Positions 1 through 64,000 of a stretch of 64,000 bases of DNA are shown here, in pieces. Positions within the stretch are counted from its first letter, which is position 1. Each line of letters starts with the position of its first letter. The position numbers and the translations under genes are program-made. The DNA is taken from contig OZ251242.1 in NCBI GenBank assembly GCA_965240325.2, positions 682,001-746,000 on the forward strand, in the 5' to 3' direction. A model generated the notes under the pieces. It was not told the DNA's origin and ran no database searches. It worked only from the letters and a program-made list of their open reading frames with translations. The DNA is from Rebecca billardiae RCC1528. Taxonomy: Eukaryota; Protista; Haptophyta.

Positions 1-474
1 GCGCGCCCAGCCCCCAGCCCGCCGCACCCGCGCCCAAGCCGCAGGCGCCCGCGTCCGCAGCGCCGCCGCCGCACCCGTCGCTGCCCCGCGCGCACTGCAG
101 CGGCGCCCTCCGCACAGGCAGCTCGGCGTGTTCGCCAGCAGGCGACGGCGACGACGGCCGGAGCCGGCTGCCCGCCCTCCTCTCCGCGACGACGACGGCG
201 GGCGCGCGCGGCGGGGCGGCGGCGCCTGCGCCGGGCGGCTCTTCGGGCGGCGGCGTGGCAGCGGCCCATCAGTTTGTCACGCCGCCTGCTGCCAGCGTCA
301 GCGCAGCCTGCGGCGGGGCGGCGGGGGCGGCGGCGGCGGCAGCGGCGGCGGCAGTCGTCGGCGCAGCAGCGCCTCAGCTGCCCTCAGCAGCAGCAACAGT
401 GTGCTATCAGTGTCAAGCGGCAACCCGCGAATGACGACAAGCCAGTAACTGTAATAAGTCGTATAGCAGCCGTA

Positions 475-3400
475 CACAGCAACGACTTCTTTTTTAAAGC
501 GGCCGTTAGCGTGTCCAGCGGCCAGATTAATTTTCGAAAAATTACTATGCGCTGCGCGCGCGCCCCTAGGGGGCGGCGCGCGCGCGCGGCTGGTCCCCCC
601 TGCATGCCCGCACCGTCAGCTGCCTGATTGCCGCTACCCAGCCCCGCTACCGTCGCGCGCGACATCCGCGCCGTAAATCACCGTCACCGAGCGGTCCGGC
701 GAGCGCGCCGCCATCAATTTGCTCCTGAGTGCCGAAAACTCCTTCTCCGGAAGCCCAGCCTCCTCGCGCAGGAGCTTGCGCGCCGTCATGCACTCCGCGA
801 TCAGGTCGATCGCGTCGGTCTCCGCCCTGCGCTGCCATTCGCGCTGCCGCTTGGCGTACTTCTTCAGCCAGAGCCGCCGCACCTTGTCGCCGAACTCCTC
901 TGCCCACGTCGCAAGCGACACGCGGCGCACGAGCTGCGCGACCGTCGAGATGTGCGGCTCCGCCGTCGACTTCTTCCCCTCGGCGTACTCGCGGACGAAT
1001 GCGTTGAGTGACTTGCGCGCGTGCACGAGCGGCATCGCACGCTTGGTCACCTGCACGAAATGCCCCTGCACCTGCTCGTCCGCGAGCTGCACGAGGCGCC
1101 CCCGCCGCCTGAGGCGAGACGCCGTCTGCGCCCGCCTCCGTGACCGCCCAGACGTTGAAGCGGAGCGGTGGGACGTTGTGCGAGCCCTGGCCGGCGAGGC
1201 TGGCGAGGCTGACGTATGCGCCGGTGTACGCCACGATGGCCTTCTGCTCCTCCGCGTAGTCGGCCGCCTCGGCGCCGCCGCCAAAACCGCCGCCGGCCGC
1301 GCTGCCGCCTGCAGAGGCAGTGCTGCCACCGAGGCCGCGCTGCTGCGCGCCGCCGCCGGCCGCGCCGCCGCCGGCCGCGCCGCCACCAGCCGCACCACCA
1401 GCCGCACTGTCAGCCGCGCCGCTGGCCGCGCCACATGCCGCGCCACCGGCCGCGCGGACGCCAGCACCGGCTGTGCCGCCAGCCACGCCGCTGCCACTGC
1501 CGGCCGCGCCGCCCACGCCGCCGCCCGCGCCCGCGCCCGCGCCCGCGTTGCCAGCCGCGCCGCCGGCCGCGCCGCCGGCCGCGCCGCCGGCCGCGCCGCC
1601 GGCCGCGCCGCCGGCTGCGCCACCGGCCGCGCGGACGCCAGCGCCAGCGGTGCCACCAGCCACGCAGCTGCCGCTGCTGCTGCCACCAGTGCTGCTGCTG
1701 CCGCCCGCACCGGCCGCGCCGCCGCCGGCCGCGCCACCGCCGGCCGCGCCGCCGCCGGCCGCGCCGCCGCCGGCCGCGCGATCGCCAGCGCTGTCAGCCG
1801 CGCCGCTGTCCGCGCCACCGGCCGCACCTCCGGCCGCGCCTCCAGCCGCGCGGACGCCAGCGCCAGCTGTGCCGCCAGCCACGCCACTGCAGCTGCCGCC
1901 CGCGCCGCCCGCGCCGCCGCCAGCACCCGCGCCCGCGTTGCCAGCCGCGCCGCCGGCCGCGTCCGGCCGCGTCGCCGGGCGCACCGCCGCCTGGCGCGCA
2001 GTTGTCGGGCGTGCCGCCGTCGGGCGCGCCGCCACCGGGCCCGCCATCGCCCGCGCTGTCAGCCGCGCCGCCGGCCGCGCCGCAGGCCGCGCCACCGGCC
2101 GCGCGGACGCCAACGCCGGCTGTGTCGCCAGTCACGCCGCTGTCGCTGCAGCTGCCGCCGCTGCTGCCGGCCGCGCCGGCCGCGCGCGGCCGCGCCGCCG
2201 GCCGCGCCGCCGCCGGCAGTGCCGCCGCCGGCCGCGCCACCGCCCGCGCTGTCAGCCGCGCCGCTGGCCGCGCCGCCGGCCGCGCCACCGGCCGCACGGA
2301 CGCCAGCGCCGACTGTGCCGCCAGCCACGCCGCTGCCGCTGCCGCTCGCGCCGGCCGCGCCGCCGCCCGTGCCCGCGGACGCGCCCGCGTTGCCAGCCGC
2401 GCCGCCCGCCGCGCCGCCGGCCGCGCCGCCGACCGCGCAACCGGCCGCGCGGACTCCAGCGCCGGCGGCACCGCCAGCTACGCCGCTACCGCTGCCGCTG
2501 CCGCCGCTGCCGCCGGCCGCGCCGCCGGCCGCGTCGCCGGCCGCGCCGCCTGCAGCGCCGCCAGCCGCGCCGCCCTGCCGCGCTGGCCACGTGCAGCGGC
2601 GGCAGCTGGCGGCGCCGGTCGCGGTGGGAGCCGGCCGCTCCGGATCACGTCATTGATCCCGTCGGCGTCCGCACTCCATAGCTCGGGCATGTCCGAGTCC
2701 GGCCGCTCCGAGATGGCGATCGCCTCCGACGACGCGAGCGCAACACCCTCATAGTTGCGCACGATGGCGATCGTGGCCGCGCGCGAGTGCGCTGCGTTTG
2801 GCCCGTGTCCGCCGAGAGGAGGAGGACATGCGGCTGCCCGCGCGGGCGCGCGGACTTGCCGTAGTGCTCCAAGCGATCCAGCACGGCGCCCACGGCCTGC
2901 GCCCACGGCCGCGCCGCCGACTCGCTGCCGATCATCATCACGCCCGCGCCCGCGTGCTCGCGATTGCGCAGCGCGCTCTCACGTGAGCCAGCCACCGGCG
3001 GCGGGATCGGGTGGCGCATGCCCAGGTTGAGCCACGTCGAGAACTCTCGGGCTGGCGCGAGCCCACGATGCTCAGTGTGCGGTCCTTCTCGCGCGCCTAG
3101 TGCACGACGCCCTCGTCGTCGAGCGAGGTGAAGGCATGCAAGACGAGCGCGTCTCACGAGAAGAGCCGCAGCTTGGCTACACGCAGCAGGTTGTTCTTCT
3201 TCCGCTGGGCCTTGATGGCGACGAGGCTGTTGACGCTGCGCTTGACCTCCGCCAGGTAGTTCTCGTTCGGCATGATCGAGTGGTCCACCTCGCTCGCGGC
3301 CTCGCGCGCGCGCAGCTTGAGCATCTCGTGCGGCTGAGCGCCGCGGCCATGCGCAGCCATGCAGATGCGGCAGAGACGTGGCGCCCGATGCGTTAGGCAC

Positions 3401-4035
3401 CTTTGCGATGCAGCTTGGGCTTCCTAGGCTTCGCGCAGGAACGCTTGCCCTTGCCCACGGTGAGCACAGCCGTCGCCATTGCTGCGCGCGGCGAGCGCGG
3501 TCCCGCGCGGCCGTGCCGGGCGCAGCCGCAGCAAGTTAGTCTGATGCAAATTCCCGGTCACCCATGCAAAAGTAAGCGTTCCCGCTGCGCATGTGCGTGC
3601 ATCACGAGTAACCCGCCGCCTGAATAACAACTCCGCGCCCCTCCATACACTTCCTGCATCCCCGCGCGCAGCGGCGTGCGGGCGGGCGCGAATTCGCACC
3701 GTGTTACGAACAGACCTAGCAAAGTAGATCGGTGTGGCGCGTCGGGACGCGGAGCGGGTGCGGGGCAGGCGGGGGATATGTTGGGGAACACCCGCGATTA
3801 GAGCACCGGTGGCGCAGCGGCGACGTGGACGCCGCCACACGCGCACGCACGGCGCGCGCTCGCACCGCGAGTCGCCAACGTCCGCTCGCCAAGCCCTGCG
3901 ACGGCGTCCGTGCGACGCCGAGCGACGAACGCTCTCGGGATTTGGCCCGGACCACCAGATTCAGCCGTTAACGGCCGAAAATTCATTTGTTGGAGTTTCC
4001 TTAACGGCCGCTTTAAAAAAGAAATCGTTGCTGTG
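475..4035. mobile_element. TIR DNA transposon-like element, probably non-autonomous, TA-flanked
   Basis: 34-bp terminal inverted repeats cacagcaacgacttcttttttaaagcggccgtta (475-508) and taacggccgctttaaaaaagaaatcgttgctgtg (4002-4035), 1 mismatch. TA lies immediately outside both ends (473-474, 4036-4037), and the right end runs into (TA)n. Confidence 0.85.
634..3400 (-). pseudogene. Frameshifted or spliced coding-like sequence inside the TIR element, with a long Gly/Ala low-complexity core
   Basis: Protein-like segments occur in successive minus frames (HEMLKLRAREAASEVD..., EFSTWLNLGMRH..., IVRNYEGVALASSE..., EAADYAEEQKAIVAY..., LNAFVREYAEGKK...). They are separated by a GCC-rich repeat tract at ~1280-2600. 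No DDE motif was recognised. Confidence 0.4.
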
Positions 4036-5052
4036 TATATATATATATATATATAGATGATCGATCGCACTCATCCCGTGCCTCGTCCGCGCGGGCGCCC
4101 TTGTTATATATATAGGCCATGAGCGGCTAACGACTCAGACGACGAGCCGTACCATGACCAGGCGGCCGCGCTGGCCGACGGCCGGCGGCGGGCCGCGCAG
4201 CGCGCGCCGGGCGGCCGAGGCCGGCTCCCTATGAGGTGGCCGCGTGGTGGGTGCTGCGAGCATTCAGGTGGGGTCGGCAGAGCTTCGCAGGATGCTGATC
4301 CGCAGCTGCCAGAGCGTGTGCACGGCGTCTACCCGGCAACTTGGCGGCCGCTCGCGCCTGAGCGCACAGCGCGCTCCAGCCGCAGAGCACCGTGACTGCC
4401 ACCGGGTGCACGGTTGAACGCGTGGTCGGCCCACAGGCTGCTGGTGGGCGCGCAAGCGGTGCCTAGCTGGCCCGCGGCCTCGGTGGCGTCGCGCACCACG
4501 CCTCCCGGCCCGCACCATCGTTCGGTGCTCGCACCAGACTGGCTCGACAGGCGGCAACCGGGTGCGCACATGGGCCCCGGCGATGAGCCCGCGGCGACGG
4601 GATCAGCCGTTCGCGGGCGCTTGCGAGGGCATTTCGATGTTCGGGAGCGACCGGGCGGGACAGTGCCACCTGACCCGCGAGGCGCGCACCCGCAAAGCGC
4701 GACACGACACCCCGACTGGCCGCCGCGTGGCGGCGGCGGGCTGGGCCGTACGGTTTCAGTGCCCCGGTCCGCGCCAAAGCAGGCAGACGGATGCGCGCGC
4801 ACGGGGCGGTCGGCCGCAGGAGCCGGGCCGCCTGCGAGCTGAATGACGAGTTGGCTTCACCTCGGCTTCACGCCGGTGGCCAGCTCGCGCTCGTGCGCCC
4901 AGCAGCCCGCCCCCGGGCGGCGGGGGTCGGCTCGGCGAAGGGCGCGAGGGGGGCGCCTTCGCGACGCCGCGTCTCCCGGACTCCATCCACACTTGCCCGC
5001 CGGGAGCCCGCGTTTACGTCCCCTGCCCCGGACCGGGAGGTCCGGGTCAAAA

Positions 5053-5851
5053 TAACCCCTCTTAGACCACAGTGTCTAACGAGAACTTTAGTCGGGCCAA
5101 CCGTCGGCGGCCCTTGGCAACATCGCCATTGACGGCCGGTAGAGGCCGGCAGTAAGGCAGGATCCAGGCGGAGGCTCTCACCAGAGTTGGCGGCGCCGCG
5201 CGCGCCGCGCGCGCACGCAAGGAGAGACACCATTCGGATCGTAGCTGGCAGCCAAGGGCCCAGTAGGCAGCCGAACGCGTGAGGCCTCGGAGAGAGGTAG
5301 CTGGCAAATGGAACATCCAGGACGTACAAACGTACACGGATGCAGCCGTACGGGCAATACGTATGATGCAGAGGTACACTGTCGCGCGACAGGAAGAGTG
5401 TGAAGTCGATCAGTCATCGCCGCCGCGCGCGCGCGCGCGCCAGTGCAGAAGGGAGAGGACAGGCGGAGCCGGGACCAAACGCGGAGCCCACGAAGGCAGA
5501 GGCTCGTGCGACACACGAGGATCACACGCCGCACGAGGACCGTGGCCGGGTGCGGCCCCCGAGCAGCGGGCAGAGGCGACCTATCGACGGTCGCCACACC
5601 GAGTGGCAGCCATTTCGTCCTGCGGCGAAGTCTTGCGGCCGGGCGCGCCTCCTGCGCCGCGCCCCTGGCGCGGAGCGTGGACGGGCGCAGGTTTGCGCCT
5701 CGCGCCGGCGCATCTTGGGCTCAAGCCCGTCGAAGAGCACGTGTTTGCGTCGCGCTTCGAAGGAGGGGGTTGGCAGCTCTTGTGGAGGAGGGCTCGGCGC
5801 GAGACGCTGTCGAGCAAGGGTCGCCTCCTTCCACAGGAATCAAAGCTCTTT
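5053..5851 (+). repeat. Split direct repeat A1 (799 bp)
   Basis: Matches 12516-13314 with no difference seen by eye. Confidence 0.95.
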
Positions 5852-6631
5852 TTGTTGGTTTGGTTAAGATTGACATTGTATAGAGGGCGACATACATTGT
5901 ATCCTCCGGGTCGAGAGTCTCGACAGCTGCGTTGAACAATCGTGTTGAGTGACGATGCTGTGTCTGCGGTAGCTCGCGAGCTCCGCCCAGCGCGCCTAAC
6001 TACACTGGACCTTGCGGCGGACGCGCTCATCAGTGGAACCACATACGATGAGTGTACGCACGCACAGAGCAAGCCCAGAGGTGGGTAGGAAGCCACTCAA
6101 GTACGGGTTTGGCAGGCTTAGAAGCTTTCCTTGGAGTTGACGATGTGAAATCCGCCCACGTTACAGTGACGATCGAGGTAGTTGGGCCTCCTGCATCAGG
6201 CTGTGGAGGTTGAGTGATGACACTGTGTTTGCGGAACTGCTCGCGAGCGCCGCCCAGTTGATTTACTCAGCTGATCAACAATCGATGCATAGGGTATACA
6301 GTATGGGGAACGATCTGCTCGGGGTAGAGAGTCTTGAAAGCCTGTAGTGGGCCCAAAGTCTTTCCCTCTGGAGTTGGCAAGTACCGCTGATACAACCGAC
6401 TACCGAGCCAAAACATCATGAACTGAGCTGAGAGGGCTGCGTTGGACATTCAATAAACGTGAAAGAGTAGGCTGTTGACATTCAATCAAAAGCCACTCCA
6501 GTAGCGGTTCACTGTTCAGCCTCTGTGCTGGTGACTCGCGGGGTGTAGGGGGGCGGTACCGCCGCTTGCCCAACCCCCACGCGACTCACTTAGACCAGCC
6601 CCCCCGGTAGGGGCGCCGACTGACGATTCAG

Positions 6632-8413
6632 ATGCGACCCGTCTTTATCTTCTGTCTGTGTCCCTGCCGGGGGAACAATTCCCGCCGGGTGCGAGCCGTG
6701 GAGCACCCCTCAGTGGCAGTCGGCCGATACTGGGTTAGGGGGGCGGGTAATAAATCCCCTGAATACGTCGCCGTGGAGCAGAGAGAGTGGCGAACTCGCT
6801 GTCACGTTGAAAAAAAGAACAGCCCTCTTACTGTCAGCGGCAGCAGTAGGAGCAAACGGACCGCACTATCCCCGACTGGGGTCCTGCGTAAGGCAAATAT
6901 GACTAAAGCTTCTGTTTCCAAAACTACGCGTAACCAAGGGGGCCGGGCCGCGCCTAAACAGGCGGCGCGCCGCGAGCCATCAACAAGGAAGAAGGTACCG
7001 ATCCGAGAGGAGAACGATTCGGATCACCGGGGGGAAAACGATTCGGAGATGGATGATCAGGATGACGATGACCAGGAAGAGACTACTTTCCAGGAGGGTC
7101 GGGTGATCAGATCGATTGAACCACCTCTCCAGGTGGAAGACATCGTCCCCCAAACAAGGAACGACGTTGACTATGAAGTAGATCCCAACGCAAGGAGAGG
7201 GCGGAAAGGATCACAGGCGGGGCAAGCAGGAGCTGCCGCCCGCCCGCGCGCCACCAGGGCCGAGACTCGGGGTGGTTCTCGCGGGGAAAACAATGCCCGT
7301 CGTGCAAAGGCCGCACAGTCAACCCCGCCGGTTGCAAACCGTGCAGCCGGCGCTGACAAGAAACGGAAAGGCCAGGCAGATGAAGGTCGGCAACTCAGGC
7401 AGGGGCCCCTGTCGAACAAACGACAGCGGGCGGCCACGCCAGAGCCCGACAAAAATGGTGACTCAGGCAGTGATTCCGAATTAGGCGAAGATACGGACGA
7501 TGACATTCCGAGGGGGGAGTATGAAGACGACGAGTTCCTTTCTGATCGGGAAACCGAAGTCACTCCGGTCACAAAAAAGAGACGGCGCAGGCCCAAGCAT
7601 CGAGGCGGCAAGAGTCGCAGAGGGACACTAGCCGGCAGCGAGGGCGAGTCACAATCTGGCTCTCGGGCGGGCGAGGATAGCCTCCGGGGAGCCGGGCTGC
7701 TACAGTCGATACCACCACAGCTAGGGGGCATGGGAGGACCCTTGGCTGGCCCGGGGCCATTGTCGAATTTAGCCATCCAAAATTCGCTGCAGCAAGCACT
7801 GACAGGGCAAGCGATCGCCCCGATTGTGGCCCTGCAGGCTTATCTGCCCCAGACAGCAAACATGCTGGACGATGCACAAATCACACACGGGGCTGATGGA
7901 TCAGTGCAAACGAAGTTTAGCGTGCGAGCGGCACGGCGCATTCGCACACTCGAAGATTTTGTCATAGCATACTCTCGGTTTCTTCGCAACCAACACCAGG
8001 CGGACATGGGCTCCATCCTCAAGGCAGCCCTCGAGCACCTTGAGCGAGTGGCGTCTATGTCTCGGAATCACAACCCACAAACAGCCGTGGCGTACGACGA
8101 ATTAGTGCGGATGCACGCGGGGGAGACCGGCTTAATGGGCGAACTGCAGTATGCTTTCAACTCTGAGGCAATGACTACGGCCATCACGAAGCATAATTTC
8201 CGCGGCCCGCACGAGTCAGGGGGCGGTGGAGACGGCGGGCCGATCTGCCGCCTATTCAACAAACCGGGAGGCTGCTCATACAGTAAATGCAAATTCGCAC
8301 ACAAATGCACACGTTGTCAGGGGAAATTCAGCAGGGATGTCAAATATTGTCCGAGGTGCTGCAGCGACAAGCCAGGCAGGGATCCGAAGGGGAGAGCCAA
8401 AACGGACGGCTAG
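6632..8413 (+). CDS. Gag-like ORF1 with C-terminal CCCH zinc finger
   Basis: 593-aa ORF (alternative start ATG 6899). Charged disordered N-terminus, AYDELVR motif and CRLFNKPGGCSYSKCKFAHKC..C knuckle typical of DIRS/Ngaro gag. Confidence 0.85.
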   Translation: MRPVFIFCLCPCRGNNSRRVRAVEHPSVAVGRYWVRGAGNKSPEYVAVEQREWRTRCHVEKKNSPLTVSGSSRSKRTALSPTGVLRKANMTKASVSKTTRNQGGRAAPKQAARREPSTRKKVPIREENDSDHRGENDSEMDDQDDDDQEETTFQEGRVIRSIEPPLQVEDIVPQTRNDVDYEVDPNARRGRKGSQAGQAGAAARPRATRAETRGGSRGENNARRAKAAQSTPPVANRAAGADKKRKGQADEGRQLRQGPLSNKRQRAATPEPDKNGDSGSDSELGEDTDDDIPRGEYEDDEFLSDRETEVTPVTKKRRRRPKHRGGKSRRGTLAGSEGESQSGSRAGEDSLRGAGLLQSIPPQLGGMGGPLAGPGPLSNLAIQNSLQQALTGQAIAPIVALQAYLPQTANMLDDAQITHGADGSVQTKFSVRAARRIRTLEDFVIAYSRFLRNQHQADMGSILKAALEHLERVASMSRNHNPQTAVAYDELVRMHAGETGLMGELQYAFNSEAMTTAITKHNFRGPHESGGGGDGGPICRLFNKPGGCSYSKCKFAHKCTRCQGKFSRDVKYCPRCCSDKPGRDPKGRAKTDG

Positions 8414-8544
8414 TCCACTAGCCCGATCATTCGACCGTAACCTCACCAGCAAGTAATCCCGCCCGGCAAGATAGTTGCAACATCCCCTCAGCAATATCCG
8501 ACGACCCCCTGCTCAACCCCCCTGAGCCAATTCCACAATGTCCA

Positions 8545-9909
8545 GTGTGTAGTCTAGCATGTTACGACTGTGCGTGCCAGCACAGTCAATTTTACGATAA
8601 AATCTACCGAGGCTGCCCGCTCTTCGACGCACTGGCGAGTTGGCGGCAGCTCCTCCCGCCAGGCGACAGCACCGACGAGGCAGCACATGTTACAAGATAC
8701 GTGGTGGCATGTGTGTACAGCGGTTTTAGCTGCTTCCCGGGACTGGCGTCGGCGGGAGGCGACGATCCAACATACTCGTTAGCGCAGAGCAGCCTCGCCC
8801 ATTGTGATCAGTACAATTATGATTCAGTGCACAAACATCGAGACAAGGCAGCAGACCAGGTCGAGGACTGGCTCAAAAACGGATGGGCGGTGCAAGCTGA
8901 ACCAGATCGCTCTGTTTTTACGCCCCTCCCCGACGGCTCAGTCAGGCACGACCGGCTCTGTGTCACACCTCTCGGGGTGGTCCCGAAACACGGCTCGTAC
9001 GATGAAATCCGCATGATATTTGACTGTCGGCGCTCCGGGTTGAACGAAACTATACCCGATATTCCGTTTCGCTACCGCGAAGTGAATCACGCGTGTAAGG
9101 CTCTGCAGCCAGGTTATTGGATGGCGAAGGTGGACATTAAAAGTGCGTTCCCACACATTCATCTCCGTCCAGACGACTGGCGACACTTGGGCTTTGCCTG
9201 GCAGGATGGGTTCTGCCACATGACTCGCATGCCTTTCGGGGCAAAGAGTGCGCCGTATGTATTTTCACTGGTCGGAGATGCAGTTCGCCGGGCCTTCATG
9301 GCAATCGCTCCCGACGGGGTAGTGGCACTAGTCAACTACCTCGACGATTTTCTACTGATCTGCAGAGACAAAGCCTCGTGTGAGGCGGCACTGGAGGCTT
9401 TTCACGCGCTCCTGGCCAAACTCGGCCTGGTCGTGAGGGAGGATAAGACAGTGCCGCCGACCCGTCGCTGTGAGTTTTTAGGAGTCGTCCTCGACTCGGT
9501 GAAGTGCGAGCTGACAGTCACCAGGGAGCGGCTTACCAACGTAAAAATCGAAATCGACAGTATTTTGCGGCGGCGGACGGCGGCGTCAGTGGCTCAGCTT
9601 GAGTCCCTGTGCGGCCGACTAGGCTGGCTCGCGCGAGCCAACCCTCGGTGCCGTCCGTACCTACGCCGCTTGCTCGTGCTCGTGCACGCGCGCGCGCGCG
9701 GGACGCAGCGCGCGCGCGCGCGCGCGCGCGCGCGACGCGAGTCAGCAGACGACGACGAAAATAGCGAAGCGGCGCGACGGCGCGGCGAGGAGGGGGACCA
9801 AGAACCTGCCCGTGCGCTTGTCCGCAACAACAAAAGACGATCTGCGCTGGTGGGCGCGCGCGGTGCGCCACTGGCAGCCGCGCACATTGTTTTTAGAAGA
9901 ACGACCTAA
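8545..9909 (+). CDS. Reverse transcriptase (DIRS type)
   Basis: Motifs PLGVVPK, RMIFDCR, AKVDIKSAF, MPFGAKSAP, NYLDDFL, EFLGVVLDS, LCGRLGW. Confidence 0.95.
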   Translation: MCSLACYDCACQHSQFYDKIYRGCPLFDALASWRQLLPPGDSTDEAAHVTRYVVACVYSGFSCFPGLASAGGDDPTYSLAQSSLAHCDQYNYDSVHKHRDKAADQVEDWLKNGWAVQAEPDRSVFTPLPDGSVRHDRLCVTPLGVVPKHGSYDEIRMIFDCRRSGLNETIPDIPFRYREVNHACKALQPGYWMAKVDIKSAFPHIHLRPDDWRHLGFAWQDGFCHMTRMPFGAKSAPYVFSLVGDAVRRAFMAIAPDGVVALVNYLDDFLLICRDKASCEAALEAFHALLAKLGLVVREDKTVPPTRRCEFLGVVLDSVKCELTVTRERLTNVKIEIDSILRRRTAASVAQLESLCGRLGWLARANPRCRPYLRRLLVLVHARARGTQRARARARARRESADDDENSEAARRRGEEGDQEPARALVRNNKRRSALVGARGAPLAAAHIVFRRTT

Positions 9910-10351
9910 GCCTTGCGTAGCCGTTTTCTCGGACGCCTCGGACAATGGCTGGGGCGCCACTGCACACGGCGAAGATACATTTGGCACTGGGTTTGCACAT
10001 CATTCCTTTTCACACATCTACCCAAAAGAATTATACGCGGTAGTCCGCGCCGCACAACGCTGGGGGCCGAAGTGGAAGGCCCAAAGGGTGCTTGCCTTTG
10101 TGGATAATAAAGCAGTCGTGGACTCAATAAACAAACACTCGACCCGGTGCGCCGAGACTCTGCCACTCTTGCGACAACTGAATCTTCTGGAAGTACGTCA
10201 TGGATTCCTTCTCCGTGCTACACACATTAGCGGCGTAGACAACGACTACGCCGATGCCCTGTCCAGAAAGGACAAGTGGCATCTCATTAAAAACATCCGC
10301 AAGCCGCCGCGGCGCGTGCGTCGCCCGGCGGGACTGTGGAACAAATTCTGA
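9812..10351 (+). CDS. RNase H domain (continues RT in a +1-shifted frame)
   Basis: DDLRWW, FSDASDNGWGA, KELYAV, VDNKAVV, HISGVDNDYADALSR. Confidence 0.9.
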   Translation: MRLSATTKDDLRWWARAVRHWQPRTLFLEERPKPCVAVFSDASDNGWGATAHGEDTFGTGFAHHSFSHIYPKELYAVVRAAQRWGPKWKAQRVLAFVDNKAVVDSINKHSTRCAETLPLLRQLNLLEVRHGFLLRATHISGVDNDYADALSRKDKWHLIKNIRKPPRRVRRPAGLWNKF

Positions 10352-10356
10352 GCTTA

Positions 10357-11385
10357 ATGGGCAGGCCACCGGCAGGCCCAACGAGGAAGGTATCTACGTT
10401 GAAACAATTAGATTCAGTGGTCGAGACAGTGGTTCAGGCGGGAGTGGAGGCAAATACGACTCGGTCGTACAATACTGCAGTCAAGGCGTGGCTGCGATTC
10501 TGCGGCCAATACCATCTACGGCCGGATGGGTTTCACATTAACAAGCAATTTGAACGGTTTGCTGGGTTCCTGCTGGCCGCTGGGAATTTGGCAAATACGG
10601 TAAAGACGTACACAGGGGCGGTCCGAGCTTGGGCACGAGCGAGAGGTTATACCGTCTGCAAACGTAGCTTCGTTGAAAAACGGATCGTACAGTTTATAGA
10701 AGCGCAACACGGAAAGACCCCCCTAAGGAAGCGGGGACTGACGGCGGCTCAACTTTCGACAGTTTGTGCTCGGCTGAAGTTGTCCCGAGCGCACCGAGAT
10801 AAGATGTGGCTTGCATTAGTCACTGTGGCGACATTCGGGCTGCTACGGTCTGAACATTTCTCTGCAGGGGGACACTCCGCTGTGGGGCAGGGTACCAGAA
10901 TCATACACTGGGACGACGTGCTTTGGGACACAACGGGAAAAGGGATATTTATCATTCTACACCGTGGCAAACGACAGCGCGAGCCAGTGGGCGTCTGGCT
11001 ACCTAAGCTCACCAACACTTCAGGGGTGTGCTGCCCGGTGCGGGCACTGCGAGATTGGTGGCAGTACAGTCGCTCACGCCTCCGACGAGGTGAGGTACCG
11101 TCGGGGCCAGTCTTTAGTTCAGCCAAGTCAAGAGGCTGCCCCCTACCATATGAGGAGGCGCTAGGGTGGGCACACGCCCTCGGAGTCTCCCTGGGGTTGG
11201 GGGGTACGGCCCTCGGGACACATACATGGCGGCGTACAGGGTTATGGCTGGCAGAGTCGGCCAAATTGACGGAGGACGACTGCAAGCTTATTGGCAGGTG
11301 GCATTCGGGCGTGTGGCGATCCTACTCGTCTCAGGCTTTGCGGCGAGGCCAATTATGTGCTCGAATGGCAAAAGCACTCGGCTAA
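10357..11385 (+). CDS. Tyrosine recombinase
   Basis: Catalytic motifs FGLLRSEH, CPVRAL, HTWRRTG and GRWHSGVWRSY. ATG lies 5 nt after the RNase H stop. Confidence 0.93.
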   Translation: MGRPPAGPTRKVSTLKQLDSVVETVVQAGVEANTTRSYNTAVKAWLRFCGQYHLRPDGFHINKQFERFAGFLLAAGNLANTVKTYTGAVRAWARARGYTVCKRSFVEKRIVQFIEAQHGKTPLRKRGLTAAQLSTVCARLKLSRAHRDKMWLALVTVATFGLLRSEHFSAGGHSAVGQGTRIIHWDDVLWDTTGKGIFIILHRGKRQREPVGVWLPKLTNTSGVCCPVRALRDWWQYSRSRLRRGEVPSGPVFSSAKSRGCPLPYEEALGWAHALGVSLGLGGTALGTHTWRRTGLWLAESAKLTEDDCKLIGRWHSGVWRSYSSQALRRGQLCARMAKALG

Positions 11386-11982
11386 GGCTAGGCACTGGTC
11401 AGACATTGCGATTGATGCAACCGACCACGCCAAGGCTGGAAGCAAGCCCACTTGTCGAGTTATACACACGATCATAGATATATATATATATATATTTAAT
11501 TAATTAATGAATTTATTCACATATGACTCATTGACCGTTCCTGACAGTGCGTCGAGTGGCGGGACAGCAGTGGTCGCTAGTGTTAAACAGTAGTTGTGTT
11601 GTGCATTTTGTCAAACGATGACAGTCATTCGTGCTGACGGAGAATGCACCCCCCCCCCCCCCCTTGCCCTGCTCGCACAGGTACTTTGTACTACCGGATG
11701 CACAAATCGCATGCCAGTAGACATACAATCTATATTGTTATTGTTTGGGAGAGTGATCGAACCAGGAGCCCAACTCAGGCGGGAACTAGCAGTGTGCGGC
11801 CGAATATTGTGAGTAGTTTTTCCATCGATGACCACCATCGGTCCGTCCGCTCTACATGTGGGGGATAAACTGGACAGTGCGGTCAGAAGCCCTGGCTAGC
11901 GATAGTTGTTGCTGGTCCGATATGGAAGAACCGACCGACACAGTGATACTTATCAGTGTGTCGCTCCGGTCCATCCGGTTTG

Positions 11983-12518
11983 GGGGAATCGTTGTCTGTT
12001 GCCCAAGGTATCCACAGTCAGTGGGTCCCTGGCAAAAGACAATGACGAACAAGCAAATACTATCGCTTACTTCAGCGGTGACCATGGAGTCCGACTCTGC
12101 CCCAAAGAAAGCGGACGAATCATCGGATGGAACATTGCTGGTTCGGCATCAACATCAATATCAAGACTAGACCGCCCACAAGTTCAGAGACACTGTAACT
12201 TGCTTGAACAAACATTGGGCTCACCAATCGACCACTCCCGCGAAGCCGAGGTCAAATGTACAAACGTTGATGAACCTCGTCTCGCGGTGAGCCTCTGCTT
12301 TCTGCTTGCTCGCGTAAGGAGATGGCGGAGGCAAAGCCACTAACAATAACAAGGGCGCTCGGGCTGAAAGGCCCGGGCGTCCGCCCCCACACTCGTTCCG
12401 GTCGGGGGCCGCACATTAAAGCAAGGACGCAGTGGGGGGAGCGGGAACTTAGGCGCGCGCGCGCGCGCGCGCGGTAGTTTGCCAGCTGAGGACTAGCAGT
12501 GTTATTCTATCCGACTAA
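11983..12518 (+). repeat. Split direct repeat B1 (536 bp)
   Basis: 11983-12354 matches 13480-13851, and 12262-12518 matches 16844-17100. Confidence 0.93.
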
Positions 12519-13314
12519 CCCCTCTTAGACCACAGTGTCTAACGAGAACTTTAGTCGGGCCAACCGTCGGCGGCCCTTGGCAACATCGCCATTGACGGCC
12601 GGTAGAGGCCGGCAGTAAGGCAGGATCCAGGCGGAGGCTCTCACCAGAGTTGGCGGCGCCGCGCGCGCCGCGCGCGCACGCAAGGAGAGACACCATTCGG
12701 ATCGTAGCTGGCAGCCAAGGGCCCAGTAGGCAGCCGAACGCGTGAGGCCTCGGAGAGAGGTAGCTGGCAAATGGAACATCCAGGACGTACAAACGTACAC
12801 GGATGCAGCCGTACGGGCAATACGTATGATGCAGAGGTACACTGTCGCGCGACAGGAAGAGTGTGAAGTCGATCAGTCATCGCCGCCGCGCGCGCGCGCG
12901 CGCCAGTGCAGAAGGGAGAGGACAGGCGGAGCCGGGACCAAACGCGGAGCCCACGAAGGCAGAGGCTCGTGCGACACACGAGGATCACACGCCGCACGAG
13001 GACCGTGGCCGGGTGCGGCCCCCGAGCAGCGGGCAGAGGCGACCTATCGACGGTCGCCACACCGAGTGGCAGCCATTTCGTCCTGCGGCGAAGTCTTGCG
13101 GCCGGGCGCGCCTCCTGCGCCGCGCCCCTGGCGCGGAGCGTGGACGGGCGCAGGTTTGCGCCTCGCGCCGGCGCATCTTGGGCTCAAGCCCGTCGAAGAG
13201 CACGTGTTTGCGTCGCGCTTCGAAGGAGGGGGTTGGCAGCTCTTGTGGAGGAGGGCTCGGCGCGAGACGCTGTCGAGCAAGGGTCGCCTCCTTCCACAGG
13301 AATCAAAGCTCTTT
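12516..13314 (+). repeat. Split direct repeat A2
   Basis: Copy of 5053-5851, overlapping B1 by the TAA. Confidence 0.95.
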
Positions 13315-13479
13315 CCCGCCCACCCGCCCGCACGCATTTATTTTCGTTGTTACGGGATTCCATCAACCCGAATAAACAGGGCAGCGGTGCTTCTTTTCCG
13401 GCGAGCAAGCCGAGCCTGTTGAAGCCAATGAAAACGGCTTCAACAACCATCCTTGTTAACCAACGGACCGACGACAATT

Positions 13480-13851
13480 GGGGAATCGTTGTCTGTTGCC
13501 CAAGGTATCCACAGTCAGTGGGTCCCTGGCAAAAGACAATGACGAACAAGCAAATACTATCGCTTACTTCAGCGGTGACCATGGAGTCCGACTCTGCCCC
13601 AAAGAAAGCGGACGAATCATCGGATGGAACATTGCTGGTTCGGCATCAACATCAATATCAAGACTAGACCGCCCACAAGTTCAGAGACACTGTAACTTGC
13701 TTGAACAAACATTGGGCTCACCAATCGACCACTCCCGCGAAGCCGAGGTCAAATGTACAAACGTTGATGAACCTCGTCTCGCGGTGAGCCTCTGCTTTCT
13801 GCTTGCTCGCGTAAGGAGATGGCGGAGGCAAAGCCACTAACAATAACAAGG
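13480..13851 (+). repeat. Repeat B2, 5' part (372 bp)
   Basis: Matches 11983-12354. Confidence 0.93.
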
Positions 13852-14130
13852 AGGCCGTGCCGGCGTGCCGAGCAGCGCGACCACCTCGTCGGGCCCATGC
13901 TTCTGCACCATTGCGGCACGCCTCCGGGAAGGCGGCAGCTGCTTGCCGAGCGTGCCGATCGGTGCGGCTGCCGGCTGGCAAGCCCCTCGGTCGGAGTCGG
14001 TGCCGCAGCTGCAGTGCCCGGTGGCGTCTCTGAATCGGCGGCCCGATCGATGCCGGCGCTAGCTCGAACGCAAAGCTCGTCGTGATGATCGTTGGGAGAT
14101 CATCACGACGAGCCACGCTTCACGGCTTCA

Positions 14131-15825
14131 TCAGCCTGCACCGTCGCGGATCCTGGCCCTCCTGGCCATCACCACAGGTATGTCCTGTGGTTGCTGCCGT
14201 CGTGCTGCTCCCGCCGCCATGGATGGTGATGGTAGTCCTGGCAGACCCTGGTCGTAGATGCCATAGGCAGCCCGGACTGCGTTGTCACCTGCGTTGCCGG
14301 GCAGATGCCGCTCGTCCAGGGCCCAGGCATCATCATTGACCACCCCGTCATCAATCGAGTGGATCGTGCCATCTGACGAGCGCCAGCGGACGATGCTGAC
14401 AGCGACCAGCGGCGGCGGTGGGGAAAGCTGTGGCGCGGCATCCGAAACAGCGGCAACGCAGCTGGTGGATTTGTGCTGTCGCTTCGCTGCGCGCGTGCCC
14501 TGGTCGCCGGTGCCATGCTCCAGCCCGCGCTTGGGGACGGCGAGCCGACCGCCAACCATGCCGGCCAGCTTGTGCGTAGCGCACCGGCTGGCGCGCGCGT
14601 CGCCCGGCATGCCAAAGGTAGGCCGTGTGGTGCAGCCGGCGTGATCACACCTGGGGCTCCTCAAGTCGACCATGCCGGCCAGCGTGTGCGCAGCGCACCG
14701 GCTGGCGCGCGCGTCGCCCGGCATGCCGAATGAAGGCACCGTGGTGCAGCCGGTATGATCACACTTGGGGCTCCTCACGTCGACCATGCCGGCCAGCTTG
14801 TGCGTAGCGCACCGGCTGGCGCGCGCGTCGCCCGGCATGCCGAACGCAGGCTGCTTGGTGCAGCCCGCGTGATCACACTTGCGGCTCACCACGTCGACCA
14901 TGCCGGCCAGCTTGTGCGCAGCGCACCGGCTGGCGCGCGCGTCGCCCGGCATGCCAAACGAAGGCACCGTGGTGCAGCCGGTATGATCACACTTGGGGCT
15001 CTTCACATCGACCATGCCGGCCAGCTTGTGCGCAGCGCACCGGCTGGCGCGCGCGTCGCCCGGCATGCCGAAGTAAGGCCGCGTGGTGCAGCCCGCGTGA
15101 TCACACTTGCGGCTCACCACGTCGACCATGCCGGCCAGCCTGTGCGCAGCGCACCGGCTGGCGCGCGCGTCGCCCGGCATGCCGAACGCAGGCTGCTTGG
15201 TGCAGCCCGCGTGATCACACTTGGGGTTCTTCACGTTGATCATGCCGGCCAGCTTGTGCGTGGCGCACCGGCTGGCGCGCGCGTCGCCCGGCATGCCGAA
15301 CGCAGGCTGCTTGGTGCAGCCAGCGTGATCACACTGGCGGCTCACCAAGTTGACCATGCCGGCCAGCTTGTGCGTAGCGCACCGGCTGGCACGCGCGTCG
15401 CCCGGCATGCCAAACGAAGGCACCGTGGTGCAGCCGGTATGATCACACTTGGGGCTCTTCACATCGACCATGCCGGCCAGCTTGTGCGCAGCGCACCGGC
15501 TGGCGCGCGCGTCGCCCGGCATGCCGAAGTAAGGCCGCGTGGTGCAGCCCGCGTAATCACACTTGGGGTTCACCACGTTGGCCATGCCGGCCAGCTTGTG
15601 CGCAGCGCACCGGCTGGCGCGCGCGTCGCCCGGCATGCCGAACGCAGGCTGCTTGGTGCAGCCCGCGTGATCACACTTGGGGTGCTTCACGTCGATCATG
15701 CCGGCCAGCTTGTGCGTGGCGCACCGGCTGGCGCGCGCGTCGCCCGGCATGCCGAACGCAGGCTGCTTGGTGCAGCCCACGTGATCACACTTGCGGCTCT
15801 TCACGTCGACCATGCCGGCCAGCAT
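14131..15825 (-). CDS. EsV-1-7-like cysteine-rich repeat protein (11 x 38 aa)
   Basis: ATG-to-TGA 564-aa ORF. The 114-bp units encode CDHAGCTKQPAFGMPGDARASRCATHKLAGMVDV, i.e. the C-x4-C...P.FG..G......C..HK..GM pattern of EsV-1-7 repeats. A basic NLS-like stretch follows. Confidence 0.85.
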   Translation of the reverse strand: MLAGMVDVKSRKCDHVGCTKQPAFGMPGDARASRCATHKLAGMIDVKHPKCDHAGCTKQPAFGMPGDARASRCAAHKLAGMANVVNPKCDYAGCTTRPYFGMPGDARASRCAAHKLAGMVDVKSPKCDHTGCTTVPSFGMPGDARASRCATHKLAGMVNLVSRQCDHAGCTKQPAFGMPGDARASRCATHKLAGMINVKNPKCDHAGCTKQPAFGMPGDARASRCAAHRLAGMVDVVSRKCDHAGCTTRPYFGMPGDARASRCAAHKLAGMVDVKSPKCDHTGCTTVPSFGMPGDARASRCAAHKLAGMVDVVSRKCDHAGCTKQPAFGMPGDARASRCATHKLAGMVDVRSPKCDHTGCTTVPSFGMPGDARASRCAAHTLAGMVDLRSPRCDHAGCTTRPTFGMPGDARASRCATHKLAGMVGGRLAVPKRGLEHGTGDQGTRAAKRQHKSTSCVAAVSDAAPQLSPPPPLVAVSIVRWRSSDGTIHSIDDGVVNDDAWALDERHLPGNAGDNAVRAAYGIYDQGLPGLPSPSMAAGAARRQQPQDIPVVMARRARIRDGAG

Positions 15826-15911
15826 TGCATTATCATAGGGAGCAAGGGTGGTCGTGGGAGTTCTTCACTCTGAACTCGCCAGACTGGCGGCGACTGCGCA
15901 TCCTTGGCGCA

Positions 15912-16661
15912 TCACTGAATTCGAGATCTAGGCGGGCGGGCGGCTCGGGAGTCGGGCGGGCAATACAGTAAGTAAGCTTTTGGAATGGCGTCGGTCCTCA
16001 CGCAGGCTGTGGTGCAACCTGGCCGGAGCCAGATCGCTGCGTGCACGTCGTGGGCATCGCGTTTGAGTAGCGTCTCGAGCTGCCGCACGCGTTGATCACA
16101 CGCCTTGCGATGAGCGTCGATCGGGTAGAAATGTGAACGAGGCTTCCCACATCGTTTGGATTCATACGCAGCAGCAAGTAGGGCGATGTCCGGCGGCGCG
16201 CTGCGGCACGGGTGCAGCTTGGAGAGCAATGCGCGTACACGAGGAAGATGCTCACCGAGGATGTGTTCGAGCGAATGGTGCGGCCGGGCGACGACGTCAG
16301 CTGCACTGCGTGCTGCATCGATCGATGTGGCCGAACCACGGAACATGGAAGGTGCAGGTGAAGACGGACTGGGTGCAACGGCGCTGGCGTGATCGCGTAC
16401 GATCGTGTGCTTGCCAGCGGCGCGCTCCGTGCCGATCATGACATCGCCGTGCATGGTGACGTCGTTATCTGCTGGTGATCGCGCAGCGCGTGCGCATGCG
16501 AGGGCTCGCTGGGCAGATGCGCTGGATGCGAGTATGCGACGAGGGTGCAGGGGAAAGGGAGAGTTTTCGTGCACGTCCGGTCGTCCGGGCCCTATCTTGT
16601 AATCGACGTACCCGTTTACATATTCGATCGGATTACGACCGTCTAGGCACCATTTATTCAC
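15912..16661 (-). CDS. Hypothetical protein (second cargo ORF)
   Basis: 249-aa ATG-initiated ORF of ordinary composition, co-oriented upstream of the EsV-1-7 ORF. No family recognised. Confidence 0.45.
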   Translation of the reverse strand: MNKWCLDGRNPIEYVNGYVDYKIGPGRPDVHENSPFPLHPRRILASSASAQRALACARAARSPADNDVTMHGDVMIGTERAAGKHTIVRDHASAVAPSPSSPAPSMFRGSATSIDAARSAADVVARPHHSLEHILGEHLPRVRALLSKLHPCRSAPPDIALLAAAYESKRCGKPRSHFYPIDAHRKACDQRVRQLETLLKRDAHDVHAAIWLRPGCTTACVRTDAIPKAYLLYCPPDSRAARPPRSRIQ

Positions 16662-16843
16662 AACAGATTGGGGTGCATAGCAGAGTTCATTCCTTTATAG
16701 AGTTGCAAAATATGGCGGGCTATGTGCGCACCGGTCGTAAAGCATATCTCGCCATTCTTTGTATTATCTGGATATATCACAGCCAATCTTGAACCAAATG
16801 AGAATTTCTCAAATTCTCAAAAGTTCGTAGCCTATAGAGGGGT

Positions 16844-17100
16844 AAACGTTGATGAACCTCGTCTCGCGGTGAGCCTCTGCTTTCTGCTTGCTCGCGTAAG
16901 GAGATGGCGGAGGCAAAGCCACTAACAATAACAAGGGCGCTCGGGCTGAAAGGCCCGGGCGTCCGCCCCCACACTCGTTCCGGTCGGGGGCCGCACATTA
17001 AAGCAAGGACGCAGTGGGGGGAGCGGGAACTTAGGCGCGCGCGCGCGCGCGCGCGGTAGTTTGCCAGCTGAGGACTAGCAGTGTTATTCTATCCGACTAA
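16844..17100 (+). repeat. Repeat B2, terminal part (257 bp); right end of the element
   Basis: Matches 12262-12518 and ends in TAA. Confidence 0.93.
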
Positions 17101-17158
17101 TGAGCACGTTATTTGCGCTGGTCGCTTCCTCGCTGCAGGAGCCCAACATCAGCCACAC

Positions 17159-20100
17159 ATGACTGACCGCGCGGACGCCTCCCCGCTCGCGAAGCTCGCC
17201 GAGGTGTGGGGGCGAGGCGACGTGGCGGCGCTGCTCGAGGCGAGCGAGGTGGACCTTTCTGACAAGCAGTCGGTCTCCGAGGGCGTGGAGTGGCAGGGCG
17301 TGCTCCAGCTGGTGGAAACGTCGAGACACCTCGAGACACTCAACCTCACGTGTGCGCACGCGGCGGGGCAACGTGGGGCGTGCACGCGGAGGCGCATGGG
17401 CACAACATGGCGCGCGTGTGGCACGCGGATCGGGGCGTGTCGGCGCCGCTTCGGGCGCCGCGCCGCCGCCGCCGCAAACGCCGCATACGGTCCTCACGAC
17501 GGCGCGCGCGCGCAAGCGCACGCGTCGGCGCACGCGCGCTGATGCGTGCGCGCGCGGCGGGGGCGTGGGCGCGCGCAGCGCGCGCGTGCATGCTGCACCG
17601 CGCGCGCCGTCTCACACGCCGCTCAGCCGCGCCCCGCCCCGCGCCCGCCCCTGCGCGCAGTGGCACCGGCGTGGGTGACGAGGGTGCCGCGCAGCTCGGC
17701 GCCGCCCTCGCGTCGGGCAAGACGCGCCTGCGGGAGCTGTACCTCTTGTGAGCGCTGGGGAGTGCGCGGCGCGCGGCGCGTGGACGGTGGGCAGCGGGGA
17801 GGCGGGCTGGCGGTGGCATGCTCCATCATGCGCACCGCAGCGCACGAGCTCGGGCCGCCGCGCGCGCGCGGGGCGCCGAGCGCAGCGCCGAGCGCCGCGC
17901 CACCGCCGCCGTGCGCGCCGCGCGCGGCGGCGGTGGCGCGGAGGCGGCGGCGGCGCGCGCGCGCAAGCGCACGCGTCGGCGCACGCGCGCCGATGCGTGC
18001 GCGCGCGGCGGGCGCGCGTGCGCGCGTGGCGCGCGCGTGCATGCTGCACCACGCGCGCCGTCGCACACGCCGCTCAGCCGCGCCCCGCCCCGCGCCCTCC
18101 CCTGCGCGCAGTGGCACCCGCGTGGGTGACGAGGGTGCCACGCAGCTCGGCGCCGCCCTCGCGTCGGGCAAGACGCGCCTGCGGGAGCTGCACCTCAAGT
18201 GAGCGCTGGGGAGTGCGCGGCGCGTGGACGGTGGGCGGCGGGGAGGCGGGCTGGCGGTGGCATGCTCCAGCATGCGCACCGCAGCGCACGAGCCCGGGCC
18301 GCCGCGCGCGCGCGGGGCGCCGAGCGCCGCGCCGAGCGCCGCGCCACCGCCGCCGTGCGCGCCGCGCGCGGCGGCGGTGGCGCGGAGGCGGCGGCGGCGC
18401 GCGCGCAAGCGCACGCGTCGGCGCACGCGCGCCGATGCGTGCGCGCGCGGCGGGGGCGCGGGCGCGCGCGGCGCGCGCATGCATGCTGCACCACGCGCGC
18501 CGTCGCACACGCCGCTCAGCCGCGCCCCGCCCCGCGCCCTCCCCTGCGCGCAGTTACACCCGCGTGGGTGACGAGGGTGCCACGCAGCTCGGCGCCGCCC
18601 TCGCGTCGGGCAAGACGCGCCTGCGGGTGCTGAACCTCACGTGAGCGCTGGGGAGTGCGCGGCGCGCGGCGCGTGGACGGTGAGCGGCGGGGAGGCGGGC
18701 TGGCGGTGGCATGCTCCATCATGCGCACCGCAGCGCACGAGCCCGGGCCGCCGCGCGCGCGCGGGGCGCCGAGCGCCGCGCCGAGCGCCGCGCCACCGCC
18801 GCCGTGCGCGCCGCGCGCGGCGGCGGTGGCGCGGAGGCGGCGGCGGCGCGCGCGCGCAAGCGCACGCGTCGGCGCACGCGCGCCGATGCGCGCGCGCGCG
18901 GCGGGGGCGCGGGCGCGCGCAGCGCGCGCATGCATGCTGCACCACGCGCGCCGTCGCACACGCCGCTCAGCCGCGCCCCGCCCCGCGCCCTCCCCTGCGC
19001 GCAGTTACTGCCGCGGCGTGGGTGACGAGGGTGCCACGCAGCTCGGCGCCGCCCTCGCGTCGGGCAAGACGCGCCTGCGGGGGCTGGGCCTCAGGTGAGC
19101 GCTGCGGAGTGCGCGGCGCGTGGACGGTGGGCGGCGGGGAGGCGGGCTGGCGGTGGCATGCTCCATCATGCGTACCGCAGCGCACGAGCTCGGGCCGCCG
19201 CGCGCGCGCGGGGCGCCGAGCGCAGAGCCGAGCGCCGCGCCACCGCCGCCGTGCGCGCCGCGCGCGGCGGCGGTGGCGCGGAGGCGGCGGCGGCGCGCGC
19301 AAGCGCACGCGTCGGCGCACGCGCGCCGATGCGTGCGCACGCGGCGGGGGCGCGGGCGCGCGCGGCGCGCGCGTGCATGCTGCACCACGCGCGCCGTCGC
19401 ACACGCCGCTCAGCCGCGCCCCGCCCCGCGCCCTCCCCTGCGCGCAGTCGCACCGGCGTGGGTGACGAGGGTGCCACGCAGCTCGGCGCCGCCCTCGCGT
19501 CGGGCAAGACGCGCCTGCGGGAGCTGGACCTCCGGTGAGCGCTGGGGAGTGCGCGGCGCGCGGCGCGTGGCCGGTGGGCGGCGGGGAGGCGGGCTGGCGG
19601 TGGCATGCTCCATCATGCGCACCGCAGCGCACGAGCTCGGGCGTCCGCGCGCGCGCGGGGCGCCGAGCGCCGCGCCGAGCGCCGCGCCACCGCCGCCGTG
19701 CGCGCCACGCGCGGCGGCGGTGGCGCGGAGGCGGCGGCGGCGCGCGCGCGCAAGCGCACGCGTCGGCGCACGCGCGCCGATGCGTGCGCGCGCGGCGGGG
19801 GCGTGGGCGCGCGCGGCGCGCGCGTGCATGCTGCACCACGCGCGCCGTCGCACACGCCGCTCAGCCGCGCCCCGCCCCGCGCCCTCCCCTGCGCGCAGTG
19901 TCACCGGCGTGGGTGACGAGGGTGCCGCGCAGCTCGGCGCCGCCCTCGCGTCGGGCAAGACGCGCCTGCGGGAGCTGAGCCTCAGGTGAGCGCTGGGGAG
20001 TGCGCGGCGCGCGGCGCGTGGACGGTGGGCAGCGGGGAGGCGGGCTGGCGGTGGCATGCACCATCATGCACACCGAGGCGCACGAGCTCGGGCGTCCGCG

Positions 20101-23100
20101 CGCGCGCGGGGCGCCGAGCGCAGCGCCGAGCGCCGCGCCACCGCCGCCGTGCGCGCCGCGCGCGGCGGCGGTGGCGCGGAGGCGGCGGCGGCGCGTTCGC
20201 GCAAGCGCACGCGTCGGCGCACGCGCGCCGATGCGTGCGCGCGCGGCGGGGGCGCGTGCATGCTGCACCACGCGCGCCGCCGCACACGCCGCTCAGCCGC
20301 GCCCCGCCCCGCGCCCTCCCCTGCGCGCAGTCGCACCAACGTGTCTGGCGAGGTCCAGGCACGCGTCGATGAGGCCGTTGAGGCGAACAAGGCGCGGCTG
20401 CAGCAGGAGCCGCCCAGGTGCAAGCGGCGGGGGGGGCACAACGCGCCGCGCCCGTGCACGCGCGGCGCGGGCGGGAAACCGGGCAGCGGCTGGGGGCGAT
20501 TGGCCGCCCGTTGCGCAGCGCATCGCGGCTCTGCCGTTGCGCGCCCGCGGCGCGCGCTCCGCCGCCGCTCACGCGCGCCTCTCGCCGTGCCCTCGGCCGG
20601 CGCGCGCGCAGTGACGACTCTGCTGACGACTCGGCCTCTGGCGATGAGCCTGAGGACGAGGAGGCGGAGGCGGCGGAGGACGAGGCGGAGAAGGCGAGTG
20701 CGCGCGCGCGCGCCGAGGCCGCCGCCGCGGCGGGTGGCGCCTCCGACGCGCCCCGCGGCGTCGACCGCCTCGGCTTCCTCGCCATGGCCGTCGCGCTCGT
20801 GCAGACGGTGCTCGCTGTCGTGAAGAGCTCCGACGCCTCGCTGTGCGTCGGCATCTACGCGCCGTGGGGCGGCGGCAAGTCGTTCTTCCTCAACGCGTTC
20901 GTGCTGCGGCTCGAGGCGTGCCACCGCGTGGAGGATGTGCGTGCGCTGTGGGCGTGGGTGCGGCGCGAGAAGACATCTCTCGACCCACCGCCCAAGCCGG
21001 GCGAGTCCCGCGCGGTGGACGCGCTCGTGCGCGCGCTGCGCGCCGCGCTGCGCCACGGGTACGTCAACCAGGAGGAGAAGAGCGAGCTGCGCGCTCTCGT
21101 GTCGTCCAACAAGGGCTTGCGCGAGCGGGCGGCGGCCGCGGAGGCGGAGGGCGAGCGCCGTGTTGAAGACGACGAGGAGGTGGAGCTGCCTGCGCTGATG
21201 GACCCCGACTGGCTCGCACGGCTGGTGGTGCTCACGCTGCGCGGCTGGCTCGCCTTTGGGCGCGACGTGCGCAGCGCGCAGGCGGCGATGTGCAGCACGC
21301 TCTGGTGGCCCGCGCGCTCACTGCCCGCGCGTGCGGGGCGAGTGGTACCCACGAGTACTGCCGACAGTGAGCAGGAGTATCAGCTGTTGCCCGGCGGCGG
21401 CGGCGCAGCGGACGACGAGAAGGAGCTGCCGAGCGAGTCGCAGCCTGGCGCGCGTGCGGACGCTGCGCCGCTCACGGACGAGGAGCGCTCGCGCGCCGAG
21501 GTGCTCGCGGTGCGCGCCGCGCTGCTGTGTCTCGGCACGCAGCTCGTGCTGCTGCTGCTGCTCGTCTTCGGCATGCTCGCGGTCGTGCTTGCGATTGTGT
21601 GGCAGCCGCCCACGCTCTACGCCAACGCGGTGCCGCCGCCCTGGCCGGCGGTGGTGGGGCTAGTGCTGCTCGGCGGCGCGTGTGTCGGCGCGAGCGCGCT
21701 GCTCCCCGTGGGCGCCGCGTGCGCGCGCATCCGTCTGAGTCGCGGCGCGGCTCCCCACGAGGCGCGGACGCGCGACAAGCAGCTGGCGCTACACGCTTTC
21801 CAGCTGCTCGCCGGCAGCACCCAGCCGCGCGGCGCGCTCGACGATGGGGAGCCCCACGCGGCCGAGGCCGAGTCTGCCGGCGACAGCGTGGAGGGGCGAG
21901 CGCGCTGGTTTGTGCTGCTCGTCGCGCGCCGCAGCATGCTCGGCTGGATCGAGGCTGCACAGGCGCTGAGCGGCGTCGTCGGCATGCTCGGTGCGTGCCT
22001 GTCGTGCTGCGGCTGCTGGCGCTGCGGCCTCGGCCCCTCGCGCCCTCGCGCCGCGCAGCGGATGCCGCTGGGCGCCACCATGCACGTGAACGTCGTCTTC
22101 AACGCGTGGCTCTACTCGGGCGCGGACAACCTGTGGGCGGCGATGACGCTCGCGATGTGGGACGCGATCGAGCGCAAGCTCGGCAAAGACGCTGTGCGGC
22201 GGCACCGTGCGACCATCGAGCTGTCGCGCCGCCTTGCCGACGAGACGGATGCGGACGACTTGGCCACGCGCCTCGGGAAGCGGCGCGAGGCTAAGCGCAT
22301 CGCCATGCTGCGCTTCTTCAACGCGGCGCTCGCTGTGCCAGTCGTCTTTGTCGTGGCGTGGGCCATCTTCGAGGCGGTGGTCACGCGCGTGGTGTGCGCA
22401 GACGGCAGCGGCGCGTCGGATGCGGGCGTGGCTGCCGAGCTGTGCACGTGCGTGGCCGACGCCGCGCTGCAGGCGTCGGAGAGCGGCGGGCTGCTGCCGT
22501 GGGGCCAAGCGTGGTGGTGCGCAGCCGACCGGCTGTCGGTGTTGCTGCCGTCCTCGTTTGTCGCGCTGCTACCGCTGGGCGCACGCACGCTCGCGTACGC
22601 GCGCATCGTGCGCCCCTTCCTGACGCAGTCGCAGGGCGACGTGCTGTATGCCGAGGCGAAGGCGCTGGGCAGCTCGGACGCAGGGCTCTCCGCCCTCGGC
22701 TTCATGGCGAAGGTGAAGGCGGAGGTGCGCCACCTGTACGACTGCATCGGCACGACGCGCTACGTCGACACGGAGATCGGCTGCGAGCGGAAGCTGCGGC
22801 TGCTCGTCACCGTGGACGACCTCGACCGCTGCCCGCCCGAGATGGTGGTGCCCGTGCTCGAGGCGCTCATCCTGCTCCTCGCCAACGACGCGTCGATGGT
22901 GGGCGGCGGCCAGGATGCGCACGCGCCGATCACGGCGCTCCTCGCGATCGACCCGCGCGTCGTGACGAGCGCGATCGTCTCGATGCAGCGGGTGCTGCGC
23001 GAGGCGCACATCACGGGCGAGGAGTACCTCGCCAAGATCGTGCAGATCCCGTTCTGCTTCCCGCGGATGCAGCCGACCAAGATGGCAGCGTACGTGCGCT

Positions 23101-26100
23101 ACCTCGTGGGCGGCAAGCCGAACCCACGCCTGCTGCTGCAGCGCGCGTGCGAGGTCGTCGCAGCGATGCCCACCATCGGCGGCGCCCCATCCTCGGACGA
23201 TGCCGCGCTGCGCATGCTGGGCCAGCTCGTCGCGCAGCTCTTTGACGCCGAGCGCGTGGCGTCGCGGCCCGAGCGCGTGCTCGAGCTCGGCATGCCCGAG
23301 CACGAGATGGCCAAGATCGTCGCCCGCGAGGGTGAGCGCGCCAACCCGGCGCTGCTGGCGCAGTTCAGCGCGCTCGTCGAGGAGATGCTCGAAGGGCTCG
23401 AGAGCGACGGCGAGGACGAGGCGGCCAAGGCGCGCCGGCTGCAGCGCGAGCTGCTCGATGCGGCCGAGAGCGGGCCAGAGGACGAGACCCCCGCTACTCC
23501 CCTTGCCCCGCTCGCAGCGGACGAAGGGGAGGGCAGCGCCCCAGCGGTTCGCGAGCCGGCCGCCATTGAGGCCGCGCAGCCGCGCGCGCTGCCTCCGATG
23601 CCCAGCCTCGCGCCCGACGCCAGCCACTCGTTTTGGCTCGCTCGGCCGCGCGCTCTCGTGGACAACAAGGGTGTGCCGCAAGGGGAGCGCATGCCTCATT
23701 CGGCCGGAAGGGGCGTCGATCTCGTCGTCAACGCGTCTGCTGCGTGCCAGCTGCTCACGCTGCCGAGCGCAGACGCGGTCGCCGACGAGAAGCAGCAGCC
23801 GGCAGCGGCGCGCTGGCTGCGCGTGCTGCCCGCTGCGCGCGAGGGCGGGCGCTCTGAGCCCATCCTCGGCGTGTGCTTCTCGCCGTCGGGCAGCCTGCTC
23901 GCCTCCGCCGGCAACGACGGCGCTGTGCAGCTGTGGGACAGAAGCTCGACCCAGGACGCGCGCCGCGTGCTCTCTGGCCACGAGGGCGCCGTCAACGCCG
24001 TTTGCTTCTCGCCCTCGGGCCTCGCGCTCGCTTCCGGCGGCGCCGACCGGAAGGTGCGGCTGTGGGACCCGACCAAGGCCAAGCAGCTGCGCGCGCTCAA
24101 GGGCCACTCGGGCAAGGTCTTGTCGGTGCAGTTCTCGCCCTCTGGCACCTTGCTCGCCTCCGGCGGCGCCGACGGCACTGTGCGGCTGTGGGACGCCGAG
24201 GCCGGAGCAGAGCTGCGCGTGCTCAAGGGGCACGAGGGCGCCGTCCGCGCCGTGTGCTTCTCTCCTTCGGGCAACGTGCTCGCCTCCGCTGGTGCCGACC
24301 CAACGGTGCGGCTGTGGGGATCCGAGGCGGGCACGCAGCTGCGCGCGCTCGACGGCCACACGGACGGCGTCACCGCGCTGCAGTTTGCACCGTCGGGCGA
24401 AATGCTCGCCTCGGGCGGCGCCGACGGCACACTGCGGCTGTGGAAACCGACCGCACACGAGCCCTTCCGATTGCTCGAGGGCCACGCAGGTGCCGTCGCG
24501 GCCGTGTGCTTCTCGCCCTCGGGCGCTCTGCTCGCCTCCGGCGGCGTGGACCAGACGGTGCGTCTGTGGGACTTTGCCGGGCTGGCCGAGGCGCCAGAGG
24601 CGCCCCAGGCGCGCACGCTCGGCAAGCACGTTGGCAAAGTCACGTCGGTGCACTTTGCGCCCTCCGGCGACGTGCTCTGCTCTGGCGGCGCCGACGGCAG
24701 CTTGCGCGTATGGCCTATCAGTGCGTCCTCGCTCGCGCCCGCCATCGCGTGCCGCGTCTCGCTCGAGAAGCCGGACGCGAGCGTGTGGCGCCTCTCCACA
24801 GCCGGAGGCGGCGCGGAGGCCGGCACTGCTGTGGTGGTGCACTTCGAGAGCGGCTGGCAGCAGCAGGTGGTGCTCGTGCCCGCGGCGGGCGCGCCCAGCC
24901 GGCCCCAGGCCGAGCCAGCGGAGCAGCGCGTCCTCGGCGCCATCAGCCTGCGCTTCGAGCTGCTCGGCCCGGACAGGCGCGCCGTGCGCGGCGCGACGCG
25001 CGTGCGCGCGCTCAAGTGGCTCGCGCAGACGGACAGCGCGCGGGTGGAGGCACTCGAGCGCGCGGCAGCGCCGGTGCTGCCCGCGCGCGAGCGCGAGATG
25101 CTGGGCGAGCTGGTGCGCTACATCGACGGCAACCCGCGCCGCGTGAAGCGCATCGTCAACGTGCTGTCCGTCGCGCGGGGCGTGGCACAGCAGCTGGTGG
25201 GCAAGCAGCTCGAGCAGCACGAGCCCTTTGTGCGCAAGCTGATCGCGCTCGTCGTGCTGCTCGAGCAGTGGCCGCACCGGATGGCGTGGCTGCTCACCGC
25301 GGTGGAGAACGTGCAGCAGCTGCGTGAGACGCTGCGCGCTGTCGTCGCCGACCCCGAGCGCGACGAGGACGACCACAGGTGGATTGCTGATGCGCTCAGG
25401 CAGCGGCTGTACCACCTCGAGGGCGCGCACGCGTGGCGGACGGAGATGCTCGCTGTGCGCATCTTCGAGGCGCGCATCGAGCCGATGCTGCACGCACCCG
25501 AGTCTGCGAAGCAGCAGCTCGCACTCGACTCGGACCCCGAGCTCTTCATCGCGCTCCTCGAGCACTCCAAGCTCACCGTGCGCGACCTGCTGCAGCCCAG
25601 GTGGCGCACCAGTGCGTACGCTGCCACCGCGGAGGCGGCGGCGGCGCAGGCCACGGAGGCGGCCGCGGCGCCGGCCGCTGCGCCGGCGGCCGCCGTGGCG
25701 GATGCGGAGCGCCCCATCCTCGAGCCGCCGCCCACCGAGTTTGCGCTGTGCACGTACACCTTCAACCTCAGCCCGGGCGTGCTCGCGCAGGCGGTGCGCG
25801 ACATAGACACGCTGATGCTCACGGACGGCGACACTGCCGCCGAGTCGTCGCAGCCGGCAGCGGAGGGTGCGCCGGCGGCGGACGACGGCGGTGGAGCCGG
25901 CACGACGCCCGCCGCGACGATGATTGGCAGCGGTCGGCGCATGCAGGGCCGCTACCGGCGCAAGCACTCCGTCTACGCGGACACACAGCAGAAGGGCGGC
26001 GGCGAGAGCGGCGAGCTCGTCGCGCTGCTGCGCGAGCAGATGCAGGAGCAGCAGCAGCAGATGCGCGAGCAGATGCAGCAGATGCGCGAGCAGATGCAGG

Positions 26101-26327
26101 CGCAGCAGACGGCTCGATCCGCAGCAGGGTGGCGGCGAGAGTGGCGAGCTCGTCGCGCTGCTGCGCGAGCAGATGCAGGCGCAGCAGCAGCAGATGCGCG
26201 AGCAGATGCAGCAGATGCAGGCGCAGCAGCAGCTGCTGCGCGAGCAGATGCAGATGCAGGCGCAGCAGAAGGCTCCGCAGCAGGGCGGCGGCGAGAGTGG
26301 CTAGCTCGTCGCGCTGCCGCGCGCTGA
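17159..26327 (+). CDS. LRR - transmembrane KAP-family P-loop NTPase - WD40 protein (spliced)
   Basis: Predicted exons 17159-17349, 17661-17747, 18112-18198, 18554-18640, 19005-19094, 19448-19534, 19899-19985, 20331-20417, 20612-26327, all introns GT-AG phase 2. RI-like LRRs (VGDEGATQLGAALASGKTRLRELxL), Walker A GIYAPWGGGKSF, FNAWLYSG, TM helices, Walker B VTVDDLDRC, YLAKIVQIPF, 7 WD40 repeats and GNPRRVKRIVN. Confidence 0.85.
17500..20340 (+). repeat. Tandem array of ~450-bp intron+LRR-exon modules
   Basis: Exon starts are spaced 451, 442, 451, 443, 451 and 432 bp, and the introns are near-identical. Confidence 0.95.
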
Positions 26328-26352
26328 GCAGATGCAGGCGCAGCAGCAGCAG
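25985..26352 (+). repeat. Gln-rich coding tandem repeat (QQGGGESGELVALLREQMQ...) in ~3 copies
   Basis: ggcggcgagagYggcKagctcgtcgcgctg recurs three times. A 4-nt insertion near 26116 shifts the frame relative to the repeat. Confidence 0.8.
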
Positions 26353-27730
26353 ATTGAGCCGCGCGCTCTCCGGCTGGGCGCAGCGCGCGGCCGCGGCACG
26401 CGCGCTGCGCGCCGCCACCGCCGCCGCCGCCTCCGCCGCGCCCTCCGCCGCGCTCGCGGCGTGGCGCGGCGCGGCGGCGGCGACCGCGTGCGCGCGCGCA
26501 GACGACGGGCGCGCACGCGCGCACGCGGCGCGCGCGGCCGAGCGCGCGGCGCGCGGCGCGCTGCGCGCGTGGCGCAAGGCTGGGCGTGTGTGACGCGTCA
26601 TGACGTGACGTCACGTCATGACGTCATGACGTGACGCGAGGAATGGCGTAACGTGACGCCCGGTCAGCGCTCTGCCCACGCCTGGCACACCCGGACTCAC
26701 AGTAGTGCCACAGCCGGCTTCGCGCGCGCGCGCGCGCGCGCCGCGTTGGCGCCGCGGTGCCGGGCGGCGGTGCAGCCCTGCCCCAACGTACTACAGGCAA
26801 TCGCGGGCAATAAGAAGTCAGATCTCACGGCTACAGTAGTCTCGGTTTCTTATAGCCGTTCGGTAGCCCGACCGCCTACGGAGTCTCAGTTTCTTAGTAG
26901 CTAGGTCCGCCCGCCGCGCAGGCGCGGGGGGCCGGCCGAGGGCCGGCTGAGCCCCCCGCTGAGTCTTTAGGCCGGCCGGCGAGGCCGAAGAAAAAAAATA
27001 ATTGGGCCATTTTATTGGCGGAGCAGCAAATCTGGCATGATGTTGCATGGCGGATGCTGCGGTGCACTGGCCAGGAGTCAGTCATCAGGAGAAGTCGGGA
27101 ATCCTCAGGCCTGTACTCGTAGTCGGGCCGCGCGCCGCCGGTCCCACGGGCACTGCGCCTCGGCGGACCTGACTCGTCAGCAGCGACGACATAGTCCCGG
27201 TTTCTTAGTGTGACTATGCGTATAGCGAACCAGCCGCCAATCGCTAGTCTTAGTTTCTAGGCCAGATCCGCAGATATCAAGCCCCAGTTTCTTATAACGT
27301 GACAGCTCCTTATTGCCCGCGATTGCCTGTACGTATCCCCTTACCGCAGTTCAATCTGCTTCGTATGGAAGCAGATTTGACGGCGGCCGCTGCGCGCGCT
27401 TTGCGGCCCGCACCCACGCGCGCCTGGGCGTTGAACACTACTGCTTGCGAGAGTGTCAAGGCATGGTCTAGTAGTCGTCTACTGTAGCTACCGCCTCATC
27501 AGACAGCCGCCAGCCTACGGAGTACCTGTCCAGATTCACCGCCGTAGTATAGTCCACCGGATGATGGCAACGCGCGGCGCGCGGCGGCGCCGAGCAGCTG
27601 CCGTCGTGCTGGCTGGGCACTCGAGTGGCCCGCGACACCCGGCTGCACTCCTTGCAGCCGCTTCCAGCACGTGGGCGACTACCGACGACAAAGATGATGA
27701 TCGTATAAACAGCGCGCATGCATATATCCG

Positions 27731-27869
27731 CCCCTCTTAGACCACAGACACAGTGTCTAACGAGAACCGTTAAGTCGTCGGACCAACCGTCGGCGGCCCT
27801 TGGCAACATGGCCACCGTGACGGCCGGTACTCGGTAGAGGCCGGCAGTACAGTAAGGCAGGATCCAGGC
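27731..27869 (+). mobile_element. Degenerate relic of the start of repeat A of the YR retrotransposon
   Basis: cccctcttagaccacag...ccaaccgtcggcggcccttggcaacat...aaggcaggatccaggc aligns with 5056-5169, with small insertions. Confidence 0.85.
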
Positions 27870-29849
27870 TGACGCGCGTCGTTGAAGGCGGGGACTGTGG
27901 AGGCGCAGCTGCTGGCATCAGAGAACTTGTGCTTTATTCTGTTGGCGAAGCTGGGCATCAACATTGCCCCGACCTCAACTTCACCGACGACGACAAGTTC
28001 AGGCTGAGGAGGTACCTCGTCAAGCACTGCGGTGTGCTGAAGCGAGCGATCGAGCGCACCAAAAATGGCCACGCGTGGCCCGGGCCGCGGAAGGGCTCCG
28101 GCGCGGTGAGTACCGGCGCGAGCTGGCCAAGTTGATGGCTCGGTAGGCGAGCCTCATGCAGGTCTTCAAAGACGGGCGGGCTGCTGACCGCGACTAGTCG
28201 GAGTGCAGCTGTCTAATCGCGCTCTTCATGAGTACTCAGTCAGTACTACGGTCTGTCGTGGACGATTAGATTTCGTCATTATTCACTCCCAAAATAATAG
28301 CCCCAACATTTTCTTCGCCTCGGACCGGCGGGGCCCCCGGGGGGGAACCCCCGGAGCCCCCCCCCCCCGTGGGCCGGACTCGTCACGTGATGTCACGTGA
28401 TCACGCCTGTTGGGCAGCCGTGACGACACGTGATGGTCACTGTACGACGAATTCCCAGCCCTGATGGGCCGGGACCGACCCTAATAGGAGGCGCTCCTAT
28501 TCATAAGACGGGGAAGCACGAATATTGCGCACGCCACCGTATAGTTCGCCCATTCGTATGTGCGAACTGCCTGCGAATAAGTGTTCCGGGGTGCGTAGCG
28601 GCGGCGACCACGCGGCGGTCAACACCAACTCTCGCCCTCGTGGAGCACCGAGCTCTCTGCCGACGGCGTAGCGCGCGAGTGCAGGTGTCGAGCGTCCAGC
28701 GCCCATGATTGGTCAGGATTGGCAGCACTGAGCGATACACGCTAGGGAAGCCCCAGCGCCCAGCGCGCATGCTCTCTCGCCCTCTCTCGCCGCGCCCGGG
28801 GGTGCCGCATGCCAGTGATCAGCATTTGAAGGTGCCCGGCACGTGCCCGTCATTGCTTACTTACGCGACGGCTCGCGAGCAGAGTGGGAAGCGACCGAAT
28901 GCGGCAGTCGCAGCATGGCATCGCTCTACGATTGGCCGCTGGGGGCACAGCCCACGTGTAGCGCGAGTGCCAGCTCTCGTCCCTGAGACCATCGCCGGGC
29001 GTGCCAGGGTCGCTAGGTCGGAACTCGCGGGGCCATTGTATGGAGCAAGCGCCAGCAAACTTGTTCAAATACCCAAACTACCACTGGCGCCAGTCGCGCG
29101 CTTGCTCAGAGAGGGTTCGTACTGCGCAGAAAGCGGAGTCGTGGTTATTTAAATAGGCACACAAGCTGGGCCGCCATAGTTGGGCCGCGTTATAAATGCC
29201 GGCCCCGCGTTTACTTACTTTCGAATAATGGCGGATATATATATATATATATAGTCGTCATTCATTGAAACGGGTAGAGACCCCCGCGAGGCTACGCGAG
29301 AGACCCCGGCCCGCATCCGAACCGGGTATGCTGAAGTAGACATTTAGTAGTGACGCGAGTTATATCATCATCACTACTGCTGCTGTAGCAGCAGATGACC
29401 GCCGAGTTAATTAATTATAGCCAAGCGACGACGACGTGCGTTTGATTATTATTGATATTATTGTGTAGTTCGGGGAGCAGTCGAATTAACTGTAACAGCG
29501 CAGCGCGCTATGTGACGGGCCAGCAGACGATTCTTTTGAATATTATAATAATGAATAGCGCGCTACTTGTTATTAAAATAAGTTGACCCGCCTGCCTCTA
29601 TGGATGAACCGCCTCGTAATTAATCTGTCGTCCTGCTCGTGTCAGCAGATCGGCCTGCTCCCCGGGCAGTCTCAGTCCGCGGCGCGATCCGCGCGCCGCG
29701 CGTCGCCGCAGGGCAGCGCAGCGCGGTGCGATCGACTGCGATCGAGCACGCGCATCGTCGTCAGAATGTTTGTTCCGGGCGATCGTCGCCGGCGCCACAC
29801 GCCGCCATCCTGGCATCCATCCATCCGCCAGCAGCCGCCTATAGATCTG

Positions 29850-31123
29850 TCAGACATTATTTCGGCTCGCCTCGACGGCGGGCAGCACGATGATGAGCAG
29901 GATGATGAGGAAGATGAGCACCGCGCAGCACATCTTTTTCCTGAAGCTCTTCTGGTACTTGTTCGCGGAGCGCAGCTCGTCCACCGCCTTGGACGTGTAC
30001 TGCACGCTCTGCGAGACCGTGTACTCGATCTGGTCGAGCAGCTCGCCCTGCGGCCCGGACGCAGGCGTGCGCGCGGGCAGGGAGGGAGGGGTTCGGATGA
30101 CGAGGGAGCTCGCACGCGGGCGGCACAAGGGCGGCTGCGCGCCGGGCGAGCGCGCGTGCCCTCCGCCGAGCCGCGCCGCGCGGGCGCCGCCCTCCTCCCC
30201 GCGCCCGAATCACCGCCGCCCCGCCCTCCGTCCGTGCCGCGCCCCGCCCTTGCACCGCCCGCGCGCTCCGCCCCGCCAGCCACCGCCCCTCCGCCCTCCC
30301 GCCCTCCTCCTTCGCGCACCCACCTCTCCACGCGCACGCCCACGCCCGCCCCGCCCCTCCTCCGCGCACCCACCTCTCCACGCGCACGCCCACGCCCGCC
30401 CCGCCCCTCCTCCGCGCACCTGGCTCTCGACCAGCACGGCCATGCCCACCCCGCCCCTCCTCTCCTTTCTCCACGCGCACGCCCGCCCCGCCCCTCCTCC
30501 GCGCACCTGGCTCTCGACCAGCACGGCCATGTCGAGGAAGAGCTGGTGCAGCTCTGCGATCGACTGCTCGAGCCGGGCGATGTCGCGGTGGCGCTCCTGG
30601 ATGTCGGCGAGGGCGTTCTTCGCGGCGGCGTGGCCGGGCTGCTGCAGGATCTGCTGCGTGAAGATCTCCTGCTGCGCGTCCCCCTCGAGCACCTGCTCGA
30701 TCTCGTCGCGCGTCGCCTCGGGCTTGACAATCTTGTACTGCCGCTCGACGCGCTCCCGGTACTTCTGCTTGTACTTGGTCTGTACTTCTTGGTACTCGGC
30801 CATGAGCTCGACGAACTTGCGCGTGAGCGTGCCGTGCTGGTAGTTGCGGATGCGCGCCTCGCTCGACCCCTCCTCGCGGCGCATCAGCGCCTTGTTCTCC
30901 GCGTCCATCGCCTTGAGCTTGTTGCGCACCTCGGTCGCGGCCGCGTTGGTTGCGTCCATCAGGCTCTCGAGCTTCTCGTGCGAGGCCTTGCCCTGCTCGA
31001 CGCTGATCGCGGTGAGGCATTGGCCGTGATACTGCTCGATCAGCCGGATGTTCTGCTTGATCACGCCCATCACCGCCTTCACCTTGGCGATCTCTGCGAA
31101 GAAGTCCGCCATGAAGGCGCTGT

Positions 31124-31156
<33 letters not shown>

Positions 31157-31262
31157 TCGCGGGGCGCGCGCCCATCTCGACGTCGACCATGGCGTTCGGC
31201 GCGGAGGCGGCGGTGACAACGCCGCCGCCGCCGCCGCGGAGGTCGGCCAGGCGGTCCTGCAT
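29850..31262 (-). CDS. Syntaxin (Qa-SNARE, syntaxin-1/SYP1-like)
   Basis: Exons 31262-30507 and 30047-29850. MQDRLADL N-peptide, Habc domain, SNARE motif [40 protein letters not shown] and a C-terminal TM. Confidence 0.95.
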
Positions 31263-31885
31263 GCCGCTCTCACCCGGGGCCCCTCGCGCCCGCACAGAGC
31301 GCGGCGTCCGCCTTCGTGCGGGGCCAACTCCCGAATTCCTTGGCCCGGTGAAACTCTCGGACGCTTTTCAGTTTTCTCGGGTCGGCGTGGTGGAAAAGCA
31401 GCGAGGCGGGTTGTCAAAATGCTGCACTATCTATGGGGGTACCCGCTTTTGGCGTTTCATATCATTGTGCCCCCCCCGCTGCCGGCTCAAAGTTGTAATC
31501 AGCGTCCCACTGGCGGTTACAGGGCCGATGGCGAACGGGTAGGAGCGGAGCCGAGCCTGAAGCTTTCAGCTTGGTCGAAACTTGCCCGCACCCGCGCCCA
31601 GCGTGCGCGCGCCTTGCAACGAGCCGAGAGTGAGCGCAGAGCGTCCGCGCACGCGCAAGCAAGGCGGGCAGGATAAGTGAGCGCCCCGCCGCCGAGCGAG
31701 CGAGGGCGGCTTGTACTGCTGCCCTTTGCCCACCGAGCGCCGGTGGGCGACCAATCCGAGCGGCGGTGCGGTGGACGAGGGTGGGCCCTCGCCCGGAATC
31801 GGGCGCGACGACGTCCGCCTTTAGGTCGAGCGGCAAGGCCGCGCCGCCCGCGCAGGGCTTCGACGGCGTGGGCGCGACGACGCGG

Positions 31886-34800
31886 ATGGCGACGGATGGC
31901 AAGCGCGTGCAGCCGGCCGCGGCGGCGACCACGTCGACGGGCGGCACCGCGCTCGACCTGGGCGGCAAGCGGCGGGGCGGCAGCCAGAGCGCGCCCCCCA
32001 TCCGCTCCAGCGCCACGCAGCGCCTGCTCGACACGCTGCTCGACCGGCCGGCGGGCGCGCTCGCCGTCGACGCGCCCGAGTCGTGGAAGCGCGCGTCGAC
32101 GACGATCCAGCGGCACACGCGCGGGCACCTGGCGCGGAAGCAGGAGGTGAAGCGCGGCGGGACGATGTGGAAGACCCACTTCGCGTACATGTACCTGCGC
32201 CAGCCCACGCCCCTCGAGTACGCGCTGCTCGCCGCGCTCGTGTTTGCGCACCAGGCTCTTTTCGTTCTCTTCTTCACCGAGCCCGGGTTTGGTGACGAGG
32301 CGTACCGCGCGGCGCGGCCGCTGAGCGGCGCGGCGGTGGCGCTGGGGTTCAGCGGGCTCGCCTGCTTCGTCGCGCTCAACCTCTTCGACGCGCACCTCTG
32401 GCGCCGCCCGTTTGTCCCCCTCAAGTATGCTCTGCTCGGGCTGTCGGCGCTGCTGCTGCTCGCGGGCGCGATGCTCGTCGTGGGCGTGTACCCGCAGGCG
32501 CCGCTCGCGGTGTACTTCCTCGCGGTGCCGACGCTGTACTACGCGCTGCGCCAGAGCGTGCTCAACATGGTCGCCATGCACCACTTCTTCAAGGGCATCG
32601 CCATCCCCTCCGTGATCGGCGGCACCATCACGCTGGTGGGCTGGATGGCGTGGGTCTTTGCGGGCAACGAGTGGGACGGCGAGCTGCGCCGCTGGTACTA
32701 CGAGCGCATGGCGTGCGAGCCGGACGCGCCCTCGTGCCTCCCCGCCGCCATCCTCTACTTCGCGCCGATGGGCACGGGCATGCTCAACATCGCAATGGGC
32801 GGCACGTGCTACCTGCTCTACCTCGGCGCAAAGCCGAAGCGGCGGCGCACGCTGCACGTGATGGTGCGGCTGCTGGGCGGCGCGATGCTGCTGGTCGTCG
32901 CGGCGGCGTACGTGCAGGCGGCGGTCTCCGGCGCCAACTCGCAGCTCGCGAACACCGTCCTCCTCTTCTCGCTCGGCGGGCTCGTGCTCACCGCCGTGCT
33001 CGTGGGCAACACGATTGGCTGGGAGATGCTACAGCAGCGCTTTCTCAACATCCCGCTCATCCGCAAGATCGCCGAGTCGCTGCTCTCGGACTGGGCCAAG
33101 GCGGCGATGCTCTTCGGCGGCTGGCTGCCGGTGCGCGCGCGCGCGCGCCGCGCGACACGCACACCGCCGCGCCGCCGCGCCACACACGGCCGCGCCGCCG
33201 CGCGCGCGCGCGCGCGCTCACCGCGAGGCCGCCCGCCCGCTCGCTTGCTCGCGCCGCGCGGCGCGCGCGGCGCAGTTCACCGTGTTCATGATCTCGAGCG
33301 CGGTCAAGCAGCAGGTGCGCATCTGCTTCTGGCTGCCGCGCGGCGAGACCGACTGGGAGGACGAGCGCACCGGCATGCGCGTCGTGCGCTCGCACCTGCT
33401 CACGCACTCGGCCAACGGCGCGCTCGAGTACGTGCGAGGCTGGCGCTGGGGGTCTGTGCTGAGCAAGACGATGTGGCTGGGGATCTTCTTCATGGTGATG
33501 AACGTGGGCTTCGGCAAGATGACCAACGTCTTCATCTCGTGGCTCATCCAGACGCTGCTCGAGGCGAACACCACCGTCGGCGTCGTCTGCGCCGTCTTCA
33601 TCGTCACGGGCGTCGTGCTCTTCATGATTCCGCCTGTGCCGGGCTTTGCCGTCTATCTGTGCGGCTCCTTCCTGCTGCCGCAGTTCCTGCCGTTCTGGCA
33701 GGGCGTGGTCGTGTCCGCGCTCATCTCGTTCGGCCTCAAGCTGCTCGCGCTCGTCATCCAGCAGAAGCTCATCGGCGAGATGATGGGCAGTGCGCGCCAC
33801 GCGCCACGCGCCGCCGCGCCGCCGCGCCGTCGCGCCGCCGTCGCCCTCCGCTCGCCGCGCGCGCCACCACGCTCAGCCGACGCGCGCGCCGCGCGGCGCG
33901 GCGCGGCGCAGACGCCATCGCCGTGCGCTCGTTCATCGGCGTGAACTCGCTGACGATGCGCTCGATCCGCAAGATCCTCGAGCAGCCCGGGCTCGGCCTC
34001 CCCAAGGTGTGCATCCTGGTCGGAGGGCCGGACTGGCCCACGTCTGTGACGACAGGCATCCTGCGGCTGCCTGTTCTGCAGATGGTCCTCGGCACCTCAC
34101 CCGTGCTCATCGTGGTGACGGCGGTGACGATGGCGGGCGCGTTCCAGCTGCGCAAGAACGAGGGCGGGATGTGGGCCTCCGTCTCGGACATGATGCTCGG
34201 CGTCGCCTCGGGCGTCATGTTTGGCTCACTCGTCGCCTCCGCCTACTTTATCGAGGTGCGCCGCCTTTTTGCGCCGCTTTTCTTTTTTTTTCTTTTTCCT
34301 GTTCCACTGTCTGCCCGATGGCGTCCCATCCGGCAGTTGCATTGCGCGCGCTCCCTCGCCTCGCCTCCCGTCCGCGCGTGGCCGCGCGCCCGGCGCCCCC
34401 GTGCGGCGGCTCGTCCCACCCCGCCCGCCCTCTCCGCGCGCGCCCCAACCCCGGGGGCACGGCGCAGGACACGTCGGAGAAGCACCGCGCCGAGCTCGAG
34501 GCACTGCCCCGGGACGAGGAGGTGGACGCGGAGGACCGCAAGAAGGAGGCGGCGACGCGGCTGCAGAACGAGGTGACCGCGTGGCGGAACAAGCGGCACC
34601 CCGTGCCGCTGTGGCTCAAGCTCAACCTGGCGATGGGCGCGACGCTGCAGATCATCACGTGCTACCTCGCGCAGTTCTTCTCCCTGTGCGGCGCGTCGCG
34701 CACCCGCCCTGCGCCCGGGCGCGGTTGCCGGGCGCGGTGGCTCAGGCCGCGTCGCGCGCGCGCACGGCGCGCCCCTGCGCTGCCGCCGCGCCGCGCTGAG

Positions 34801-35113
34801 CCGCGCGCCGCCGGACCCGCACCGCGCCGCCGGGCGCAGCCGATGCTTCCGCCCCTTCGAGATGACCGACCGGATCTCGGACCAGCTCGACGGCAGCTGG
34901 ACCAACCTCTTTCTCCCCCTCGGCCGCATCGTGCTGATTCTGTGGGCGGTGGGCGTGGTGAACATGGTGGTTTTCCGCGCGTGGGCGCAGACGCGCGTGC
35001 GCGCGGCATTAGCGCGGCGCGCGCGCAACGAGAGCCCCGTCAAAGCGAGCGAGGCGGGCTCGCCGCTGCCCAGTCAGAGGGCCCACGCGAATGTGAGCAG
35101 CTCGGTCGCATGA
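31886..35113 (+). CDS. Multi-pass membrane protein with N-terminal IQ-like motif and VTT/SNARE-associated-like region
   Basis: Exons ~31886-33130, 33276-33789, 33912-34255, 34468-34685 and 34840-35113 join in frame. Many TM helices, TIQRHTRGHLARK, FMIPPVPG and VGGPDWPTSV. The start codon and family call are uncertain. Confidence 0.7.
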
Positions 35114-36159
35114 GCGCGAGGGTGGCGCGCGTGCCGGCTTGCGCGGCGCCGCCCTCACGGCTCACGCTCGGGCGTTGTCACACTGCTGGCGGACCGTCGG
35201 GCCAGCCGACTGCTTATTGGCTGGAGCAGCTGAGTAGTGAGTATGTACAAAGCGCTATGATACGACGGACGACGATATATGATGATGATCGTCACATCGT
35301 CATCGTCATACGGGAGTGGCATATCGTTCGGCCATATCCGCAGCGCATACTATGACTGTCAAAGACTATATGTAAACATACATTATATACATTTATACTG
35401 CATGTATATGTTCTACGGCTTCGGACTGTGCGGCACTTGACACTGCGCAGCCCGGCAGCGGGCCCTGGCGGCTGCTGCCGCTGGCAGCGTGTGACGACCG
35501 CGTGGCCCACGGCCACTCAGCCGAGTCACCGGGTCCGGACTCCGGCCCCGGGCGGTCCGGCGTCGGCGAGTGGTGCGGCGCGGGGCGTGAGCGCACAGCC
35601 GCCGCCGCATAGCCGCCGCAGGCCCCGCCGCCCGCGCGAGGGAGGAGGTGGCAGGGCCAGGGCCGCGGCCGGCCGGCCGGGGGCGATACAAGGCTGAGAC
35701 TGTCATGACGATGCTGCGGCTGCGGCCTGCGGCGGCTGACGTAGTAGCCCACCTAGTCCTAGCCGGCAAGCCTAGCCTGCCCAGCTCAGGCTCGGCTGGA
35801 GTCGAGCCTCCGACGGAGCCAGTGCGGTCGGCGCCTCGGATGCATGCTGTGAGGCGCACCGCGTGCCCCCACTGGCAGCCCCCACGCCGTCATCATCCGG
35901 ACACTTCGCGTGCGACGTGCCAGGCGCGGCACCGAGCGGCGCCGGTCGTGCTGGTGAGCCACTGCTGCAAGACGCGACGGTGCCTGTGGCTCGCTCGGGC
36001 CATCACGCCTGTGGCCGTGCCCACCGACCGCCACGTGCCGGCCAGCCTGGCCCGTTGCCGACGACGACACTCCACGTCGGCCAGTCCGAGCGAGCGGACT
36101 CGGACACTGAGATGCGCCACGTGAAGCCCAGGGCGCCGTCCGGTGCAGTCAGCCGCGGG

Positions 36160-36990
36160 CTAAGCGCGCTTGGACGCCGCGCCCTCCGCCTCGCCCTCCG
36201 CCTCGCCCTCCGCGCCTGCCACCGAGTACCCCCTGTAAGTCCCCATTGCCCGGTCCACCGCCATCACAAACTGCGCGTAGTTACACCGGCCGAGCCTGTG
36301 GTGTGACTCGTGCGCGCGCACGGAGTAGTCGACGAGGCCCGGGAGCAGGGTGAAGCGCGCGTCGTGCCCCGAGTGGTTGAGAGCGCTGAGCACCGTCTGC
36401 GCCGCGATGAAGACGCCCACCGCCGAGGCGTGCACGCCGGTGCTGAGCGCGGCCGCATAGAGCCCGGCCCACGAGCACGCGACTCCGAGGCACTGCTCGA
36501 CCGGGTGGACGTTGACGGCGTCGGCGAAGCCGCGCATGGGGTACACCATGCGGTGGTGATGCTTGTGCACGTGCGCGTACAGCGGCCGCCAGTGCATCAG
36601 CATGTGCACCGGCGCGTACACCACGTCCTGCACGACAAAGATTGCGGCGAGCGCGCACGCTGAGTTGGCGAGCCCGAGCGAGCGCGCGCCGCGATCGGCG
36701 AGCGGCGAGCGCAGCGCGAAGTAGGCGAGGTTGGTGACGAAGACGAGCTCGTGCACCGCGTTGATCGCGAGGAACAACGCGCTGCGCGCGTCAAGCGCCG
36801 GCTGCAGCTGAGGGGAGATGCGCGCGCGCCTGGACGGCAGCGGCGGCACGCGCGCCGCATGCATCGCTGCCCCAACGGCCGCGTCGGTGAGAAGCCCGCC
36901 CAGCTGCATGGCCACGATGATGCCCACGAGCTCATACACGCGCAAACCGAAGGGGTTGAGCAGCGCCCACGCCCATGCCGCGGCCTCCAT
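36160..36990 (-). CDS. Fatty acid hydroxylase / sterol desaturase family protein
   Basis: His boxes HMLMH, HKHHH, NHSG and HESHH, plus TM helices. Confidence 0.9.
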   Translation of the reverse strand: MEAAAWAWALLNPFGLRVYELVGIIVAMQLGGLLTDAAVGAAMHAARVPPLPSRRARISPQLQPALDARSALFLAINAVHELVFVTNLAYFALRSPLADRGARSLGLANSACALAAIFVVQDVVYAPVHMLMHWRPLYAHVHKHHHRMVYPMRGFADAVNVHPVEQCLGVACSWAGLYAAALSTGVHASAVGVFIAAQTVLSALNHSGHDARFTLLPGLVDYSVRAHESHHRLGRCNYAQFVMAVDRAMGTYRGYSVAGAEGEAEGEAEGAASKRA

Positions 36991-37201
36991 GGCGCGCGCG
37001 CGCGACGACGCCTCCGCAGTCACGCCCGGCGAGGCGGGCGAGCGCAGATGCTCGAAGAGCGATCCAGTCTTATTAGGCGCGGATCCGTCGCGCCACTGAA
37101 CTCCAGAAAGCGGGATCCCGACGACGCCGATGGAGAGCTCCGTGCGTGGATCCGGCGCCCTTTCAAAGATGTTGCCCGGACACATCAACACGATCGGCGA
37201 A

Positions 37202-37873
37202 ATGGCCGCCCCACGACACGTGGCCGGCCGTCTGGCGCTGCTCGCGCTCGTGGCGCTGGTGCGCGCGGCGGAGGAGCGTCCTGCCGACGCGCGCGCGTGG
37301 ACGCCCGCCCACGTTGCCTCCTGGCTCTCTGAGCTGGGCTACGCCGAGCACGCTGACGCTTTTGCTGCGCGCGAGGTCGGCGGCGCGCGTCTGGCCAAGC
37401 TCTCGGACAAGGCCATGCTCGACGAGCTGCTCGTCGTGGGCGCGGAGGAGCGAAGCGTGCTCCGCGCGGAGATCGACGCGCTCTTCGACGGCACCTCGCG
37501 CCGCGCCGCGCCGCGCCGCGCCGCATGGGCGCCCGACGCCCGCCTCCTGCGCGCGGCAGCGGCAGAGGTCCGAGCGGGCGCGGCGTCAGGTGCGGAGCGC
37601 ACCACCGGCATTGAGCCGCCACGCGTCGGCGCCGAGCGCCCGGTGCCCGAGTGGAGCGTGGCGGACGTGGAGACTTGGCTCGGCGCCGTCGGCCTCCCGC
37701 AGTACGCGCAAGCCTTCAAGTCGAAGCGCGTCGACGGCCGACGGCTTGCTCAACTCGACACGGCCGCAGCACTTGGCCGTGCGGTGCCTCCACTCGGTAA
37801 GCCAGCTGCGGCGGGACACCGAGAGCTGCTCGCGCAGGAGGTGCGGGAGCTGCTCGCGTGCGCGGTGGGCTGA
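37202..37873 (+). CDS. Signal-peptide protein with two SAM domains
   Basis: LALLALVALVRA leader, then WTPAHVASWLSELGYAEHADAFAAREVGGARL and WSVADVETWLGAVGLPQYAQAFKSKRVDGRRL. Confidence 0.8.
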   Translation: MAAPRHVAGRLALLALVALVRAAEERPADARAWTPAHVASWLSELGYAEHADAFAAREVGGARLAKLSDKAMLDELLVVGAEERSVLRAEIDALFDGTSRRAAPRRAAWAPDARLLRAAAAEVRAGAASGAERTTGIEPPRVGAERPVPEWSVADVETWLGAVGLPQYAQAFKSKRVDGRRLAQLDTAAALGRAVPPLGKPAAAGHRELLAQEVRELLACAVG

Positions 37874-38951
37874 CGTGGCGGGCCGGCACTGGGTCCAGAG
37901 CTGCTACTGCGTACGCATGTAAATAATGCCTTCTGCCTCTGGAATGCCCGCCCAACAGCGGATCGGGGTCGCCGACTGGGCCGGCCATCTTATTCATGCC
38001 GGCGCCGGTCAGCCTGGCACTCCGCAATAGGCTCTGGCTTCGGTTGACCCCTGCCAGAGACGGGCACTGCGAGCAATCCTTATTAGTCCTTTCATGAAGT
38101 CACTCGTGAAAACTGCCCACAGCCCCGAGGACTGGCCCCGGGCGGGGCCTCCCGTGAGCGGGCGGGGCGGGCCGGGGCGTGAGCTCTACTCACGCTCGGG
38201 CCGGCCTGGCCGAGGCGCCGCCTCTTCCTTCAGACCTTAATATTGTATGTAAATGGCCTTGTCGAGCGTTACCGGAGGCGGCGGAGATGTCTCACTTTGA
38301 CTACTCTCATTGTCTGCGGCACCGGGGCCGTGGGTCGCCGCCCGCCGCGGGTTCGGGGAATTGCGTGCGCTCCGCGCCAGCATAATAGCAGAATAAAAGC
38401 AGGCCGTGCAGTGACTAGTCACAGACTGAGACTCAGCCAGGCGAGATTTCCAGATTGACGCCCGCCAACTCTTCATCACCGACGGCGCCGCCCTGTTCAA
38501 TTTCATCATCGGCGACGGCTGGCGGGCCGAGGCCCGCGAGGCGGGCGTCAATCTGGCGCCTGCCCGCTGAGCTTGTGCGTGTCCTACTACAAGTACTGTG
38601 TGATAAGCTACCCCAGTCATGCCGCTTGATACACACCTTCCCCAACTGACAGTGGGGCTCTACATTCCCTACTACATCCTCATCCTGTCGTCGCGCGCTG
38701 TCGCATCGGCGCCCAGTCGGCGAGTTCGGACGACGACGTTTTGTGGACGACGGTGGGGCGAGGACGACGGGCGCTGGCGCGCCGCGAGGCGGCCGCAGCC
38801 CTCATCCAGGCCTCGCAGGCGGACGGCTGAACGAATTTTTCCGGCGGCGCTACCATCGGCGACGGCTTCATGGGCGGTGACAGTTGGCGGGCGTCAATCT
38901 CGCCTGCCTGAGCTGTGTGCGTCTCTTATTCTTAGTAAACTGTAGTAACTT

Positions 38952-39037
38952 ACTGGTAACATGACGAAGCGTTTTGCCGCTACGCCACCTGTCGACTCTG
39001 GTAGCGAAGCGGTAAAACGCTTCGTCATCTTACCAGT
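38952..39037. repeat. 86-bp foldback (38-bp arms, 10-nt loop)
   Basis: actggtaacatgacgaagcgttttgccgctacgccacc pairs with ggtagcgaagcggtaaaacgcttcgtcatcttaccagt, with 4 mismatches. Confidence 0.85.
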
Positions 39038-39065
39038 GCGTCTCTTACCGTATTCTTACTTACAA

Positions 39066-40241
39066 ATGAACTGCTGTAACGTCGCGACGCTGGACGCCGA
39101 CGACGCCGACGGTCCGCCCCAGACCCGACAGGGAGTGATGCGCGGCGCAACGATCTCCAAGCGATTCATCGAGCCCGAGCACGTGCGAGACGTGCTGTCG
39201 GTGAGCGATGACGTGCCTCGCCCCCCTCCCCCCAGCGAGGGGCAGCTCCTCGTGCGCGTGCTTGCCTGCGCACTCGCACCGGGGGACGTCAGGGTCCTGC
39301 GCGGCGACACGTTCATGCAGCGCCCGCGTTCGATGCCCTACGTTCCTGGCGGCGACGTATGCGGCGAGGTGGTCGAGGTGGACCCTGCGGACCCGTCTCG
39401 CTTCGCCGTCGGTGAGCGAGTCATCGCCATGTTCGTGCCTGACACGTCCCAGGACGGCCTTGCCGAGTTTGCGCTTGTGCGCACGGCGCATTGTGCGCAC
39501 GCACCACCTCGGCTCTCCGATGCGGAGGCGGCGGCGCTGCCGTCAAGTGCGCTTGTCGGCATGGTGCTCTCCAAGTACGTCAAGAAAGGCGACCGCGTCC
39601 TCGTGCTCGGCGGCGCGGGGGGCGTCGGCGCACACCTCGTCCAGTTCGTACGCGCTGCGCAGCCGGCGTACGTCGCCGCAACCACCTCGCGCGCGCAAGC
39701 ACTCCTCCGCGAGCTCGGGGTGGACCGTGTGATCGACTACTCGCGAGAGCGCTGGTGGGAGCTTCCCGAGCTCGTCGAGAACCCCGTGGACGTCATCTTC
39801 GACCTGGCGTCAGGGCCGGATGGGTGGCCCCGCGCTTGCGCCTCGCGAGCAGTGAAGCCAGCGAAGGCCGGCGGCCGATACATCCCGACGATGCCCGGCA
39901 CGGCGCGGCCTATCGTCAAGTCGGTGCTCGGAGTCCCCAAGCTGCTCGGGGCCATCGCAGCGCTCCAAGTGCACGCGTGGTTAAATCGCGCGTCGGTGCC
40001 GAGGCACATGTTCCCTACGCCCCTCGTACCTGCGCACCGCTCCGAATCGCCGGGCGCTCCCACCCCGGACGAGACTGTGATCGAGGAGCTCGCGCGCCGC
40101 ATAGCCGCTGGCGAGGCGCGGCCGATCGTCGACCCGGCGGGCCCGTTCCCGCTGACCGTCGACGGCATTGCGCGGGCGTTCGAGCTGCAGGCGAGCCGTC
40201 ATGCGCATGGCAAGGTGGTCGTGACGGTGGCAGCATTATAA
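39066..40241 (+). CDS. MDR-family NAD(P)-dependent oxidoreductase (quinone reductase/RTN4IP1-like)
   Basis: YVPGGDVCGEVV, VLVLGGAGGVG, LGVDRVIDY, HAHGKVVV. The exact start is uncertain. Confidence 0.9.
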   Translation: MNCCNVATLDADDADGPPQTRQGVMRGATISKRFIEPEHVRDVLSVSDDVPRPPPPSEGQLLVRVLACALAPGDVRVLRGDTFMQRPRSMPYVPGGDVCGEVVEVDPADPSRFAVGERVIAMFVPDTSQDGLAEFALVRTAHCAHAPPRLSDAEAAALPSSALVGMVLSKYVKKGDRVLVLGGAGGVGAHLVQFVRAAQPAYVAATTSRAQALLRELGVDRVIDYSRERWWELPELVENPVDVIFDLASGPDGWPRACASRAVKPAKAGGRYIPTMPGTARPIVKSVLGVPKLLGAIAALQVHAWLNRASVPRHMFPTPLVPAHRSESPGAPTPDETVIEELARRIAAGEARPIVDPAGPFPLTVDGIARAFELQASRHAHGKVVVTVAAL

Positions 40242-40774
40242 GCATCATCATGATCAGTCACGGACACTGTCACTGGGCGGCCGCTCGGTCACACACGGAC
40301 TCGCAAGCACACGTCCTGGCATGCGACGCGGGCAGGCTGCGTCAGGCTGAGAGCGACAGGCTACACGTACGAACATATACGGTGTGTATATATATACTGT
40401 TAGCATGCATCCGCCGACAATGAGTGCATTTGACGTTACGGACGGATGTCAACTGCCAATATATATAATATATAATCATATATGCTGCATCGGCATTGAT
40501 GAAATCATCAACTGATCGGCATATTGATGGCGCTCACAACTTGGTCCGTTGGGCGTGGCACGGCGGCCCCCCGTGCCACACGGCCACGCTCCTGGGCTTA
40601 TTTGCCGCTTTTGCCTTATTCCGTATTCAAATGCACCCGGCCACTTCAAGCCTAATGTTTCATTCAATGTATGGGGGTATTAACCAAGTGTGCACGTTAA
40701 ATCATAGTAAACTGTACTGATCAAGACGGTTCGGTTCGCCTGCTTTGGTTGTTGTTCGACGGTTGGCGGTCGCG

Positions 40775-41485
40775 ATGGCGTCCGACCTGCGCCACACGAC
40801 GGCCGATGGCATCGTGTGGGCACGTGGCATGTTCAAGGGCGCGGATGCGTGGGCCCGCGTCGTGTCCGACTCGGATGACGCAGAGCCCTACGGTAACAGT
40901 GAGGGCAAAGTGTGCATCAAGTACAAGAACACGCCCAAGGCGAATTGGTACTGGGGGGCCCGCGATTCGCTAAAGCTGCATTCTGCCGAGGACGCCGTGC
41001 CCGTGCCGAGCACACGGCGCTCGAAGCGCGGCATGTCGCCCGACGAACTGCGCGCGCAAGAAGAGGAGCAGCGCAAGCGGCCACGCGTCGCCGCGAATGG
41101 CAAGCTATACGGCCTCGCCGCCGCCGAGGAGAACCGCGCCGTGCATGCGCGCGGCAATGATCGCAAGGACAAGTGCGCCAAGTGCGCCAAGCCGCTCAGC
41201 ACCAGCGCTGGGGAGTTCGTGGGCTTCGTCGACATCGAGAAGGAGCGCACCGTCAAGCGCCACTTCGGTGGCGACTCACGGCGCGCGTGGTCAGGCACGT
41301 TCAGCCACGTGGAGCGCGAGTTCTTCGACCTCGAGTGCTGGGAGGTGCCCAAGAGCGCGCAGAAGTCGCTGCGCGGGCTAATCGACATCGCTGGCTTCGA
41401 GCAGGTAGCTGACGCCGCGCTGCGAGACCGCCTACTTTGCGAGAAGCTGCCGCTCGTCCACGGTGCGCGCGAGTGCTTGCAGTGA
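40775..41485 (+). CDS. Hypothetical protein, PWWP/Tudor-like N-terminus and PARP-zinc-finger-like C-terminus
   Basis: Coding-like codon use. IVWAR....W.ARV at the N-terminus, then RKDKCAKCAKPL...FFDLEC...IAGFEQV. Confidence 0.6.
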   Translation: MASDLRHTTADGIVWARGMFKGADAWARVVSDSDDAEPYGNSEGKVCIKYKNTPKANWYWGARDSLKLHSAEDAVPVPSTRRSKRGMSPDELRAQEEEQRKRPRVAANGKLYGLAAAEENRAVHARGNDRKDKCAKCAKPLSTSAGEFVGFVDIEKERTVKRHFGGDSRRAWSGTFSHVEREFFDLECWEVPKSAQKSLRGLIDIAGFEQVADAALRDRLLCEKLPLVHGARECLQ

Positions 41486-42399
41486 GCAGCGGCGCCAGGA
41501 CTCTGAGCGCACGTTGCAGTGACGAGTTTGCGTGGCAGACCAGGCTCGTTACTCGTGCTAACGCCAACGGGCTTCGCGCATGCAATAAGTTCTACTTATC
41601 GTCTGATTTATTACTATAGCTAGAGTCGTCAAACAGGCAAGCAGCGTAGTCTTATACTATAGCAGCGCGCAGTCGTAGTATAGATAGCAGTGCCGCGCCT
41701 GCCGTCGTATGCTCGGTAGTGACCGGAGAATAAAGTCTATGACGATGAGTTTATTATTGAGTATGGCGGCTGCACAGCGCAGGATCGCCCGCCAGCCACG
41801 ACCGTAAGCTAATTCGGCGAACCCATTAAAAAAATGCGATAACTGCCGACCCGGCTCCCTCGCCGGCAGTTGGACGCGGCCGGCGGACGGCCGGAGGCGA
41901 ATTGGTCGCGCGCTTCGCGATGTCGTCGAAATCGCCCATCGCGCGACGAACGTCGCCAGCTGGCGTCGGCCTGGGACCGAGCGGCTTGGCTGGGCCGCGA
42001 TGGTGCGTGCGCTTCAGCTGCGCAATACAGTTCCCCGCATTTGCGGCGCGGCGCAGGCATCGCTCCGCCGCATCCATCGTCCACCTGCACCCCGTTTGCA
42101 CGCGCGGCCATGATTTGAACATTCGCGCGCGCGGAGGCGCGCACAGCGCCGAGCCCCTTGGAGATGCGGGTCTGGCGAATAAGTGGCGATGGGCGGGATC
42201 GGAGTGTAGATGCCCAAAATGCGCATCACGTATCCTGCATCTGACGCGTTCACCATGCACGCGCGCCCTTTCTGCCGCTCGCCTGCATTTGGTCGCATCT
42301 GCCCGCCGCCGCGGATCGCCGCGCGCGCAGACACTTGGCGTGAAAGAAGGGCGGGGAGAAGGACGTGCGAGGTCTAATGCCGCATACGAAGGGCCCCTC

Positions 42400-43534
42400 G
42401 ATGCATTTTCACCGGTACACCAACCAGATCACACAGCAGAGCGTGCTCGCGCGGCAGAAGCGCACTGTTTGTGGAGCTCGCGCGAGGCGGTCGAGGCGGC
42501 ATGGCAGGCGATGTGTGGGTCTGGTAGCGCTCTGGCGACGGCGATGAACGCGTTGCACGTCGCGCACCTCGCTATCTGCATGTCCGCGTGCAGCGCCGCC
42601 CTCTTCGTCGCGCAGGTGCGCAAGATTCATGAGCGGCTGCGGCGTGACTCGGCGACGTGACCGGCAGGCGGCAAGCGGCTTGACTGCTGCGTTCCTGCAC
42701 GAGGCACTGTGTGCGCCCGAGTTCGTCGCGCTCGGCGGTATGGAGGTGGTGGAGCAGAACGTCCGCTCGGTGTGCACCGTCGCCTGCAGTACCGTTCCTG
42801 AGAACCCAGCCTTCCTCGGCCTCGACGCACGCGGCGAGGCGTGCCGAACAGACTTGGTCTGCTCGTTCAGCGCGGTCATCTCGCTCAAGTTCATGCACAA
42901 CGGCGAGGTCGTACTTGCGCTCGTCAACCTCACCACGGCCGTGTCCGAGCCCAACGTGCAGCCCGTGACGACCGTTGCCGCTCGGCGGGACGGTCCGGCA
43001 TCCCGTGTCACAGCTCAGCCGCTCTGTGCCCGGACCGCGCGGGCCGCGCGGCTCGCCGCCGTTGAAGCTCCGCCGCCGCAGCAGCCAGCGCAGCAGTCGG
43101 CGGCGCGACGGCTGCCGCCGCTGCCGCCGGCGCCGCGGCTCGCTCGCTGCACGAGACAGACAGAAGTCGGCGCGCGCCACCAGTCGTCGCAGCGGTCCGT
43201 ACCGGCGCGATCCTCGCGTGAGGCCATCATGAGAGCTGACTACGGGGACTCTCACTCGCCGCCGGGTCACACTGATGGCCCGGAGCGGCCGCGGCCGCGG
43301 CAGGGCGGGTCACCGGTGGCGCGGGTGCCAGTAGCTACCGCCCGGGTGCCAGTAGCTACTGGCACCCGGGGCCTAGCTAGTATCTATAGTATAGCTACTG
43401 GCACCCGCGCGCCCGGGCCCGGCCGCGGCGTCACGCAGTCAGCACGGCTCACACTACGATATGACCGGTTACTCACCGAGCGGACCGGGTCTGTCCGGTT
43501 GGACGTCGAGTTTCATTGCGGACTACGCGGCTGA
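42400..43534 (+). CDS. Possible spliced hypothetical gene
   Basis: Protein-like segments either side of a candidate intron at 42616-42667 (gtgcgc...ggcag). Boundaries are unknown. Confidence 0.3.
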
Positions 43535-45976
43535 CCGCCCGACGATCGGCCGGCCCCGCGGCGGAGGCGGCAGCGGGCGCGGAGGCTGACCGGAGGCGCG
43601 GAGCGGGTCGGGCGCAGCTGACTCAGCAGCCTCCGCGATGACTCTCACGACGTACGGTCCTACTGGTCGATAACACGACTCTCACTTGGTCAGGCGACTG
43701 CTACTAGTACCGTACACTCTACAGTGAGCCGCGCGGGCCCGGGCTGACCGCGCGCACCGCCGGGCGCGGCTGCTGCCACAAGTCACGACTCAGCGCCGGA
43801 CGATGACCGGGACCGGGACTCAGTCCGACAGCTGCGTGGCAGGCCGTGACCGACGTGAACGGTGAATCCGACTCCGAGCTTTGAAGCACTTCATCACTGC
43901 TCGTCCGACTGGATGGCGCGGCTGCTCGCTGCTCGTGCGCCGCACCGCCGCCACCGCCTCCGCCGCGCTCTCGTGCGCGGAGGCTTGGCGCCGAGTCCTT
44001 CGCGCGCGAGCTCGAGCTTGCACGCGCCTGGGACGCGCGCCCGCACCCCGCACGTGTCACCTCGTGCGCAGGAGCCAGGTCCGCTTCGAGCCGCCCAAGC
44101 TCCTCCGCGCCTTCCTCGCGCGCGGCAGCGCGCTCGGCCTGACGGCCACGTGCGCGCGCGCCTCACGCCGAGCAGCAGCGGCAAGCGCGAACGCAGCGGT
44201 TTGCCGAGCAGGCTTGCTCGCGGCGGCATCGGCCGAGGCTGCGCGCCACTTGGCCTCGGCCACGCCGAGCAGCACCCTAAGTGCAGCCATCGTCTCGGCG
44301 GCCGCCGCCGTCCGTTCGGCTGCTGCAGCGTGCTCCGCGTGCAGCTGCTTCTCGAGTCTCGGCACGGCGCTCAGCTCGCAGCTCTTGCGCACGTTCGCCT
44401 CCGACAGTTCGGCAACGTGGATCGCGAGCAGGTCGGCGCTGCCGTCCACGGCAGCAATGCTTGCCGCCGAGAGCTGCGTGCCGTGCGGCGGGCGCCGCGG
44501 CGCGGGCGGGCGGGTGGCGGGCGATGAGCGATGGGCCGGGCCAGCGATCGGCGTCTCGTCGACGAGTGCGGGCAGCTGGTGGCGAGCTCCGGCTTGCACG
44601 GGCAGCAGGGAGGTGGAAGGGTAAGGGCAGCGGGCAGTCGGCACGGCCAGGCGGCGGTAGTGACACGACGGCGGTCAACACGGAGGGGTCGAGCCGCGGG
44701 CACGTGGTCTCGGCAGCTGCCGCGCGGGAAGCTGGGTCATGCGGGGCGGCGCTGCAGGTTGCACCCGCCGTGTGAGGCGTCGAGCCGCATCCGCTCTGAG
44801 GGCTCGATCTGGGCGGTGGACACGAACGCCGTAAGCGGAGTGCTGCAGGCGGGGCCGCGAGAGGCGGGGCCGCAACAACTTCCGCCGTTATCGCCGGGCG
44901 GCGACGCCTAGTCGCCGCCCTCCTCGCGCGCCATCGCAGTGATCTGACCCCACACGCCTGGCATCATCGCCTCGGAGAAGTGCTAGTGCCGCGCAGCTCC
45001 AAACTCGAGCGGCGTGCGTGCTCGGAGCAGCAGCCGGCTGCGGATCAGGCTTCAGTCGAATGCATACGCACCTGTGGCTGCCGTGCATGGCCTCCTCACC
45101 GAGGAAGAAGGGTGTTCTGTGGCCATCCATAAAAAAAGGTGCGCACTGGCGCCCGAGCCGCCCGCGCGGCACGCGACCTCAACTGCACCTGTTCCGATCT
45201 CGAGCTGTGGGCAGGGCGGGGTGTCTTGGATCGATGGGGAGACGCTCGGGGAAATTCGTCGGGGTAGTCTGGGACTGCGCGCGCACGCTCCCCGCCCTTC
45301 AGCGCGCCGCGCGTCGCCATGCTGAATTTCCGCGAGCGGGCGGGTGCAGGGGGGGGCCCGTAACGACATCTTTTCCGAAATCTTGCGCTGTGTGCTGTGA
45401 GGTGACGGCGTCAGCGTGAGGACTGATGAGCCAAAATATAGCCATATATATACATATATATGATTATTCACTACGCGGTGTCTGCTGTCTAGTCTGATGC
45501 CCGCTGCTCGCCATCTACTATCTAGCACAGCAGCGGGCGGCCGGATCGCCGCGTCGGGCGCCGTCATCGGGCACTGCCAATGATCCGCCATTGGCATTAA
45601 TCCGCGCGGGACGATCACGATGCGCGCGCGGCGGCAGCTGCTGCGCTCATCAGCGCTGCCATGGCTCGCGGCCCCGCGCTTAGTGGCGCCTGTACCCGCG
45701 GCCCGCCGGCCCGGTCGGCGCCCCGCCGGCCCGTCACCGACTACCGAGCCGGCCGACGGTGCGGCGGCGCCGTCGCGCAGCATGCGCGGTGCCCGATCGG
45801 CGGCTCATCAATCATCAATGGCGGCGCATCATACTGTATCATCATCATCATCAGTGATCAGACTGATGTCTGCTGATGCTGACGATGCAGTCGTGACGAA
45901 TTGACGATCGAATATGCGCTCTGGACGGCTGATCTGCTGACTCGGACGACCGGGGGACCCCGGGGCGTCGTCATCA

Positions 45977-46555
45977 TCACAGTGAGAAGGGCACGTTCAG
46001 GTTGACGAGCAGGAAGCAGTACATGTCCGCCGCCTCCTCGATCACCTTCTCGGTCGGCTTGCCCGCGCCGTGGCCCGCCTTGCGCTCGATCCGCGCGAGG
46101 ATGGCGACGCCCTCCTGCGTCGGCGCGCGCGCGACGAGGTGCTGCAGCGTCGCGACGTGCTTGAAGGTGTGCAGCGGCACCACGCGGTCGTCGTGGTCCG
46201 CGGTGAGCAGCAGCATCGCCGGGTAGCGCACGCCCGCGCGCACGGTGTGCAGCGGCGAGTACGCGAGAATGTTCTCAAAGTCGGCCGCCTCCTCCGGCGT
46301 GCCGTACTCGGAGCACCACGCGTGGCCGATCGTGAACTTGTGGAAGCGGAGCATGTCGAGCACGCCCACCTGGCAGAGCACCGCGCCATACAGCTCGGGC
46401 CGCTGGTTCGCGCACGCCGCGACGAGCAGGCCGCCGTTCGAGCCCCCCTGGATCGCGAGCTTGGCCGGCCGCGTGTACCCGGAGCGGATGAGGTGCTCGG
46501 CCGCGCCGTGGAAGTCGTCAAACACGCGCTGCTTGTTCGCCTTGGTCCCCGCCTG

Positions 46556-46588
<33 letters not shown>

Positions 46589-48706
46589 GATGTTTGCGAG
46601 CGCGTACACGCCTCCGAGCAGCTGCAGCAGCACCAGCCGGAAGGACGAGAAGAAGGGCGTGAGCGAGATGGCGAAGCCGCCGTACCCGTACAGCAGCGTC
46701 GCGTGGTTCCCGTTCTTGGCGAGCGCGCGCCCGTGGATCACAAACATCGGCACCCGCGTGCCGTCCTTGGACGGGTAGAAGAGCTGCTCCGTCACGTAGC
46801 TGCGCGCGGTAGGGGTAGGGGTAGGGTGGGTTAGGGGTAGGGGTAGGGCGCGAGGGGCGCGGGGGAGAGAGGAGGGAGCGCGGCCGCGGCGGTGGCGGCG
46901 CGAGAGCGACGGGCGCGCGCACCGCTGCGGCTTGAAGCCCGGCACGACCGTCTCGAAGAGCAGCGTGAGCGCGCCCGTGGCTGGCTCGTACATGTACGCC
47001 GAGCCCGGGTAGAGGAAGGAGGTGAAGGAGAAGTAGCACTCCTGGTGCGCGCGCTCGCCCGCGAAGCCGGCCACCGTGCCGAGCGTGGGCAGAGGCACCT
47101 CGCGCTCGAGCTCGCACGCGCCGCGCGCGCCGTCGGGCAGTCTGAACTGCTTGAGCGTGTGCTTCACGTGCTCCAGGTAGCAGCAGATCAGCCGGTCGCC
47201 CGCCACGCACTGCGCCCACTCGAGCACGTGCTCGGACTCGGGCAGCACGTCGGAGAAGCTCAGCGCGCCGCCGCTCGCCGCGCCGCTGCGTGCGCGCGCG
47301 CGCAACGCGACGGACGGCAACGCGCGCGACCCCGGTCGTTCAGTGATGGGCGGCGCGGCTCAGCGCGCGCGCTCGCCCTCGCGGCCTCGCCCGGCTTCGC
47401 CGGGGGCCCGCGAGCAATCGCCCTCGCGCCGGCATTCCCCGCGCGCCCCCACCCTCAGCCGCGCTCGCCCGCCCGCGCGGCCCTCCCGCGCGCAGCAACC
47501 CCGCGCCCGCCCGCGCGCAACCCCGCGCGCGCGCGCGGCACACCTGATGTCCACGCGCGTGAGCTTGTACTTGGGCGCGCCCGCGTTGGTCTTGAGCACA
47601 AACGCCGGCCCGTCGTTGGCCACGTACTCGTACTGCGCGGAGAAGTCGTCGACGAGCTTGACGAGCGTGGTGCGCGCCGCGGCGCCCGCGCCGAGCAGCT
47701 CGCCGAGCGGCGCGGCGTACAGCTTGTTCACCGGGTCACACGACTCGAAGATTGTGAGCAGAACGAACGCGCCGTCCTCCGTCACCTCGGCCGCAAACAT
47801 AAAGTCCTCGTGCTGCGGGTCGTCGTACACGAGCACGTCGGCGCCCTGCGCGGTGCCGAGCGCGTGGTAGTACAGCTTGTGGAACTTGGCGGCGGTGGTC
47901 TCGGTGCCCGCCGCGCCGCCGTCGTCCGTGCTCTCCAGCCCGCGCGGCGCGTCGTACCGCGAGTAGAAGAAGCCCGCGCCGTCTGGCGTCCACGCGATGT
48001 GACTAAACTTGACCCACATGAGCACGTCGGCGGGGAGGTCGGCGCAGGTGGCGACGTCGCGCACGCGGATGGTGGCCCAGTCCGAGCCGGAGCGGGAGAC
48101 GGCGTACGCCAGCTTCGTGCCGTCGCGCGAGAAGGCGCGCGCGCCCACCGCCGCCGTGCCGTCCGCTGAGATGCGGTTCGGGTCGAGCAGGGGCTGCGCC
48201 GAGCCGAGCGTTCGGCCTTTGGCGTGCGCCGTCTGCAGCGCGGCGCGCGGCTGCTTGTACAGCACGGCCTGGTTCTGCAGGCCCGAGTTGTGCGAGAAGA
48301 AGCAGAGCTTCTCGCCGTGCCGCGAGGGGCAGCCCCACTTCTCGTAGTTGTACATCTTGCGCAGCCGCGCGCACACGGCGTCGCGCATCTCCGAGCCGAC
48401 CATCTGGTCCATGTACGAGGCGAAGAGGCGGACCTGGCCGTCGACGAAGGCCTTCGTCTCGGGCGTGTGCTCGCTCTCGAGCCAGCGGTACGGGTCCGGC
48501 ACCTGCCGGCCGTGCAGGCTCTCGACGAGCTTCTCGTCGCGGTGCACCGGCGGGTAGGCGAGCGACACGTTCTCGCGCGCGCGCACGGCGTGCAGCAGCG
48601 CCTTCCACGACGACTCGCTCACGTCGAGGTGCTCGTTCTCGAGCATCGCCGCCAGCCTGGACGGCGTGGCGAGCGGCTTGGACGTCTGCCGCCCGAGCGA
48701 AGGCAT
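45977..48706 (-). CDS. PREP: Prolyl oligopeptidase (S9A)
   Basis: Exons ~48706-47544, 47285-46923 and 46799-45977. VPDPYRWLE, GSDW, YGYGGF, NIRGGGEYG, and catalytic GGSNGG / DDRV / GHG. Confidence 0.95.
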
Positions 48707-48906
48707 CGTGTTGGGCTTCGAACCGGCGTCCGCCGGCGATGCGTCGACGAGCTTCGTCGGCTCGAGTGGCAGCGGTCGCTCGAGGACCAAGCCCACGATC
48801 GGACTGCTCGAAGCAGTCCGGCGCGGCGCCGCGGGCCGTGGCGAGCCGGACCACTGCCACCATGCGCAACGGTGAACACTCAAAAGTATGGATCTGGATG
48901 AAATAT

Positions 48907-49767
48907 TTCACAATCTTTCATTTCATGAAATTTTCATGAAAAATACTGAAAGTTTCAAAGGCCATTCCAATCTTTCATGAAAGATTGCTCAGCGGGAATA
49001 AAAAATGACGTGATTTTCTCCGAAAATATATTCCTTGCCAGCATGGCCGCGCGTGGCGCGGCTGCGCACGGCAAGCCAGCGGTGCTGGCCGACAGCGCGT
49101 GGATCGTCACTGTCACGGCATGCGGCCTTGGCGCAACATGCTACTATCCTCGGCATGCCTTCCGTCAGCCCTTCATACACCCTGCAGCGAAACATTCAAC
49201 AACATCTCGGGCCTCGAGAGCACCGAGCACCCCCAAGGCGACAGTGGCTCCGTAGAATCCATCACCCGGTTGTCCAGAGTCAGCGTCCGCAAGCGCTCAG
49301 CAGCCTTCTCAGACTCGAGCTCCTGCTGAGGCTTCTCCTGCAGCAGCCGGTCGAAGTCAGCCTCGACCTCGGTCGTCTGAGCTCGCTCATACAGCAGGCT
49401 CACACGCGCCGAGCCGCCGTGTGATCACGGCTCGTCGTAGTCGGCGCCGTCAGTCTGCGGCGCGGAGACGCGCAGCAGGGAGCCAGGGAGCAGGACAAAA
49501 GCCGGGGCTAAGCAAGGTGGAGCGCGCCACGCGCGTGCGTGCGCGCGCCTCACGCGCCGCACGCGCCGTAGCGCCCGGCCTTGCTCCGCCGAGGCGGCTC
49601 GATGCCGCCGACATGGTGGGCGGAAAATCATTTTAGTCACTGCTGGGAATAAATTAATTCCCGCAGCGCAGGACGTGAAAACTTCACAATCTTTCACTTT
49701 TCATGAAATTTTCATGAAAAATACTGAAACTTTCAATGGCCATTTCAATCTTTCATGAAAGATTGAA
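48907..49767. repeat. Two direct copies (48907-48987, 49683-49765) of an AT-rich ~80-bp unit built from TTTCATGAAA palindromes
   Basis: Both copies contain ttcatgaaattttcatgaaaaatactgaaa and the perfect palindrome caatctttcatgaaagattg. Confidence 0.85.
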
Positions 49768-49797
49768 TCCATACTCAAAAGCAGACGGTTGGCGGCC

Positions 49798-50350
49798 ATG
49801 CTCGCCGACGAGCGCGCGCAGATCGCCGCGCTGCTGCGCAAGGTGGGCATCGACGACTCGGAGGCGGTGGCGGACGAGGTGCTCGCTGATGACTCGGACG
49901 ACGGCGTACTCTCCTCCGCCTTCTCCGACTCAGCGCTCCTCTCGCCGCGCGGCTCTTCCGAAGGCGAGGGCGCGCTCGCCGCGCTCGCGCGCGCCGCGGA
50001 CGCAGACGGCTCGTCGCCGGGCTCGTCGCCGCAGAGCGGCTCGCCCACGCCGACGCGCACACGTCCGTCAAGCGCCAGCGCCGACCGCCCGCCCGGCTCG
50101 CTCTCGCGCCGCGCCCTCGAGAACCTCGCGCGCTCGATGCGCAAGGCTCTGAGCTCGCTGCAGTCCGAGCTGGCTCACCGCCAGCGAGCGCACGAGGCGG
50201 AGCGCGCGGCGCTGGTCGAGCAGGCGCGCGCGCTGCACGAGCAGCTGGTCGCAACGGAGTCCGCGCGCGCGCACGCGTCGGACGAGCTCGCGCGCGCGCT
50301 CAGCGCCAGCGACGCGGCCGCTGCGCACGGCGGCGAGCGCGGCGGCGCGT

Positions 50351-50385
<35 letters not shown>

Positions 50386-53269
50386 TGGGAGCAGCAGGCG
50401 CAGCTGAGCGCGCTCGTGGACGCGCAGGTGCGCGAGCACCTGTCGCACGCGCGCGCCGAGCTCGCGGCGCGCACGCCGCTCGACGCCGGCGGCGCGGGCG
50501 GCCCCGCGGCCGCGGTGCGGCTCGCTGCGCTCCGCGCGACGCCGCCAGAGCAGCAGAGCCTCGGCGAGGCTGCGGCGGTGCGCGCGCTCGAGCTCGCGGC
50601 GGCGGAGCGCGCGCGCGCGGAGGAGGCGGTGCGCGCGGCGGAGCGCGGCCGCGCGGAGGCCGAGGCGCGCGCCGCCGCCGCCGAGGAGTCCGCCGCCGCC
50701 GAGCGAACGTCCGCGGCGGACGCGCGCGCGGCGCGCGACGCGGGCAGCGCGCGCGCGGCGGAGGCGAGCGCGGCGCTTGCGGAGGCGCGCGCGCTTCGCG
50801 ACGAGACGGCGGCGCTGGCGGCGCGCGCGGACGTGCGCGAGCTGTCCGAGGCGCGGGCGCGCGTGCGCGCCGCCGAGCGCGCGCGCGAGGAGGCGCTCGC
50901 CGACGCCGCCGCCGCGCGCGCCGAGGCGGCCGCGGCGCGCCAGGAGGCCAGCCGGGCAGACGCGGCCGCGGCCGACGCGCGCGCCGCGCGCTCGCTCGCG
51001 GCGGACGAGGCGGGCGCGGCGCGGCGGCGCGCGGAGGCGGACGCGGAGCGCGCGGCGACGGCGAGCGCGCAGCTCTCCGACGCGCTCTCCGCCCTCGAGC
51101 GCGAGCGCGCCGAGAAGGGCACGCTGCTCGCGCGCGCGCTCGAGTCATCGGAGCGCGCGCAAACTGCCCTCTCTCGTCGCGTGGACTCGGAAGTGGCCAA
51201 GTGGGCTGAGAGCGCGCGCGCCGCGGCGGAGCGCGCGCGCGAGGCGCACGCGCGCGAGGCGGCGCAGCTGGGCGAGGCGCGCGACGTCGCGCGCGCCGAC
51301 GCCGCGCGCGCCGCCGAGCGCGCCGCCGAGCTCCAGTCGCAGCTCGACGACGCGACGCGCGCCGCGGCCGACGCGCGCGCGGCCAGCGCCACCGAGGCGG
51401 CAGGCTTGCGCTCCGCGCTCGAGCGCGCGCGCTTCGAGGCGGACCGGCTGGGCGTGGCGCACGCCGAGGCGCTCGCGGCGGCGCGCACGGAGCAGGCGGC
51501 GCTGGCGCTGTGGAAGGACAAGGCGGAGGTCCTCAAGTCCGAGTTCTACGCGCTCCAGGCGCGCGCGGCCGAGGAGGGCGCCGCGCTGCGCGCGCGCTGC
51601 GAGCGGCTCGCGGCCGAGGCGGAGGCGGCGCGTCGGTTGGAGGCCGAGGCGGAGGAGGCGGTGCTGGCGGCGGGCGAGGCGGGCGAGGAGGAGGGCGAGG
51701 CGGGCGGCGGCGGCGCGCTCGCCCTCGCCAACGCGCTCGGCGCCTCGGGCGCCACGCGCGCCGTCCGCCTCGCTCGGGAGGCGCTCGCCGAGCGGAGGCG
51801 CGCCGACGCCCTGTCGGCTCAGCTCGCCGACGCGACCGCCGAGCTCGGGCGCGCGCGCGAGCGGCTGCGCGCGGCGACGGAGGCGCTGCGCCACGCGGAC
51901 GCGCCGCAGGGGGTGCTGCTGGAGGAGATCACGAAGCGCGACGAGGAGGTGCTCCGCGCGCGCGACGCCGCGCGCGCCCTCTCCTCCGAGCTCCAGCACA
52001 AGGTGCGGCGCGCGCCGCGCGCGCGCCGCGCGCGCCGCGCGCGCGCGCGCGCCGCACATGCGGCGCGCGCGGCGCGCGACACGGCGCGTGCGCCGGCGCG
52101 AGCGAGCGACAGAGAGCTGCGCGGGCAGACGGCCGAATGGTCAGCCCCGAAGCAAATCCTGCGGGGGGAGGAAGGGCGAAATCGAACGCGCACAGCCGGC
52201 GAAGCGCCGCCCGCGCGCGCGAGGCGCGGGCCACGCTCGCGCCGCGCGCGCACAAACAGCCGGCCCCGCGCCCTCAGCCGCACCCCTCCGCCCCCTCTGC
52301 TGCCCCCTCCGCGCGCCGCGCGCCGCGCAGGAGAGGCGGCTGCAGGCAGCGTTGGCGCAGCAGCGGGAGATGCAATCTGACGTCCAGCGGCTGCTGGCGA
52401 ACAGGGAGGTGTGCGCGCACGCAGCGCGCAGCGCCGCGCCGCAGCGCGCCGCAGCGCACCGCAGCGCGCCGCAGCGCGCCGCAGCGCGCCGCACAGCGCA
52501 CACGGTCCCGCGGACAGCGCGCGCAAAGGCGCAGCGCCCGGCGCGCACCGCCGCTGCGGCGCCGTGTCGCGGCGCCAGCCGCGCCGCCGCGCCCACGGCT
52601 CCGCCTGGCGCCGTGCGCTTTGCGCTCGGGGCATGCGCGTGTGTGCCCGGCTGCGGGAGCGGGGCCTCGGCGCATGGCGGCCGCAGGGCGCGCTCCGGGC
52701 CGCGCGCGCCCGACGCACACGGCTGTCCACGCGCCGCGCTCCAACCACGCAGTGCCCTCATCCGGCCCTTCCGGCGCCGGGCGCCGCACGCGCCGCACGC
52801 ACCGCGCGACGCCGCCGCGCAGGAGCTGCATCAGATCAGGGCCGAGCTGGAGCGCATGGTCGGGGGCACGCGAGAAGGGTTAGGGTTAGGGTTAGGGGTT
52901 AGGGTCGGGGGCACGCGAGAAGGACCGCCGGCGCGAGCGGCGGGTGGCCGCGCAGGCACAAGCCCTCCAGCTAGGCGCGCGGGGCAGGGCTCCGCCTCCG
53001 GCAGACGGTCCGCGCTGGCGAGCCGCGAGAGTTCAGCTGTGCCAAGCCCCCGCGCGCGAGGCGCTGGGCGCACGCGCACGCCGCCGGCGTCCGCTGCCGA
53101 GCACAGCGCCGGCATTCGGACGGGTCGTGCGACAGTGCCCGGGGGGCAGGCACGCAGCGGTGGCGCGGCGGCTGGCGGTGCGACGGCCGGTGCGGCCGGT
53201 GCGGCGGCCGGCCGCGAGCTCGCACCGGTTGCCTGCCGGATCGAGGGCGCCGGGCCATCCGAGTTCTGA
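49798..53269 (+). CDS. PIBF1: Centriolar coiled-coil protein PIBF1/CEP90-like
   Basis: Exons 49798-52002, 52331-52408 and 52823-53269. KAEVLKSEFYALQ, AVRLAREAL, PQGVLLEEITKRD and MQSDVQRLLANREEL match the PIBF1 C-terminal motifs in order (recalled, not aligned). Confidence 0.8.
52858..52923 (+). repeat. Interstitial telomeric insertion with 21-bp flanking duplication
   Basis: ggtcgggggcacgcgagaagg + gttagggttagggttaggggttag + ggtcgggggcacgcgagaagg. Confidence 0.9.
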
Positions 53270-53473
53270 GTCTGACGATGACTCACCGGCGCCACGCGCG
53301 CCGCGCTGGCCGCGGCTGGGCGGCCGTGGGCGCGACGCCGGACGCCGCCGCATACTGAGTTTATATTCATGCACAGTCGCGCGCGGGCTGGTGGCTGAAG
53401 CCTATGCATGACCGTTATGATTACTCATATATATATATACGATTCGCGCCAGTAGTTTTTATATAATTATAAT

Positions 53474-53486
53474 AGAGAGAGAGACG

Positions 53487-53523
<37 letters not shown>
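53474..53523. repeat. (GA)n microsatellite, interrupted
   Basis: Direct reading. Confidence 0.9.
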
Positions 53524-53525
<2 letters not shown>

Positions 53526-53966
53526 CAGTGATTAACCGCCACGGCCCACACCGTCAATCGACTCAATCGTCATTATTAATGCCGACGGTCGGCTCGCAGC
53601 GGCTCAGTCGCTCGGACTCGCTGTCCGCAAGTAGTGCGCTGCATGATTCTTCATTCTAAGTCGTGAGTAGTGTCATAGTGACAGTGATACTATACGCCTG
53701 TCTACGGTATACTACTACGATATGATATGCAGCGTGCATACTAGACAGGCGGGCGGCAGGTCAGAGCCCCACTGACATGCTGTGGGGTGTGCATGTGGCC
53801 GCCCAAAATCCAACATTATTAACATATAGCTTTCTGTCGTCTTGTGTCTCTTGTTTGTGATGAGGCTCTCAAACTTCGGGATGTATCGTCAATATTATTC
53901 GTCGATCTAGGAATTGAAATGACCTGGGGTCACGCTGACGCAAGTTTTGCGAATGAAAAAATGATG

Positions 53967-53968
<2 letters not shown>

Positions 53969-54043
<75 letters not shown>

Positions 54044-54056
54044 CATACATACATAC
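53969..54056. repeat. (TA)n/(TACA)n microsatellite
   Basis: Direct reading. Confidence 0.95.
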
Positions 54057-54755
54057 ACTGGATAGGTACGACCTCAATCTCGACGCGATCTCAGCAACAT
54101 TAGTAGGGCTGGAGATACACGATCTCCAAGGGGATCTCGCTATTTGTGACACCAGAATCGCACCGGCTAGATCACATTTTGGCAGTCTGAAATTGGCACA
54201 GGCGGATTCTACACCCTGGAATTAATAAGCCTAAACGAACTTAAACGAAATCAAACAGTTATAAACCAGGGAGATATTCCATAGATTTCGCGATTTCGGG
54301 AGATTGTGTCACTCGGAAGTGTAACGGTCGGAGCTCTGACCGGTCTGACCCGACTAGACAGTGCAATCGCAGGCGGCGGCCCGTAGTGGCGGATCGACTG
54401 CACTGCTGTCCACGGTTGCTCAGACCTCCCGGCGCCCGTGTGGCGACTGGCGTGTCCGACCATGCAGCGCCCGCCCACGCGCGCGCACCTCGAGAAGATG
54501 CACACGTGCGCTTCGCCTTCTGCCCTGGTTCTGGTCTCTGGAAGCCCACCGCAAGGCGTCATCGCCCTACGGCCCTAAAATGGCCAAATGAACGCCGGCC
54601 AAGTGCTATCGAAACGAAACCGGTTCCTCGTGCTGCGCCAGCCCGCGCAGTGCGGCCTGTGCGGGCCGGGCGGGGCGCTCTTCGGTCACGATGGTGGCAC
54701 TTGGGCGATGGCCGATGGGCGTGGATGCTGCCATGTCGTCCGCTGCGTGCCGCGT

Positions 54756-56985
54756 ATGATGCCGTCGGTGGGCGCGCGCATCGCCCTTGCGCCCCGGCTG
54801 CTGCTACTCCTACTGCTGGGCCTGCTCCACACACCGCAGGCAGCGCAGCCCCGGATCGCTGTCAGCGACTTTCTCGACGTCGCCTCGCCCAAGGCCATCA
54901 GCTCGTTTGCGCGCTGCAACGGCATGCTCGGAAAGTGGCCACCGTTGCGCGACTGCGTGCCGCTCCCGTGGCTGGGCGCGGGCCCGCCAAGCGTGCGTGA
55001 GCTGCGGCACTCGGTGCTCAACATGCGCGTGATCTACAACGTGAGTGCGCGCGTGTGCGCGGGGCACCCCTCGTTCGTCCGCGCCGGCTTGGCGCCACCC
55101 GACTACTGCCTCAACCCGAGCCCGCGCTGCAACATGCTCCACCCCTCCGACCAGATCGACGAGTATAACAACGAGCGGGTACGTGTACGAGTCGTCTCAT
55201 AGCCGCGCATGCGCCGCATGCACGCTCCGCGCCGCGTCGGCGTCCCTTGCTTGGCGCGAGCCCCTCCGACGGACGCGCGCCTTTGGCCGCCACGCCTGTG
55301 CCCCCGCCGCCGCCGCCCAGGTGTTCCTCGCGCGCCACCTGCAGACAGCCAGCACGGTGTGCGACCCCGGCGCGGGGCCGGGCGCATGTGAGGCGGACAT
55401 CATCGTGGTGCCCTCTCTCATCATGCACTTCTTCGTGCTCCGCGGCTTCACGTGGGCGTACCACGACTGCATCCCTCAGGAGGCGCACCTCGCGTTTTTC
55501 GCCGAGGTCCGACGGCTTTACTTTGACGGTCGCGAGCCGCCACCGCTCATTGTGATGCACTCCGAGGTGCCGCATAGCGCCGGCTCGACGGGTGCGCTGA
55601 TCACCGCGCTCGGGCAGCAGCCGCGCGACTTCACCTCTGCGATGGTAGTGGGGCACAGGCTGTCGCGGCTGATGCGGTATCAACGACACCTCTTCGGCGC
55701 GGAGTGGTCCGACGACGCGATGGTCGAGCTCCCGCGCAGGGAGGCGCTCGTTGGCGGTGGCGGCGCCCTCAGCGGCACGGCTGCCGGTGGCGGCGGCGGC
55801 ACGGCGGCGCCTGTGGGCTTGGACTGGGGCGGGCCACTCCTCATCTCGGTGCCATCCGGCACTGGCTTTGTCCGAGCGCCGATGCTCTGGCCGCCCAGCC
55901 CCGCCTCCGGCCGTAGTGCCATCATCAGCAGCCGCGCTGCCAAGCGCCCACGAGCATCAAAACGCCAAGGCGAGCGTCATCAGCGCGACATCTTCATCCT
56001 CGCCGCCGCGAATTTGAAGCGAGGCGGCCACCGTGATGAGCACGGCCGTCAGAATCAGTACGTGCGGCGGCACATCCTCGAGGGCATGCGCAGGCTGCGC
56101 GCCAACTGCACCAAGACGCTCTCAGTGTGCGCCGAGTGCGCCAAGCTCAAGCGGCAGCGCGGCGCGTGCCCACTCCTGACGCCAGGCGGCACAGCGGCCG
56201 TGCACGACGCTGTGGCAGCGCGCGACGCATCACCGATGCTCTCGCAGGTGCTGCGTGCGCACCTCTGCTTCGAGCCACCGGGCGACACGCTCGAAAGGTC
56301 GCACATGTACATCGCGCTGCTGAGTCAGTGCGTGCCGATTCTGATCGAGGGGGGCCACCGCAGCTACGACGAGAGGCAGCACACGCCGTGGCCGTGGCGT
56401 CTGCCGCCGTCGCGGCCGGCGGCCGAGCGTGCTGACGAGCCATCGACATCTCTTCCGCCAGAGGGCTCCGACGACGGCAGCCCCACGGCCGCGAATGAGA
56501 GCAGCCGCCCCGCGCGCCACAATGGCCGGCACGGCCTTGACTACTCGCGCTTTGCTGTTGTGCTCAACGCCTCCGCCTTCGGCTCCGCTTCCATCAGCCG
56601 CTCGTTCGGCACGGCGTGGCACGCATCCGTACGCGCGCTCGTCGGCTCGGCTCGGCTCGCCGAGATGCGCGCAGAGCTGTGGCGCGTCGCCCCCTTCTTC
56701 GTCTACGCCCTCGACGATGCGAGCTGTGCCGAGGATGCCACCGCACGGCTGCGCGCGGGCTGGCGCCCACCTGCGGGCATAGTGAACATCGGCGGCGAGG
56801 CTGGCGGAGATGATGCCGACCGAGCTCAAGCTGCTGCGGGCGGCCTGATAGTGAAGAATGCGAGTGCCGACCGCCAGCCGCCACCGCCGCTGCCGCCGTG
56901 CGATGCCTTTGATGTGTACCGGCGGCTGCTCGTGCGCGCCTGGCGGGTGCACCGCGTCGTGACTGCGAGTGCAACCACTGGCTGA
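54756..56985 (+). CDS. Exostosin/GT47-like glycosyltransferase, copy 1
   Basis: Exons 54756-55178 and 55321-56985. Hydrophobic leader, ADIIVVP, LCFEPPGDTLERSHMYIALLSQCVPILI and LDYSRFAV. Confidence 0.8.
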
Positions 56986-58272
56986 CGACGACGGACCAGG
57001 TCGACTAGGGCGGCTGCTGCCTTGGCAGAGGCGGCAGCTGCTGCTGCGGCTCTGCCGGGCGGCCCGGTGGCCGGTCGCAGGTTGATGACAATTGGCCTTG
57101 ATTGATGATGATGGCGCGCCGCCGCGCCGCAGGCATGCCGTGCCTGGCATTCTTCTCTTTCTGCTTCTGCCTCGCCATCCCGAGGCAGCCGAGCGTTAAT
57201 AATACGACGTAGCAGTCGCTTATTATTATTAGTATTCGTCGTCCGGAGCGGAGCCCACGGCTCCGAGCTTGTGTATGAGATTAGGAGCACGTAGCATACT
57301 CCATCCGCAATCACCGCCGCCGGAATCCAGCAGGGCCGCTGACGACCGCGTCGCGTGTCAGGCCCTGTCACTGGAATCAGGCTCACTGCTCCCAGGCCCA
57401 CCAGGGGCAGGGCAGAGCGCCTGGTGGAACTGACGAGGTTAGAGACTGTCACCAAGCAGCCGTTGAGTGAGCGGCGCCGACGTCGTACAGCTCAGTCTGC
57501 GTCTCGGAGATCTCCTTCGGACACTCCGCGGGTCGGTTGCGCTCCGCTGGCGCCCGCGCGCGCTAATAAATTCATTCTTGAAAATAGGGCTTTCACTGCA
57601 CGAAGACCCAAGCGAAGAACATGACTCCGACGGGCAAAAAAGAGCAAAATCATAAGGTTTGAGGACCTGTCCTAGGCTCTGGAGGGGACGGTGCACTGGC
57701 AAGTGACGCGGGCGCTCCATGGCCATGTCGGCCGTCTCGGATGCGGGATGGCGTCAATGCACGCCACATGCTCAAGACACATGCTCATTCGCACAAACTT
57801 GGGTTGGGCGGGGCGAGACCGCGCTCGCGCAGCCGATCGACATGAGGGTCATGCGGGCTTGGACTCGTAGCCAGTGCCCACTGGCGGCAGCCCGCATGCC
57901 GCGCGTACTCGTCCGGACGCGAACTCGTACATCGAGCGGCCATACTGCTGCGCGAGTCGCCGCCTAACGTCACAAGCTCGCCATGGATCGCATAGCCCGC
58001 GTAATCTCGGCTAATCTCGGCGCTGTAGTAGGGGACGGCCTTGCCGACGCCAACATGCTCACTCGCCTTTGATTTGGTACCCATACATCTCCCCGGTGGG
58101 CCTGACGACGTCGACGACGACAACAACGACGTCCACCATGGCGACCTGAACGTCAACGTGCTCACACCACTGCCACTGCTGCAAGCTTCGACCAGTACCA
58201 CTACAGACGAATCAGGAGAGCTGCGCCCTCGTGCCTGTGTCTTTAAATCATAGAATTAGTACAGCAGATGTA

Positions 58273-58877
58273 TGGAGCGCTCGTTGGAACTTGACGCCGG
58301 TTTGGCGCCCGCGCGGCGAGGGCGACGACGGGCGTACACGGGGCCCGCGGCGGCGGGAAGCGCGCGGGCGCGGCCGAGAACGGCACGGTCCGGACGCCTC
58401 TCGCCAGCCGCGGACGCGCACCGCGCCTCCTCCTCGCACGCTGCTAACTTGATCCGGGTTGAACGGTGGTTTTGCTGCCGACCAGCTCAAGTTCCACGGC
58501 TGGTCAAGGTTCGGCTTGCGACCTCGCCGCTGGTGCTTGCAAGAAGGTACACGAGTTGGTCGAACTCCCACGCACCCGCTCTGCGCTCGTCGACGCCCTC
58601 TGAAGGTGACTCGGGGTGCATGCCGGGCAGTGGAATGCAGTGGTTCGGCGTTGCCTCTCAGTCGTCCAGCGCGTAGGCCATGTAGCGCGGGTGTGGTGCG
58701 CGCATGGCCCGGTAATTCGGTCGCGGCATGTCTGTCTGGGCTGCCCAAGGCCTGCCGCACCGCAAAGCGAGCGCTCAGGAGCGTGTGCCGACCGTGCCAG
58801 CCCCGCCGAGATGGGGCACTTCGCTGGGAAATGCGGTGTCAAGTTCCAAGCCCCGCCAAGTTCCAACGAGCGCTCCA
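58273..58877. mobile_element. MITE (605 bp) with perfect TIRs and probable TA target duplication
   Basis: gtatggagcgctcgttggaacttg (58270-58293) is the exact reverse complement of 58857-58880. No convincing ORF inside. Confidence 0.8.
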
Positions 58878-58967
58878 TACTACGACTATCGAAACGAAAC
58901 CGGATGCTGCGCCAGGGCGATGGCCGATGGGCGTGGGTGCTGCCATGTCGTCCGCTGCGTGCCGCGT

Positions 58968-61281
58968 ATGATGCCGTCGGCAGGCGCGCGCATCGCCCTC
59001 GCGCCCCAGCTGCTGCTACTCCTACTGCTGGGCCTGCTCCACACACCGCAGGCAGCGCAGCCCCGGATCGCTGTCAGCGACTTCCTCGACGTCGCCTCGC
59101 CCAAGGCCATCAGCTCGTTCGCGCGCTGCAACGGCTTGCTCGGGCGGTTGCGACCGCCGCGCGACTGCGTGCCGCTCCCGTGGCTGGGCGCGGGCCCGCC
59201 AAGCGTGCGTGAGCTGCGGCACTCGGTGCTCAACATGCGCGTGATCTACAACGTGAGCGCGCGCGTGTGCGCGGGGCACCCCTCGTTCGTCGGCGCCGGC
59301 TTGGCGCCGCCCGACTACTGCCTCAACCCGAGCCCGCGCTGCAACATGCTCCACCCCTCCGACCAGATCGACGAGTATAACAACGAGCGGGTACGTGTAC
59401 GAGTCGTCTCATAGCCGCGCATGCGCCGCATGCACGCTCCGCGCCGCGTCGGCGTCCCTTGCTTGGCGCGAGCCTCTCCGACGGACGCGCGCCTTTGGCC
59501 GCCACGCCTGTGCCCCCGCCGCCGCCGCCCAGGTGTTCCTCGCGCGCCACCTGCAGACAGCCAGCACGGTGTGCGACCCCGGCGCGGGGCCGGGCGCATG
59601 TGAGGCGGACATCATCGTGGTGCCCTCGCTCATCATGCACTTCTTCGTGCTCCGCGGCTTCACGTGGGCGTACCAGGACTGCATCCCTCAGGAGGCGCAC
59701 CTCGCGTTTTTCGCCGAGGTCCGACGGCTTTACTTTGACGGTCGCGAGCCGCCACCGCTCATTGTGATGCACTCCGAGGCGCCGCATGGCGCGGGGTCGA
59801 CGGGTGCACTGATCACCGCGCTCGGGCAGCAGCCGCACAACTTTGTCTCTGCGATGGTTGTGGGGCACAGGCTGTCGCGGCTGATGCGGCGGCACCGACA
59901 CCTCTTCGGCGCGGAGTGGTCCGACGACGCGATGGTCGAGCTCCCGCGCCGAGAGGCGCTCGTTGGCGGCGGCGGCGCCCTCAGCGGCACGGCTGCCGGT
60001 GGCGGCGGCGGCACGGCGGCGCCCGTGGGCTTGGACTGGGGCGGGCCGCTCCTCATCTCGGTGCCATCCGGCACTGGCTTTGTCCGAGCGCCGATGCTCT
60101 GGCCGCCCAGCCCCGCCTCCGGCCGTAGTGCCATCAGCAGCAGCCGCGCTGCCAAGCGCCCACGAGCATCAAAACGCCAAGACGAGCATCATCAGCGCGA
60201 CATCTTCATCCTCGCCGCCGCGAGTGTGAAGCGCGGCGGCCACCGTGATGAGCACGGCCGTCAGAATCAGTACGTGAGGCGGCACATCCTCGAGGGCATG
60301 CGCAGACTGAATGCCAACTGCACCAAGACGCTCTCAATGTGCGCGGAGTGCGCCAAGCTCAAGCGGCAGCGCGGCGCGTGCCCACTCCTGACGCCAGGCG
60401 GCACAGCGGCCGCGAGCGGCGCGGTGGCAGCGCGAGGCGCGTCACCGATGCTCTCGCAGGTGCTGCGTGCACACCTCTGCTTCGAGCCACCGGGCGACAC
60501 GCTCGAAAGGTCGCACATGTACATCGCGCTGCTGAGTCAGTGCGTGCCGATTCTGATCGAGGGGGGGCACCGCAGCTACGACGAGAGCCAGCACACGCCG
60601 TGGCCGTGGCGTCTGCCGCCGTCGCGGCCGGCGGCCGAGCGTGCTGACGAGCCATCGACATCTCTTCCGCCAGAGAGCGCCGACGACGGCAGCCCCACCG
60701 CCACCACGGACGAGCGCGGCCGGCCCGCACGCCGCGCCGGCTGGCACGGCCTTGACTACTCGCGCTTTGCCGTCGTGCTCAACGCCTCCGCCTTTGGCTC
60801 CGCCTCCAGCCACACATTCGGCACGGCGTGGCACGCATCCGTGCGCGGGCTCGTCGGCTCGGCTCGGCTCGCTGAGATGCGCGCAGAGCTGCGGCGCGTC
60901 GCCCCCTTCTTCGTCTACGCCCTCGACGATGCGAGCTGTGCCGAGGATGCCGCCGCACGGCTGCGTGCGGGCTGGCGCCCACCTGCGGGCATGGTGAATG
61001 TGGGCGGCGAGGCTGGCGGAGATGATAACGACCGAGCTGCGCCGGCGGTCGGCCTGATGAGTGCGAGTGCCGACCGCCAGCTGCCGCCGTGCGATGCCTT
61101 TGATGTGTACCGGCGGCTGCTCGTGCGCGCCTGGCGGGTGCACCGCCTCGTCGTGACGTCTGACGACTCCTACGACAGCCGGCGGGACTCGGGTGGCAGC
61201 CGGGCACGGGGCAGCGGTCGCGGACGTGGCGACGGCGGGCGTCGTCACCCCTCCTACTACATAAGCGCGCGCGCATCATGA
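58968..61281 (+). CDS. Exostosin/GT47-like glycosyltransferase, copy 2 (tandem paralogue)
   Basis: Exons 58968-59390 and 59533-61281. Offset 4212 bp from copy 1, with a near-identical intron. Confidence 0.8.
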
Positions 61282-62254
61282 TGGCGGCTGATGATGACGA
61301 TGATGACGACTACATCATATATATATATATATATATAATCTGCTGATATAATGGCCCGCGGTGCAGGGCGGAGCGCGCAGCGTGGAGCCCGCACCAGCGG
61401 GCCCGAACCACGTTTCAAAAAGATCTTTGATCAAGAAAAAAGGGACGGGGGGCGGCGATTTTTTAGGGCTGGAGGAGACCGAGTTTCGATTTTGAGACTC
61501 CCTTACACAGGTGCATTAGCGTCGAAAAAGGACGCGGCCGCCGTCTTGAATAGTGAACAGAGGAATCAACGAAACCCACGCCCAAGTGTGCCAGGCTGGG
61601 TAAATTTTGTGGGTAGACTCTCGTTCATGTGTGATAGTTTGCCTCCGCCTTGATGAATATGAACTTGGCTTCGCGGCGGTTGGTATCTAGAGTCTAAAAC
61701 CCGCAAGCCTTATTGAAAATACCCGCGCAGCTATTCGACGTTGCCAGCCCATTCCATAGTCACTGACTTACCGAGCTGGCGAGCTCAAAACCTGCCGCCG
61801 TCGCAAGGACGACGTGTGCAGGTTTCTTCGGGGGTGGCGAGCGAGCCGCGACGACTCTTGGTTGGTCCGCAAGGGGGCGCTCGATGGGCAGGTGCGCGTG
61901 GCGAGTGCCGAGTGGCGCCTGGAGCGCGCGTCTGCGGCGGGTCCCGACGGCCGTCGACATCGCGTTCGTGCCCGCTCACTAGTCACTCCGCACGCCCCTG
62001 CCGCGCCCTGTCGATGCCTGCGCGGCCGGCCGCGCGCGGCGCGGCCGCGCCGCCGCGCCGCCGCAGCCGCCGCCCTGTGTTCGGGCTCTCGCAACAGCTC
62101 GGGGGCAGCGGCGCATGATGCCGGACTGATCGATCTCTGAGTCTCCGACTTCACCACACGCCCCCCTTGCCATGCCTCTCCGCCAGGGTCTCCCAGAACT
62201 CTTCTTCAGAGCAGGCGCAAGTCGAACTCGGAACTGGCCGCGGCCCCGCGCGCC

Positions 62255-62750
62255 GTCGGCTCCCCGTGGCTGTCAGCTCCGCGTGGCCTGGGCGCCTGGC
62301 GTGCCCAGAGCTGGCCGTGCCTCTGCGACGCGTGCCGAGCCTGACCGAGGTGTGTCACCCCGTGCACGCGCGGCGCGCGCAAGCACCGGTGCTGCATGGC
62401 TGCTCGCACCGTGCTCCCTGGCTCGCGGTCAGTCAGCTCGGCCGCGTGGTGCCTGGTGTGCACGTAGAGTCGCGCTCATGCGTCGCTCACGCCTCGCGCC
62501 CGCCTGTCGGCCGTCGCGCAGGCGCGCAGGTCGAACCCTACTGACCTGCAGATCATCTACTCCTGCGCTGCTGGCGTCGCGGCGACGACGGTCAGCGGCA
62601 GGCCCGAACGAACGGTCGAATCCGCGCGGTCCCGCGCCGTCCGGCTCCCTGGCTGTCAGTCAGCTCCGCCGGTAGCCTGGCGTGCAAGAGTCGCGCTCGT
62701 GCGTCGATCACGCCGAGTCGCATCCGCCTGTCGGCCGTCGCGCACGCGCA
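62255..62750. repeat. Degenerate dispersed direct repeats
   Basis: ctccctggct..gtcagtcagctc...agagtcgcgctcRtgcgtcg.tcacgcc...ccgcctgtcggccgtcgcgca occurs at ~62413-62520 and ~62643-62745, with a shorter copy at ~62258. Confidence 0.6.
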
Positions 62751-63157
62751 GGGGGTCAGGTAAGGGCCGTCTGTGATGAGGGCAGCTCGGCCGACGACCG
62801 ACATCCACACTCGGCGCACGCCGGCGGCGGCGCGGCGCTGGGCGGCGCGCCGCTCGGGATGGAGTCTAGTTACACGTGTACGGGACGACTGCGACGGAGG
62901 GTGCACCGCCACCGCGGGCCCCGAACTACGTTCGTTCTACGGAAAAGGACCGCGGAACGCGGTCATATATATATATATGGCTGCGCTGCTTACTGCCACT
63001 CACCGCCTTATTACTGCTGCCCGCCTGCTGCGGCGGGCATTCAGTCAGCCGCTGCTGACACTTTCTAATAGCCGAGGGCGCGCGCAGTATACTCTGTATA
63101 TAGGCTTCGCCGCAGGGCACCATCGCGACGTCTCAGTCTAATAAATAAATATCGTCA

Positions 63158-64000
63158 TCAGAAGCGGCTGTTGATTCTGACATCTCTTTGCCACGAGCTC
63201 GTGAGATGCCGCGCCTTGCGCGCCTGGCTCATCGACATCCCACCGCCGCCGAAGAAGGCGGCCGCGCCCGCGAACGGCGAGCGCGACGGCGGCGTGGCGC
63301 CGTCGCGCCTCCACACGGCCCCGTCCTCGATCGCCGTGTCCTTCACGAGCTCGTCGAAGTCGTACGCGCTGAACTCGTGCTCGCGGCTGTCCACGTCCAT
63401 CCGCGAGCGCTCCACGTTTGGGTCGACGCGCAGCAGGCCCGCGCGCCGCAGCCCGAAGAAGAGGGGCACCATCACGACGCTCACCCACGCGATCACGCAG
63501 ACGGAGAGCGCGACCTGCGCGCCGAGCAGGTCGGCCCTGCCCTCCCCGCCCTCGGACAAGACGTACAGCAGCCCGAACGAGCCGCGCTGGTTGTACGAGT
63601 ACTCGGGCCGGCAGAAGAAGCCGGGCGCGAGCACGCCCCACAGCCCGGTCGCGCCGTGCGCCGAGAAGGCGTCGAGAGGGTCGTCGATGCGCAGCCGGAG
63701 GAGGAGCTTGGAGGCGAAGTGGAAGACGAGGCCGCCGATCAGCCCGATCGGGAGCGCGGCCCACGGGTCGACGACGCTGCACCCCGCCGTGATCGCCACG
63801 AGCCCCGCCAGCACGCCGTTCCCGGCCGAGACCACGTCCCACACCTTGTACCGCGCATTGTTCAGTAGCACAACTGTGAGGCCGCCCGCGGCGGCGCCGA
63901 GCGTCGTGCACACGGCGACGCGCGCGACGTCGCGCGCGTACGGCGCGGCGCCGCTGAAGAGCGCGAGCACCGAGCCGCAGTTGAAGCCGTACCAGCCCGC
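63158..64000 (-). CDS. AMT: Ammonium transporter (Amt family), 3' part; continues beyond the window
   Basis: GWYGFNCGS, NGVLAGLVAITAGC..V.PWAA, IDDPLDAFSAHGATGLWG. Confidence 0.95.
   Translation of the reverse strand, partial: AGWYGFNCGSVLALFSGAAPYARDVARVAVCTTLGAAAGGLTVVLLNNARYKVWDVVSAGNGVLAGLVAITAGCSVVDPWAALPIGLIGGLVFHFASKLLLRLRIDDPLDAFSAHGATGLWGVLAPGFFCRPEYSYNQRGSFGLLYVLSEGGEGRADLLGAQVALSVCVIAWVSVVMVPLFFGLRRAGLLRVDPNVERSRMDVDSREHEFSAYDFDELVKDTAIEDGAVWRRDGATPPSRSPFAGAAAFFGGGGMSMSQARKARHLTSSWQRDVRINSRF

What the first reader, a model, noticed from the sequence alone, without database searches (positions are those of the whole stretch)
17159..20417. Cassette array of same-phase LRR exons hypervariable only at the ligand-binding strand, split across the splice junction
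Seen: six LRR exons (87 bp, one 90 bp) plus an 87-bp capping exon, all phase 2-2, in ~450-bp modules with near-identical introns. The helix-coding core GDEGA(A/T)QLGAALASGKTRLR is identical between copies even at synonymous sites. The codons flanking each intron differ by multi-base changes: TLNLT|GTG, ELYLF|GTR, ELHLN|YTR, VLNLT|YCRG, GLGLS|RTG, ELDLR|VTG, ELSLS|RTN. Known: these are the solvent-exposed x positions of LxxLxLxx on the concave face, and one-LRR-per-exon shuffling has been described for brown-algal ROCO genes. Inference: this is a diversifying recognition system. Exon skipping or unequal crossover between the identical introns keeps the frame and joins the half-strand of one cassette to that of another, creating new binding surfaces. 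It is a candidate algal immune receptor in a different lineage and on a different NTPase.
Basis: partly seen in the sequence, partly recalled or inferred. Interest (0 to 1): 0.9.

Follow-up and report, generated by a model that had tools for sequence, protein, structure and literature searches.

The report
Tandem LRR exon array on KAP NTPase
A gene of a very GC-rich alga-like eukaryote has copied one leucine-rich-repeat exon with its intron six times, and the copies differ almost only at the residues expected to touch a ligand. This gene design is already known from brown algae and vertebrate NOD-like receptors, but here it sits on an unusual membrane-embedded KAP ATPase.

Summary
Exons at 17159-20417 (191 nt, five of 87, one of 90, then an 87-nt cap) all have phase-2 GT..AG introns. 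They join to a 5.7-kb exon to give one 2172-aa reading frame. Six exon+intron modules of 432-451 bp are about 93-97% identical. The 62-nt helix core has one variable site. The eight codons spanning each splice junction carry 20 minimal changes in 24 nt, 11 times the intron rate (P 8e-15), and none at third codon positions.

Only the spliced junction peptides match Pfam LRR_6. A two-repeat peptide matches ribonuclease inhibitor best (E 2.6e-17). The downstream exon is a KAP P-loop NTPase with about four membrane helices and a WD40 propeller inserted in the domain.

My best reading is germline tandem amplification and exchange, plus selection for different concave-face residues in a cytosolic sensor domain. 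I found no RNA, strain or orthologue data, so exon skipping and an immune role remain untested.

The layout is published for brown-algal ROCO genes and vertebrate NLRs. The repeat-evolution pattern is published for fungal het-d/het-e. This scan has already noted at least eight similar LRR arrays elsewhere in the same genome. The new element is the KAP-WD40 partner and the lineage.

The parts
17159..17349 (+). Exon 1: start codon, N-terminal cap and one divergent LRR, ending ...ETLNL-T(2 nt)
   Evidence: First in-frame ATG after upstream stops. GC1/2/3 is 0.75/0.41/0.89, typical of coding sequence here. The nearest atlas clusters carrying a Pfam family are LRR_6 (a lead only).
17350..17660 (+). 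Intron 1 (311 nt, phase 2). Its last 164 nt are the left edge of the repeat array.
   Evidence: 94% identical to the 3' part of intron 2.
17497..20337 (+). Tandem array of about 6.3 copies of a 432-451-bp unit (intron 3' part + LRR exon + intron 5' part)
   Evidence: TRF period 451, 93% matches. Module alignment; array edges.
17661..17747 (+). Exon 2, LRR cassette, 87 nt, phase 2-2
18112..18198 (+). Exon 3, LRR cassette, 87 nt, phase 2-2
18554..18640 (+). Exon 4, LRR cassette, 87 nt, phase 2-2
19005..19094 (+). Exon 5, LRR cassette, 90 nt (one extra codon in the strand-to-helix loop), phase 2-2
19448..19534 (+). Exon 6, LRR cassette, 87 nt, phase 2-2
19899..19985 (+). Exon 7, LRR cassette, 87 nt, phase 2-2
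20331..20417 (+). Exon 8, 87 nt: last half-strand (RTN) plus the C-terminal capping helix. An old, diverged relative of the cassette.
   Evidence: Only weak DNA similarity to exon 7; in frame.
20418..20611 (+). Intron 8 (194 nt, phase 2), unrelated to the array introns. It has no stop when read through in the exon-8 frame.
20612..26327 (+). Exon 9: acidic linker; KAP P-loop NTPase (Walker A APWGGGKS at protein residue about 354, Walker B VDDLDRC at about 1002) with hydrophobic segments 579-597, 614-632, 719-737 (weak) and 840-858; seven WD40 repeats; KAP C-terminal GNPRRVKRIVNV region; Gln-rich tail.
   Evidence: Pfam KAP_NTPase E 9.5e-22 and WD40 E 3e-80. Hydropathy. The post-WD40 part aligns to the KAP C-terminus of P0017 with E 4e-19. 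A homologue about 50% identical lies on metagenome contig L001.
16844..17100 (.). Terminal 257-bp repeat of a 12-kb retroelement, ending 58 nt before the start codon (context, not part of the gene)
   Evidence: 100% identical copy at 12262-12518; scan note s1-367785.

Best explanation
This is the N-terminal, cytosolic sensor domain of one large gene. It has eight ribonuclease-inhibitor-type leucine-rich repeats, followed by a membrane-embedded KAP P-loop NTPase that carries an inserted WD40 propeller.

Six of the repeats come from a single ancestral exon that was amplified together with its intron as a ~450-bp tandem unit, by unequal crossing-over in the germline. The copies have since been kept alike by recency, by continuing exchange between modules, or both.

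Selection has made or kept five solvent-exposed positions of each repeat different (x3, x5, x7, x8, x10 of LxxLxLxx(T)xV). These positions lie on the strand and the loop after it, on the concave binding face. Each intron sits after the second base of codon x7, so every repeat's binding strand is assembled from two exons. Any gain, loss or skipping of a cassette keeps the frame and the fold.

Shown here: the gene structure (by sequence logic only), the repeat class, the KAP/WD40 partner and the distribution of variation. Inferred: that the LRR binds a variable or multi-part ligand and gates NTP-dependent switching of the membrane NTPase, by analogy with NLR/STAND receptors and with PifA-type KAP defence proteins. 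No immune role has been tested.
For: Gene model. The exons form one 2172-aa ORF. Codon-position GC of the LRR exons (0.775/0.524/0.888) equals that of exon 9 (0.764/0.534/0.885), while the introns are flat at about 0.84. Read-through of introns 2-7 hits a stop at the second codon. The KAP reading frame has no ATG upstream of its conserved GVDRLGFLA...WGGGKS region, which is conserved in the homologue L001, so it needs upstream exons.

Splicing logic. Single-exon peptides hit no Pfam family. Junction-spanning peptides hit LRR_6 and nothing else, with E 0.015, 4.5e-4 and 0.012.

Repeat class. The best solved-structure match is ribonuclease inhibitor 1dfj (E 2.6e-17), followed by RNH1, RanGAP1, NLRX1, NOD2 and NLRP5.

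Variation. Strand pN is 0.38 and pS is 0, against intron diversity 0.028 and core 0.009. There are 20 minimal changes in 24 nt, all at codon positions 1 and 2, an 11-fold excess with P 8e-15.

Exchange between modules. Four-gamete incompatibilities occur among sites outside the strand codons, and the terminal modules are the most diverged.

Topology. There is no signal peptide and no membrane segment before Walker A. About four hydrophobic segments lie between Walker A and Walker B.

Precedent. PMC6642158, PMC3341825, PMC11378527, PMC1805685 and PMC13001434 (the last states that KAP ATPases often carry repeats thought to sense).
Against: There is no transcript evidence of any kind: no runs were listed and no protein of this species is in the databases. 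A young 12-kb retroelement ends 58 nt before the start codon and may have disturbed the promoter. The intron-8 junction to the KAP exon rests only on frame, splice consensus and the missing ATG. No orthologue with an LRR region could be recovered, because L001 starts after it, so positive selection is inferred from paralogous repeats within one gene only. pS = 0 is weakened as a neutral yardstick by the extreme GC3 bias. Position 9 of the repeat is Thr/Cys rather than the canonical Asn/Cys.
Confidence: 0.65

Rival explanations
1. This is an old array under concerted evolution with a fixed partner. The repeats are ancient, and short-tract gene conversion keeps introns and helix cores alike. The strand residues are each conserved because each repeat contacts a different part of one constant ligand, which could be an internal partner such as the protein's own WD40 or NTPase domain. 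On this reading there is no arms race and no repertoire.
For: Four-gamete incompatibilities show exchange between modules. The outer modules and the flanking exons E1 and E8 are the most diverged, as in homogenised arrays. RI-type LRRs commonly serve as autoinhibitory or housekeeping binding domains: the matches include RanGAP1, radial spoke and dynein regulatory proteins.
Against: Conversion tracts would have to stop within a few bases of both exon edges in every module. That still needs selection against homogenised strands. The data cannot separate 'kept different' from 'driven apart'.
Confidence: 0.2
2. One reading: the array works as a combinatorial generator in the individual. Regulated or stochastic exon skipping joins half-strands of different cassettes, or frequent mitotic unequal crossover does so, and yields many receptor isoforms.
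For: All cassettes are phase 2-2 and 29-30 codons long, so any skipping is in frame and rebuilds a hybrid strand. All donor and acceptor sites and introns are near-identical. The introns are strongly structured (z -3.75), so pairing between neighbouring introns is conceivable. Alternative splicing of such LRR exons is documented in human NLRP3 and in brown-algal ROCOs (PMC6642158, PMC11378527).
Against: No RNA data exist to show any isoform. The design is a precondition for skipping, not evidence of it. With only six cassettes the isoform space is small. No donor or orphan cassettes lie nearby.
Confidence: 0.1
3. The LRR array is not part of the KAP gene, or the gene is dead. It could be a separate small LRR-only gene (retention of intron 8 gives an open frame to 20823), or a locus silenced by the retroelement inserted just upstream.
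For: Intron 8 has no stop in the exon-8 frame. The retroelement ends 58 nt before the ATG with 100% identical repeats, so the insertion is recent.
Against: The KAP frame lacks its own start codon upstream of conserved sequence. All nine exons are intact, with no frameshift or stop in 6.5 kb. Coding-type GC periodicity is the same throughout.
Confidence: 0.08
4. The pattern is a mutational hot spot at exon-intron borders or an assembly artefact of a collapsed or expanded repeat.
For: None directly. GC-rich tandem repeats are hard to assemble.
Against: All 20 changes are at codon positions 1 and 2 and none at position 3 (P 3e-4 under a uniform hot spot). The adjacent splice signals are invariant. 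The modules differ by specific indels and substitutions, which artefactual copies would not show.
Confidence: 0.03

Closest known systems
Brown-algal LRR-ROCO (and NB-ARC-TPR) candidate receptors, Ectocarpus and kelps (Zambounis et al. 2012, PMC3341825; Teng et al. 2024, PMC11378527)
   Same: One LRR per exon, equal exon length and symmetric phase. Tandem exon duplication or shuffling. Positive selection concentrated on concave-face residues. An NTPase partner. Proposed algal immune receptors, with alternative splicing of cassettes reported.
   Different: There the exons are 72 nt (24-aa plant-type LRR) and phase 0, on a ROC-COR GTPase, with orphan and inverted cassettes in the introns. Here they are 87-nt RI-type repeats, phase 2, with the border inside the strand, on a KAP NTPase with membrane helices and WD40. 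No orphan cassettes occur in 64 kb. The host is not a brown alga.
Vertebrate NLR and RNH1 RI-type LRR genes (Hoss et al. 2019, PMC6642158)
   Same: The same LRR class. There is strict exon modularity, with one 28-aa LRR per exon in NOD/NLRC genes. The exon-exon border always falls at the same place within the beta-strand. The exons are frame-preserving, which is described as a precondition for alternative splicing.
   Different: Those LRRs sit C-terminal to a NACHT domain, and the exons are old and diverged, with unrelated introns. Here the LRRs are N-terminal to a KAP NTPase and the modules, introns included, are 93-97% identical. Whether the intron position is exactly homologous was not tested.
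Fungal het-d/het-e (HNWD) WD-repeat allorecognition genes (Paoletti, Saupe and Clave 2007, PMC1805685)
   Same: Repeats are nearly identical to each other through concerted evolution and repeat exchange. A few residues per repeat on the interaction surface are under positive diversifying selection. The repeats sit on an NTPase-containing receptor.
   Different: Those are WD40 repeats, not LRRs, with no intron per repeat. Exchange also occurs between ten paralogous genes, and strain polymorphism is demonstrated there. Neither could be examined here.
KAP family P-loop NTPases (Kidins220/ARMS, PifA; summarised in PMC13001434; KAP among DGR-diversified sensors in PMC10907252)
   Same: The Pfam KAP_NTPase match is above threshold, with membrane helices between Walker A and Walker B. 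The family is known to carry repeat domains thought to sense, and PifA is an anti-phage abortive-infection protein. Database KAP proteins with WD40, M23 or BspA-type LRR_5 domains exist.
   Different: I found no KAP protein with RI-type LRRs, and no paper holding both 'KAP NTPase' and 'leucine-rich repeat'. The WD40 propeller here is inserted inside the KAP domain.
[quoted passage not shown]
   Same: LRR cassettes with hypervariable concave-face positions.
   Different: VLRs are assembled somatically from hundreds of flanking donor cassettes by gene-conversion-like copying. No donor cassettes are present here, and nothing indicates somatic change.

Membership tests
RI-type (ribonuclease-inhibitor-like, Pfam LRR_6) leucine-rich repeats | Repeat length of 28-29 residues | tested here: met
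   Five repeats of 29 aa and one of 30 aa.
RI-type (ribonuclease-inhibitor-like, Pfam LRR_6) leucine-rich repeats | Consensus LxxLxLxx(N/C)xLxxxgoxxLxxoL (as given in PMC6642158) | tested here: met
   The repeat reads L-R-x-L-x-L-x-x-(T/C)-x-V-G-D-E-G-A-x-Q-L-G-A-A-L. Position 9 is Thr in most repeats and Cys in one, a mild departure from the consensus.
RI-type (ribonuclease-inhibitor-like, Pfam LRR_6) leucine-rich repeats | Significant sequence match to solved RI-class proteins or to the family model | tested here: met
   Porcine RI 1dfj at E 2.6e-17, followed by RNH1, RanGAP1, NLRX1, NOD2 and NLRP5. LRR_6 is the only Pfam hit for junction peptides, at 15.8-20.5 bits each. That is below the 23.4-bit whole-protein cut-off for a single repeat.
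One-LRR-per-exon shuffling arrays of the brown-algal ROCO type | Each LRR on its own exon, with equal length and symmetric phase | tested here: met
   87 or 90 nt, phase 2-2.
One-LRR-per-exon shuffling arrays of the brown-algal ROCO type | Excess amino-acid change on the concave face | tested here: met
   pN 0.38 against intron diversity 0.028, restricted to x3, x5, x7, x8 and x10. This compares repeats within one gene only; no site-model test across orthologues was possible.
One-LRR-per-exon shuffling arrays of the brown-algal ROCO type | Orphan, inactivated or inverted cassettes in introns or nearby | tested here: not met
   Only the six expected copies, all on the + strand, at up to 3 mismatches in 64 kb.
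One-LRR-per-exon shuffling arrays of the brown-algal ROCO type | ROC-COR GTPase partner | tested here: not met
   The partner is KAP_NTPase plus WD40.
One-LRR-per-exon shuffling arrays of the brown-algal ROCO type | Transcript evidence for cassette skipping | not testable with these tools
   No sequencing runs were listed.
Vertebrate NLR-type LRR exon modularity | Exon border at a fixed place inside the beta-strand, with frame-preserving exons | tested here: met
   The border falls after the second base of codon x7 in all seven junctions.
Vertebrate NLR-type LRR exon modularity | NACHT NTPase N-terminal to the LRRs | tested here: not met
   No NACHT domain is present; the LRRs are N-terminal to a KAP domain.
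KAP family P-loop NTPase | Match to the family model above the curated threshold | tested here: met
   PF07693 at 78 bits against a cut-off of 20. Walker A region; C-terminal motif region.
KAP family P-loop NTPase | Membrane helices (two or four) between the Walker A and Walker B motifs | tested here: met
   Hydropathy peaks at 579-597, 614-632, 719-737 (weak) and 840-858, between residues 354 and 1002. This is a hydropathy estimate only.
Highly internally conserved repeat receptors of the fungal HNWD type | Repeats near-identical at the DNA level, with a few hypervariable surface codons | tested here: met
Highly internally conserved repeat receptors of the fungal HNWD type | Repeat number and order polymorphic between strains; exchange between paralogues | not testable with these tools
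   No other strain or paralogue sequence was obtainable.
Somatically assembled LRR receptors (VLR type) | Banks of donor cassettes flanking an incomplete germline gene | tested here: not met
   The gene is complete in the germline and no extra cassettes are present.

The most novel reading that the evidence does not exclude
The array could be one node of a genome-wide LRR-cassette diversification system in this alga. Near-identical, strongly structured introns would promote frequent unequal exchange, or the looping-out of cassettes during splicing. Strains or even cells would then carry different binding faces on a membrane KAP NTPase that acts as a defence or cell-death switch, for instance against viruses. 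That would be an NLR-like immune receptor class built on a different NTPase in a lineage where none is described.
Probability: 0.1. Interest if true: 0.75.

Novelty: new variant of a known kind. Interest (0 to 1): 0.4.

Why it matters
If the reading holds, this is an unusually clean case of a binding domain growing by exon-plus-intron duplication. The introns serve as an internal neutral yardstick, and the adaptive changes are confined to about five positions per repeat.

It extends the "one repeat per exon, variable concave face" design to RI-type repeats outside animals. It also extends it to a KAP NTPase with membrane helices and an inserted WD40 propeller, a partner for which I found no description with RI-type LRRs.

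Together with the other LRR arrays noted in the same genome, it suggests that this alga invests heavily in rapidly evolving intracellular and surface LRR sensors. That is relevant to how unicellular algae recognise viruses and other partners.

It does not by itself reveal a new diversification mechanism.

Tried and rejected
- **RNA and DNA reads.** The look-up of sequencing runs listed none for 17100-21100, so read laying could not be used.
- **Exact search of the 63-nt core in metagenome contigs.** No match.
- **Metagenome scan with a KAP N-terminal alignment.** Only one close relative turned up, contig Ga0181565_10028249 (L001 = L002). It begins at about residue 303 of this protein, so it lacks the LRR region. 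The other 79 loci are generic KAP P-loop matches.
- **Word-index protein searches.** The KAP region and its N-terminal 300 aa found no close relative and no self hit.
- **Single-exon peptides, and a 28-column profile of them.** No hit in Pfam or the PDB. The LRR motif spans the splice junction. Short junction-spanning peptides copied then worked.
- **Structure prediction of the LRR domain.** Not run, because the spliced protein has no reference and I did not type long repetitive sequence.
- **Checking the lineage.** A prolyl oligopeptidase gene in the window found best hits at 68-76% identity, all unnamed metagenome proteins. The 'pavlovophyte haptophyte' label in earlier scan notes is therefore unverified by me.
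- **Rfam scan of 16800-20800.** Nothing found.
- **Upstream exons before the retroelement (2700-5100).** No LRR-like or other convincing coding ORF.
- **A clean two-module (about 893-bp) duplication.** The alternating 451/442-bp lengths suggested it, but M1-M3 and M2-M4 are no closer than their neighbours, so I rejected it.
- **The KAP founding paper.** It is not held in the library.
- **The 2008 NLR review.** It did not contain the exon statement I recalled.

Full report
**What is there**

The window is very GC-rich, at 0.54-0.83 per 2 kb. Between 17159 and 20417 I confirm eight short exons with canonical GT..AG introns, all in phase 2:
- E1 17159-17349
- E2 17661-17747
- E3 18112-18198
- E4 18554-18640
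- E5 19005-19094 (90 nt)
- E6 19448-19534
- E7 19899-19985
- E8 20331-20417

Joined to a ninth exon (20612-26327), they give one uninterrupted reading frame of 2172 residues.

Tandem Repeats Finder reports a 451-bp unit, 6.4 copies and 93% matches at 17500-20337. The left edge of the array lies in the middle of intron 1, whose last 164 nt are 94% identical to intron 2. The right edge lies at the first bases of E8. E1 and E8 are old, diverged LRR-like flanks. E2-E7 are the amplified cassettes.

**Is the gene model credible without RNA?**

No sequencing run could be listed, and no protein of this organism is in the protein collections. The model therefore rests on sequence logic, and four points support it.

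1. GC at codon positions 1/2/3 is 0.775/0.524/0.888 in the LRR exons and 0.764/0.534/0.885 in exon 9. All eight introns are flat at 0.79-0.89 in every frame.
2. Reading through introns 2-7 meets a stop at the second codon.
3. Single-exon peptides match no Pfam family. Peptides that span the predicted junctions match LRR_6 and nothing else, with E 0.015, 4.5e-4 and 0.012. The motif exists only after splicing.
4. The KAP reading frame has no ATG upstream of its conserved GVDRLGFLA...WGGGKS segment. The part of that segment from VQTV through the P-loop aligns with homologue P0013. On contig L001 the similarity to this protein reaches back to about its residue 303, upstream of the segment. The frame therefore needs upstream exons.

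Two cautions remain. Intron 8 is open in the E8 frame as far as 20823. A retroelement with 100% identical repeats ends 58 nt before the start codon.

**What kind of repeat**

A two-repeat spliced peptide finds porcine ribonuclease inhibitor as its best solved relative (1dfj, E 2.6e-17). It is followed by other RNH1 proteins, a designed LRR, radial spoke protein 15, RanGAP1, NLRX1, NOD2 and NLRP5.

The unit is 29 residues: L-R-x3-L-x5-L-x7-x8-(T/C)-x10-V-G-D-E-G-A-(A/T)-Q-L-G-A-A-L-A-S-G-K-T-R. This fits the RI-class consensus quoted in PMC6642158. The intron lies after the second base of codon x7 in every junction.

**Distribution of variation**

In the alignment of the six modules:
- The 62-column helix core has one variable column.
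- The introns have 27 variable columns out of 364, with pairwise diversity 0.028.
- The eight codons x3..x10 across the six internal junctions have pN 0.38 and pS 0, and nucleotide diversity 0.28.
- Those codons carry at least 20 mutations in 24 nt, 11.2 times the intron density (Poisson P 8e-15).
- All 20 are at codon positions 1 and 2 (P 3e-4 if positions were hit evenly).
- The two Leu codons inside the stretch are invariant.

Variable positions are x3 (E/V/G), x5 (Y/H/N/G/D/S), x7 (F/N/T/S/R), x8 (G/Y/R/V) and x10 (G/R/N), with position 9 changed once (T to C). By established knowledge of LRR structure, these are the solvent-exposed residues of the strand and the following loop on the concave face. 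I did not model the domain.

Relaxed constraint cannot exceed the neutral rate. A mutational hot spot would not spare third positions and the adjacent splice signals. Selection on amino-acid identity is therefore required, whichever way the homogeneity of the rest arose.

**How the homogeneity arose**

Two histories fit the data.
- **Recent amplification.** Intron divergence of about 3% dates the copies, and the strand has been driven apart since.
- **An older array kept alike.** Unequal crossing-over or short conversion tracts homogenise it, while selection removes homogenised strands.

Informative sites outside the strand conflict with each other: columns 32 or 136 against 199/200, and 199/200 against 227. 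At least one exchange between modules, or a recurrent mutation, has therefore occurred. The outer modules are the most diverged.

A 7-bp deletion shared by modules 2 and 4 lies in a tandem 7-mer and may be recurrent. A clean two-module duplication is not supported. I cannot separate the two histories without other strains or species.

**The rest of the protein**

Exon 9 encodes a KAP family P-loop NTPase (PF07693, E 9.5e-22, 78 bits against a cut-off of 20).
- The Walker A region (APWGGGKS) matches profile positions 13-40, and a large split match covers positions 51-232.
- Walker B is VDDLDRC.
- Four hydrophobic segments lie between the two motifs: 579-597, 614-632, a weak one at 719-737, and 840-858.
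- Seven WD40 repeats follow (E 3e-80).
- The region after them aligns with the C-terminal end of the KAP domain of a WD40-less homologue, including GNPRxxKRIxNV (P0017, E 4e-19). The propeller is therefore inserted within the KAP domain, as scan note s1-367841 proposed.

There is no signal peptide and no membrane segment before Walker A. The LRRs should therefore be cytosolic, like the NTPase.

An exhaustive search found one close homologue. P0013 is 57% identical and lies on a 4.1-kb, 75% GC metagenome contig. That contig carries the KAP and WD40 parts but begins after the LRR region. More distant KAP proteins carry 12-14 WD40 repeats, a peptidase M23 domain or a BspA-type LRR_5 domain.

**Mechanism proposed**

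By analogy only. The LRR face, and perhaps the propeller, binds a ligand. That binding switches the NTPase, whose membrane insertion suggests a membrane-level output, as described for PifA (summarised in PMC13001434). KAP ATPases are said there to carry repeats "thought to perform sensing". KAP NTPases also occur among bacterial sensors diversified by retroelements (PMC10907252).

**Comparison with what is known**

- One LRR per exon, tandem exon duplication, concave-face positive selection and cassette skipping are published for brown-algal ROCO genes (PMC3341825, PMC11378527).
- For RI-type LRRs, strict exon modularity is published for human NLRs. The border always falls at the same place in the strand and the exons preserve the frame. 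This was explicitly described as a precondition for alternative splicing (PMC6642158).
- Near-identical repeats with a few positively selected surface residues, maintained by repeat exchange, are published for fungal het-d/het-e (PMC1805685).
- This scan has already recorded at least eight other one-LRR-per-exon arrays in the same genome, with the same verdict.

What I did not find described:
- RI-type LRRs on a KAP NTPase. No paper holds both terms, and no such protein is among the Pfam-scanned KAP-matching hits.
- This layout in this lineage. Earlier notes call it a pavlovophyte haptophyte. My own check only shows that its nearest relatives in the databases are unnamed.

**Verdict**

It overstates novelty, and it goes beyond the evidence on exon skipping and immunity.

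I rate it a new variant of a known kind, with moderate interest.

Noticed in passing
window 5053-17100, ends at 12262-12518 / 16844-17100 and 5053-5352 / 12516-12815: A 12-kb element with 100% identical internal and terminal repeats ends 58 nt before the start codon of the LRR-KAP gene. Earlier scan notes call it a tyrosine-recombinase retrotransposon. The insertion looks recent and could affect the gene's promoter.
   Followed up: partly
window 17100-17162: A short upstream ORF (ATG at 17100) ends in a TGA that overlaps the main ATG. A CAG preceded by a pyrimidine-rich run at about 17136-17138 could be an acceptor for an unseen 5' exon.
   Followed up: no
window 23870-24716 and 24750-25862: The seven-blade WD40 propeller lies between the KAP Walker B region and the KAP C-terminal GNPRxxKRIxNV region. 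It is therefore an insertion inside the NTPase domain.
   Followed up: partly
L001 (JGI metagenome contig Ga0181565_10028249, 4132 bp, 75% GC): This is the only close homologue of the KAP-WD40 part, about 50% identical. It shows frame changes that look like introns at about 196-550 and 2943-3038. A related GC-rich eukaryote therefore exists in an environmental sample.
   Followed up: partly
P0104 (1365 aa): A database protein with an N-terminal BspA-type LRR_5 domain followed by a KAP NTPase. LRR-KAP fusions with another LRR class therefore exist elsewhere.
   Followed up: no
window 17748-18111 and every array intron: The 85% GC introns fold far better than shuffled controls (-290 kcal/mol, z -3.75) and contain long near-perfect hairpins. 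Because all the introns are alike, the same arms could pair between neighbouring introns.
   Followed up: partly
window 14555-15823: A 114-bp tandem repeat, 11 copies at 89% identity, lies inside the retroelement within a 564-aa minus-strand ORF.
   Followed up: no
window 25988-26395: The C-terminal tail of the KAP protein has Gln/Met/Glu/Arg-rich tandem repeats (REQMQQ...-type), probably forming a coiled coil.
   Followed up: no
window 54703-57000 and 58915-61150: A segmental duplication spaced about 4.2 kb apart (81-100% identical blocks) covers two ORFs of 646 and 628 aa. The 646-aa ORF had no Pfam match; the 628-aa ORF was not scanned.
   Followed up: no
window 47363-48883 (-): Prolyl oligopeptidase gene (N-terminal propeller domain, E 4.5e-85). 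Its best database relatives are unnamed metagenome proteins at 68-76% identity.
   Followed up: partly
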